The position numbers and the translations under genes were made by a program. The notes under the pieces were generated by a model. That model was not told the origin of the DNA, did not search any database, and worked only from the letters and a program-made list of their open reading frames with translations. From Cycas panzhihuaensis (Eukaryota; Plantae; Cycadophyta), in assembly GCA_023213395.1 (NCBI GenBank), contig CM041465.1, positions 124,069,741-124,133,740 of the forward strand: a DNA stretch of 64,000 bases. Direction: 5' to 3'. Shown piece after piece: positions 1 through 64,000 of the stretch (positions are counted from its first letter, which is position 1; every line of letters begins with the position of its first letter).

Positions 1-1574
1 GCAACTGCAACTTTGTACTCTACTTTTATAGAAGATAAGGAGATGGTTGTCAGCTTCTTACTGCATTAAGAAATCACTCTAGAACCAAATGTAAATAGAA
101 ATTTTATATTTAATCTCTAATTGTCAACATCTCCATCCTAATTTAAGTCAATATAGCCATGCACCTAAAACTCATAATCTCTTGAGAATAAGAGTCCAAA
201 TCTAAAAGTACTCTTAACATACCTTAGTATGTACTTTGCTAACTTCTAATGAGAGATGGATAGAACACTCATAAAATGAGCTACAATGCCAATAGTATAA
301 TTAATATCAAGCCTAGAATTGGTGGGGTAAATAAGGATTCTTACTAATTACCTATACAATATACCATCATTAATCATATCATCTTCCTCTTTAGACAGCC
401 TAAGGCTAACTTCCATAGATGTAGCCATTGGCTTATGATCCCCCATATGGAATTATTTTAATAAATTATATGCATACATGGACTATGAAATAAATATACT
501 ATTATCATTCTATTAAAATTCTAAACTAAAGTAGTAATATAGAATGCCAAGATTAGACATCTCAAAGACTTTGGAAAGGTCCTTTTTAAGAGATTCTATC
601 CAAGAGGTATTACTACCAATGAAGATGAGATCATTAACATAGAGAATAAGGACAAGTATCTCATCATCCCTATGTTTGATATATAAGTTGTGATTTGATT
701 CATAATGAGTAAATCCTAAAGTGATGAAGTATTCATCAATGTATACATACCACACCCTCAGTACCTACTTAAGCCCACACATGACTTTCTTCAACCTGCA
801 TACAGGTTGCTCCTAGCCACCCTATATAAAGCCTTCAAACTACTACATATAAACCTGCTCATCAAGAATGCCATAAAGAAATGCACTCTTAATATATATT
901 TGGTGGATTTTCCAACCAAATTTAGATGTAAGAGTAGTCAACACTTAGATGGTGGTCATTTTGACCATAGGTGCAAAGGTCTTCTTAAAGTCTACACCTT
1001 TAGTCTGAGCATAACGCTTATCTATAAGTTAAGCCTTGTATCTGTCGATATCACCATTTGATCGATACTTTACCTTATATACCTATTTATAACCAATCAT
1101 CTTCTTACCAAGTAAAAGCTCGACAAGATCCCAAGTATCATTCTTCAATATGGAGTTATACTTCTCCTATATAACTAGCTACCAATGGGGTATATCCTTA
1201 GCTTCAACAAAATATTCAAGTTCATATGTATTTAGGATATGAGATATCAAGGCAAATTTTACCCCACTATATGTCTATACACTTATATTAGTGTCAATAT
1301 CACTAATCTTAGAATCTTTTATAGTTTGAGTGTACCATTTGAATAACTGATAAGAAGAAGAAGATTCTAATTTCACTCTTCACTTTTATGTTCTTAGTAT
1401 TAACATTTACTATAAGAATGGCATCCTCATCAAACTTAGAAAAGAAAATATCTCTACTAATTATAATCTTCTTCTTCAAGGAATGCTAGAGTCTATATGC
1501 TCTAGATAACTCACTATACCCTACAAGCATGCACTTGTGATTTTTATCATCAAGTTTCTATTACTTTATATTGG

Positions 1575-1605
<31 letters not shown>

Positions 1606-1743
1606 CATATAGTACAACCAAGGACTCAAAGATTACAAATAGAATTTTTTTTCCATATCTAAGCCTCTTTAATAGTCATATTTTGAATAGCTATTATAGG
1701 ATTTCTATTCAAGATATACATTGTTATGTTCACTGCTTCAAAT

Positions 1744-2100
1744 TATTAACATGACAGTTAATTCTTAAGCCACTATGTTAATATTAACATGGTTTAACTA
1801 TGGTGATTAAGTGAAAAGGTGTGACTTATTTGGAGGGTCACAACCCTAATCGGGTGACACCTCTTGGAAGAATATAAATGCCTTGAAGTCTTATGTATTC
1901 AATGTATCAAATCAATTATGTAATAATCAATGTGATCTATCAAGGATCCTTTTATGGTGGGTTTTTTCCTGAAAGGGTTATTCCACGTAAATCGTGTGTA
2001 ATGTGCATCTATTATCTATGTGTATATTTATTTGCTTGTTGTATATGGTTAAAGATTTTACAGTTAGGAATATTTGTATATGATTTTATGTTTCTAAATT
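1744..2100 (+). repeat. 5' LTR of B
   Basis: Direct repeat of 7854-8209; about 12% mismatch by hand count over the first ~150 bp, almost all transitions. Confidence 0.95.
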
Positions 2101-2111
2101 TGGTATCAGAG
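2101..2111 (+). promoter_or_regulatory. PBS of B (tRNA-iMet)
   Basis: TGGTATCAGAG immediately after the 5' LTR. Confidence 0.95.
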
Positions 2112-3782
2112 TTGTAGGGTCTTACACAATTGAAGCTTGACGTTGAGCAGAGTGGTATGATCATTGGTTGTTGGGTGAAGCCGTTAAACCCATGATTTAT
2201 CCTAAGGGTCCAACACCTCTAGCAACGTGCAGAAGTAGGCACAGTGAGTCAGTAGTGGTTGGAGTAGTGAAATTCACTATTCAACAGAACATAAGGGTTA
2301 TTGGAGTTAAATTCAAGTATGAAGACCACGGTTGTGGTTGGAGTTGGCTTGTTGGGAGTCATCTGAAGCCTATTGAAGATTTGTAGTTGTAATTCAAGAC
2401 TATAGAGCATGTCATGATGATGATTCAATGACTATAATGACAACCATCAAAGTGTGCATGTAAGTCTATTATTTACTCATTTAAAACACTATAAAATTTT
2501 AAAAAATGTGTTGTTTCTAGATATACCTATGTCGAGTCTATATAAGGGAGATATTAGAGCCTTCTTGGAATGTTTTCAACCCTCTATATTGAGATTAGAT
2601 TATGTATATAGTAATCTCAAGCATCTTCTGTTGTAATTTTAAGTTGTAGTGTCTCTTTTTTGGGTATGTGACCCCATATCACTACTGTAAACGCATTTTT
2701 GAGCCTATATCTAGGTGTTAAGAGATAGTCAAGCTGATTATGCACTATTTAGGAGATGTGTATACATGATTTAAGCTTATTACAGTTGTACTAAGGCTAG
2801 GTGAGTACATTATAGGGTGTTTGGGCACTTTTCCTCACAATCTGAGCATTGATTGGTGGTAGTGGTAGCTGGGCACTTTTCTCACTATCTAAGTGCCGAT
2901 TAGTGATGTCTGGGCATTTTTCATAATGTATGTGTGTTGATTTGTGATGGTTGGGTGTTGTTCTCATTGATTTGCACTGATATATTGTGGCTAGGTGCAT
3001 TTCCTTATGGTTGGGCATAATTCCTCTTGGTTGGGCACACTTGATTAGTGACTGAGCTTGTTTAGAGGTGGTTGGGTTGTGTTTATCCCCCTTACCAGTT
3101 GTACGTATGTTTGTTGTTCTGCCACAAGGTCGCTGGTCTATGTAGAGATCACAAGTTGAGTAAGACATGCGGCAATCGTATCCCATATCTCCACATGAGC
3201 AACTTTTCATAATGACCATTTGATATATGTTTGCTAAGGTTTAAACTTAGCAACATTTTAAATATTTCTTAATGGCAAATTAAGTCATGTGGGTTAAGTG
3301 AGGAGGTACAACTAATTGAAAAAGGTCGTATTAGTTAGGAATATGCCTTTCTGCATATTCCTCTCAACTGAAAAATATAAAAGGAACCTTTGAATACCAT
3401 TGATATCATTATATTTCATCATAGTGTGAAGTACTTTGTATATATTTGGACTCCTCATTAGTCATTTTTAGCATAGATCGAGGAGGATTATCATATTTTT
3501 GGCTTAGAGACCATGCATCATTACTTATGGAGCCATCCTTTATCTTGGAGCATAGATTTTTAAAGAATCTTAAGTGTCAATTATGATATTTTCAAGGTTA
3601 TTTAAGGTTGTTTATTAATGGTTAGTGAGGTAAAATAGTTAATGACTTACCCTATACGTGTATAGTTGGTGTTTGTTGCCCTCTGGAGCATGCCCTTGAG
3701 CTAGAGAACACATGGGTGTATTTTTATCCTAAAGACATTTATTTTGGTGTTATTTAATTCATGGTGAAGCCCATTTTTTAAG

Positions 3783-6700
3783 ATGGAGTGCACTATGCCT
3801 AAGGTTATCTTTAATGGTAATAATTTCAACAAGTGGAAGGCCAATATGGAGCTCATTCTAATGGTGAATCAACTCTAGGGTATCACTAAGTCTAAGGTGG
3901 ATGCAATTCTATTAGAACATAAAGAGCATGTTTACCACAAAGAGAAGAAATATGTGGCTGTGGCACTATTGAAACTATTATTAGTGCCAGACCAAACAGC
4001 CTTGATTCACAATCTAGATGAACCGGATGAAATATGGACAAAATTATGTGATACTTTTGAGAAGAAGAAGATGAATAGACATCTTACCCTGATGTTAGAG
4101 TTACTCAAATTGCATGTGGAAGATTAGAACAACATCAGGTTCTACCTTAATAAAATAATAGACTTGAAGAATAAGTTAGAAGAACTGAAGCAAAACTTGG
4201 TTGATGATGTGTTGTTATTTACAATTATCATGATGAAGTTGTCAGCTGCGTTCACCACTTTCCAGAATATTTATGGTAGAGATGAAGTGATGGAAGTAGA
4301 GACATTTGATGGGCTTAAAAACTTGATTCTAATGGAGGATTCTAAGGTTAAACATCACAGAATGCTTGGAGGATCTGATCCAAGTCAGGCCCTAACCATG
4401 AAAACTCAAAGGAAGGAGGTTGCTAAGGAAGATAATATCACACAGAGCTCAGGAGAAAGTTCTCAAGATAAGAAAAAATTCAATGGAAAATACAATTAAT
4501 GTAAGAAGGATGGTCACCATGAGAAGAACTATTAGTTTAAGCATTATGACAAGCACAAAGTTAAGCAAGATAATAAAGGGAAGAGTGTTGTTGCTCATTG
4601 CATCAGATCATAGAGCTTATTAGCTAACTTAGATCGAAGAGATTATTAGGTGCTTGACTCTGGAATGTAGAAGCATATCTCTTACCAAAGATGAAACTTT
4701 GATACAATGACTAAAAATTAGAGTGGTGTAGAAATTATCCTTAGAGATGCTCACATCTTACCGGTGGGAGGCATCGACGAAGTATCCATTACAGGAGGTA
4801 AGTTTATCCAAGTATAATATATACCCAAGATGTAGTTAAACCTTCTTTTAACCCAAGAGATCTGTAAACAAGACATGAAGGTGGAGCTCTACGATGATAA
4901 ATACCCGATTAAGGATCCAAAGCATAACTTTGTTGTCATTGCTACTAGGAAAGTCAGGGATAACTTCTAGGTGTTTAAGAAATTTCAATCTCAGAAGAAG
5001 TCTTATGCCTTTGTTGCCAACACGAATGAAGTGAGTAAACTGTGGCACAATCGCCTTAGACATCTTAATTATAGATGCATTGCACTACTAAAGAGGTTGA
5101 AGATGGTGGAAGGATTGCCAATAATTTCCTGCTCAAATGGTGTTTACGAAGGGTGTATGTATAGCGAGCATCACCAATATCCTTTTGTTTAGTATAATGC
5201 CTCAAGAGCCAAGAAGAAGTTGGAGCTTGTATATTCAGAAATAATGGGCCCTCTTCCTAACCCTTCAATATCTATAGCTCGATATACCCTTGTGTTTATG
5301 GATGATTACACTAGGAAGCCCTATGTCTACTTTCTAAAAACTAAGTCAGATGTGTTTGATCACTTCCGTGACTGGAAAGCGATGGTAGAAAATGAATGTG
5401 ATAAAGAAGATAAAGTCTTTAAGAAGTGATAATAGCAAGGAATATAACAACCATGCGTTCAATTAGTTCTGCCATGATCATGGTATAAAGTAGGAATTTA
5501 TGATCATGAATACCCCACAATAGAATAGAGTTACTAAAAGGAAGAATCATACCATGATGGAGATGGCGAGGTGTATGATACATGCTAAAAACTTGCCACT
5601 AAAGTTTTGGGCAGAAGCTATGGCGACTGCTGTTTATATTTTGAACTGGGTACCTAATCAAGTAGTTTACAGGGTGACCCATAAAGAGAAATGGACCAAT
5701 TAAAAGCCTGCCATTATCCATTTAAGAACCTTTGGGTGTATTGCATACTCTCACATCCCAAATTATATCCATAAGAAGCTAGATCAAAAGAGTCTGAAGT
5801 GCATATTTATGGGATATTGCACTAAAAATAAAGTCTACAGACTATGGGATCCATAGGGGAAGAAAATTGTGGTTAGTTGGGATGTAAAATTTGATGAGTC
5901 ATCAACATATCATGCTGACAGATCATCAGAGGAGCCTGTTTACCCCCCCCCCCCCCCCCTCTCCCATTCCCAAATTCATCAAACAAAGAGGACAATGAGC
6001 CAGTTGTTGGAACACATAAGAAAGCGGGACCAAGTGGGACAAGTAATAGTGAGAAGTTACCACAAGATAAAGTACCTTCAACAATAGGTCCTTCAATACC
6101 TTTATGGGCAAGGAAGACTCTAAAAGATTCTAGTGTAGTGATGCATACCTTCAATGATGATCAAAGAACAAGAAGTTAGCATGCCAGTTGAACTCTACTG
6201 GTAGATACCAACAACTCTAGTGATTATGATTCGCTCGATAAATGAAAGGAGATCTATGATAGAGAGACACAGTGGAGGAGGAGTATAGTTCTCTGATGAA
6301 GAATAATATGTGGGATTTGGTTCCACTCCCTCCAATGAAGAATCTTGTTAGATGCAAGTGGGTCTATAAGATAAAGTTTTACTCTGATTGGGAGGTGGAC
6401 AAGTATAAGGCTAGACTTATTGTACAGGGATTCAATCAAAAATAAGGAATTGACTACGAGGAAACATTTGCACTTATTTCCAAAATAACAACAGTCTAAT
6501 TTCTCATTTCCTTAGTAGTTACTTACAGTTAGGAGTTACACCAGATGGACGTGAAATCTACATTCCTTAATGGAGATCTAAAGGAGAAGATATATATGTT
6601 ATGACCTCTAGGATTCATTAAGGATGGCTGGGAGCACCTTGTTTGTTATTTGAAGAAGTCAATCTATAGCCTAGAATAATCACCTTATGCTTGGTATGAA

Positions 6701-7740
6701 AAGATGGATGCTAAGTTGAAAGATGAAGGTTTCAAGATTTCAGAACTCAACCCAAACCTGTATGTAAAAGGAAGAGGGACTTTAATTGTTACTTGCATGG
6801 TGTATGTAGATGATTTGATCATTGGTGATAACTATGGCAAAGCTATTGCTAAGTCAAATCTAATCTGGGAGCTCCGTTTGACATGATAGACCTCAAGAGA
6901 CTTCATTACTTCTTGGGAATTTTGATCAGGCAAATGGATGATAGGATTGTATTGTTGCAGTCTTAGTATATGAAAAACTTGCTGAAAAAATTTAGAATGC
7001 AGAATTCCAAAGTAGTTACAATACCATGTGTAAAAGGTGTAAAGTCACAGAAGGATATAGTTAAACCTTTTATATATGATACAAAATATCACCAGATGGT
7101 ACGGAGTCTAATCTATTTAACTCATAGAAGGCTAGATATCACATACGCTATTGGATTGGTTTCTCGCTACATGTAGAATCCTTAGGAGCCTCATTTGGTT
7201 GCAACGAAGTAGATTCTAAAGTATTTGAAAGGAACAATCAATCTTGGTCTCGAATACCATCAAGGTAAAGAGATAAGATTGTATGGCTACACAGATGTTG
7301 ATTGGGGAGGAGACTCTGATGATCAGAAGTCCACTACTAGGTATCTATTTGGTGTTACCAATGGATTTGTTTCGTGACAATCAAAGAAGTAACAGATAAT
7401 AGCGTTATATTCTACAGAGGTAAAATATCAATAACTCAGTGCTGGTGTAAAGGAAGCTATACGATTGTAAGGTCTCTTGGAGTTTCTTATAGTTTCCAAT
7501 GGATACCCAATTATCTTTGTTAATAATTAGAGTACCATTCACCTGTTGAAGAATCCAAAGTTTTATGCATGTACAAAGCATATCGAGATCCAACACTATT
7601 ATATTTATGAATAGATCAAATCAGGGTGGCTGTAGGTCAACTATTATCTAAGTGAATTCTAGCTTATGGACATGTTCACCAAACCTCTTAGTAAAGATCA
7701 ATTCACAAAGATGCATACCAGACATAGACTCACCAATGTT
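3783..7740 (+). pseudogene. Copia gag-pol of B with many stops and frameshifts
   Basis: Gag N-terminus FNGNNFNKWK; protease VLDSG (~4650); LWHNRLRHLN (pre-integrase); INT YTLVFMDDYTR; RT MDVKS and YVDDL; RNaseH YTDVDWGGD and KHIEI. Confidence 0.93.
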
Positions 7741-7853
7741 ATCCTTTAGGGGGGATGTAGTGATAAGGATAAAAAAGTTGTAAGATAGTCCCAGCTTTCG
7801 TGATAACATAACTATTACTATTAGTAGGCTCCCTACATTCACATTAGAGGGGG

Positions 7854-8209
7854 AATTAACATGGCAGTTAATTATTAAGCCACTATGTTAATGTTAATAT
7901 GGTTTAGCTATGGTGATTAAACGAAAAGGTATGACTTATTTGGAAGGTCACAACCCTAATCAGATGACGCCTCTTAGAAAAATATAAATGCCTTAAGGCC
8001 TTGTGTATTCAATGTATCAAATCAATTGTGCAATAATCAATGTGATCCATCAAGGATCTTTTTTGGTGGGTTTTTTTCTGAAAGGGTTTTTTCACATAAA
8101 TGATATATATTGTACATCTATTTTCTGTGTGTATATTTGTTTGCTCGTTGTGTATGATTAAAGATCCTGCGGTTGGAAATATTTGTGTATGATTTTATGT
8201 TCCTTAACA
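7854..8209 (+). repeat. 3' LTR of B, preceded by PPT AGAGGGGG
   Basis: Copy of 1744-2100 ending TTAACA. Confidence 0.95.
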
Positions 8210-9017
8210 CAAACCTTGAGCCATTAGGTACATTTTTTATCTTAAGTATATATCTCACCATTTTAGCAATGGTATAATTCTTACTTTTAGCTATATTATT
8301 TTGTTGTGACATATAAGATGTTGTTACTTGTTGTTTGATGCCATGGTTCTTACAAGAAGTAAACTCAGTAGATAGGTATTCGCCTCTATTATCACTCATC
8401 AAAATTTTGATCATCTTTTCAAAAAAGTTTTCTATCTTAGATTTGAACTTAAACTTTTTAAATGCTTTAAACTTATTTTTTAGAAGATAAATCCATGTCT
8501 TCTTAGTTAAGTCATTGATGAAGGTCATAAAGTATCTCACTTCTCTAAATGAAACTAGTATGATTGGTCTATATAGATTTGAGTATACCAAATCCAACAT
8601 AACAACATCAAGCTCTACTTTTAAATTTAGTTTAATTATACAACTTATAGAGAGTAAGTTATATTTGAAAGATGATATATACAACACATCAAAGATGTTG
8701 ATCTTATTACCAGATTTATTAAAAATAATTGTAAAATGGCTATTGATAACTCTATCTTCATCCATTTATAAAGACTTAAGGAGATTAAAGATTAATTAAT
8801 ACCTATTAATAAGAAAGCTAAGGACAAAGAAGTTCTGAGCATCATATTGAATAGCCTCCATGAAGGCTATCATATTTTTGTCACCAAATTGTGCCCAACA
8901 AAGAGATCATAACTTTTGACTTTTAAAAAATAAGTTAAACTTCTCTTATACAAAGGATAATACATGGGAAGATATATGAGTAACAGTAGTAGAATGGTAT
9001 TGACTTCTCAATTAAAA

Positions 9018-9057
<40 letters not shown>

Positions 9058-10545
9058 GAATTCTCCTAAATAAGCTCAATCTTTGTATCCTAGCATAAGT
9101 GAATCCAAAGGGAAAAAAGATGTCATGTATACCTACTACAAAAAGACTAGTCATTTTGAAAGAACTATTGGAGGAAATAGTGGGGTAAAAAGAAGAAACT
9201 TATTAGTAAAACCACAACTCTATCTATTAATGATGAAAAGATCTTTATGTTTAATGTTATTTCTCACACTTTAAGAACCTAATAATCAATTACTTATTAA
9301 TCATTATTATTTGTCTTTATGTTTGATAATCAATTATTTTTCATACAAATCTTTTAGTGTTTTTCATGCTTTCGTAGATGTTGTCTTACCTTGTAGATGT
9401 GTGATAAGTTCATCTATAATTGATAAACCAATAATCATGAGTGCCTCTCTATCTCCATCCTCCTAGTTTTTACCATCTTTGGCTATTACTACTAAAGCAA
9501 AGGTTGAACTAGTAGATATTCTAGCAGTTGTTGCAACTTGAGAGGTTACTTGAAATGCCTTGAATTCCTTACCTTTAAATATTTTCATTAATATTTTTAA
9601 AGATAAGATATTAGATATTTTAAACTTCCATATTATATAATTTTTGCTATTTAGTTTTTATAACTCTAAAAGAATGTAATCAGCCATGTTTACACTGGAT
9701 ATTATGATAAAAATTATAATAAAATAGTGACTATAAGTATGAGTTTATAAGAATGCCCAGGGGCTCCAAGGTCTATTTATAAATTTGAGCTCAAAATATT
9801 ATTCTAATAATTTATATTTTTGAAAATGAAGGTCTAACAAAAAAATTACGATAATTAACGCTTTCAAGCATTAAAGCCCCCTTTACCATGTGACCATGGA
9901 CTAAAAGATAAAGGTGTAGACCCCAAATTACATCAAATACGATTAAATTTCACTAACCAAATATTTAAAATATTATAAAATTGATAATAATAATTTATAT
10001 TTGACCATTAAAAATTTGATATACCATCACCATCTAAAATCATGTGCATGCTACTGTGGGAGAATGTGGGCTTCCTAGAGCTATTTTTTTATGAAATTCA
10101 ATAAACGAATAGTTAAAATTATGGATCTTTACTACAATCTATATATTTACAACCTTAGCTGGGAGGAAAATTGATCATAGGTTATGAAAAATCAAGTTAA
10201 AATGAGGTTTGTAAACCCTCCAAGTTCTTATGCCTTTTAAGAATTAAGGTAAAATAAGGGTAAAAAAAACTCATCTTTGAAGTAGTGATCACTGTAAAAT
10301 TGACCTTTAACAAGTCTAGAACAAACTCACAGCATTAAAAATTATAAAAACTCTAAATTTTAAATAACTGCTTAACTCAAGTTTTTCTAACCATAAAAAA
10401 TGTCTCATTTTTCTATTTAAAATCCTCATGGGTTTACGTAAGATGTACAAAAACTTACAAGAACCATTGTACAGTAGTAATAATACCCTAAAGATCTAAT
10501 TTGTAATAAAAAAACTAAGAAAAAACTCATAAAATAAATAGTGGG

Positions 10546-10556
10546 CTCTAATACCA
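10546..10556 (-). promoter_or_regulatory. Primer-binding site of element A (tRNA-iMet type)
   Basis: Reverse complement reads TGGTATTAGAG (1 mismatch to TGGTATCAGAG), directly next to the LTR end. Confidence 0.8.
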
Positions 10557-10919
10557 TGTCAAAGAAATTGAGAATGAGACTAAATTAAAACTTCAAAAGT
10601 GAGTAAGAAAGTTAAGAGATTATAGAAGTGATAACAATGAAAATTTATTTATTTTAAATCACTTGTAATGCATACTTATATCCACTCCAATGTACTAACC
10701 CTCAAAATTATTGGTTTATAAACCATTATTGAGATAATGATTCACTCCTCAATTTAAGGAGTACGTAAAAAAGTTGAGGAAATTACATGAGAGCAACTAA
10801 ATTCTCATTAACTAACCCACTAACATAAAGTGCATATTATTAATATTATTAAGTGTACATAATAAAATACATAATAATATAATGAAATGTACATTTTTTT
10901 AAAACATATTAAAGGGTAT
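10557..10919 (-). repeat. 5' LTR of element A (right boundary approximate, probably cut by the next LTR)
   Basis: Starts with TG right after the PBS; AAAGTGCA/AAGTGTACA motifs resemble the H/I LTR tails. Confidence 0.6.
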
Positions 10920-11309
10920 TGTTGAAATAGGATTTAGATATAAGTGTTCGTAATTGAGATGATATCATGTAATAAAAGAGTTTGTTAGATATGGTATTGG
11001 AGTGATACCACATCTTGAGAGATGAAAATGTAAGGCATAAGGATGGACACTGAAAATGAACACTACTTGTTGTATTACAATATAAAATATGTATACATAT
11101 ATAGGTTACTCACATGTGTGTGAGATCTCTCAAGATCAACAATGGTATACTCTTGGTAGATTGGCACACAAATCAAGATGCCACTTGCACGTATGTTAAA
11201 GTGAGTACAATATTATAATCAAAATAATCTTGAAAGTTACAAGAGCATAAAGGGGAGATCTAGATAATAACTAATGAATTAAATATTAGTTTAAATATTA
11301 TACCTAACA
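10920..11309 (-). repeat. 3' LTR of another minus-strand element, with adjacent PPT; internal part decayed
   Basis: TGTTG…CTAACA termini, followed by TTTCTCCCCCTTAA (PPT TTAAGGGGGAGAAA on the minus strand). Confidence 0.6.
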
Positions 11310-13235
11310 TTTCTCCCCCTTAATATTTAATTCATAGTTTTCATATCTGTTATCTTTATTGTTTCATTTTCTTACTATTGCAGTTGCTTCAAGTTGTATC
11401 AAATCTTTATCAAATTGTTGATGTCCATATGAATATGACTCCATCCATTGGATTACATGGGTAACTAGCCATTATGACTACCAATTCTATAGGTAATCAC
11501 TTTGGTTACATGGTTCAATCTACTCCTTTATTAGCATTGATCTGGAAATACGTTGTTCTATATGGCATGTTGAGTGTATTAAAAATATGTAAGAGTAACT
11601 AAAAAATGTGTTCTACCTCTTACTAAATAGGACTACAAGGTATCTTTCTTCAACATCTAATAGTTAAAAATATAATGGTAGGTACTATGACCTCAAATTT
11701 GCCACTATAAGCTCTAAATCATGCCTTAATGAGTTATAATTATATTATTATGGGCTTCCATATGCCACTATAGGCTTATAATGACCTCCATGGGCTTATA
11801 AATCATGACCCTAACACATAAAAGAGCTTAGTGGCTAAATAAGAGCATAAGCATGGGGATATCATTAATTCCTCAAAGGCTACAAGGCCAACATTACATA
11901 ATAATTTTAATGTAACATAAATTATATATAGTGGAATTTTATAAAAAACATACACATATACATCGTGCTCATGTAACTTAAGTGGGCCTCACACTAAAAA
12001 GTGATTAAACTAAGATATTTACCTCTTTTGGTTACTACTTATAGTTAATCGTCACTTGTTGTTGTTGAGAAAAGACTCCCACTTAATGCCAAACTCTTTA
12101 AATTTGTCACAAATCTTTGGCTTTTAACACTTAACCAACATGTGCAATGCCTTCTCTAAGGTCTTACATGTTAAATCAACAATTACATCATCATTGGTCA
12201 CCTTGCAATGTACCCAAAAATTACTAAACTTAATTATTTTAGGCTTAAATTTTAAATTGGCTTGTGTGATACAATGTTAAACTTTAGTCATCATATAAGA
12301 TACTGACATTAAATGATTAAACATGGCCTTTAAAGCCTTATTTAGCATCAATTTAAATATTTATTGAGTATATAAAATTTTTAACTCAACTTTAGAATTT
12401 ATTTTCACTTATAAGATAAACTCAAATAGTGTTAAATAAGTAGTTATTTTGAAGAGGGGTAAAATAAGATTCTAGTGCAATTGACAGAATCAAAATCAGA
12501 ATCTATAGGAAGAAGATATGATGGAAACAATATAGACAATTACTTAAAAAATAAAAAATACCTTTAAAAAGATGCTTAACCCCTTTAACATTAGCCCCCT
12601 AGTCATGGTCATCTCTAGATAACCACTTATTAGTAAATAAGAGGCTAACAAAACTCAAGAAAATGGTCAATATGACTAAAATTTTCAAAATACTTTGAAA
12701 TTTTTTTAAATATAGAGTCCACATATCATCAAAAATATTTTAATTTTAATTTTTTGAATGCCGAAAGACAAACCCTAAGCAAAAGTGTTCACCATTTTTC
12801 ATCTACTTACTTCCTTACATGGTGATTTGTAGGGGTTTCCACAGTTGTTTCATCTTTGCTCTTAATCTTTCCTACTTTTGACAAGGCTAAAAGTAATTGT
12901 GCCTCTATCTTAGGGGAAAAATATAGCAAAGAGACAAATCTCAAGTTGACTTGGCTTAATGAGCCATAATCAATGGATGAATACTATTCCCTCGAGCCAA
13001 TAGTAGACTTGTGGGCATCGCGAATGGCTAACAAGATCTTTCTCCCATGCAGATCGCATGTCTGCTTGTATGCATCATGACATAGAAGCTCTTGTGTGGT
13101 TTACTCAGAAATTATCTCCCCTAAAGTAAGAATTGACCACCCTGCCTCACTAAACATTTCTTTATTATCTTCCTTTTCCTGACCAACTCGATCTCAGATT
13201 CTAAGAAACATTGATCCACCAGTACGTTCATGGCT

Positions 13236-16033
13236 TTAGCCACCTATACAATCAATTGTAGCACTTATTAGTTGTTGCTTTATATTTCCTTCATCTCCCA
13301 TTTGATTTTGGCCACAATGCCTTTTGTTGCAGCCTCTGCCTTGAACTCTACATTCTGTATGGTCTCGCACAAGGTGGTCATTTAAAATAGTGAAGGCTAG
13401 TAGTGCATTGGTGATAAGTATGAGCTTGTATAAAGCCAATGCAAAATGAAGGAAACCCATGTGGAACATATAAGAGATGCACAAAGCATTTGAGGCTACT
13501 TCATAATCTTTGTAGCTTATGAAAGGCCACATTTAAAGCATTCTAAAAAGTGTGAAGCCTGTAGAGACTCGTAAAGAACTAACAAATCTATATTTACCAT
13601 TTCGAAACAACAAGAAAGGTGTAAGCTACACTAAAGCTAGTGAAGTGTTATAGTGTTCTAGTGAGTGATGTTTCAAAAAGTTTGAAGGCCATTTAAGGTG
13701 AATAAGAGCCAATTGAAGCCCTTTTAAGCCATGTTGGTGAATGTAAAGGTCATGGAAGAGCAGATAAAGGCAATACAAAGCTTCAGGAATGCATTTGAAG
13801 GGTGTTCAAGCTGTCAAAATTGGTGTTTTAATGAGATAATTATGAAAATAATCAAATCTAAGAAGAGTAAGATGTTGAAAAGAGATTATTTCTAAGTCAT
13901 TTAGTAGAATTGCGACCATGGAGAAGTTCCTACAAGTAATCTTTAATAAAAACAACTTCCATGAATGGAAAGCAAGTATGGAGATCACTCTGATGGTAAA
14001 TTAATTGTGGTAAATCACTAAAGATGAGTTGAGTATATTGCCTATAGATGAAAATGAGAGAGATCACCTTGAAGAAAAATAATTTACAGCTATTGGCTTA
14101 TTGAAACTATCGTTGGCTCTAAATTAAAGAGCCCTTTGTTCATAACTTGGATACACTAAACAAAATTTAGATGAAAATATGCAACTTTTTTAAGAAGAAG
14201 TGAATAAATCACAAGGTTACTTTGATGATGGAGTTGTTAAATGCTAATGTTGAAGACAAAAGCAATATTAGCATCTACTTAAACAAAATAACAAATTTGA
14301 ATAAGAAATTGGAAGAGATAAAGGATAAGTCAGTTAATAAAAAGTTGTTTCCAATCATTATGTTAAAATTGCCGACCTCATTTGGGACATTTTAGACAGT
14401 TCATGTGAAAGATGGTGTGATGGAAGAAATGACCTTTGATGAGTTGAAAACTCTCATCCTGGCTAAAGATACCAAGTTAAATCATCATGGCATTCTCAGG
14501 AATTTTGAATTAAATCATGCCTCAGCTATAGGAAAGGAGGTGCAAAGACAAAGAAAAGTGTGTAGAAATCCAAAAAAAATTAAGACAAGAAGAATAATTT
14601 CTCTGAAAAACTTAACTACTACAAGAAGGTTGGCCATATGGAGAAAAAATGTTGGTTCAATGGAAAAGATATGTAGAAGGCAACACAAGATGATGACAAT
14701 GAGAAAGTTAAAGTTTATAGCACTCAAGTCTTGACCTCTAGTGATGCTAGCATAGTGCCTACTAATAAAATCAGGAAGATTAGCCTTATAAAGATGTTTG
14801 TCAAAAAATAAATGTAATTTAGAGAAGTGTGAAATAGGTATGGATGTTGTATTTGGTGCGAGAACCTTAAAGAAGCTAATCATAGAGGTCGCATCTATAC
14901 GTTTTAAAGCAAGGCACCATATTTACCCATTCAAAACATGTAATTTTTTTTCAATGAAATGAAGGTAATTTAGAAAGGTTTAATTGTCATCTAAAACCAT
15001 TAAAAGATACAATGATGCATGTATAGGCCAAGTTGAAGCTTGTGATCCTTCAGAAGCTACATGTAAAGCATTTGGTTAGCGAAGTTGCATGTGGACCATG
15101 TAAGCACTGAGGAAATGTTGAAGCCACAATGAGATTTGTGAAATCTCTAAGAGCCACTCAACTAAATATATATTGAACTAAAGATTTGGTGAAATTGTGT
15201 TGAAGTGTATGAAGCGAGGTACTCCATATATGCTTGTTCAAACATATATTCACTCATCAAGCAAAGAAATTGCGTTGTAATGAAGATTGTTATAGACGTT
15301 CAAACTGTATTAAAGATATGTTGTGGCATAAGAGGTTTCATGGGAGCATCTAGAAGCCATGGAAGGTTATATTGAAAGTATATGAAGCTCCATGTTATTT
15401 CTTGGACTATATGGGAGGCCATTTACTGCATATTGTCTGTGTACGAAGCGTGTGTAACAAAAAGAAAGCCATTTGAAAAGATAGAAACTAATGCAGAACC
15501 AATATAGAATGGGTTCAATGCAAAAGGATCCATTGAAGAGAGGAAATTGATCCTATTCTAAGATGTAGAGACCTTTTGAGGCTAACTTTACATCAAGTTA
15601 ATGACTTATATGGTTTAACTAGGAGATATAAAAAAGACATAAGTATCGAGGAGTCATGAAACATGACGAAGAGCCATAACACATGACAAAATTGTAGCCA
15701 TTAGTTGGATGTATCACTTGGGGCATTATAAATATAAACCCCATATTGATTGTTGAATATTAAATAGAAATCAATAAATATGAATCAATGTATTAGTGTA
15801 CCAAGGTGCATCAAACCTTAACAAGCCTGACCACTAGGTCAAATGATCCTAACAAGTCATAAGACCAAGCAATGTTTTTAATATAATAAAACTATCATGT
15901 ACTCGATTGTGGGTTTTCTCCCATAAGAGTTTTCTACGTAAATACCTTTATATTATTCTTTGAATTCTTGATGTGTATAATCAAGATCCTGTCGATGTAT
16001 ATTTATGTTTCTTCATAGTATCCACAATCAACA
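13236..16033 (+). mobile_element. Gag-only copia-derived element related to B (boundaries approximate)
   Basis: Gag remnant 13918-14734 (VIFNKNNFHEWKASME) is homologous to B gag; no pol follows. A purine tract at ~15535-15546 precedes an LTR-like region sharing B-LTR motifs (GTGGGTTTT…ACGTAAAT…AAGATCCTG) and ending TCAACA. Confidence 0.6.
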
Positions 16034-17399
16034 AGTCTTGATCACCCAACTCCATTTATCATCATGAACACTTTACTTTCCATGTTGCATTTCTATTTCA
16101 ATCATGAATCATTCCAAATATTAAGGGTTCTAAAATATAAACTCTAATTAAAGATTTTTCATATTATTTATATAAGGCTTCTTAAATGAATAAAATTTCT
16201 TACTTTATACATTTCTATGGTCATTTCTCTTATTCTTTTTCTTTTTCCCTTTCTATATAATCCATTGCAATTTTAGTAGCAATAATATAGCCATATATTC
16301 ATCCTTATAAAAGATGTGAAAGCATCTCAAAGATATTTGTAATAATTTTTTTTAGTGGTAAGGTGATTTACTTCTCATCTTATTTATAAAAAGATTAATC
16401 TCTATTTTATATTAGGCTCACCACATGTTTTTATAAAATCATGTAGATAAGGGCTAGTTGCCATTAAGCATTAGGTTTATTTAGAAAATATATACTACAA
16501 ATATATCCATGTATTTCTTAGAAAACTCCAAGTGGCATTACAACACAAAAACTACTAACTAAATCAGACTATATTATTATAAGATTGAATATTAAAACCC
16601 ATATATTATATATATTTGTAAGTTAAAATGTTTCTTTATTATGTTGTACAAACAATTGTTGTAATAGGTTTGACCCTGTTACATCTCCACTATTAAAAAA
16701 TAGAGCATGAAAGCCCAAAAATGATAGAGGTGGATGAAGTGGAAGATGGAGATGAAGTGCACCAAAGACAAATGAAGACACATTGTAGTGAGCTCTAAGA
16801 ACATTTTTTTCATTAACATAACATAGCCTCAACAACACATAGAGTGTGATATTGATAGTAAAAGCCTCACATTCTCCTCATAATATTATATCCGCCTACC
16901 TTTAAGCTACCTAATTCCTCATTTCTTTACTATTTAATTCCCTTAACATTGAAATTCACTAACTTTGACCCCTAGAAACCTAATACCTTACATGGTGAAG
17001 GATCATCACACACTATCCCGTCTAAGATGCTTTGCTCCCAAAACATCTGTGTACACATCTATATACATGAATAGTTTTGTCCATCACCTGTTGCTGCTAA
17101 AATATTATAAGTAGATACTTTATCATTTTTCCATAATATAACAATTCCTATTGCACTTGTTATTAGATGAGAATAATGCTCCATGTATATTCTTTCTACT
17201 AAATGGGAGCATGTACCAAATGAATGTGACCCATTTTGATGGTTATCATGATCCGACAAATGTGGGCCCATGGTGTAGTAATGTAGGGATCCACAAAAAT
17301 AAGGACCCAAATATTCTTACAAGCTTAATGTTAATTCCACACCACCATGAGAGAGTAGGTGGTGATCCTTATCATTTGAAAGTTTACCCTATATAATAG

Positions 17400-20300
17400 G
17401 TAAGATAGTGACTTCTTCCAAAAGAATTGATTAAGGCTTCATCACACTATCTTATGGAGAAGATGTAGGAGAGGTAGAGTCTTCAATATGCTTTGGTTTA
17501 TTCTTCATAACTTCTTTAGTTAAGTGATTGTGGACCTCCAAAACCTCTTCTTGAGATATTTATTTATTCCTAGTGAAAGAAAATAAATCTCGCGAAGCTC
17601 TTGAATATCAGCCTTTATGGATTTTACAATTTCAATTATGTCTGCTACAATATGAGGGCTCATTGTGTAAGCTTCTATTTCCTTTTGAAGCTCTATCTCG
17701 AAATATGCCCAATCCAGTTCTGGTTGTGAGTCATATCAGTCCCAAGACTTTCTACGAAGGTTCTCTTCCAAGTATACCATAGCAAACATAATTTTTTCAT
17801 AATCATCCTTGAAGTAATATTCTTTAAAGACTTACTTAAAAGTGTCAACCCAATCACAGTCGAATATGACCATTCATCCTAAAGTAGGGAGCTTAAAATT
17901 ATTATCATAAGGGACAAAAAATTATTCAAAGGTAAAATGCTAATCTCCAAGACCCTTGCCCTCAAAGTATGGGACTTGAGATATGTAAAGTTGATGTAAA
18001 TAAAAACAAATATATTTGGTCATGATGTTTTTTTTTTAAGGGGGTGTTTATAATTAGTTAGCCCCTTAATTATAGTGCCTTTTCTATTTTTCTTTTCTTT
18101 CTTTAGTGCAATTATAAAAGCTTAATTTTAAGTTTTAATATCTAGAATAACATAGCTCCAAAATGCACAAAATATAGTTCAAAATAACAAGCTTTGAATT
18201 ACAATTCCAATGATTCAGAGAAAATTGAATTCTAATACCCATATCAAAAGTTTTACCTATTTTAAATAGGTTTACTCCTAAGGTTTTTAGGAATTGCAGT
18301 AGCACCTTCTGATAAAATATTACTTTTTTCTCAAATCCCCAATGGATATGAAACCGTTTCCAATAGAAAATAGACTTGAAAATGCATATTAGTTCCTAAG
18401 GTATCGTCGAACAATAGACCAAGATTAAATCTATTATAATTTTCACAATTTCACCTCAAAATCTATAGTGTAACCACTCAAAATTTATAAAATAGGTCTT
18501 TTCATCTCAAATTTGTTATTATTTTTTAAAAATTTTAGCATTTATACTACAAAAATATACTTATTTGATAAACTAAACCCTGGTTTTGCCTTCAAAACCT
18601 GCATTTTTCATTTTCTTATTTTTATTAGAAGTTACTCTTTTTAGTAACGACTCATTATCTTTTGATACATGTATAACTTAGGCTAAATGACTTCTTAGCC
18701 ATTCTTCCAAGTTGCACTACTAATACTAATGAAACTTTTCATGTGAGTGTTAACATGTGAATGCCTTAACTCCACAACAATATTATAAAACCATAATATT
18801 CTTTCCATCTTTGGTTTTTAATCTTTAAGGTGGTCATATAATAATTAACAAGATTAATTAATATATACAATTTCAATTAACGAAATGAGTCATTTATAAT
18901 TTCTTACTTCCAAATAGTTCATACAATAGTCATGGCCAAATCAATACTAAACATGGTAAGTAAACAATTATTGTTCTTATACATAATCAAGTAGTTTATC
19001 ACCTTTGAATTTGAGAAATCATTGGTCAAGTATTCAATAATGTTATGATACCAAAATTTACTTGTCAATATACCTTCTCTATTACCATATTCTTCAGCCA
19101 TTCTTATTTAGAGGGATATTTTTCATATTACTTTGAATGGATTGCCTCTTTCTTAGCTCACCTTTACTAATGAAGGTATGCACCAAATCCATCATATTCT
19201 AAACTTTTTCAAAGGAGAGATTTTTTTTATTGTCATCATCATACATCTCTTACCTTGTTCCTTGGTAAGTAGAATATGTAAACTTTAGAGAGGATAAACA
19301 TACCTAATATATGTGCTCTCTTAAATATGGCATCTTTATCATTCATTCTCTGGCATATTAAAATTCTTACATCTGCAATCTCATTCTTTAATAAGGTCAA
19401 TCAAATACATAATTTCAAGAACATAGACACACACACACACGCACACACACACACACACACACACACCTCATTTGTCAAAGTATAACATCGTAATATTCAA
19501 TATTTATAATATCTCCAAGGCTTTCATAATCATAATACTACTAAGTATTTAAAAATTCTGACAAGGTGTATTTATTCATATCCTTCCTATCTCATTTCCA
19601 ATTATTAAAAACTCCTTTAGGGCTTTATTCTCAAATATTTAGTTTCTAAATAAAAATAGTAGAGTCCAGTATGTGTGAATACCAAATATTTGCTAGATTA
19701 ATATGTATCTTTTTATATGCACCATAATGAAATGTTGTTAGAGACTTTTACACATAAGCATGGTTGGATAATCTCCACTGTTTAATATTGATCATGACAT
19801 CTTTCATTTGTCAATTTAAAGTGATAAAATAAAAAATGCATATTATCTTCTCATGATAACTTCATGTTGCTCGTCTTCTAATTATGGGTGCAAGTTGATA
19901 TTGTTTCAACTAGTGCTCCTTTGAGCTTTCACGTAATAATCACTAAGATTTTGATAATATAGAGGATTTGTTTTTGTTTTTTTCCCTTTTCCCCACTATA
20001 ATTTTGGAGGGGTTTCTTTATTTTTTAGTTTTAGTTTTTAAATCCACAAGAAGGGGAGTTGTACGAAGCTTATTATTTTGGCTTTCCCCTTTGATGGATC
20101 TTATCACCCAAAGTTCCTACCATTTCTCTACTTCCCAAGCTCTTATATCATCGTTATGAACTCTATTTACTTTAGTTAGTTCCACAAAGATAATAAACAA
20201 ATGACTACTTATTCTTAGATTAATTCAACTAAATCACACACACTACAATAAAAGAAAATAGTGTTCCTTATTGAAGTTGCACGAATGAGAAAAATGTAGA

Positions 20301-23219
20301 TGTGGTCACTTGAAGCCACTGTCAAGAATCTCCATGCATATTGCTCTCAACAAACACGTTACTAGAACTAGTGGCCACCCTCTCATGTTACCACACCACC
20401 TCTGCAATGCTTGAATCCATCAAGTAGCATATTTCATTGGGTGAACATTTAAATAGTGCCAATGTCATTTTTGAACACATGAATGACTCACATGATCTAG
20501 GCCTCCTTGGATTAATCTCATAAAAAAGAGTAGTCTTTGAGTTTTCTAACTCATTTTGGAAGTATAAGCCATATGCATTAACTAGGGAGTGCAAATGAGG
20601 AATAGGAGGCAAAGCTCGCTGCCTCATAGATAACCAACTACCTCATGGATAATCGATTATCACTTACGGCGCATGGTCCATATTCTAAGCCCTTGGGTGC
20701 CTTCTATGGAATGTAATCCATTGGATCCCCCCAGTGGATCCAGTCCATTAGATCCAACACATCAAAGCCCTCATGGTCAACATAAGACACACCTTGCTCT
20801 CTTGTGGCCTTGCCATAAAACCCTAGAGAGAATCAAGGAGAATAATCACACAGGCATCAAAGGAACCCACCTTTATGGTATATCCATGGATGCCTTGCTT
20901 GTCTTTCTAGCCTTTACAATTTTCAATTCATAACCACAGATTTATTCACCAAATTTACATTCTCATATTTACATGATTTAAAACACATCATCAATTAACA
21001 TAAAACATTTGCAATAAAATCCACATGTATATATGTCAACAAAATTATCATATGTATTTCTAATTCATTTGGCGATAAAATAAATTGCACATGATGGTTC
21101 GTTCCTTTACACTTGTAACAATAACCCTAATTATCTAGGGTTTACATGGTTTTATCATTTATCATGCCCGCACAGGTGCATCACCATGGATGCTAGAATT
21201 CTAGCCATAAATATCGATTGTTGGTATAAATTCTACCATGGAATTTATATTTTCAACCATAGAAGTTAATCATGGATTATATTCATCCATCTAATTGATT
21301 ATTTAATGACACAAGTTATTTCCACTAAGGGTTTTTGCCACAAAAATTAATATTCATCCACATAGGATTTTTCCATCAAACATTTTATCCATAAAAAGTA
21401 TTATTTTTTTATACGTAAATCAACCACGCAATATTGCAACCACAAAAATTAATTATGGATTAATGTCATCCATCAAATTCATTTATTCACCACATAGGTT
21501 ATTTTTCCACTAAGGATAAAATAAAACCAATAAAAATTGGCCAAAATTTTATTATTTCTACATACAAAAATTAGCCATACTATTAATCAATCATCCAGAT
21601 AAGTATTTATCTCACAAAATTTCAATTTAGGGTTTCTCATTCATAGGTTAGGGTTTTAATTGGCTAACTCAATGTTAGTATAATTTCAGCGATAGAATTA
21701 ATAAATTAGTCACATAATAATTTATTGTAAAGCATGTCAACCATAAAAATTTACTATCAAGCAATTTTAACCGTAAAAATTTAGTCTAGGGCTTTAACAC
21801 TATCTTGATATTTTGTTCTTGCAAGTTTCTATTTTCCAGGAAACCCATGCTAGGTTGTGCTACATTCCCATGGTTATACGGTACAACCATATTATGGCCA
21901 TACGAGTTGCCACACAAGCGACATACAATATTGTCTTAAGATCTATATGGCTAGACTTATGATTGTTTTGCTTGTTCTGCCCCAAACATGGCCAAATGAA
22001 ACTTGAGGCAACCACATAATATTTATTGCAAATACACATCTTATCCCATGGCCATGCAATCTACTATAGGTCTGTATAGCCTATAGTAAGGCCTACAATC
22101 CATTGTAGAGTACAACCTTGACCTCGCATAGAGTTGTATGGTCTACCAGCAGCCATACTGACCCATTTAGCATTGCACAACTATAGATATAGCGAACATC
22201 TCTTTTGAGGCTTTTTGTCTTTTAAACTTATTTAGAAAAATAAATAAATATTTTTTCTAATATTAATTGTAAGTAGCTTATGGGGTATTTATCTCCCACT
22301 CCTTGCATAATTAAAAGCTTGCCTCAACACTATGGCATACTTCTGATCTTGTTGGCTATGGTTTTGTGTGTCCTTTTCTTAACGATACTTGTGCATTCAA
22401 TACACCATTTGTGGTTTCATGGCGCTCTTGGCTTTGTGGCTTCATGGCTCTTGCTCTTATAGCAATCTTCTCATCATCTACCTATCAAGAATTAGAAGAA
22501 TGATAATCTCTTTCTTGTAATCCATATGAATTTATACTAGTGCAGACTTGAGAAGTCTAGGAGCACCGATAAGTACATCTGCGAGGAGTTTATGAGGTAT
22601 GAAAAGTTTGTACAAGCATGTTGGAATGTCTTTGATTTCGATTCCTTCTCCAAGTTTTGTGGCAATTGCAACTACAATCAGGGTAGGTTTGAATTGAGAA
22701 GTGTTGGATGCAGAAAGTATGGACTAGACACCCCAATTGGGTAAGCATAGTTGGTGTAGCATTGTAAAAGAATGAGATCAATAAATACGAGGTTATTGAG
22801 TTTCTTTTATTTATTTTTCTTTATTATTCTTCACACTATTTACTCCCATTAATGGAGTGGAGTAAATAGTCACAGAGAAAGTGCATTGGAGATGACTATC
22901 AACACAATAACATAATGATTCACTTCTATAAGAAATGTGAGAAGATTTTTCCGTAATGCTTGTGCACCTCATCTTATCCCACCTATAGTGAAGTAACTAA
23001 CCTCTCAATTAGAATAGGTGAGAAGGTTTGTTCTCAATAATTGTGCAACACTTGCACCATAAATCTAAACCTTAATTTTAAGACTTCAACATTAGGATTT
23101 CAACCTTTAAGCTTTTAAATTTGCAATTTTAAGGCTTAACCTTAAAGCTTTTAATTTAGAAAACTAACTACTAAATTAATTCAATGGTTAATTTTAGGCC
23201 TCAATTTTGATTCCTAACA
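17400..23219 (-). mobile_element. Highly decayed Ty3/gypsy-type remnant(s) with a probable LTR at ~22570-23219
   Basis: Minus-strand gag-like KIMFAMVYLEE…W…DWAYFEIEL (~17600-17810); RH/INT-junction-like FWYHNIIEYL (18919-19101); protease-like YYDVIL (~19470-19700); LTR-like end …CCTAACA at 23219. Confidence 0.5.
19427..19467. repeat. (AC)n microsatellite
   Basis: Direct observation. Confidence 0.95.
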
Positions 23220-25123
23220 ATGGAAGTCCAATTGGAACTAATGCAAGAAAGCTCTAGCTTTGAAGCAAGATATTGTATTTGGTTCATTGCAATGAGGAAA
23301 GGCTACCAAAGGGAAAAATATTAGGCATCAGCTGGTTCCACCAAACCCCTCTTTTTCTGTATATTTGTCTCTGAAATGAGCCTATGTAATGTGTTCTGTT
23401 CATATTGTTATGCATAAATGGCTTTAGAAGGGAGAGGAGTTGTTCCATAGGGTTGAGATATGAAATAAGATTAATATGGGGATTGTTGGAACTTGGTTGG
23501 GCCTTTAATTATGTAAATTGAGAAAAGCAGGAATTACCCATCACCTGCTTGTAGGTGGCTCTGCTGCAAAGGCCATTAACAGTTTGTATAAGATCATGTT
23601 TGTTTCTCCCTTGTTGGTAATAGAGGTTGTTAATAGTCTCAATTAAATAACTGGTTTCTGATAGGAGATTGTTCTGACCACTGGAAAGCTCCTCTTATGT
23701 ATTCTCTTTCCTGAGAATTTTTACCTTGACATCTCCATAGTAAATTTGGCCTGTTCGTTCAAGATTGTTGAATGTAATTTGGTTTGATACCGCAGCCTGT
23801 GGATGTTGATCCACCATAGTGTAGGATTTACCTTTTGTTGAGAATGGTTGGACACATTCTCAGATATGCATGCCTTCCAATAAGTCGTCACATACAAGTC
23901 CAACCAAGAGAATGAAATCTGCAGATTCCATTCATCACAACAACATGTGCATCGGTCAGTAGCAAATGGCAGCCCTGGGGTCAGGTCAGGTCTGCCCCCT
24001 TAACAAACTCTTTTCACTTTGTACTGCAATACATCTATTGCTAAATCTTCATCCAATGGTAAGAGCTCCCATTCATAACCTATGGTTACAATCAGTTACG
24101 ACTGTCAGCAAGTATGCAGTTGCATCATTACAATAAATTATCATAGCCATATTAATTGCCAATTGTAATCAGTTGGTCACTGATTATCAATTGCAACTAG
24201 TCTGTCAGTCATAGCCAGTCTTCCGACTGAAATCTGTCTGCAGTTTGGTTGCTGCCACTGAATCACTAGTGTAACGATTCTGATCATCTTTATGTGACTG
24301 TCACATCGTTTGTATGTCACTACCAGTATGCTGCTGTGGGATCATTGCATATTGCTACCAACATCAGTATGCTGCTACCAGATCACCTGTGGATTTCTAC
24401 CAAACCACTGTGGAAAGTAACTGATAGTCTGTATGCTGATGCTTGCTTATCATGATTTGCCAACAAGCCCCAAAATGCAGCATACAAATCTTAAGGCCTA
24501 ATGTGTACTTAATGATAAAAGGCTAAAATCCTAGCTTAAACATGCAAGCATAAACCGGATAAGAAAAATGTTAATAAAGCAATTTTGTTGTTTAGTGATT
24601 ATTCATGTTAAACAATTTAGATTTGGTATTTTGCAAAACCTTAATCAAACCATATGCTTTTACATCATGCCACAATATACAAACAACCTCTTGCAACATC
24701 AAGGATTCTGTTACTGGCATAGGAAAAGCCGAGACAAGCCCAAAAGCATCACCCATTATACAATGTGTGATTTAACCTCATCATTATTATGTTTGGATAA
24801 ATACCAAATGGCAACACGTTTTTTGGAATCTCAGTAAGCATTGTTTATTTACCAATGTATACAATATAGGACTAAGAATTATATGGACCCCTGTGTATAT
24901 TATGCAGACCATCTAAAAGAATCCCTACATTACTTGTCTAGAACTGGGTGACTGAATGGTATAAATATTTTTATTCTATCAGCAAATAAGTCAGCATTCT
25001 GTTTGATAGAATGTGGTTTTGCATTAACAAATTGGGAGGAATATCTTCAATTTATGGCTGTTAATATCAGCATCCATAGGAATTTCCTATCAAGCCCTGA
25101 AAAATGATAACACTCATTCTTCC

Positions 25124-25471
25124 TCACGTCGATCCACTTGCCACACCTGAATCAGGCTGTTTTGTCACATCCTGCATCTTCAGCTCTTCTGGTTCGAGAC
25201 AAAAAGCTGAGGAATCTTGTCCAAGCTGGGCCATTTCATTGTCTCCAAAACCATAAGCAAAACCCTTGTTTGTAATGACAATTGTATGATACAAACCAGT
25301 GCTTACCTGACGCACATGATAGCCCTCTAAGGATTCAAGGACTTGGGGGCTTACAACCTTTTCTGACATGCCTTTATCCCAAAGCCCAAGGCTTCCCAAG
25401 CCCATCCATCCAAAAGCAAACATCAACCCCTCATCTGAAACGATAAATGTCTTCCTCTTTCTTGCACAAAC
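25124..25471 (-). CDS. Last coding exon of an RCC1-repeat / UVR8-like protein (resembles the Arabidopsis At3g15430 group)
   Basis: Acceptor tttag| then VCARKRKTFIVSDEGLMFAFGWMGLGSLG…VSTGLYHTIVITNKGFAYGFGDNEMAQLG, ending in stop TGA; typical RCC1 repeat motifs; intact frame. Confidence 0.93.
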   Translation of the reverse strand, partial: VCARKRKTFIVSDEGLMFAFGWMGLGSLGLWDKGMSEKVVSPQVLESLEGYHVRQVSTGLYHTIVITNKGFAYGFGDNEMAQLGQDSSAFCLEPEELKMQDVTKQPDSGVASGST

Positions 25472-25621
25472 CTAAAGATCTCAATTAAAGCACATAATTA
25501 CTTTCTAGAAACAAAACCTGGAATCTACTACATAAAACCTACATGGTACATATAATTTATTTTGAAAAACAAAACTCTAGTCATGCAAAGATGTTCTTAA
25601 TAACTGAACTCACAGACTGAC

Positions 25622-25729
25622 CTGCACGGCTCGATGTTCAATTAAACTAGTCACCAATGCTGGTGTTCTCCTATCAATTTCATCGCCATGTCCCAAGGCT
25701 CCACAATAACCTTTGCCCCAAGTATACAC
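25622..25729 (-). CDS. Penultimate coding exon of the same RCC1-repeat gene (108 nt, phase 0/0)
   Basis: tgtag|[36 protein letters not shown]|gtcag; splices in frame across a 150-bp GT-AG intron (25472-25621). Confidence 0.93.
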
Positions 25730-27320
25730 CTACAATTTGGAACCAAAGCCATGCTATAAGTCTTCTTCAGGCATGCACACAGAAAAGCAACTCCACAATA
25801 AATAACAACAAATAAATTACTTGCAAGTAACCGTCATCAAAATATTCTTTGGGATTTTAGTCAATGAAGGCAAGAAATCTAGGGTTGCATGTGTGTACAT
25901 TATGGGTGGGTCACGCCAAGATGCAAGCAAACTGCAAGAGGCAGGTAAAGATATATTTTATGTCAAGATCAAAAATAGTATGAACAAGCAAAGTGTCTCT
26001 ACCATTGTCTCTAATAGGGAGCTGCAAGACACAGTTTGTCATATGAGTCTCATTATAAGAAAAGTTCTATTAAATGTCCCATGCTGAATGAGCAAAAGTA
26101 AACCAATGTGTTTTCAAAGAGGCTGCATAGAAGTACAATTGATACAGAGAATAATTGCTAGACATCAAGACTAACCTTAAAAAATGTGGATGTTTGTATG
26201 TAGAATAATTGGTTCCAGGACACTTGAAAATAATCAAGGACATTTCTAGGAACAATTATGAATATGATATAGCAAGAAAACAGTGGAAATCTAGTCAAAC
26301 AATGGTTCTGAAACAGTTTTGGTAAGCTTTTGGAATGCAAGGGACAGTTGCAAGTCAAGAAACACACTCTCGACGAACAGTTCTCAATAGACGTCAAAAC
26401 TGTTTTGGAACAGTTTTGAGACGATGGGATAGTTCTAGAACAACAAATGCTCCTCGGCATAGTTCTGTCAGACTCCAAAGAGGCATTTTGTACGGTTGTA
26501 CAAACATGCAAAGAGGCACTTGATTATCATTAATTAAGGCTCTGTGTTATGAAAAATTGAAGGATATGTTGTAAATCATGCTCTTTCAAATTATTGATTA
26601 TGTGCCCTTTCAAATTATTGACTATGTAAAAGAGCATAAATAGGTCACTTCTCTCATTGGTTCAACAGTGAGAGTCGAGTTAATTGATCATGAATCATTC
26701 ACTCTAGTGTGAGAGCCAAGTTAGTGAATTATATGGCATGTTTTCAACAGTGAGAGCCAAACAATTGAGTCTTGTGATTTGTTCTCAAGTGTGAGAGTCA
26801 AACACTAAAAGTGATGTAATGTTCTATGAGCATATTTAGTGCTAATTAATGAAATATATGAGTTACAAAGAAAGTCTTGTGCATTCTATGCGAATGATAA
26901 TTCATTGCTTATGCTGTGATTGATTATGTTGCATATGTCGTGAATGTTACAAAGTTGCTATATATGTTGCAAATAACCTAAGTGCAACCGACATCAAGTA
27001 GTAAAGAGAACATGTGGCAACTATGTTATCAAGCAATTTTGGGACATCGATGGACCGAGTAGTAGTCAACACTAGTTTTGTTGCTAAATTGTTAGAGTAG
27101 AAAAGAGCCTGAGAACTCAAAGGTAGTTAAGAGTGTATGATCAAAGATTAGAAGACCTAGGTCGTTGTCGTGATGCCAGTTTTTAACTAAACCATGGTAG
27201 TCAAGAGACCTTCTAATGCCACCTAAGAAGACTTCAAATAGGGGAACATCAAAGTCAAGTCGTTAGAGGGCAATATATTTGGCGAAAGAAAGAGAACTAA
27301 GGCAGGTGCATAAGAGAGGC

Positions 27321-27382
27321 ACATTGCCGAGAGGAAGGACTAATGAAAATTACATTGCCGAGAGGAAGGACTAATGAAAATT
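27321..27382 (+). repeat. Exact 31-bp tandem duplication in C gag
   Basis: ACATTGCCGAGAGGAAGGACTAATGAAAATT twice. Confidence 0.9.
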
Positions 27383-27602
27383 CCATTAAAATATTAGAAA
27401 GGAGTGGATTAGTAACACCCCAAGTAGCCGTGAGTGAAGTAGGCACTATGATAGAAGAAACTACACCTGACATATCTGACCTACAAGGGTTTCTAACAAG
27501 AAGTGAAGAATTTTATCTAGAGGAAAACCAGAGCAACGATAAAGAAGAGGAAGAATAAGGTCCCAAGGCAAATTTGGAAAACTATTTTACCAAAATACTA
27601 TT

Positions 27603-28442
27603 TGTTGGGATATATTTTGACACAATGGGCTATGTGGATACCAGAGATAGGCTATATGACCTTGGATGTCCAGGTACAAACCGTACAGAGGTACGCATGA
27701 GGCAGAAAAAGAGGAAAAACAACATTTTGGGTATGTATGACAGGTGCATACCTGAAAAGGTACGTAGCACAGTATACGTACTTTTAGTGGTATGCAAAGA
27801 GACGGAAAAGGTACACATGGCAGAACCTGACAGATGGATACCTGGGATGATGTCAAACATACGTACGGACGTACGGATGATTAAGACAGCAGTTAAGAAG
27901 ATTAACTAATGACTAACAAAGAGGTACGCTTATGGCTGAAAGGGTACGGTTATGACAGGGAGTCATAACCCTTCAGCCAAAGTACACCAAGAAGGCGCAT
28001 TTAAGGGACTTCACAAAGACCATTCCGATAGGGTGAGAGCCAAGTATTCAGACACTCAGCAATATGGTAGCCAGTACGTAGGCAAGCAACACAAAACAAT
28101 GTATAATGATGTGCACTTTTGAGGAATGCATATGACAGCAGCAGTGTATGTGGCTAGAATGCACAGGGAATGCATTCCAACACCTATTGTATAAAGACTT
28201 ATTGCTTAATAAAGGAAGAGTTACGTGGAAATGTGGATTCTATGTGTTTTATGAGAATTGGATGATGAATATATGTTGTTTATTGTATTGCTGTGTGTAA
28301 ACTGTGACATGATTGTATGGAATTATGAACAAATTTGTGTGATCTAAGTGTATGAACATGTTGACTGTATCCTAGACTAGACTACCAGTGATACCTTGAC
28401 AAGGGTACTTATCTCAATAGGGAGATAAACCCCAAGTCAACA
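27603..28442 (+). repeat. 5' LTR of D (840 bp)
   Basis: Direct repeat of 37355-38176. Confidence 0.97.
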
Positions 28443-28443
28443 T

Positions 28444-28456
28444 TGGTTCCGTTGCC
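28444..28456 (+). promoter_or_regulatory. PBS of D, tRNA-Asp-like
   Basis: TGGTTCCGTTGCC versus the Athila-type TGGCGCCGTTGCC. Confidence 0.75.
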
Positions 28457-28578
28457 TATGTCCATTGAGGAGGGACGAGGCCCAGGAGTTTCAGAAGGGG
28501 GAGAATGTGCAAAAGACAAAGGACCACAGGTCGTCGTGATGGCGGTAGAACTAAGCCTCCAACCTGTGGGACCTTCCA

Positions 28579-31555
28579 ATGCCACCTAAGAGGCCTTCGA
28601 AGGCGGGAGAGCACAAAATGATACTTCACCTAAGGGGAAAGAAACAAGTAGACAGAGAACATTACGATGGTCAAAAGAGTCAAAATTGAGAAGGGCAAGA
28701 AGACTAAGTTTGCATAATAACGAGACTAAGGGACAGTCCGTGGAAGAATCTGAGCCAAGTGGAGCCTAGACACCTCAGGAGCAAGGAGAGGGAAATAATG
28801 GCGAACAAATGGTATTAACACCAACCCCAATCAAGCATGACCTGTTTAGCCCAGAGAGGGAAGAAAAACCAAAAATGAATGAGGAAAATAAAAACGCCCT
28901 AGGGAAGGAGGAGAATACACCTGTGGAAGATACCCCGAAGAACCTAAGTGATAACGAGAAAAAGGCAAAGGAAGGTCCCTCGGCATATTGAGAAAGCAAG
29001 TTAACAAGGCAGCTATTTGAGGATTCGTCAGACACAGGGTCTGAGCAATCGTATATAGTCATCACACCGCTGACGGTACAAGTGCCAGGTGTGCTAGAAC
29101 CTATACACCTAAAGACGCCATTCAAGAATCCCCTATTTGGAAGGGATAGCATTGCAGTAAGCTCTCCGAACACACCACCTAAAGTGAAGGGTGAAGAGGA
29201 AGAAGTAGAATCCCTTGAGGAGGAAAAAGGCGAAGAATCACCACTAGGTGGAACACCAGTGTAGTCACCCAAGATGAACGACTACAGAGATTTTGGAAAA
29301 TTGATCTTTAATGACACCTCAAATGCATCAGAGCATGTATATTTGTTCCAAAACTTGATTGATGTAAAGAAAATCACAAATGAAGATGAAATAAAGGCCA
29401 GATTCGCTTGCACATTGAGGGGAGTACCATTGGCATGGTACAAGGAGTTGAATAAGAAGGAAACATGGGCCAACATAAAGAAGTCTTTTAAGAAAAGGTT
29501 TCAAAAGTTTCGAAGCAATGAAGCGGTAGAAATTGCCTTAAGGGAAATCAAACAAAGATCGGGAGAATCAATATTGACTTATATCAGCCGAATGAAAATC
29601 ATCGCTGCCAATATGATCAATGAGACAATGACAGACCACAACATGAAGAATTATTTTGTCAGAGGATTAAATGAAAAGTTGAGATCTATGATGCATGCAC
29701 ATCCATTGAAGACATTCAAGAACCCCCAGGATTTGGCACTAGATTTCGAAGCAGAAATGGATGCTCAAGCCAGAGGGCACGATCCCCTTCTACTGAGATT
29801 ACAACAGGAGATAAGGGAAATCTCAAGTAGAATCAGCATAATCGACCCTTCTATCAGGTGGGAGTCTTGGAAGAGGAATCAGAAGTGGAAGATTTGAGAA
29901 AAGAAGTAGCAAGATTAAAGATGAAAAATAACAGAGAAGAGGAAGCGGCAAAGAAAAAGAAGGACCGCGAATTTAAGGTTGAAAAGTGGCGCCACATCTG
30001 TGAAGAAAGTTCGCACACGACAAAGGAATGTGAAATTAATCCGAAGAATAGTGCAATGCACCAAAAGGACAAATGGTGCCACATATGTGATGTGGATAGT
30101 CATACAACAAAGGATTGTTTTTATAATCCTAGAGGAAGATCGTACAGAGGACGAGGCAGGGGAAGAGGAGGCAACCCACCACGGAATGTATACACAATGA
30201 GGAGTATACAAGAATCCTCGAGAAAGAAACAACCCATGGAGAGATGTCTCATATGTCTACAATTTGGACATTGGAAATCGGAATGCCCAACTAAGCGAGA
30301 GTACAAACAAAAACCGTTCGTATGCAACAATTGTGGGCCAAGTGAGCATAGAACGAAAGATTGCAAAGGGAAAGCCAAAGCCACCAATTTAATGATGATC
30401 ATACCAGAGAGTAGTAAAAATGTAAAACTCCAAAAGAAGCAAAAGGAGAACGCAAAAGAAGGGTATCCAAACCTACAAACCGAGATAAACCGATTCAGAC
30501 AAGCGAAGTAGATATTGGGAGAGTTAACCCAGACAGACGCCATGCTGCCAATGGGTAAACTAGAAACTAAACATGTGTACATAAGAAAAAATAAACAAAA
30601 GGAGAAAGAGAAAGTACCGAAGGAGCAAAAAAAGCTACCTCAAATGGTACAAATTCAGGAATTATTTAAAGGGTTACCAGCCAAGGACATTCCACGAATG
30701 TTGTTGTTGATGGAAAACTTGGTCAAACAATTACAACTAACGATCCCCCTATGTCAAGTAATAGATTGGATTAAGAGAGGAATATTACAACAACAAGGGA
30801 TTACCAAGAGTCTAAAGAAAGTAATGCCATCATTCGACATGGACCCAATGGTAACAATCACTATGTTGGGAGAACGATTCTCAAGGGTAATCGTGGATGG
30901 AGGAGCTACCGTGAATGTACTGCCAACCTCGACATGGCAGAAGTTGGGAAGCCCAAAGTTGGAGGCAGCAACTTATTCGTTGAAGCTAGCCAGTGAATTG
31001 TTGGTACGACCCGTGGGAAAACTTGCCAACATCAAGGTGGATGTGGCGGGAATTGTCGTTAAAATCGATTTCACCATTGTGGAGACAGAGAAGGGTGCAA
31101 CACCCTATTCAGCCTTATTGGGGAGACCTTGGTTATACAAAACACAATGTATCCAGAGTTGGAAAGATGTAACCTTCACATTGTTAGATGGAGGAAATGA
31201 AGTAGTATTACCAATGTTGGGAAAAAATTCGATCGAAGTAATACCCAATGACGGTTCAAGCATGACTATTGTGAGTGAAGCAACAGGATCTTCATTTGAC
31301 GAAGGAAATCTCTACCACACAGCCAAAGAACCAACCAAAATGATCGACCTCCAAGAAATAGAGCTGACTTACTTTGGAGAAATCTATAATTCTTCAGATG
31401 ATGAAAACGGGATGAAATTTGTGGACTATTGGTTGCAAGATGCTTATGAAGTTAATTCTCCTTCTCATAGGTGTAATTTACTATCTAAATATGTAACTGA
31501 AAACATTAACGATAATTCAAATTCTTTTGAGTATATGGCAACTAGCGGAGCATAG
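28579..31555 (+). pseudogene. Gag and aspartic protease of D
   Basis: MPPKR start; capsid domain (FACTLRGVPLAWY…TWANIKKSF); four CCHC knuckles; protease VIVDGGATVNV…LLGRPWL; a few stops and frameshifts. Confidence 0.92.
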
Positions 31556-31918
31556 CGTATAATACTGAGGAACTAATGATAGCCTAACCCTAGACCAAAA
31601 CCCCCTAGTATACCTAGTTTATTCCATAACTCTATAGTATCTAGTACTAATCCTAACTCCTCCTCTACCCTAGGCGTAGGTCCTAAGGTAGATTACCTAC
31701 CCCCCCTCCTATTACAACCTGGGGAAGGAAGTAGTAATCCTTCCTCATCCTCTTTAGAAGTATACCCACCCAGCAATCGGTCCCTTCCAACAATTGGTGC
31801 CAAACCCGAGGAAATGGAGGAGGAATCGGCAAAAAATACTTCTAGAGACTCAGGTCTAGGTAGTAGGATAACCATCCCAGAGGAGAGACACTTTGAAACT
31901 TACATTGGAGATTATGTT

Positions 31919-32400
31919 AAACCCTTCTATGGAGAGCAATTATACGGAACTACCCATCTAATCCATTACATAGAATATTGAATGGAGGAAGGGAACTGGG
32001 ACAAGAATTAGTGGCAGAAGGATCTAGTACTCACCTTACGAGGAACGGCCTGGTGTTGGTATTTAACCCACCAAGTTACCCTCCAGGGATGGAAAGAATT
32101 ACAAGCTGCATTTAGAGTATGATTCGACCACCCCAAACAACTAAACATTCCATTATTCCATGTAAGGAAATGCCGTAGCAAACATATTCAGAAATGTAAA
32201 CAAGAATGGACATCCTTAAGCATACCAAAGAAAACATGATCTAACCTCTTTTATCATACCCTAGGACAAGTGGCAAGGGATTAGTTCCTAGGAAGAGAAC
32301 AAAACCTAGATGTAACTTGGGGAAACCTTAAAAAATCTTTTATAAAAACTTTTATACATTCATCAGAAGATAAGGATATCAACAAAGTACTTAAGGGTAT
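31919..32400 (+). pseudogene. Two tandem Gag/capsid-like domains between protease and RT of D
   Basis: Manual translation in the PR/RT frame: PFYGE…HLIHYIEY…LVLTLRGTAWCWY…WKELQAAF and LF…HIQKCKQEW…LFYHTLGQVARD*F…TWGNLKKSFIKTF. Confidence 0.7.
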
Positions 32401-32407
32401 TAGGAGA

Positions 32408-35363
32408 ATGAGTATAAACCAAGAACAAGGAGCCATAACACCAATGAATAAAGAGAAGGAAGAATCAAAAACCAATGAAGGAGAAGAAATCCCTAGTTAT
32501 CCTGTGGAGTTTACTGAAATCAATGTTGGAGAAAGGAAAATAGAAGATACCCCTGCTCATAAAATAGGAGACAAAGAAGGTATCGAAGCAACCAAACTAA
32601 AAACAACCGAAATTAATGTGGGGAGTAAGGAGGAACCTAAAACAATACAAATCAGAGATTACTGGGACGATCAGACAATAGCTAAGGCCCAACAACTGTT
32701 TGAAGAATTTCGTGACGTATTCTCATGGTCATACAAGGATCTGAAGGGTATTCCCCCAGAAGTGGGAATGCATCACATCGACTTGATGGAAGGAGCAAAG
32801 CTAGTGAAACAAAGACCATATCGCATGAATCCTAAGTATAAAGAAAGAGTAAAAGCAGAGTTGGACAAAATGTTGGAGGCAAGGTATGTATATGAAATCG
32901 ACTACAGCGACTGGGTGAGCTCTGTAGTAGTGGTTCCCAAGAAGAATGGGAAAATATGCATTTGTGTGGACTACAGACAACTAAATAAGGTGACGAAGAA
33001 GGATCCCTTTCCGTTACCCTTTACAGAAGATATTTTGGAAGCTGTGGGAGGAAATGAGATATGTTCCTTCACCGACGGATTTAGTGGATATAACCAAGTG
33101 CAAATCGCTCTGGAAGATCAAGCGAAGACCACGTTTGTTACAGAATGGGGAACGTACGCCTACAGAGTGATGCCATTCGGTCTTACGAATGCTCTAGCCA
33201 CATTTCAGAGAATAGTAATCAATATATTTCGTAGAATGATTGGGGAAAAAGTGGCAGTATTTCTGGATGATTGGACATTATATGGGTTTATGAAAAACCA
33301 TATGGAAAACCTGAGGGAGATGTTGCAAATATGTCGGCAGAATAAGTTATGTTTGAATCCAGAAAAGTGTACCTTTTTGGTACCTTTGGGAATCTATTAG
33401 GACACATAGTAAGTAAAGAAGGATTGTTAACAGATCCAGCCAAAGTATCTGCAATCCTACATTTTCCGGTACCACTCACGAAGAGGCAATTGAAGGGATT
33501 CTTGGGACTAATTGGATATTATAGAAAATTCATTAGGGGGTACGCATGCATATCAAGACCTCTTGAGGAGTTGTTAAAGAAGAATGCTGAATGGGATTAG
33601 ACAGAAGAACAACAGCAAGCATTTGAAGCATTGAAGAAAGATATAATATCAGCACCTATACTACGGTTTCCCGATTGGAAGAAAATCTTCCATGTGCACG
33701 TCAATGCCTCGCAATACGCTATTGGATGCGTCTTGGCACAAACAAGTGATGAAAAAGTGGATTATCCGATATACTTTGCAAGATGGAAGCTCACGAAAGC
33801 ATAACAGAATTATACCACAATGGAAAAAGAAGCTCTCGGAATCATGTATGCATTGCAGAAATTCCAACACTGCCTGTTATCAAATCCATTCCTGTTCTTC
33901 ATCAACCATCAAGCACTCATGTACCTAGTAAATAAACCAATAATGAGGTGATAGATTAGCAGGTGGTTAATGTTATTTCAAGAATTCTCCTTTAAAATCA
34001 TTGTGAAACCAGGAAAAGCTCACATCATCCTCGACCAATTATCAAGAATTCCAAATGGGGAAAATGCTACAGGGGTGCCAGATAATTTTCTTAACGCTGC
34101 ATTATTCAGTGTAGAGGCAGTACCAACAAACTGGTATGAGGGAATACCAGAATACTTAGTAACTAGGGAGGTACCACCAGAATTAGACCACACAGAACAA
34201 CAGAATTCTGTGAGAAAAGCAGAGCCATACCAATTGATAAAAGGGGAGTTATACAAAGTAGGACCAGATGAGGTGTTACAGCGGTGCATCAGGCCACATG
34301 AGGTCAACCAAATTATGGCCCAAGCACATGAAGGCATAGCACGAGGACACATGGGGAAGTTAGCGACATGGAGGAAGATTTTGATGTCAGGATTTTGGTG
34401 GCCATCAATGTTCAAGGACGTAAGAAGGTGGATCCAAGCATGCGCCTATTGTCAAAGAGTTGGGAAACCTAATCGGTAAAATTTCCAACCCCTACACCCA
34501 ATCTTACTTCTAGCGCCGTTCGAAAAATGGGAGCTCGATTTCGTCGGACCAATCAAACCAACTGCCTGGTGATCCCAATCCTGATTTATCCTAGTGGCAT
34601 GACTAAATAGGTGGAAGCGAGGGCGTTAAGGAAAGCAAACTCAGAAAGTATAGCCCGATTTCTTTATGAAGTGATTATTACGAGATTTGGATGCCCTTTA
34701 GAAATTGTAAGTGATCAAGGGGCCCATTTTCTCAACCAAACCATAGAGGTGTTCACATCAACTTTCATGATAAGCCATAGGAAGTCCATGCCATACTACC
34801 CAAGGGCAAATGGGCAAGCAAAAAGCTCAAATAAGACTATCGAGAATTGTCTAAGGAAGATCTGCGACGTAGGAAGATCCAACTCAGCCGAGAAACTTCC
34901 ATCAGTATTATGGGCTTTCAGAACAACGTACAAAAAATCAACCAGGCAAACACCATTTTAGCTAGTCTATAGAACATAAGCCATCATTCCTAGAGAATTC
35001 GAGATACCAAGCCTGAGAACCGCTATGCAATGTTGCTTAGACGACTTCCACTCCTTACGACAGAGATTAGAAGAATTTGTGAGACTAGAAAAAAAGAGGT
35101 ATATGGCAAAATGGTTACAAAATATAGAAAAACAACGACAAAAGGCGTGGCACGATCAACACCTATGCAACCCACAGTTTAAGGAAGGTGACCAAGTCCT
35201 TCTCTACGACAGCAAGTTCAGAATGCACCCCGGCAAGCTTAAAATGAGATGGTTAGGACCTTATATTGCAGAACAAGTCTTTGAAAATGGGTCTGTACAA
35301 TTGCGGGAAATCGATGGACCATTGTTACCAACCCGAGTGAATGGTAGCCGACTGAAACTGTAG
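32408..35363 (+). pseudogene. RT-RNaseH-integrase of D
   Basis: CVDYRQLN, DGFSGYNQV, MPFGLTNA, FLDD; RH NYTTMEKE; H2C2 zinc finger; SDQGAHF; WLGPY. Confidence 0.96.
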
Positions 35364-35644
35364 GTCGATTAGAAGGAATTACCAGCCGGATCAGCTGGTT
35401 GTATCATACGTGTTGCATGACGTTGAGGCAAATTAGATTGCCTTGATACCGGAATATGATCCAGTTCGGTATGGAAGCATAAAATTACAAAAAAATCAAA
35501 AAACAAGAAAAAGAATTGAACTCATACCATATACATAAGCAATAGGAAAAATCATCAAAAGAAGGATATATCGTGATGAAAAGAATCAAGAATGAGATGG
35601 AATTCTGTCAAAGAAGCCAGATTTTTCACACATGTACCAACAAA

Positions 35645-35890
35645 ACACACTATACGTACCAGGAAAGTATGTTACCAGGTACGCACTATGTAAAATAAGC
35701 CAAAATACACTATACATACTAGAAAAGTACACCACCGGGTACGCACAGTTAAAAAAAGGTGAATAAGTCATTCAAAATACATTATACGTACCAAAAACGT
35801 ATGCTACTGGGTACGCACAGTTAAAAAAGTAAATAAGTTAATCAAATTATATTATATGTACCTTAAAAGTATGTTGTCGGGTACGCATAA
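35645..35890 (+). repeat. Four degenerate ~60-75-bp tandem repeats between pol and the extra ORF
   Basis: Recurring TATACGTACC…AAAGTATG…GGTACGCA unit. Confidence 0.8.
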
Positions 35891-36171
35891 GACAAAAGGC
35901 CGAATAAGACGAACATATATAGTATGTACCTGCAAGCATTCTCGCACAGTACACAACAGAGAAAGGAGGACCATTCGGCTCGAATTCTCAGCAGCAAATA
36001 GCCAAAAGGAACCCTTGTGACCCAGGGAAGCAGAAGGACAAAATTCAGCACAAGTTTTGATGAATGCTTCAAGAAAACAGTGACCATTCCGAAAAAGGTA
36101 CGTACGTAGGGTTCGTATTGGTACTCCTTGGTTTTTTCAGTCCTATTTCTGGAATCCCATAGCCCGTCATC

Positions 36172-37170
36172 ATGAGAAGAGCACGTTGCCAAGAGACCTT
36201 CCTGCCCAAGTTATGGAAAGAGCTAGAGACATTGCCTTCCCAATTTCAAATTAAAGTCAAGAAGGCAGGTTGGGAAGAATATATATACTGCAACCCTCTC
36301 TATTGTGACCAAGAGCTTATGGAAAGCATCTTATTAGAGCTTAAAAAGGATGTGAAGAAGATCAAACTAGACGCAGAAATAATTCACCTAATAATAGGAC
36401 TTCCAAACGTAGGAGAGGTTCCTATGGCCACTAAAAGGTCAGAAGTGGACCGTGAGACTTGGTTGAAGGGGTTTTGCCAAGAAAACACTCAACTGACCTC
36501 AGGAGGGATTTAGGTGGTTGATATAAAAGATGCCAGGTTACAATGGGTAGCCAAAGTTATCAATTCTAAATTTTTATCAAAAAGAAAGTACACATACATT
36601 CCAGGAGGAATGATGCCAGTATTACCAAAGATCCAGGATGGAGAAAAGTTGGATTGGTCAGAATTCTTAGCGGTAAACATGAGACGACAAATTCAAGAAG
36701 TAATGACACACCCTTTCTGTCACCCTTCCTTGTTGTTAGCTATCCTATTTTATCAATGTCTAGGTGTACAGCTAACAAAAACAACAATCTCTCCAAATGA
36801 ACCACTTATAAAGCAATGGATGACTAAGTTTCCAGACACTACTCAGGACCAGGAATTGAGAAAAAGGATTCAAAAGAAAATGACCAAAGTTCTTAAATGG
36901 CTACAACAAACCCCCAGAACACCCATTCCTCATCGTGCCAAACAAACAATCCAAAAAAGCAGTAAAAGGAAGAAAGATGAAGAAGAACCTGAAGAGGAGG
37001 AAGAAGTGGAGCCCTCATTGGAAGAATGGGCAGAATTCCCTCCTGTAATGGAAACAGGAGAAACATCAGCGCCTTCTCCGTCAGATAATAAATCATGACA
37101 AATTATCCAATTAATCAAAGAAATGGAAGAAGGGTACAAACTAGAGATAGTTGCTCTTCAGGAAAATTAA
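36172..37170 (+). pseudogene. Extra sense ORF downstream of integrase (Athila env-like / plant-transposon-protein type)
   Basis: ORFs 36172-36513 and 36514-37098 are contiguous in one frame across a single TAG. Motifs AEIIHLIIGLP and DWSEFLA, a hydrophobic LLLAILFY stretch, and an acidic/coiled-coil tail. Confidence 0.75.
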
Positions 37171-37354
37171 GGAAAAGGATGCGATAATAGCGACACTTAC
37201 CCAAATAAATGAAGAAATTTTGGCTACAAAGGACTCATTAGTAGGGCAAGGGCAGCAAGAGTAGCCCTAAGACAGAGAGGGGGAGGGTATCCCAAAATTT
37301 TAAAAATTTTGTTGAGCAAGGATGCTCAAACCCATCATCTTGACCCGGGATAGA

Positions 37355-38176
37355 TGTTGGGACATATTTTGACACAATGGGCTATGTGGATACCAGAGAT
37401 AGGCTGTATGACCTTGGATGTGCAGGTACGGACCGTACGGAGGTACGCATGAGGTAGAAAAAGAGGAAAAACAACATTCTGGGTACGTATGACAGGTGCG
37501 TACCTGAAAAGGTATGCAACACAATATACGTACTTCTGACAGTACGCAAGGAGACGGAAAAGGTACACATGGCAGAACCTGATAGATGGATACCTGGAAT
37601 GACGTCAAACGTACATACGGACATACGGATGATTAAGACAGTAGCTAAGAAGATTAACTAATGACTAACAAAGAGGTATGCTTATGGCTGAAAGGGTACG
37701 ATTATGACAGGGAGTCATAACCCTTCAGCCAAAGGACACCAAGAAGGTGCATTTATGGGACTTCACAAGGACCATTCCGGTAGGGTGAGAGCCAAGTATT
37801 CAGACACTCGGCAGTACGGTAGCTAGTACGTATGCAACCAGCACAAAGCAGTGTATAATGATGTGTACTTTCCGGGAATGCATATGATGAAGAAGTATGT
37901 GGCTAGAATGCACAGGGAATGCATTCTAGCACCTATTGTATAAAGACTTATTGCTTAACGTGGAAATGTGGATTCTATGTGTTTTATGAGAATTGGATGA
38001 TGAATATGTGATGTTTATTGTATTGTTGTGTGTAAACTGTGACATGATTATATGGAATTATGAACAAATCTCTGTGATCTAAGTGTATGAACATATTGAT
38101 TGTATCCTAGACTAGACTGCCAGTGATAGCTTGACAAGTGTACTTATCTCAATAGGGAGATAAACCCAAGTCAACA
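37355..38176 (+). repeat. 3' LTR of D (822 bp)
   Basis: Direct repeat of 27603-28442. Confidence 0.97.
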
Positions 38177-38755
38177 CTATTCAATACACCACTTGAACCA
38201 AGCGAGAGTTCATTTGTAATTAAAATGCCATTAGCAATTCAAATTCTAGAGGTAGAAGGAATTATTCAAGTGAAAGCCCCTGCAAGTGATTCGCTATTCA
38301 AGAAGGAAGAGACAACACCAAAGGAAGGATTGTCACCCAAAGTTAACATAACAAGAGGAAGCATATTGACACCAAGGACACCTCTCAAGATGGCATACCC
38401 TCGATATCATAACGAAAGTGCATTCAACTATCTATTATTCAATGGGGTTACAGATGTAACAGAGCATTTGTACCTATTTAAGAACATGATTGAAGTAAGA
38501 AACATTACTAATGAGAAGGATATCAAAGGAAGATTTCTTTGCGCACTGAGTGGAGTGTTGTTGATGTGGTATAAAGAACTAGATGCAGCTACAAAAGCTT
38601 GGCAAATAATTTGTGATGCCTTCCAAGAGAGATTTTAGAAGTTACAAAGCAATGAGGCCATCTTGCAAGCAGTAGAGAATCTTAAGCAATGGTTAAGGGA
38701 ATCAATATTGGACTACTCAAGTCATATGTCTATTGTAGCCGCCAATATTACTAGT

Positions 38756-41700
38756 TGTTGGTACACATTTTGTTTATAAGTGTCACTATGTTATGACCAC
38801 AATATGTTCATAAGTGTCAATGTGTTATAAGAATGTTATTAATATCTCATGTAATATGTTGATAGATGGTCAGTTGTGAAAGGTTGTTACAATGGGTCAT
38901 CATATGTCGTATATTAAGAGAGTCAAGAACATCTTTGGGACCAGGGTTGGCTGTCAGGATTATAAGCCACTTTTTATGTTACAAGTCTTAGCACATGGTC
39001 TAGGTGTGAAACTAGTACTAGATGATCATCTGCTTAGGTCCATCTTGTGCTTGGTATTGTACATATTTTGATATAATCATAAGAGTATATATTGATGGTA
39101 CACTAATATATGTGAATGATTGTACCTATTAATTACTTCTCTCTGTTAGTAGTTGGATATTTGTACATATGGTTGAATAATGATGTTGCATTACAGAACC
39201 TCTCTATCCCTTTCTTCCTAGAAGAACCGGGAATAGTTAATCAACATCTGGCATCATTATCAATCTAGGAATGAGGTGGTTTAAGGAACGATCAAAATAA
39301 ATGATGATCTTGAATCCAAACATACAACTTGCCTTGTTGGATGATTTGATATTGATCCATATAACTAAAGAAGATTTTGAAGCTATAAGAAGAACAAAAA
39401 AATTCTTGCTACGACATGATATTGTTAGATATTATATGGATGACATTGTGGTAATACGACTGGAAGTACTCGCCAACATTCTACATCATGACAAGTTTTA
39501 AGTAATGCCCGGTTCAAGCATATAGAACGATCTCCGCACATTTTTAAGAAAAATGATGGAAAGTCGGATCATCAACAACAATTGAGACAATCTACAAGAA
39601 CCACAACATGCATTGCTGCTCAACAAAAAGATCGTTCACTAAATTAAAGAAATTGGGTGATTATAGATCATGTATGACAAATGTTGAGAAGATGGGAACA
39701 AAAACATGGACGAGATCAAGAATTGAAGGAGATCACAGATGCATTTGCACGATGAAGTCTCTAAGGACGTAGAATAGGAAGTACAAGTGATTAGTTATTT
39801 ACTATAGATGCCATCAAACAAAATTGCAAAATAAAGACAAGCCCTAGAGAAGGAAAATAGGGTCGATCCCCATTTGGAAAATTCTACGAACAACGACATG
39901 CTAATCACAAAGACACTAATCACAAACACGAAGACGAATTTAGACAATGAAGGCTCTTGCAATTAAGTTGAGCAAAATCTCAACTTAAACCAATCATGGC
40001 AACTCCTAAAGGTGGCAAGTAAAAACGACCAATATTCAACACAAACACAAATGAGGATCTAACATGTCACTACAACATGTCCGAAATGATCTAGATTGCA
40101 AATGGAGAAGCAGATAAGGACCACTGCCTTCAAGTTTTTCTAGCGACATGATATAGAAAATGAGTGGTACAAAGAGTTTGAAGAAGGTTATTTCACGAAA
40201 TGGAGTGACTTACACAATGCATTTGAAAAAGAAATTAGACTTCTACGAGACGATAGCAAGATGGTAGATCAGATATACAATTTAAAATAAGAAGCTAAAC
40301 AAACCATCATGAGTTCCAACACCAAATTAAAAAGCTTAGTCAAGAAAATAGAAAATGAAAAAGATGGTTTTTAAAAGGTATACTTCCAAAATATAGATGA
40401 ATACTTCTAGTGGTTCCACCTGCATCCTATCAAGAAGCAGTTGATTGAGCAATGAGTTTAGAAATAGAGAACAAGGCAGAATCATGGCATCAAATAAAAG
40501 TTTCTAAAAATGATAATAAGGAATAATCTTCTATTGAGTCATTACAGGAAGATTTGATGAAGATGATGAAAGACTTAACATGACAGCCTAAGGAGCGCTA
40601 ACAAGTGTGGTGCACCAAGTGCAAAATAAAGGGGCACATGGAAATGGAATGTCCAAAAACCTAGGAACTCAAATATTGTCGTATATGTAAAATGAGTAAC
40701 CATAATATAGACGAATGTGGATTTAATATTTGAGCATGAAGGCGATACGATCAAGACGCATTTCTAGCAAAGCGAGAACCCAATAGACCCTTTGGATGTG
40801 GGTAAGGAGGAAATTTTGGACATGGGCCTCGACAACTAGTACCAAGGGATTCCCAAGGACATCCCATGGTTCAATGTTTCAAATGTAAATTATGGGGGCA
40901 TTTCAACAGAGATTACCCAAATAAGGAAAATATTACAACTATGACCTTGTGTCGTTAGTGTGGTCTGGGGGATCATGACAATGATCACTGTATTCAACAG
41001 CAAAACAAATTTGTGAGTCGGGTTGAAATTGAGGGGTTGAAGACTCTCAATGACAAAACTCTTCCAGCTTATGTCATGTATGTAAGGAGAGTGAAGAAAC
41101 AAGAATATCCAAACCCTCAGGAGGAAAAAATTCGTGTTCAAGAAGCTAGGAATATGATCAAGTCCATACAAACACAACAACAACAAACAATCGAGACTAC
41201 ACTTTTGACAGAACAATCAAGAGAACTACACATTCTAACCAAAAGCAACCAACGCAAAGGGTTTATCAAACATCGGCTACAACAAGTGCACTAGTAGATC
41301 AACTCCTACAAATGGAAGTTCCAATAAAGGTAGCAACTTTATTGTTATATGATCCAACTATCATACATACTATGATGACCCGAGTATAAGAGATACTTGA
41401 GAGAAATGAGCAAACCATGATGAACTAAAATTAGGTGGAGGAAAAAGAGCAATTACGAAGACAAATGATCATAGCAGAAGATTTTCATACTGGCAAACTC
41501 ATGGGAAATAACCCCAATGTGGACAATCCTCACGATGAACAACATGTTAAAACTATCGAAGTTGACCAAGATACAGAATTGACTATGCAAATGCTTGGAT
41601 GCAGTTTAGAACATATAGTGATGAACGAAGGAGTTGGGAGTTAACATCATACCAATAACCACTTGGAAGAGGTTGTGATAACTAACCTTGGGGCCACCAC

Positions 41701-43830
41701 AATTTCAGTTAAGGCCCACAGATCGACATGGAGTATAGCCTTTGGGAATGCTAATGGCGCAAAAGATCCAGATTGCAAATTGTGTTTGTCATAGACTTTG
41801 TAGTCATTTCAATGATTGATGGAATGCCGCCAACTTTTGACGCCTTACTAGGGTGACCATGGTTGCATGGTACAAGAGTCATTCAAAATTGAGGATGTAA
41901 TACACTCACAATCAAGCAAAATGGTAGGAAATTACTGCTAAATTTAAATCATCATACAATAAGTGAAGAACTTATAGATTCTAGTTCCTTAGATGATGAG
42001 GATGAGGGTTATGAGGATCAAAATGATTTAGATTCCCAAATAAAATCAAATGTGCATCACCCATTAGATGTACTTTTTGATGATGATAATAAATGTGAAC
42101 CTATAAAGGGTGTTTTGTATTTGGATCCCTATTTAGAAGATGAAGTAGGTTTTGATAATGGTTTATTTCACTGGAAACAAGAAGATTATGAAATATTTAC
42201 TCCATCGTGTTATAGAATTGATATTGAAATAGATGTTATGTCTTGGGCCATAATGCAACACAATCAAATTTCACATGCACAAATGAAAAATTGAATAAGT
42301 GAATTTAAGCACCGAGGCACTAATAAATCAAAAGGTTGTTCGTAAAAAGGCAAAGACAATAAAACCTATTATAGGCCAAGTAATGATGTGACGAAAAAAT
42401 GGAGACCAATCTTGAATTACAAAGACCATTCATATGAAATAAACACGAATTATTAATGGATAAATAAATAAAATAAATATTAAAAAAAGCATTAATGAAC
42501 GTGTTGTGGATGGCGAACGACCAACCATGACCCATTGTGATTGGCCAATCACGATGATCACGGTCGGTCAACCTGCAACCAGTTGATCCACATAACCTAA
42601 CCGACCTTGGTTGGTCGATCCACACTGTAACCAACATCAACATCAAGTGATAACTGACCATAATTGGCCAAGCTACACTATAATCTACCTTGATCAACCG
42701 ATCCACCGAGCCTTGTCGATCCATTTTATATAATGATTGTTGATCATCATTTCAACCTATTGATCATCATTCAAATCTCCAATCATCAGTCACACTATAT
42801 CAATCATTACTTTGACCTGGTTAATCACTATCTACAAAGTGCCAATCATCATCAATTTAACCTTGCCAATCACCATTCACAAAGTTTCGTGTTGATCATC
42901 ATCACTTAAAGATCGCTAATCAAGCCTACTGATCATCATCATTGAGTCAACCCTGTCAATCACTATCTACGAAGTTTCGATCATCATCACCAATTGAAGA
43001 TCATCAATCAAGCTTACCAATCATCATTCAAATCGGTTGATCACACAGCTGCCAATCATCATCATCGTATTTTTGGAAGTTGGCTAATTAGAGAAACAAC
43101 TCTTCATCTCTATTTTGTATGTCAATTTTCTTAATACAAATTGGCCCCCTTATCACTAACAATGCAAGGGCTCATCATTGCTAGAAGTTCAATGAATCAA
43201 CCACAAAAGGATAACCACTATGTTACTAATCGAAGGAGGAGTGGAATATTGAGGAAGAGTGAAATATTGAGGAGTGAAGTATTGATATGCACACGAGTTT
43301 TGAAGGAGAAAAATTAGAAAATAAAAGGATAAAAAGTGATCTATAAACAATAGATCTCTAGACTCAAGGAAGAATTACATAGATGCCACAAATAGATTGA
43401 TACTCTATCAGAAGAATTACAAGAAGATAAATTACAGCATGAACAAGTACTACAGGTGCTTAGTAAGGGAAATTGAAGATAGCAGCAAAAAGAAAGCTTA
43501 AATCCAGTAGCTTTCAAGTTGATAACCACTGCTCTGACTCGTGATTCAAGGCCCTCATCTGTAGCACACCATCCATAGTTACACCACATCACTTTTGTAG
43601 ACATTCCTGACCAACATGTTCAGAGCTTAAAAAAGGGAGAATAGATGTTGAGACACATTTTGTTTATAGGTGTCGGGATGTTATGACCATATTATATTCA
43701 TAAGCGTCAAGGTGTTATGTAACAAGAATGTTATTAATATCTCATGTAATATGTTAACCAATGGTTAGTTGTGAAAGGTCGTTATGATGGGTCATCACAT
43801 GTAGTATATTAAGAGAGTCGAATACATTTT
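38756..43830 (+). mobile_element. Non-autonomous gypsy element E (gag + protease, no RT/RH/INT; TR-GAG-like) inserted in C gag
   Basis: 5' LTR 38756-39246; decayed Asp-type PBS TGGCATCATTATC; gag from ~39996 with four knuckles; protease remnant ~41560-41950; PPT AAAAAAGGGAGAATAGA; 3' LTR 43646-43830, truncated by F. Confidence 0.85.
42500..43070 (+). repeat. Degenerate short tandem repeats in E (GATCA/ATCATC-rich)
   Basis: Many copies of TGATCATCAT / CCAATCATC. Confidence 0.7.
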
Positions 43831-44663
43831 TGTTGACTCAATATCTGTCCTACTAAGATATTCACTTGTCAAGGGTTTCCACTGTAGTCTAGGGTGTATT
43901 CATGGTCAACATATGAGTTAATATATTATACTATGACTCATAAATCCATAATACAATTTCAAACACAATTTTGTATCGTGCATTCATCACATGAGTACAC
44001 ACATAAGTTCCTCATAACTCTATTATTCCATTAAGCAATAATCAATGTTTACATGGCATTCTATCATACCATATCATCTGTACATCCACTTGGCTAATTA
44101 TCCATACCAGACCAAGCCCAATGGATCACTTTACTCATCTCTCACATCAATCTAGTCAATTGAATAGGTTTAAATAGGTCATGCATCCCTATTGGGGAAT
44201 GATTGTGACTAGGAGTCACAATTGTCCCTTTTTCATAATGCATGTCTCTTCATAACTAAACCTGGGTTAACCATTATGTTGTTTAATCATTCCACACATG
44301 CATCTGTATGGTTTTTTCCATGTGGCTCTCTTCTACCTTGAACATTCTGCATCTATTCCTTATGCATTCCTTGACTATGTTGTATGTGTTCTATGCCTAT
44401 AGTGCATTCCTACAACAGAACGCAAAGTGTTATGTACTCACTGTTCACTTTTTTCTTGTTTGTTCCTCATTTTGAATGCTTGTTGGATGATTCTCCTGTA
44501 TTTATTAGTCATATTAAATGACGATTAACCATACGTTCCTACCTTTGGATGCACAAGTATTGATTTTGACCCTAACATCTATCCCGAGTCAACAAAAATG
44601 GTTGAGCATCCTTGCTCAAACTCAAAATTTTCAAAAACTTTTCGTATTCTCCTCCTCCCTCTC
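43831..44663 (-). mobile_element. Fragment F: 3' LTR (43831-44577) plus ~85 bp of 3' UTR of a D-related element
   Basis: TGTTG…CTAACA termini; on the minus strand shares CCTTGACAAG…GTCAACA, GGGATAGA|TGTT and the TTGAGCAAGGATGCTCAA hairpin with D. Confidence 0.85.
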
Positions 44664-47328
44664 TGAAATTAGGACTGCTCCATATAGTCACATTTTCAAA
44701 ATTTTGTTTTCTCTCAACTTTTTCCTAATGGCTTCAATCTATGCATTCCTGAATAGGAAAAGTTGACTATAGTTAATTTTAGCACATGGAAAGGAAAAAT
44801 ATAAGAAATACTATTCGCAAAAGGAGCTTGGGAGCAAACTAGAATGTCCTACCAAGACCACCTAGAGATGTTGAAGTTAAAGAATTTGATGAATGTGATC
44901 ATTATGCCCTTGTTGCAATTACTCTTTGCTACGGATCATGTATTCCCATACATCATCCACGCTAACTCTACTCACGAAGCTTGGAGTATTTTGTCTTCTC
45001 TTTATGCACAAGAGAATGTAGTTAGGGTTATTTTCCTAAAAGAAGGATTGTACAAAGAGAAAATGTCATCAAATGAAAGCGTAATTAGTTTTCTCACTAG
45101 GTTAAAAAGCCTACGTGAGAATCTAGCAGTTGCAAGAATTAAGGTAGATGGGCAAGAATTAGTACAACTGGTACTAAGAAAGCTTCCCAAGTCATATGAA
45201 AACTTTACCACCACTATATCTCTCTCTCTCCTAGTATAAAAAACATGTCTTTTGATGTCATGTGTGGTTAGTTGCTTTAATTTAAACAAAGAAAGAAAAA
45301 CTATGAAGAATCTAACTTGGAAAATACCTTTGCTTCAAAAGCCAAAATTTATGAAAGGATAGTTCAATCTCAACCTAGATGGGGGTCTGTAGGGAAAAAC
45401 AAAGGAAGGGCTCAAAGAAATGCACATCCTGTTTCCAAAAACCCATCCCAAAGAATAACGTGCTTCTATTGTGGGAAACTAGGATATTTTGTAAGAGACT
45501 GCAAGTATAGGAAAGCAGACATTGCTTGAGGGTAAAAGGCAATAGGAAACTTCAATGGAGAAAAAGAATAAGAGGAAGGTGATACTGAAGAAACAACATT
45601 CATAGCAGCTTTATCTACCAAGATCTCATCTCAAAGCAATTGGTACATAGACTAGGGAGCCTCCAAACACATGACTCCAAACATGACTAATTCAAGAAGA
45701 TCAACAAGGACAGAACTAAGGTTGTAGTTGAGCTTGGAGACAACACTACTCACCCCATCCAAGGAAAAGGCACAGTACTAGTAACGATTGATGGAGAAAT
45801 TAAAAAGGTTGCCAATGTTTTATATGTACCACAGACGAAAAAGAATCTCCTTTTTATATTTCAGATGACTAAAAGGAATCTTAAGGTCACTTTTGAAGGT
45901 AATGAATGCCGCATCAAAAATAAAAATAAAGAAATCATAGGAAAAGGAGTAGAAGAAAATGGGCTCTATAAATTTGTAGCTACTCCTACAACTACAACTC
46001 CTCAAGCCCTCTTTGTAAATATTAATCATAAGAGTGAAATATGGCATTTAAGGTATGGGCATCTCTCTTATAATTACTTGTCTCAGCTAGAAACACACAA
46101 TATGGTAGAAGGTCTTCCTTCCATTAAAAGATCTTAATTAATTTGTGAAGGTTGCATGCTTGGAAAGCAACATCGGCAAAGATTTCATCTGATCTCCTGG
46201 CGATCTCAGAACAAGCTTGAGCTTATTCACAATGATATCTATGGCCCTACTAGTCTAGTTTTAATAGGACAATCCAAGTACTATTTGACATTTATAGATG
46301 ATTGCATGAGGAAAATTTGGATCTACTTCCTCAAAAACAAATATGAACCATTTCATATCTTTAAGGAATTCAAAGCCCGGGTTGAAAAGGAGAGGAAAAG
46401 AAAGATTAGGATCCTAGAGCCCTCCTCAATGGAAGCAACACTTCAAATATATATTGGACAAAAGCCATTAACACAGGTGCTTATCTTCTCAATAGGAGTC
46501 CCCCTATAGCCTTGGAAGAGATAACTCTTGAAGAAGCTTGGATAGGTAGAAAACCAAAGATGACACCTTTGATGAGTCTCTGTCCAATAATTTAGTTCAG
46601 AAATCAGAATCCTCCCCATTCTACTCAGTGGATAAAGAAGAAATTGTAAAAAACTATAATTTTGAAATTCAAGCAAAAGAAGATCAAGCAGGTACTCAAG
46701 AAGCCACATCCAGCAGACAAGGTAGTTCAGTAGATGGACAACATAGTACAACAAGGAAAGTGCCTAAATGGTATGTTGAGACTCTACAAGATTCAGAAAT
46801 CCAAAATATTAAAGATTTAGAAAGAGGAAGGACTAGAAATCAAGTCCAACATTCTCTCCTATGTAACACTAAGCCTGTAACTTATGAAGAAGCTAGTACA
46901 AATAAAAACTAGGTACAAGCCATGGACAAAGAAATCAACATAATCGAAAGGAATAATGCCTAGGATCTAGTTCCACCACCACCAAATAAACCCATTATAG
47001 GATGTAAACGAGTCTTCAAAGCAAAAGAAGAGGCAAATGGAACTATTGAGAAACACGAGGCTTGACTAGTTGGCCAAGGCTATACCCAAACCAAAGGAAT
47101 AAACTATGACGAGACTTTTGCTCCCGTAGAAAAAATGATCATCATCAAAACTATCCTAGCTACTATTATACAACATGGGTGGAAAGTGTACCATATGGAC
47201 GTTAAAGGGGCATTCCTAAATAGTAACCTATCTAAAGAGGTTTTTACATGGAACAGTCACCTAGTTACATAATGGATGGAGAAGAGCACTTGGTGTGTAA
47301 ATTAAGAAAGGTCCTATATGGGCTAAGA

Positions 47329-47617
47329 CTAGTGTAGACTGTATAATAGTTTGGAAGTGTTGATAGTCACCCCTAAGATATCAATATTTGGCTTGCATGG
47401 GTACATGTGTATTTCAGGCTACCATATTTCTCCCTAGATAGAGTGCTTATAATAGGGAAGCCTAAGACATCGATAATTGGTTTTCGTCCAGGATGTTACT
47501 CAACCAGAGTGCTTATAATACAAAGAGTTGTGTGTTTAAGAAGAGGTGTAGGTGGCAAGGGCAATAGTAGTAGCAATAGCTTGAGTGCAAGTGGTGGTTA
47601 CGTGTCAAGACAACTAT

Positions 47618-47695
<78 letters not shown>

Positions 47696-47745
47696 ACTCC
47701 GCTCCATTTGATGGGAGTAAATAAGATAAGAAAATTATCTATCTA

Positions 47746-47801
<56 letters not shown>

Positions 47802-47907
47802 CACACACACACACGTGTGTGTGTGTGGGTGTGTAGATAATTTTTTTATCTTATTTACTCCCATCAATGGAGCGGAGTAAATATTCATCAGGGAACCTAT
47901 CGGCACA
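47329..47907. mobile_element. ~580-bp insertion in the RT of G, containing (TA)n and an inverted repeat around compound microsatellites
   Basis: Interrupts the LYGLR|APR motif; arms 47695-47741 and 47834-47879 are reverse complements. Confidence 0.7.
47624..47687. repeat. (AT)n microsatellite
   Basis: Direct observation. Confidence 0.95.
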
Positions 47908-49809
47908 AAAAGCTCCAAGATCCTAGTATAACAAGATAGACCAACATCTAAAACAATGTGGATTCTTGAGATGTGGAGCTAATCCAGGTCTTTATATACA
48001 CAAAATAACAAATGAAAAAATAACCATAATTGTTGTGTATGTAGATGATCTCCTCATCACTAGATACAACATAGGAAGAATATCAGAAATAAAACACATC
48101 ATGAGCACATCCTTTGAGATGACGGATTTGGGGTTGTTTCACTACTACCTAGGAGTGGAGGTGGATCAATAGCAATTTTTTTTTTTTTGTCGCAAACAAA
48201 TATGTCAAAAGACTATTGTATAACTTCGACATGGAAGATTATAAGCTAGTAGCTACACCAATGGAAACAAGGAGCAAATCTACTATAGATAATAAAGGGA
48301 AACCAGTAAATTAAACCTTATATGGAAGGTCAACCGATAAATAAAATCTTATTTAACTTACAACAAACAGACATGATATTGTATATGTTGTTTGAATAAT
48401 TTCTAGGTACATGACAACTCCCAAAGAGATTCACTAAAAAATGGCTAGAAGAATACTTAGATATATCAAAGGAACCCTCAATTTAGGGTTACAATATTCA
48501 AAAGCTCAAGTAGTCAAATTGATTAGATACATAGATTTTGATTGGGTAGGAGAAGTCAATGACAAAAAATCCATTACTACGTACTATTTCAGCCTAGGCA
48601 TAGGGACCATCTCATGGTGCAACAAAAAACAACCAACTATTGCATTGTCCTCAACAAAAGTTGAATACAAGGTTGTTGTGAGCACCTCTTGTGAAGCCAT
48701 CCGGCTTAAAAGGATGTTGGAAAAATTAAATTAGTCACAATCTTCTCCAATTCCAATATACCATGACGACCAGAGTGCAATCAATGACAAAAAACCCTAT
48801 TTTTCATGCCAAGACAATGTATCGAAGTTCATCATCATTTTATTCAAAGAAGGGTTCATCAAAAGGAAATAGAACTAGTATACTACCCAAGTGAAGAAGA
48901 ATTAGCAGATATCTTCACCAAGGCACTAGGGAAACAGAAATTTCAGCATCTCAAGCAATAGATTGGGGTAGGATTGAGGGAATAAACATTATGGGGGGTT
49001 GTTAGAGATAATGTTTATCCCGATGTATATAACTTATGTCCACAGGATTATAACTTATGTTTTTATCTTAGCTGATTAAGGGTTATGTGTCCTTTCCCCT
49101 TGTTATGCATGTAGGACACTTGTCACTCATGCAGAAGGTCTTCTCTTATATTTATGCACATTCTCTCAATGGATTAATCAATGAATTATTACTCATTCTA
49201 TCTTCATATTGCTCAGAATTCAGCTAATGGAGAAGAAATTGTCCCTATGAAAAGGCAAGGCAAGAAGGTAAACATATGTGCAAAAGATGTGGGCCAAGTA
49301 ATCATGATTCTCAGAATTGTCCACTAACAACAAAGATATATAACTTAGCTACTATAGTTTGGGATGAACCATAAACACACAATGTTAATTACTAAATAAA
49401 GGCTAGAAAAGACAAGAATAAGGATCCGTCCAATTTTGACAACCTAAAAGTGGAGAAAGATTTCATTAAGCAAAAGCAACACTACACGAAGTTACTAAGA
49501 ACATCTAACTAAATAAACCAATCGATTCAAGACCTCTATTATCCAAGTATATAAGAGGGGAGCATCTCATTTGAAAAGCACCCCAACAATGTTTGAAGCA
49601 AACATTATGTCAATAGGAGAAAAGTTAGAAGTCTTAAAGTGTTTTGCAAAATAGCTTGGGTTGGCCACACCATTATCCATAACGTTTGAATTATGGAAAT
49701 TCAATCTATATGGGAAGAAACCAATTGACCATCAAAAATCCCTTAAACATGTATGTCCAATGGTTGATGGTGCTATCAAAGTTGATATGAGGATATGCAA
49801 TAAAACACG

Positions 49810-52800
49810 TATTGAGAATGGGACATTAAGCCTATGGCCTTTAGAATCTAAACGAGAGGAAAGATTGCTATGAGAATGAAGATGATTAGCATCTAATCAA
49901 GCTAGCATGGAGATGAGCACTATGAGCAAGCATAAGCATGAGGGCACAAAATATGGAGGAGAAGGAATTGATTCAACTCTAAATAAATAAGAAGCTGATA
50001 TTAACCAAGAACAACAGCATAACACAATAACACTCAGTCTTGTAAAATACATGAAGAATTGTCTCAATATATAGAGACTCAGGAGTGTTGCATGTTTGAC
50101 GAATGTCAAACATACAAGCATGCTAGTTGCACATGGGACAAGTGTCCCTTAAAGCTCTCTTGTGAACATAAGTTCATGAGGGTACATTAACCCTCAAGTT
50201 ACAACCTTCTGCAACTAAAAATAAAGTAGGTGCGTACTTTATCACTTTAAGTGATAAGTCCCACTAACATAAAGTACATTAATAAAACATTACAAAGTAC
50301 ATCACTTAACATTTAAACATAAAGGTTTAACAATGCCCCCACCCCCCCCCCCCTCTTAATGTTTACAATGTTAAGTCAGACACCAAGACCATCTCTGGAT
50401 TTCTCAAACTTCTCTCTACCAAGTGACTTGGTAAAGATATATGCAATCTGTTGGTCTATGGGCCTAAAGAAATGTTGATCTCACTGTTCTAAACATGCTC
50501 CCTAATACAATGGTGATGAACCTCAATGCGCTTGGTCTATGCATGAAAAATTGGATTCTTGGTTAACTTGAGCACACTTTGATTGTTGCAATAGAGGCTA
50601 ATGGGGTGATCCTACTTAAGTCCAAGCTCTCCAAGAATCTGCCTTAGCCAAATAGCCTCACAAGTTGCACTGACTGCAACTTTTTACTTAGCTTCTATGG
50701 ATGACAAGGTAACATTGGGTTGCTTCTTACAACTCCACGAAATGACTCCTAAACCAAGGGTGAAAAAGTATCCCGAGGTCAATCTGCAACTATCTTAGCA
50801 ACCTGCCCAATCAAAATTCGAGAACTCCTCCAAAATGAAGTTCTCATTATGAGTATATTGAAGGCCATGTTGCAATATGCCTTTGATGTATCTTAGTATA
50901 TGCTTTATTGCATTCAATGTTTCTGATTAGGCTGAGACATATATCTGGAACAAATTCCAACTGCAAATGAAATATCTAGTTTAGTGTTGGTGAGGTAGAT
51001 TAGGCTACCCAGTAGTTGCCGGTATAATGTAGGATTTGTTGGTTCTACTTCCTCATCAAGTGATAACTGAGTGCCATTCTCCATAGGTGTTGGAGATGGT
51101 TCATAGTCCTCCATTCTGAAAGGCTGCAAAATGTCCCAAGAATACTTTGCTTGGTAAATGAAAATATGACCTGGCTGCTACCATACCTCCATGCTTAAAA
51201 ACTAATGGAGGAGTCCAAGATCAGTCATCTCAAAGCTCCTCTTAAGATCATCTTGGAGAATCTAAATCATCTTAGTGTCATTCCCTGTGATCACTAAGTC
51301 ATCAACATACAACACGACAAGGACAACATGGTTCTCCTTAACTTTTATATACAAGTTGGGATTTGATGTGGATCAATGATATCCATGTCTCAAAATATAG
51401 TCATTGATTTTAGAGTACCATGCTCTTGGGGCATGTTTTAAGCCATACAAAACCTTCTTGAGGTGACAGACCGAATGTTCTTTACCTTGTTCAATATAAC
51501 TAGGAGGTTGCTCCAAATATACCTCCTCTTAAAGATCGTCGTTGAGAAAGGTGCTCTTCACATCCATTTGGTAGATTAGCCACTTGCATTGATCAGCTAA
51601 GGCCAATATGAGTCTAATGGTATTCATGTTTGTGATTGGTGCAAAGGTCTCCTCATAACCAATGACTTCTTTTTCTATAAAATTCTTTGCAACAACTTGA
51701 ACCTTATGATGCTTGATTGAACCATCAGAGCGGAATTTGGTTTTATAAACCCATTTGCAACTGATTGCCTCTTTGTTTTTAGGCAATTTCACCAAATCCT
51801 ATGTTCCATTCTTTTCAATAGAATGGATTTCTTCATCCATGGAAGCTTTCCACTTTTCACTTTTATATGCCTCCTCAAAAGTGGAAGGCTCGTCAACACA
51901 AAGCACTTCATTCACAAGTGCATAGTTTATTTGTTGTCTCATCTTTGATGGACGTTTTCCTTCTATGATCTGACTATCCCATATTGTCTTTGTATACCAT
52001 TTGAGTAACTTCTTTATAGAAGTAGCTTCAACCTCAATATGCTCTTGCTGTAAAGGTTGATCAAATGAAGAAGTGTTAGGGTCAAGTGGAACTGAATTTG
52101 AATAGATGGAGACAAAGTAGAAGCAACAAGAACAGAAGATGTACATGGTGTAGATGATTGTGAGGGAAGAAAATCCTCAACAACCTTTTTACCTTTTTCA
52201 TTGGGAGATTGGATGGATGCAGATTCCAACTGCTCATTATCTTCAACAAAGATTACATCTCTAAAAAGATGCATTTTCTTAGTAGTGGGATCATATATCC
52301 TATATGCTTTATTGTGAATAGCATAGCCAACAAAAATACATTTGAGACTATTTTTATCTAACTTGGTTCTTTGTTGATGGGGAATATGCATATAAGAAGT
52401 ACACCCAAAAGTCATTGAATTGCTAACTATTAGCTTTCTGCCAAACCAAGCCTCCTCTAGTGTGATGTCGGTGACTGTTGTAGTTGGACTCCTGTTTACC
52501 ACATAGATTACTGTGTGGAATGCTTCTACCCAATAGGAATGAGGTAGCCCTTTTACATGCATTATTGCTTTGGCTTTATTAGCCAAAGTCCTATTCATCT
52601 GGTCAGAAACTCCATTCTACTATAGTGTGTGAGGAGTAGTGAGTTGTCGCCTGATCCCATGAGCCTTGCAAAATTGATTGAATTCCCTTGAGGTAAATTT
52701 ACCTCCATTATTTGATCTCAAGATTTCGATTGAGTATCCAGATTCATTTTCCACCTCTAGTTTGAATTCTTTAAATTTTTTAAATACCTCTAATTTTTGC

Positions 52801-55687
52801 CTGATGAAGTACATCCAAACTTTATGTCAAAAATCATCGATGAAGGTGATGTAATACAAAGCTCCTCTAAGCATGGGTTCATATAAATCTATATGGATTA
52901 GCTGTAAGGGTTGCAATGTATGCCATGAATTGCCTTTAGGAAAAAGTTGTCTATGCTGAGTCCCCATAATACATGCTTCACAAAGACACTTTGAGGCAAT
53001 TATCTTAGGAAGCACATACACCATGTTTTTACGGAACATCATCTTGATATTTTCTAGGATTAAGTGGCCTAGTCTATTATGCCAAAGCTGATCTTTTGAC
53101 ATAGATTGGGGACAGAATAGGCAGGTGTTATATCAAGTGTTACGTTTGATGCATCCAATTTGTAAAGTCCATGGTCCTCATGACCAATGACTACCACTTG
53201 ATCATTTTTGTCACTAATTGCATTTTCCACCTCTAAATAAAATACTTATTTGTTGTTTGTCCAACTGACTAACAGATAAGAGGTTTTTCTCTATTGAAGG
53301 TATCAGATAGGCATCTCCAATGGGAAATGTGGAAGTAGGGTTGTTAGGTGAATGAAATGAGGCAATTTTGCCTATACCAAAAATCTCAACAGATTCATTA
53401 TTACCAAATGTAATAGATTGGCCTCTTACTTCTTTGACGTTGTAAAGTAATTCTTCATTGTCAGTCATATGCTGAGATGCCCTAAATCAATTGTCCAAGT
53501 GTTATCACTTCCACATTTATGATAAGCACAAAACATTTTATCTTCATCTGCAAATTGGTTTGAGTGGTGTTGGTTGCCACTTCTAAAGCCCCCCCTTCCT
53601 CTTTGACCTCCTCGAAATCCATCTCGATTTGGTATAGGGGGTGGTTGCTGCTACAGTTGCTACTAAAATTGTTATTGACAAGGCAATTGTTGTTGTTGTT
53701 GCTGTTGACGTTGCTGCTGGAATTGATGCTATTGTTGCAAATCTAATTGCTTCTTTCTACATTCTGGAGCTATGTGGCCCACCTTGCCATAATAATGACA
53801 TATTACATTAGTTTTAGATGTTCCAATGTTCATGTTCCCAAACTGTTTTTGAAGTGATTGTTTGGGACTCTATTTGGCCTTGAACTTAACCGTGAATACT
53901 CCTGAAGTTGATGGTTCTTCTTACCGCAAGTAAATTTGTTCTTCTTGAAGAAAGAGACTCTCAAGCTTATTGAAAGCGAAAGTAGCCAATGTACTGTCTC
54001 TTGTAATTGATGAGATGAATCCATTATATTCCTTTGGCAAAGCATGCAAAGTTGAAGTTACAAATTCATCTCTAGAAACTAGTTTACTAAGAGTATTTAA
54101 CTCATTACAAATCTCTTTGATAATAAATAAGAATGCCGACATGGGTTTTACAAATTTCAAAGAATACAACTTTTCTTTGATCATCATGATATGACCCTCA
54201 TCTTGCCTTTCATCCAATGAAGACAAAGTATCCAAAGCTTCTTTTGATGTTTTAGCACATGCAATATTTTGGTCTACATTCACATCAATAATCATATGCA
54301 AAAATGCTAAGACAATCTCATCCTTAGCCTCCTAAGCAGCAACTAAAATAGGATCAAGAGGAAGAAGCACAGTATTATCAGTTGGAAGGTGGAACTTAAG
54401 CGACAAAAACTTTGAGTTTCCAAGTCATTTGTTAGTTTCAAGACCTTTTGATAAATTTAAACATTGTGGCACATAAGTGAATAGTTGATCGATGAGAACT
54501 CAATGCATGAAGATCGAATTGCCATGTAACTTTAGAGGCAGGGACATGCACGTAGATTAAAGATACGTCTAAATTTTTAGGAGTAACTTTGTATGAGGGG
54601 ATCAAACCACAAACGCAATTGGAAGGGTGCACGACCATGTGAACTTGAACAACTATCGTACTCCAGTCAAGGGTTTAAAACCTTGTTGAAATGCTTCAAA
54701 ACTCTTCTCCAGAGTCAATACCACCTGTAGAAAGTGAGAAAGCAAGCCTGCACTGATAGATCTAGAAGAAACAAATATTTTTTATTTAAAAAAATTTGCC
54801 TAGAATGAAGAAATCTGCCCAATGTGAAAAGATATCTCTTTGCATGTGAGGTGCAGGCAAAGAGAGATGAATATGGAACTAATTCTCAATCAAAAAACAA
54901 GGATACTTCAGAGATCTATATCAATAAACCTACAAAAATTATTTTTTTATTACAAAAAATCAAGAAAAAACACTGATTTTAGTAATATTTTATTGTCGCA
55001 CCTAACGAAAAGAGCTTGGAAATATTGGTGAAAAAATAAAAAAAGATGACCAAACTAAACCTTGGATTACCTTCAGAGAGCGAAGGTCGTCACCAAGGGT
55101 TCGGAACCCTCTCACAAACCAAAAAAAGTAGCAAAAAAGCTCCTCTCACAAGGCTCTGATACCAAATGTTGAGAATGGGGCATTAAACCTATGGCCTTTA
55201 GGATCTAAAAGAGAGAAAAGATTGCTATGAGAATGAAGTTGACTAGTATCTAATCAAGCTAGCATGGAGATGAGCACTGTGAGTAAACATAAGCATGAGG
55301 ACACAAAATATGGAAGAGAAGGAATTGATCCAACTCTAAATAAATAAGAAGCTTATATTAACCAAGAATAGTAGCATAACACTATAACACTCACTGTTAT
55401 AAAATACATGAAGAATGGTCTCAATATATAGAGACTCAGGAGTGTTGCATGTGACGAATGTCAAACATGCAAGCATAGTTAGTTGCATGTGAGACAAGTG
55501 TCCCTTAAAGCTCTTTTATAAGCGTAAGTGTAGGAGGGTACATTAACCCTCAAGTTACAATATTGTGCAACTAGAAATAAAGTGGGTGTGTACTTTATCA
55601 TTTTAAGTGATGTCACACTAACATAAAGTACATTAATAAAACATTATAAAGTACATCACTTTAACATTTAAACATAAAGGTTTATCA
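49810..55687 (-). mobile_element. Full-length decayed Ty1/copia element H
   Basis: LTRs 49810-50332 and 55167-55687; TSD ACACG/ACATG; PBS TGGTATCAGAGC (55153-55164); G-rich PPT at ~50336-50356; gag-PR-INT-RT-RH fragments on the minus strand. Confidence 0.95.
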
Positions 55688-55696
55688 ACATGTTAT

Positions 55697-58600
55697 TGTT
55701 AGAATGGGCCAAATGGCCTCATAGGTCCAAGATCATAACAAAAGACAAAAGCATACATGCATTAAGCATAAACACAGAGAGAAAGAGGAGCAAGACTAAG
55801 ATACCAAGTATGTGGTGTTGGAATTGGTCCAACCACCAAAGAATGCTCAGCTTGATTAGCAAACTAACAAAATAACAAAGTAGCTCCAACTCTTAATGAG
55901 AAACAATGAAGAGAGGCCTCATTAAATAGAGGGAGGTGAGAGGCCAAAGGCTATTGCATGATTGACAAGTGTCAATCATGCAATGCATGCTTGCATGAAG
56001 GACAAGTGTCCATTGGGAGCTCTAGTGAGCAAAAGTGCAAGGGGGTCATTTAACCCTCAAGTGAAAACGTTATGTCACTAGACATTAAGTGGGTGTGTAC
56101 TTTATCACTTAAGTGATAAAGTCACCCCTAAAGTACAAAAGTGCACGTAATACATTAAAGTGCACATAATACATAAACATAAAGTACATAAAGCTTAACA
56201 TGTAAACATAAGGTAAACATAAGGTTTAACACCCCCCCCTTATTGTTGTTAAGTCGGACCCCTAGACCATCTCTAAATTTTACAAATTTCTCTCTACCAA
56301 GTGGCTTGGTAAAGATGTCTGCTGCTCTGTTGGTCGATACTGAAGATTGATCTCACCACTGTGTACATACTCTCTAATGAAATGGTGATGAACTTCAATA
56401 TGCTTGGTCCGTGCATGAAAGACGAGATTCTTAGTTAGCTTGAGCACACTCTGATTGTCACAATGAATGTTGGTAAGCTGATCCTGCTCAAGTCCAAGTT
56501 CCCCAAGAATCCGTCATAGCCAGATAGCCTCAGTCGCTACCGATCGCAATTTTGTACTGCTCAGTGGAAGACAAGGTAATATTTGGTTGCTTCTTGCAAC
56601 TCCATGAAACAGCTGCTGAACCAAGGGTGAAACAGTAACCCGAGGTTGATCTCCTACTATCCTGGCATCCTTCCCAATCGTAATCGAGAACCCTTCCAAA
56701 GTGAAGTTCTCATTATGTGCATACTCAAGGCCAAGCTGTAATGTACCTTTGATGTACTTGAGTATGCATTTTGCTGCCTTCCAATGCTTCTGATTGGGTT
56801 GAGACATGAATCGAGAACAAATCCCAATCAAGAAATGAAATGTCGGACGAGTGTTGGTAAGATAGATGAGACTACCAATCAACCGCCAGAAAGAGTGGGA
56901 TCTGCGGGTTCAGCTTCCTCATTAAGAGTAAGCTTGGTTCCATTCTCCATGGGTGTAGGCGCTGTCTTGCAGTCATGCATCCTGAACCTCTGCAAGATGT
57001 CCTAAGAATATTTTGCTTGGGAGATGAAGATATAGCCTCGCTGTTACCATACCTCAAAGCCTAAAAAATAATGGAGAAGTCCAAGATCAGTCATCTCGAA
57101 ACTTCTCTTCAAATCATCCTGGAGAATCTTTATGAGCTTAGTGTCATCACCAGTGATCACTAAGTCATCTACATACAAGGCAATATAAGTGACATGGTTT
57201 TGTTCATGTTTGATGTACAAAGTAGGATTTGAAATAGATCGATGAAACCCATGTCTCAAGAAGTAGTCATCGATTTTTGAATACCATGCCCTAAGAGCTT
57301 GTTTCAAGCCATACAAAGCCTTTTTGAGGCGACACACTAGATGCTCCTTGCCTTGTTCTTTATAACCATGAGGTTGCTCCAAGTATACCTCCTCTTGAAG
57401 ATCGCCATTAAGAAATGCGCTCTTCACGTCCATCTGATAAACTGGCCATTTGCATTGTGCTGCTAAGGCCAAAAGGAGTCTGATGGTGTTCATATTCGCC
57501 ATTGGTGCAAAGGTTTCCTCATAATCAATGCCTTCCTTTTGTTTGAATCCCTTTGCCATAAGGCGTGCCTTCTGATGCTTAAGTGTACCATCAGAATGAA
57601 ATTTGGTCTTATAGACCCATTTACAATTGATTGCTTGTTTATGTGGAGGCAATTCGACCAAATCCCATGTGCCATTCTTGTGAATAGAATAGATCTCCTC
57701 ATCCATGGCAACTTTTCAATTGTCATTTTTTGGAGCCTCCTCAAAGGTGGAAGGCTCATCAACAGAAAGCACTTCAACCATAAGTGCAAAATTTGTTTGC
57801 TGCCTATATTTCGATGGACGTTTCCCTTCAATAATGTGACCGTCCTGCACCGTTTGAGTATACCATTTAGGTAACTTTTGAAATGAAGTAGCATGAACCT
57901 CAATGTCTTCTGGTCTAAGTGATTGATCAATGTAAGATGATGTGCTAGGTTCAAGTGGAGCGAAGATGATGAAGTGGACTACAAGAAAACAGTGCGGATG
58001 AAGTACATGGTGTAGAAGATTGAGAGGAGGAAGTCCTCAACAATCTTTTTGCCTTTATCAATGGGGGTTTGGATAGATGCCACATCCAACTCTTTCTGAT
58101 CATCTTCAACAAAGATTACATCTCTTGAGAGATGCATTTTTCTTCCAACTGGATCATACAACTTGTAGGCCTTGCTATGAATGGCATATCCTACAAAGAT
58201 GCATTTGAGACTATGCTTATGTAACTTTGTCCTTTCCTGATCAGGTATGTGCATATATGCAGTGCACCCAAATGTCCTCAAATGGCTGATAGTCAATTTC
58301 TTACCAGTCCATACCTCCTCAGGTGTAATGTTGGTGACTGCTGTAGTAGGACTCTGATTGGCCACATAGGCAGCTGTATGAAATGCTTTAGCCTAGCAAG
58401 CTCGAGGAAGTCCTTTCACATGCATCATAGTTTTGGATTTATTGGCCAAAGTTCTATTCATCCTTTCGGAGACTCCATTTTGTTGAGGAGTATGAGGAAC
58501 TGTAAATTGTCTCTGAATCCCATTATCCTTGCAGTATTGGTTGAATTCATTTGAAGTGAATTCACCTCCATTATCTGTCCTTAATGTTTCAATTGAATAG

Positions 58601-61600
58601 CCAGATTCATTTTCTACTTCAGCTTTGAATTCTTTGAACTTAGAGAATGCTTATGATTTGTGCTTTATGAAGTAGACCCAGACTTTATGAGAAAAGTCAT
58701 CAATGAAGGAGATGTAGTACAATGCTCCTCCAAATGATTGAGTGGACATGGGTCCACATAAGTCTGAGTGAATTAACTGCAAGGGATAAGATGCACGCCA
58801 AGCTTTGTTTTTAGGGAAAGGCAAACGATGCTGAGTCCCCATTATGCAAGCTTCGCAAAGACATTTTGAACCATATATCTTCGGAAGTCCATATACCATG
58901 TTCTTGTTCATCATCTGCTTCAGATTATCTAGGCTTAAGTGACCTAGACATTGATGCCACAATTGCATTTTTGACAAAGATATAGTGACCATGGAACCGT
59001 AATAAGCGTAATCAAGTGTAATGTTATTGGCATCCAATTTGTAAAGACCTTGATCCTCATATGCAACAGCTACAATCTGGTCATTTTTGTCACTAATGAT
59101 ACATTTCCCATTCTTGAATAAAACGTTCATCTGTTGCTTGTCCAACTTGCTAACAGATAGCAAACTCTTCTCCATGGAAGGAATGAAATATGCATCACTA
59201 TTGGGAAATGTGGAGGAAGGATTTTCTGAAGAGTGGAAATGAGCTATTGTGCCTATGCCTAAAATCTCGACAGATTCATTATTTCCAAAGGTTACTGATT
59301 GACCTTTACCTTCCTTAATATTGCATAGGAGTTCTTCACTTCCTGTCATATGCTGTGTAGCTCCTGAATCAACAATCCAAGTGTGATCAACCTTGGATGA
59401 GTGATATGCACAAAATAGTTTGTCTTCATTGGCAAACTGATTAAAGTGGCGTTGGTTGCCACCTCTATAACCCCCCCTTCTTCTTTGACCTCCTCGATAG
59501 GCACCTCGATTTGGTCGAGGGGGATTCTGCTACTGTTCTGGCTGTTGAAATCTCTTTTGATATTGTTGCCTTGGCTGTTGTTGTCTCTGTCCTTGAGACT
59601 GTTGCTACTATCGTTGTAGATCTGCCTACTTCTTTCTGCAATCAGGTGCAACGTAGCCAGGTTTGCCACAATAATGACATACAACATTCGACTTTGAGGA
59701 GCCAATGTTCATGTTTCCAAATTGCTTTGTGAGTGCAGGTTTGGAGATCTGGTTGGCCTTTGACTTGGCCGTGAGATCACCTGGTGTAGATGGTTCTTCA
59801 TTGTCCTTAGCATAAACCTGTTCTTCTTGAAGCAATAAGCTTTCAAGTTCATTAAATGTCATCCTCTTAAGTGAACCATCTCGTGTGGTAGATGAAATGA
59901 AGCCGTTGTAGTCCTTTGGCAATGCTTTGGTGATGGAAGTGATGAGCTCATCCCTTGTTGCAGGACTACCTAGAGTATTCAGTTCATTACATACCTCCTT
60001 AATGGAGGAAAGGAAAGCCGACATAGGCTTGACAAACTTAACAGAATACAATTTGGCTTTCACCATCAGAATGCGAGTTTCATCTCGCCTTTCATACAAT
60101 GAGGACAAAGTGTCCCAAGATTCTTTAGAAGTTTTAGCAGAAGAAATATTTTGATCCACATGCACATCCACAATCATATGAAGAAATGCCAAAGCAATCT
60201 CGTCTTTGGCTTCCCAAGCAAAGAACGCTGCTCATAATCAACATCATCCTCATCATCATTAACAAGTGCAGGATTGGGGATTCTCCCAGAAACATATCCC
60301 TAGAATTCATTCATTATCAAGAGGTTTTGTGTGATTCTTTTCCATTCTTGATAATTTCCTTGCTATTAATCTTATTGTGCATGCATTGAGCATGTTAATA
60401 GCGACCATGTTTCACTTGTATGCTTAAAGTTAGCAAATAACTTGGTAACTTCAAAGCTTTGTCGCTAAGTTCCACCTTCTAACGAAAACCACCATTCCGA
60501 TTTTATAAGAAGATCCAACGTTGAGTGGAGTGATGAGGGTGGAGGACTTGACTATTGAGTTGGTCCAAGTTAAATGTAGCAGAGGCAAGGTTTAAACCTT
60601 TTTCGAGCCTCTCCAACCATATTTTAAATTCACTTTTAAAAAGTTTTAAAGTGAATTTTTAAGATACATTTACTTGGATAATGTACTTGGCTTTGATTAA
60701 GCTTACAATGAGAGGCTTCTTAAGAAGCAAATTTAGTACATTAAATGAGCACTTGATTAAGTGTTTTAAGTGCTTTTTGAAATCCAAGTAAGATGTTGAA
60801 GTGCTTGAGTACAAAATGTAAGTACTTTGAGAGTTTAGTACTTAGTGAAAATGAAGCAAAAACTTGATGACGATTGCAAAAGTAGGTTCGTTTTAATGCT
60901 CCAAAGTTGATGTAGAGAGAGAACCACTTGCCAAAGTGTACAAAATGTACTCCAAACACCAAGTGAACGCCAAACACCAAGTTGTTGAGACTTTAAGAAT
61001 AGTCTCAACAATCCAACAGAAAGAGTGATTTTATTAAGTACAAATATCTCAGCCTCCTTTTTGAGATTTTGAAGGCTATGGGACACCATGCAAGATGCCA
61101 AAAAATCAGCTCAAATGGTGATGAATGTCACCTTTACAATATGAACATGCTTATTAACCACTTCAATTAAGCTCTTAATGCTTTTATAGCATTTAAATGA
61201 GTGCTAAAAGAGCTTAAAAAACAAAAAATGAAGGCTGAAATCAACCTTTTTTGCAACTTCGCATCAATAGAACACCGCGCAGGGAGTCTTTATAAGTACT
61301 TAAGTCATGTAACTTCAATCTTTAAAGAGAGGAGAATGACTTGGCATAAGTCATTTAATGAATCCTCTATCCACCAAGAAGATTTTAATCCTCTTAAAGT
61401 ACTAAAAAATACTTTTATGTGTCACCTGAAAATGCTTTAGAAAGGAGAATAAATCTCATTAAAAAAAAAATTCTCAAAGCATTTAAGCTTTCAACATCTT
61501 AACATGTCTCTTTAAGACATTTTCCAAGTGAAACTGAACAGCTTAAAACCTCTCTTAAGGTAATGGACCTTAATGATTAAAAAAATCCTCTTAAAAAAAA

Positions 61601-62842
61601 AATCCTTTAAAAAGAAACTTTAAGAAAAGACTTATATCAAAAAAAGCATATTCTAAAGAATATGCTAGAATGCATATAAGCAAAGTCTTTAATCTAAAAT
61701 CGAATTTGATTTTCGATTTTTGATTTATATGACGTCCGTGGGGGCGGCGGCTATCCGGCTCCAGGGTTCGTGGAAGGCGAATCGAACCTTCCAATGGGCA
61801 GCAGCCCTTTCTCCATGGATTTCCCGAGGCTGCTCCCGTGGCAGGTTCTTCCGTGGACTTTCCTTCGTGCACAGGTGCAGGGACGTGGACAGTCCCGTGC
61901 AGACTCCCGTGCCGTGCGGCTCCCATCCAGTCTTCCGTGCAGAGACGTGTGTAGAGATTCCTCCGTGTGCAGACCCGTGCAGGGACGTGGACTCCTCCTT
62001 TTCATGCGCAGGTTCCGTTAGTGCAGGACAGACTCCCGTGCATCTTCCAGTGTGCACGGCTCTGTGCAGAGAAAGATTGAGGGACAAACTCCCGTGTGCA
62101 GGCCCTGTGTGGAAGCTCCTGTCAGTGCAGTCTCAGGGACAGACTTCCGTGCAGGATTTAACCAGTGCAGGCAAAAGTGTGAGAGCTAGGCTTTAACGCA
62201 GGTTCAAGGAACAGACTTCGAAGCAAGTATGTGGAACAGCAAGCTATCAATGCAAAGGGTACCAAGCCTAAGCTCTGATACCAAATGTTAGAAAGGGCCA
62301 AATGGCCTCATAGGTCCAAGATCATAACAAAACACAAAAGCATACATGCATTAAGCATAAACACAAAGAGAGAAAGAGGAGCAAGACTAAGATACCAAGT
62401 ATGTGGTGTTGAAATTGGTCCAACCACCAAAGAATGCTCAGCTTGATTAGCAAACTGACAGAATAACAAAGTAGCTCCAACTCTTGATGAGAAACAATGA
62501 AGAGAGGCCTCATTAAATAGAGGGAGATGAGAGGCCAAAGGCTATTGCATGATTGACAAGTGTCAATCATGCAATGCATGCTTGCATGAAGGACAAGTGT
62601 CCATTGGGAGCTCTTGTGAGCAAAAGTGCAAGGGGGTCATTTTAACCCTCAAGTGACAACGTTATGTCACTAGACATAAAGTGGGTGTGTACTTTATCAC
62701 TTAAGTGATAAAGTCACCCTTAAAGTACAAAAGTGCACATAATACATTAAAGTGCATATAATACATTAAAGTGCACATAATACATAAACATAAAGTACAT
62801 AAAGCTTAACATGTAAACATAAGGTAAACATAAGGTTTAACA
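55697..62842 (-). mobile_element. Full-length Ty1/copia element I, related to H; youngest in the window
   Basis: LTRs 55697-56231 and 62286-62842 with only a few percent mismatch; TSD GTTAT/GTTAC; PBS 62272-62283; PPT 56232-56240; ORF fragments for gag (59626-60192), CHYCGKPG knuckle, INT and RT (57044-57706, YVDDL). Confidence 0.96.
61733..62200. repeat. GC-rich degenerate tandem repeat in the 5' leader of I
   Basis: Recurring CCGTGCAG / GTGCAGGGACGTGGAC / ACTCCCGTG units in an AT-rich background. Confidence 0.85.
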
Positions 62843-63836
62843 GTTACTCTATCATTATTAATGATGGATCTAGAGTTGATGCATTTCCTAAAATAACATG
62901 CAAAAAATATAATTTTTCAATCAAGTTAGCCAAGCAATACAAAGTATGACCATGATGAATTTGATTAAATATTCTAGTTACAGTAACAAGTATAACAATA
63001 AACTAGAATTTTACCATTCTTAAGATGATATATGAATTAAGACCCTATCATGCACTATTAAGTAGGCCATGGCTATGTGATATTGGAAGTTTGTTTACAA
63101 CATAGGAAGCAAGAGACAATTACACAACTGGGAAAAGGATAGTTGATGACAATACCTCTAGTGAATAAAGGTCTCTAACTCACAAAAGTTATGGATGAAG
63201 ATAATGCCTCTAACACACCTAGATCAAATGCATCCAATACCAATTTATACTATGATTATGCCTAATAGTGTAGGAGGAATAGATTATAAAGGGACCAAAC
63301 TACCCTTAAGGGCTATAATTTGGGGTCTGCAATGTTCTGCAAGATATTGGAGAGTATTGTAGCCACAAATTGGACAAATTTAAAGCTGGTTTTATGGGAA
63401 TTCCCTAGGGAATTCACACCTTAAACATAGATAGCATCCATCCATAGGGCCACCTTCTAGAGTTTCATGCAAAAAAACAAGCAATAAAAGCAAATGCTGG
63501 AAACATAGCATCCACTCACAAAGTTATCTTCTAGAGTTTCATATAGATAAACAAACAATAAAAGCAAATACTAGAGTAGAAAGTATAATATTTACTTCTT
63601 TAAGATCAAAAGACTGAATATGACAATGATATAACACTAGCAAAATACGTACAAAAGTTGTCGAACTTCCAAAGAGTGAAAATTGAGTCTTTTGCTTCCT
63701 CTGCAAGGCAAGGCATCCTCCCAAAAGGGCTCCTTAAGGCCAAAAATATGGCAAATCCAAAAGTACAAATGATGATTCTCAACTAAGGCCAAAAACACCT
63801 ATAAATAGGAGGCCAAACTACTACTTAAATAAGTCG

Positions 63837-63940
63837 GCCAAAATAACACATATGAATTAGCTAGAATAAAGATTAAGAAGTTAGCCAAAAGAACACATAT
63901 GAATTAGCTAGAATAAAGATTAAGAAGTCAGCCAGAATAA
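63837..63940. repeat. 47-bp tandem repeat (about 2.2 copies), probably in an LTR running off the window
   Basis: GCCAAAA-AACACATATGAATTAGCTAGAATAAAGATTAAGAAGT-A twice; CTATAAATAG nearby. Confidence 0.8.
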
Positions 63941-64000
63941 TAGATTAAGTTTGTCTAGAATAAACTTAATAATGTGGTCGTCCAGATTCATGTTGGAAGT

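Follow-up and report, generated by a model that had tools for sequence, protein, structure and literature searches.

What are capsid-like sequences doing inside the Pol region of a plant retrotransposon? To our knowledge, retroelements are assumed to have one capsid domain, and this domain belongs to Gag. The window analyzed here, a stretch of 64,000 nucleotides from Cycas panzhihuaensis, contains an LTR retrotransposon in which the first-pass annotation had noticed two tandem capsid-like repeats between the protease (PR) and the reverse transcriptase (RT). The segment carrying these repeats is very probably in frame, present throughout the family, related to the N-terminal lobe of the capsid (CA-NTD), under purifying selection and of old origin.

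The host element occupies positions 27603-38176 of the window (10.6 kb) and is a dead copy. It has the LTRs with target-site duplication and primer binding site, and the gag-PR-RT-RH-INT order, of a Ty3/gypsy element. Its features are the following:

27603-28442, + strand, 5' LTR (TG...CA), 90% identity with the 3' LTR, K2P distance 0.091
28444-28456, + strand, primer binding site adjoining the 5' LTR, recognized from the sequence
28579-29276, + strand, Gag N-terminal region, long and P/E/S-rich, disrupted by stops and a frameshift
29277-29753, + strand, Gag capsid (PF03732, E 1.8e-13; PF19259, E 2.6e-8; own HMMs)
about 29280-29525 and about 29529-29753, + strand, Gag CA-NTD and Gag CA-CTD, respectively (own HMMs)
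29980-30360, + strand, zinc-knuckle (nucleocapsid) region
30854-31135, + strand, aspartic protease (PF13975/PF13650, E 2e-4)
31136-31891, + strand, post-PR linker, disrupted at 31553-31582 in the window copy
31892-32128, + strand, extra capsid lobe 1, CA-NTD type, window copy stops at 31979, 32009 and 32120
32141-32407, + strand, extra capsid lobe 2, CA-NTD type, window copy stops at 32237 and 32282
32408-32600, + strand, acidic linker from lobe 2 to RT
32600-33987, + strand, reverse transcriptase and native RNase H (PF00078, E 1.3e-21; PF17919, E 7.4e-29), frameshift near 33385
34297-35363, + strand, integrase, disrupted (PF17921, PF00665)
36163-37098, + strand, additional ORF downstream of integrase and upstream of the 3' LTR, interrupted by one stop
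37355-38176, + strand, 3' LTR

The 5-bp target-site duplication CTATT is found on both flanks (27598-27602 and 38177-38181). The primer binding site presumably resembles tRNA-Glu, and no tRNA gene lies within the window. The protease of this copy is in a different frame from the Gag capsid owing to a frameshift near 29850, and an in-frame TAG (30509-30511) follows the zinc-knuckle region. The post-PR linker is conserved, acidic and Trp-containing up to about 31480; the roughly 130 codons that follow are of low complexity, rich in N, P, S and E, and absent from distant relatives. Extra lobe 2 also includes the helix that comes after the NTD in Gag. The extra ORF near the 3' end matched no Pfam family with E < 0.03, and when the internal region of this decayed copy was scanned in six frames against Pfam, neither an aRH nor a chromodomain was found.

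Are the repeats derived from a capsid, and from how much of it? Positions 29858, 30515, 31535 and 32408 share one frame, as the first-pass annotation had stated for the ORFs at 29858, 30515 and 32408, the peptides it quoted are present, and the Gag capsid motif of the element lies in the ORF at 29265-29897. Its remark that all stops in the segment are one transition away from CAR, CGA or TGG is true and without weight, since this holds for any stop codon. A proposed check against PF03732 (Retrotrans_gag) succeeded for lobe 2, which with X at its stops matches at E 2.5e-5 (24.9 bits, cut-off 24.1) and is also found by an HMM built from relatives only (E 3.6e-12); lobe 1 has no Pfam match of its own. 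Lobe 1 matches the Gag of its own element weakly (pairwise E 0.042) and lobe 1 of a Ginkgo protein at pairwise E 1e-9 (33% over 67 aa). The Ginkgo protein itself matches PF03732 (E 1.6e-5), and the link of window lobe 1 to that family runs only through it; among the alignment members, 5 of 21 match PF03732 at E 0.05 or better. No RNase H match was found in the segment between PR and RT. Word-based searches of the segment against proteins gave no match (52 longer candidates and 432 of near length), scanning metagenome contigs directly with the segment confirmed nothing, and neither did three scans of viral contigs. The top HMMER match, P0003 (E 1.8e-21), was rejected as an artefact, a repetitive Candida protein.

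Profile-profile comparison with the Gag NTD gave a probability of 94.6 for lobe 2 and 70.2 for lobe 1, and comparison with the Gag CTD gave 0.19 for both, with reversed controls at 0.07-0.3. In 30 column shuffles, the maxima were 18.3 and 22.4 versus actual scores of 29.3 and 43.7. Judged by these profiles, both lobes match the Gag CA-NTD and not the CTD, and what had been described as tandem capsid repeats are indeed both of capsid origin, as N-terminal lobes only and not as whole domains. The profiles of lobes 1 and 2 matched each other with a probability of 42.4, which was only 1.1 without the window and Ginkgo rows.

The structural model of the window segment was poor (pLDDT 46), too poor for a structure search, and that of the homologue P0011 (pLDDT 78.9) was used. 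Ranks 1-30 of 48,161 chains were retroviral, retrotransposon or Arc capsid lobes. The best matches had Z 8.8 for lobe 2 (rmsd 1.5, 62 aligned) and Z 7.8 for lobe 1 (rmsd 2.4, 71 aligned) and the first unrelated chain had Z 5.5, where values near 8 are not decisive alone for helical bundles and rows within 1 Z are tied. The match at Z 8.8 is the Arc N-lobe region, and 4x3h, the N-lobe with a Stargazin peptide, scored Z 7.2. With Foldseek, nothing in the PDB or BFVD passed E 0.001 (Arc came closest, at 1.6), the PDB searched with sequence profiles gave nothing at E 10, and the ESM Atlas matches of the homologue were all below 0.9, the best (0.89, retrotransposon gag clusters) being a lead only. 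The lobes are thus predicted to fold as four-helix CA lobes, like the tandem four-helix (SCAN-type) lobes of Ty3 CA and of Arc, dArc, PEG10 and PNMA in the available portions of the sources (PMC6525542; PDB 7r1z, 6s7x, 4x3h, 6r22). While an ordinary CA is an NTD plus a CTD in Gag, the window pair is, on the grounds of sequence profiles, two lobes of NTD type inside Pol.

The segment is not a one-off insertion, as it is covered by contigs of all eight sequencing runs sampled (eight organisms, seven studies). In four runs, contigs covered 30 of 30 bins across 29200-33500, and in four further runs 30, 30, 30 and 27 of 30 bins across 31480-32130. Four of the five stops in the lobes differ from most other copies: a letter other than that of the window stop accounts for 98-100% of depth at 31981 (8 runs), 72-100% at 32009 (4 runs), 98-100% at 32239 and 88-100% at 32283 (4 runs). 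The first-pass annotation had also asked whether the stops at 31553-31582 are sense codons in other copies. Depth across other copies is near zero at 31546-31567, and these stops are not simple point changes, because the copies align poorly there and differ by small insertions or deletions.

The lobes are under purifying selection, which had been suggested as a check, with dN/dS of about 0.33 (0.32 [0.22-0.46] and 0.35 [0.25-0.48]; four non-overlapping pairs). Shifted frames of the lobes gave 0.67-1.05, and stops numbered 27 in 1117 and 32 in 1332 codons in frame versus 71-109 off frame. Elsewhere, dN/dS was 0.29 and 0.32 in the flanking linkers, 0.16 in PR and 0.14 in RT, which places the lobes at the level of the linkers. 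Median identity across 21 pairs was 0.33 and 0.31 for the lobes versus 0.54 and 0.57 for Gag CA, and the lobes diverge at twice the rate of Gag CA. Although their overall identity is that of the linkers, the lobes keep the aromatic residues that define the fold.

Distant relatives share the arrangement. The database protein P0011 has lobe-lobe-RT-RH within one ORF, P0010 has lobe 2 fused with the start of RT, and the Ginkgo gene models have both lobes in tandem. From metagenomes, 29 loci were collected via RT patterns, and 15 of these hold PR upstream of RT; eight loci in which RT is preceded by neither PR nor linker (L013, L015-17, L023, L026-28) were excluded as uninformative, and L012, L019 and L024 duplicate L005, L018 and L022, respectively. 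A tblastn search with P0011 found a lobe between PR and RT in 15 of 15 informative loci, lobe 1 in 12 and lobe 2 in 12. L004 and L011, both decayed copies, are missing most or all of lobe 2. When L001, L006, L010, L018, L020 and L022 were aligned with L008, PR and the two lobes fell within one continuous alignment that had no frame shift. The RTs of the families that share the lobes are only about 50-70% identical, and Gag and Pol of the relatives apparently form one ORF, there being no frameshift position in common.

In a tree of the lobes, lobe 1 is separated from the rest by a branch, as are lobe 2 and Gag, and the lobes cluster by position across families and not with their own Gag. This separation indicates an old duplication rather than a chimera of two gag genes. 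The segment arose when the N-terminal lobe of the capsid was duplicated long ago, which gives the order CA-NC-PR-[CA-NTD]-[CA-NTD]-RT-RH-IN in an old plant Ty3/gypsy lineage. The lobe 1 of the window and Ginkgo may not be orthologous to the lobe 1 of other relatives, since support for the lobe-1 group is weak (64/34) and an HMM built on lobe 1 of those relatives did not find the lobe 1 of the window.

Where does such an element fit among known ones? The presumed Glu-like primer binding site would differ from the tRNA-Asp type that dominates in Athila. In the accessible part of REXdb, Athila uses tRNA-Asp (72%), Asn or Ala, and it resembles the window element in its 5-bp duplication, GAG-PROT-RT-RH-INT order without aRH or chromodomain, extra ORF near the 3' end, frequent single ORF and size range (7.3-22.8 kb) (PMC6317226). 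Since no additional domain of the polyprotein is listed there for Athila, the window element, with two CA-NTD lobes between PROT and RT, is not filed here as canonical Athila. As far as the available text of their descriptions goes, the 'copia-like' TatI/TatII elements of club-mosses and gymnosperms also have a folded domain added between PR and RT (PMC6317226, PMC13468544), but this cargo is an aRH, whereas that of the window element is capsid-derived and no aRH was found in six frames. Ogre likewise has extra sequence between PR and RT, described in the sections at hand as a non-coding spliced intron of about 274 bp, and an aRH between RH and INT (PMC6317226); the window element lacks that aRH, and its segment is coding and selected. 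KnitGypsy-Dnmt3 of Klebsormidium, according to the available portion of its report, also has an accessory domain under purifying selection in a Gypsy Pol ORF (PMC5890265), but there the cargo is a captured host enzyme and here it was duplicated from the gag of the element itself.

What might the lobe pair do? Our leading reading, to which we give slightly less than an even chance, is that it is a putative tether that docks RT-RH-IN on the Gag capsid shell. Lacking a CTD, the lobes could not form a lattice by themselves, because in Ty3 the CTD layer links the capsomers; the outer layer, which is exposed to the host, has as its repeating unit an NTD pair in two orientations (PMC6525542, available sections). 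The lobes may fill NTD places of a capsomer, the covalent NTD-NTD pair could mimic that repeating unit, RT would sit inward, where the CTD normally is, and RT-RH-IN would remain attached once the protease separates it from Gag. The rapid evolution of the lobes relative to Gag CA counts against a tight role in the lattice and weakens this reading. Furthermore, if Gag-Pol of the relatives is one ORF, then Pol already enters on Gag and a second tag is unneeded; half of the intact Athila elements in the accessible part of REXdb have a single ORF, and no additional domain is given for them (PMC6317226). A more specific version, which is possible but somewhat unlikely, is a putative two-subunit particle of Gag CA and the Pol-borne NTD-NTD pair in an old gymnosperm-type Ty3/gypsy lineage. 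The pair would then occupy two adjacent capsomer places and hold RT-RH-IN just beneath the shell, leaving the CTD layer gapped.

The Arc N-lobe binds peptides. It is conceivable, though unlikely, that the lobes are an Arc N-lobe-like adaptor. By binding short motifs, either in host proteins or in the disordered tail of Gag, they would chaperone, localize or time the RT-IN precursor outside the lattice. The best structural match being the Arc N-lobe region fits such a role, as does the retention of aromatic fold residues while identity drops to linker level. However, Arc possibly ranks first as the nearest solved Ty3/gypsy-type NTD.

A more doubtful alternative is that the protease releases the lobes as a capsid decoy or modulator of shells, which might soak up capsid-recognizing host factors, poison the shells of competitors, keep the copy number of the element itself in check or bring about uncoating. 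The fast divergence of the lobes relative to Gag CA and the host-facing NTD layer of Ty3 (PMC6525542, available sections) are consistent with a decoy. Ty1 p22/p18, a Gag half, offers a precedent, and Ty1 p22/p18 and Drt2 are element-encoded half-capsids that, like the lobes, could affect Gag assembly; in the available portions of these reports they are CTD-based and separate from Pol, p22 coming from its own transcript (PMC4599808, PMC8458377), whereas the window lobes are NTD-type, duplicated and fused to RT. The very high copy number of the family fits self-restriction badly, and dN/dS is well below 1.

Still less probable is a folded spacer, or a solubility or processing element, that has lost its capsid role and is selected only to stay open and folded. 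The lobes are no better than linkers in dN/dS and identity, and the PR-RT junction accepts cargo in related elements, but a mere spacer should often have been lost, whereas at least one lobe is kept in all 15 informative loci, as two fixed-length domains whose Trp/His/Phe cores are conserved across families. Finally, a non-coding relic (a nested gag insertion, a two-gag chimera, an Ogre-like intron or a separate ORF from the ATG at 31535, the last three of which the first-pass annotation had considered) is largely refuted and retains a very slight probability from the window copy's stops at 31553-31582 and from the fact that no single contig compared covers the entire stretch, given that the segment is in frame, family-wide, selected and grouped by position, that it is accompanied by neither a second CTD nor a further zinc knuckle or protease, that PR-to-RT skipping is absent among the joints listed, and that in relatives PR, RT and the lobes between them share one frame, with lobe 1 directly following the PR linker and no leader from that ATG.

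No description of Pol-borne capsid lobes was found in the literature, where subscription papers, Repbase reports and the large REXdb supplements might mention them. The retention of a duplicated lobe pair in Pol across families, and in Ginkgo, departs from the view that a retroelement has one capsid domain. For annotation, a second gag match between PR and RT should not be called a nested insertion. The lobes may also show how CA-NTD lobes come to exist on their own in nature, as in Arc-like genes, and the gene models of Ginkgo are possibly free pieces of this kind. The pair provides a handle on the capabilities of isolated capsid lobes and on how single-ORF elements package and retain RT and integrase. 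If it is real, a two-subunit capsid would be a new way for a retroelement to package Pol and hold it in position.

Two capsid-like lobes lie in frame between the protease (PR) and reverse transcriptase (RT) of an LTR element with the following features (window coordinates).

27603-38176, + strand: LTR element, complete but dead, with LTRs, TSD and primer binding site
29980-30360: nucleocapsid region, four knuckles of two kinds around an RG-rich run
30509-30511: one TAG in frame, past the zinc knuckles and ahead of the protease
31892-32128: lobe 1
32141-32407: lobe 2
35641-35898: 3' non-coding region, four imperfect direct repeats, ~56 nt each, spacing 60-72 nt
36163-37098, + strand: extra ORF (~310 codons) past integrase and ahead of the 3' LTR, its front helical-looking and its tail acidic/basic

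The LTRs (~840 nt 5', 822 nt 3') are 90% identical (K2P 0.091), the TSD is CTATT, and the primer binding site adjoins the 5' LTR on its 3' side. Pfam matches to Gag capsid, zinc knuckles, protease, RT, RNase H and integrase are arranged in Ty3/gypsy order, and a six-frame Pfam scan of the element found neither a chromodomain nor the extra RNase H domain (aRH) of Tat/Ogre elements. The first two knuckles are Cx2Cx3Hx4C-like with a W-C-H-I-C start and are followed by CCHC types. The extra ORF matches no Pfam family at E <0.03 and was not detected by tblastn in 29 related loci. In the accessible text of the REXdb paper (PMC6317226), a single-stop GAG:PROT layout accounts for 12% of intact Athila, and the Athila entry reads "no extra domain", from which the present element departs in carrying two lobes. 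The element resembles the Athila type in its workings, a likeness of features that do not include RT phylogeny.

The insertion interrupts a related element's gag: the 5' flank (27160-27602) is similar to the inserted element's own gag start, and the 3' flank (38182-38800) encodes a capsid that shares 44% identity with the inserted element's (tblastn E 2e-30). Elsewhere in the window are two related Ty1/copia elements in tandem with common LTR-like repeats (49800-62800, - strand), further copia pieces (44800-46500), an integrase piece (8118-8765) and an RCC1-repeat coding piece (25124-25471, - strand; PF25390, E 2.5e-15), which may be an exon from a host gene that carries these elements in its introns.

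One frame runs from 29831 to 33400 through zinc knuckles, protease, both lobes and RT, and its translation contains the peptides in which the first-pass annotation saw capsid-like repeats. With X at stops, lobe 2 matches PF03732 (24.9 bits vs a cut-off of 24.1; E 2.5e-5). Lobe 1 has no Pfam match and matches the element's own Gag weakly; its pairwise match to lobe 1 of P0004, a Ginkgo protein that itself matches PF03732 (E 1.6e-5), has E 1e-9. In profile comparisons excluding window and Ginkgo rows, the Gag NTD (N-terminal domain) profile was matched by lobe 2 with probability 94.6 and by lobe 1 with 70.2, the Gag CTD profile was matched by neither (probability 0.19), and the controls, reversed profiles and 30 column shuffles, scored far below the real lobe profiles. 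The window segment's own structure model is poor (pLDDT 46), and that of the same segment in a relative's protein, P0011, built on a 21-row alignment, reaches pLDDT 78.9, with two predicted four-helix lobes and a final helix. Ranked against 48,161 solved chains, the P0011 model places capsid lobes (Arc, PEG10, PNMA2, copia, Ty1, Ty3, retroviruses) at all of ranks 1-30; the best matches are Z 8.8 for lobe 2 (rmsd 1.5, 62 aligned) and Z 7.8 for lobe 1 (rmsd 2.4, 71 aligned), with the first unrelated chain at Z 5.5. Z scores of 7.8-8.8 are moderate for helical bundles, and Foldseek gave no match at E 0.001; what counts more is that the ranking is uniform and agrees with sequence. Because NTD and CTD have a common fold (PMC6525542, accessible portion), it is by sequence that both lobes are assigned to the NTD type. 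The proposed capsid origin is supported for both repeats, narrowed to NTD-type lobes with no CTD match.

The segment stretch occurs, whole or in part, in 20 of the 22 sequencing runs listed (12 studies); contigs of eight runs, from eight organisms, were aligned to it. Four of four runs had contigs in every bin of 29200-33500, so the segment is present in the other family copies looked at and is no one-off insertion, and four further runs covered 30, 30, 30 and 27 of the 30 bins of 31480-32130. At four of the five lobe stops, among the positions listed, most aligned depth has another letter (31981, 98-100% in 8 runs; 32009, 72-100% in 4; 32239, 98-100%, and 32283, 88-100%, each in 4). No joint skipping from PR to RT appears among those listed for the aligned contigs. 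No contig spans the whole stretch, and the frame across 31545-31605 is not covered by a single piece in the window's family. The stops at 31553-31582, for which a check for sense codons in other copies had been proposed, lie in a part where those copies give poor alignments and vary by small indels. The first-pass remark that each stop is a single transition away from a sense codon carries no information, since every stop codon is. In a minor contig class (4/4 runs), a one-base insertion and a deletion eight bases apart (32214-32222, lobe 2) compensate and keep the frame.

What we show is that RT is preceded, in frame, by an NTD-NTD module under selection. pN was below pS in 91/91 pairs for lobe 1 and 105/105 for lobe 2, most of them saturated. 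Four non-overlapping, less saturated pairs gave the dN/dS below 1 that had been proposed as a check, at 0.32 (0.22-0.46) for lobe 1 and 0.35 (0.25-0.48) for lobe 2, with a downward bias from protein-similarity alignment and an upward one from post-insertion decay; PR gave 0.16, RT 0.14, the linkers 0.29 and 0.32, and shifted frames of the lobes 0.67-1.05. In-frame stops numbered 27 in 1117 codons of lobe 1 and 32 in 1332 of lobe 2, vs 71-109 off frame. Gag CA is clearly better conserved than the lobes (identity 0.54 and 0.57 vs 0.33 for lobe 1 and 0.31 for lobe 2; 21 pairs).

A tree of 40 rows sets lobe 1, lobe 2 and Gag apart, each by a branch of its own (support 64/34, 89/73 and 88/84; no shuffle was as low), and by score the window lobes resemble their positional counterparts elsewhere more than they do the element's own Gag. 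The lobe duplication is therefore older than these families. The lobe-1 group is weakly supported, and the window's lobe 1 goes undetected by an HMM from its counterparts in the relatives.

A HMMER search with the segment over 1.84 billion representatives (E 0.001) returned four matches: a Ginkgo protein with both lobes, two other proteins and a repetitive Candida protein, rejected as an artefact. In P0010, a cluster mate of one match, lobe 2 continues into the RT start, and P0011, from a profile search, reads lobe-lobe-linker-RT-RH within a single ORF. Among the 29 loci from a metagenome scan seeded by two RT N-terminal patterns, PR lies upstream of RT in 15, two of which are duplicates. In a tblastn comparison with P0011, each of the 15 showed one or both lobes between PR and RT (lobe 1 in 12, lobe 2 in 12); HMMs from the same loci, a partly circular comparison, found lobe 1 in 15/15 and lobe 2 in 13/15. 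Six other loci have lobes and are cut or rearranged, and eight without PR or linker ahead of RT are uninformative, L026 among them having lobes elsewhere on the opposite strand. L001, L006, L010, L018, L020 and L022 each give a single unshifted alignment, PR through both lobes, to the reference locus L008. Since gag-PR frameshift positions differ among relatives and L005 has none, the evidence points to a single Gag-Pol ORF in the relatives. A ~12-residue insertion lies between the lobes in one relative (L025:11-568), showing that the link between them tolerates variation. The short Ginkgo biloba gene models Gb_07360, Gb_36189 and Gb_13097 (P0004, P0007, P0008), with an acidic leader and the lobe pair and without RT, are probably mis-called element fragments and possibly domesticated.

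Cargo at or near the PR-RT junction includes the aRH of TatI/TatII and the intron of Ogre (PMC13468544, PMC10508981, in the text available), whereas the present element has capsid lobes and no aRH there, and selected in-frame lobes rather than an intron. Dnmt3 is located within a Gypsy Pol ORF (PMC5890265, available part). A second capsid module in Pol was not described in the searched literature, outside which lie subscription papers, Repbase reports and the large REXdb supplements, nor in the accessible portions of the loblolly pine repeat and orchid AlkB papers and an accessory-domain review.

What might such lobes do? In Ty3 particles, NTDs paired in two orientations build the outer capsomers, which an inner layer of CTDs links (PMC6525542, accessible portion). 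An NTD-NTD pair without CTD would be unable to form a shell by itself; it could take up NTD positions, and RT would then point inward in the space of the missing CTD. By this analogy, we tentatively suggest that the lobes tether RT-RH-IN (RT, RNase H, integrase) to the Gag shell. Against such docking, Pol in a single-ORF element already enters on Gag, REXdb lists related single-ORF elements without such a domain, and the lobes evolve as fast as the linkers. A less probable alternative is that the lobes act as an Arc-like peptide adaptor. It is somewhat less probable again that they are released and then act as a decoy or modulate assembly, in the manner described for Ty1 p22, and a folded spacer seems improbable. 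That the segment is a non-coding relic, an intron, a chimera or a separate ORF is very improbable: the lobes group by position and score lower against the element's own Gag than against their counterparts, contrary to the proposed chimera of two gag genes, and the relatives have neither a conserved Met ahead of lobe 1 nor the ~130-codon low-complexity stretch that precedes it in the window family, contrary to separate initiation at the ATG at 31535. The lobe architecture is real, old and apparently undescribed, and as a tether the lobes would keep RT-RH-IN in the particle once the protease frees it from Gag.
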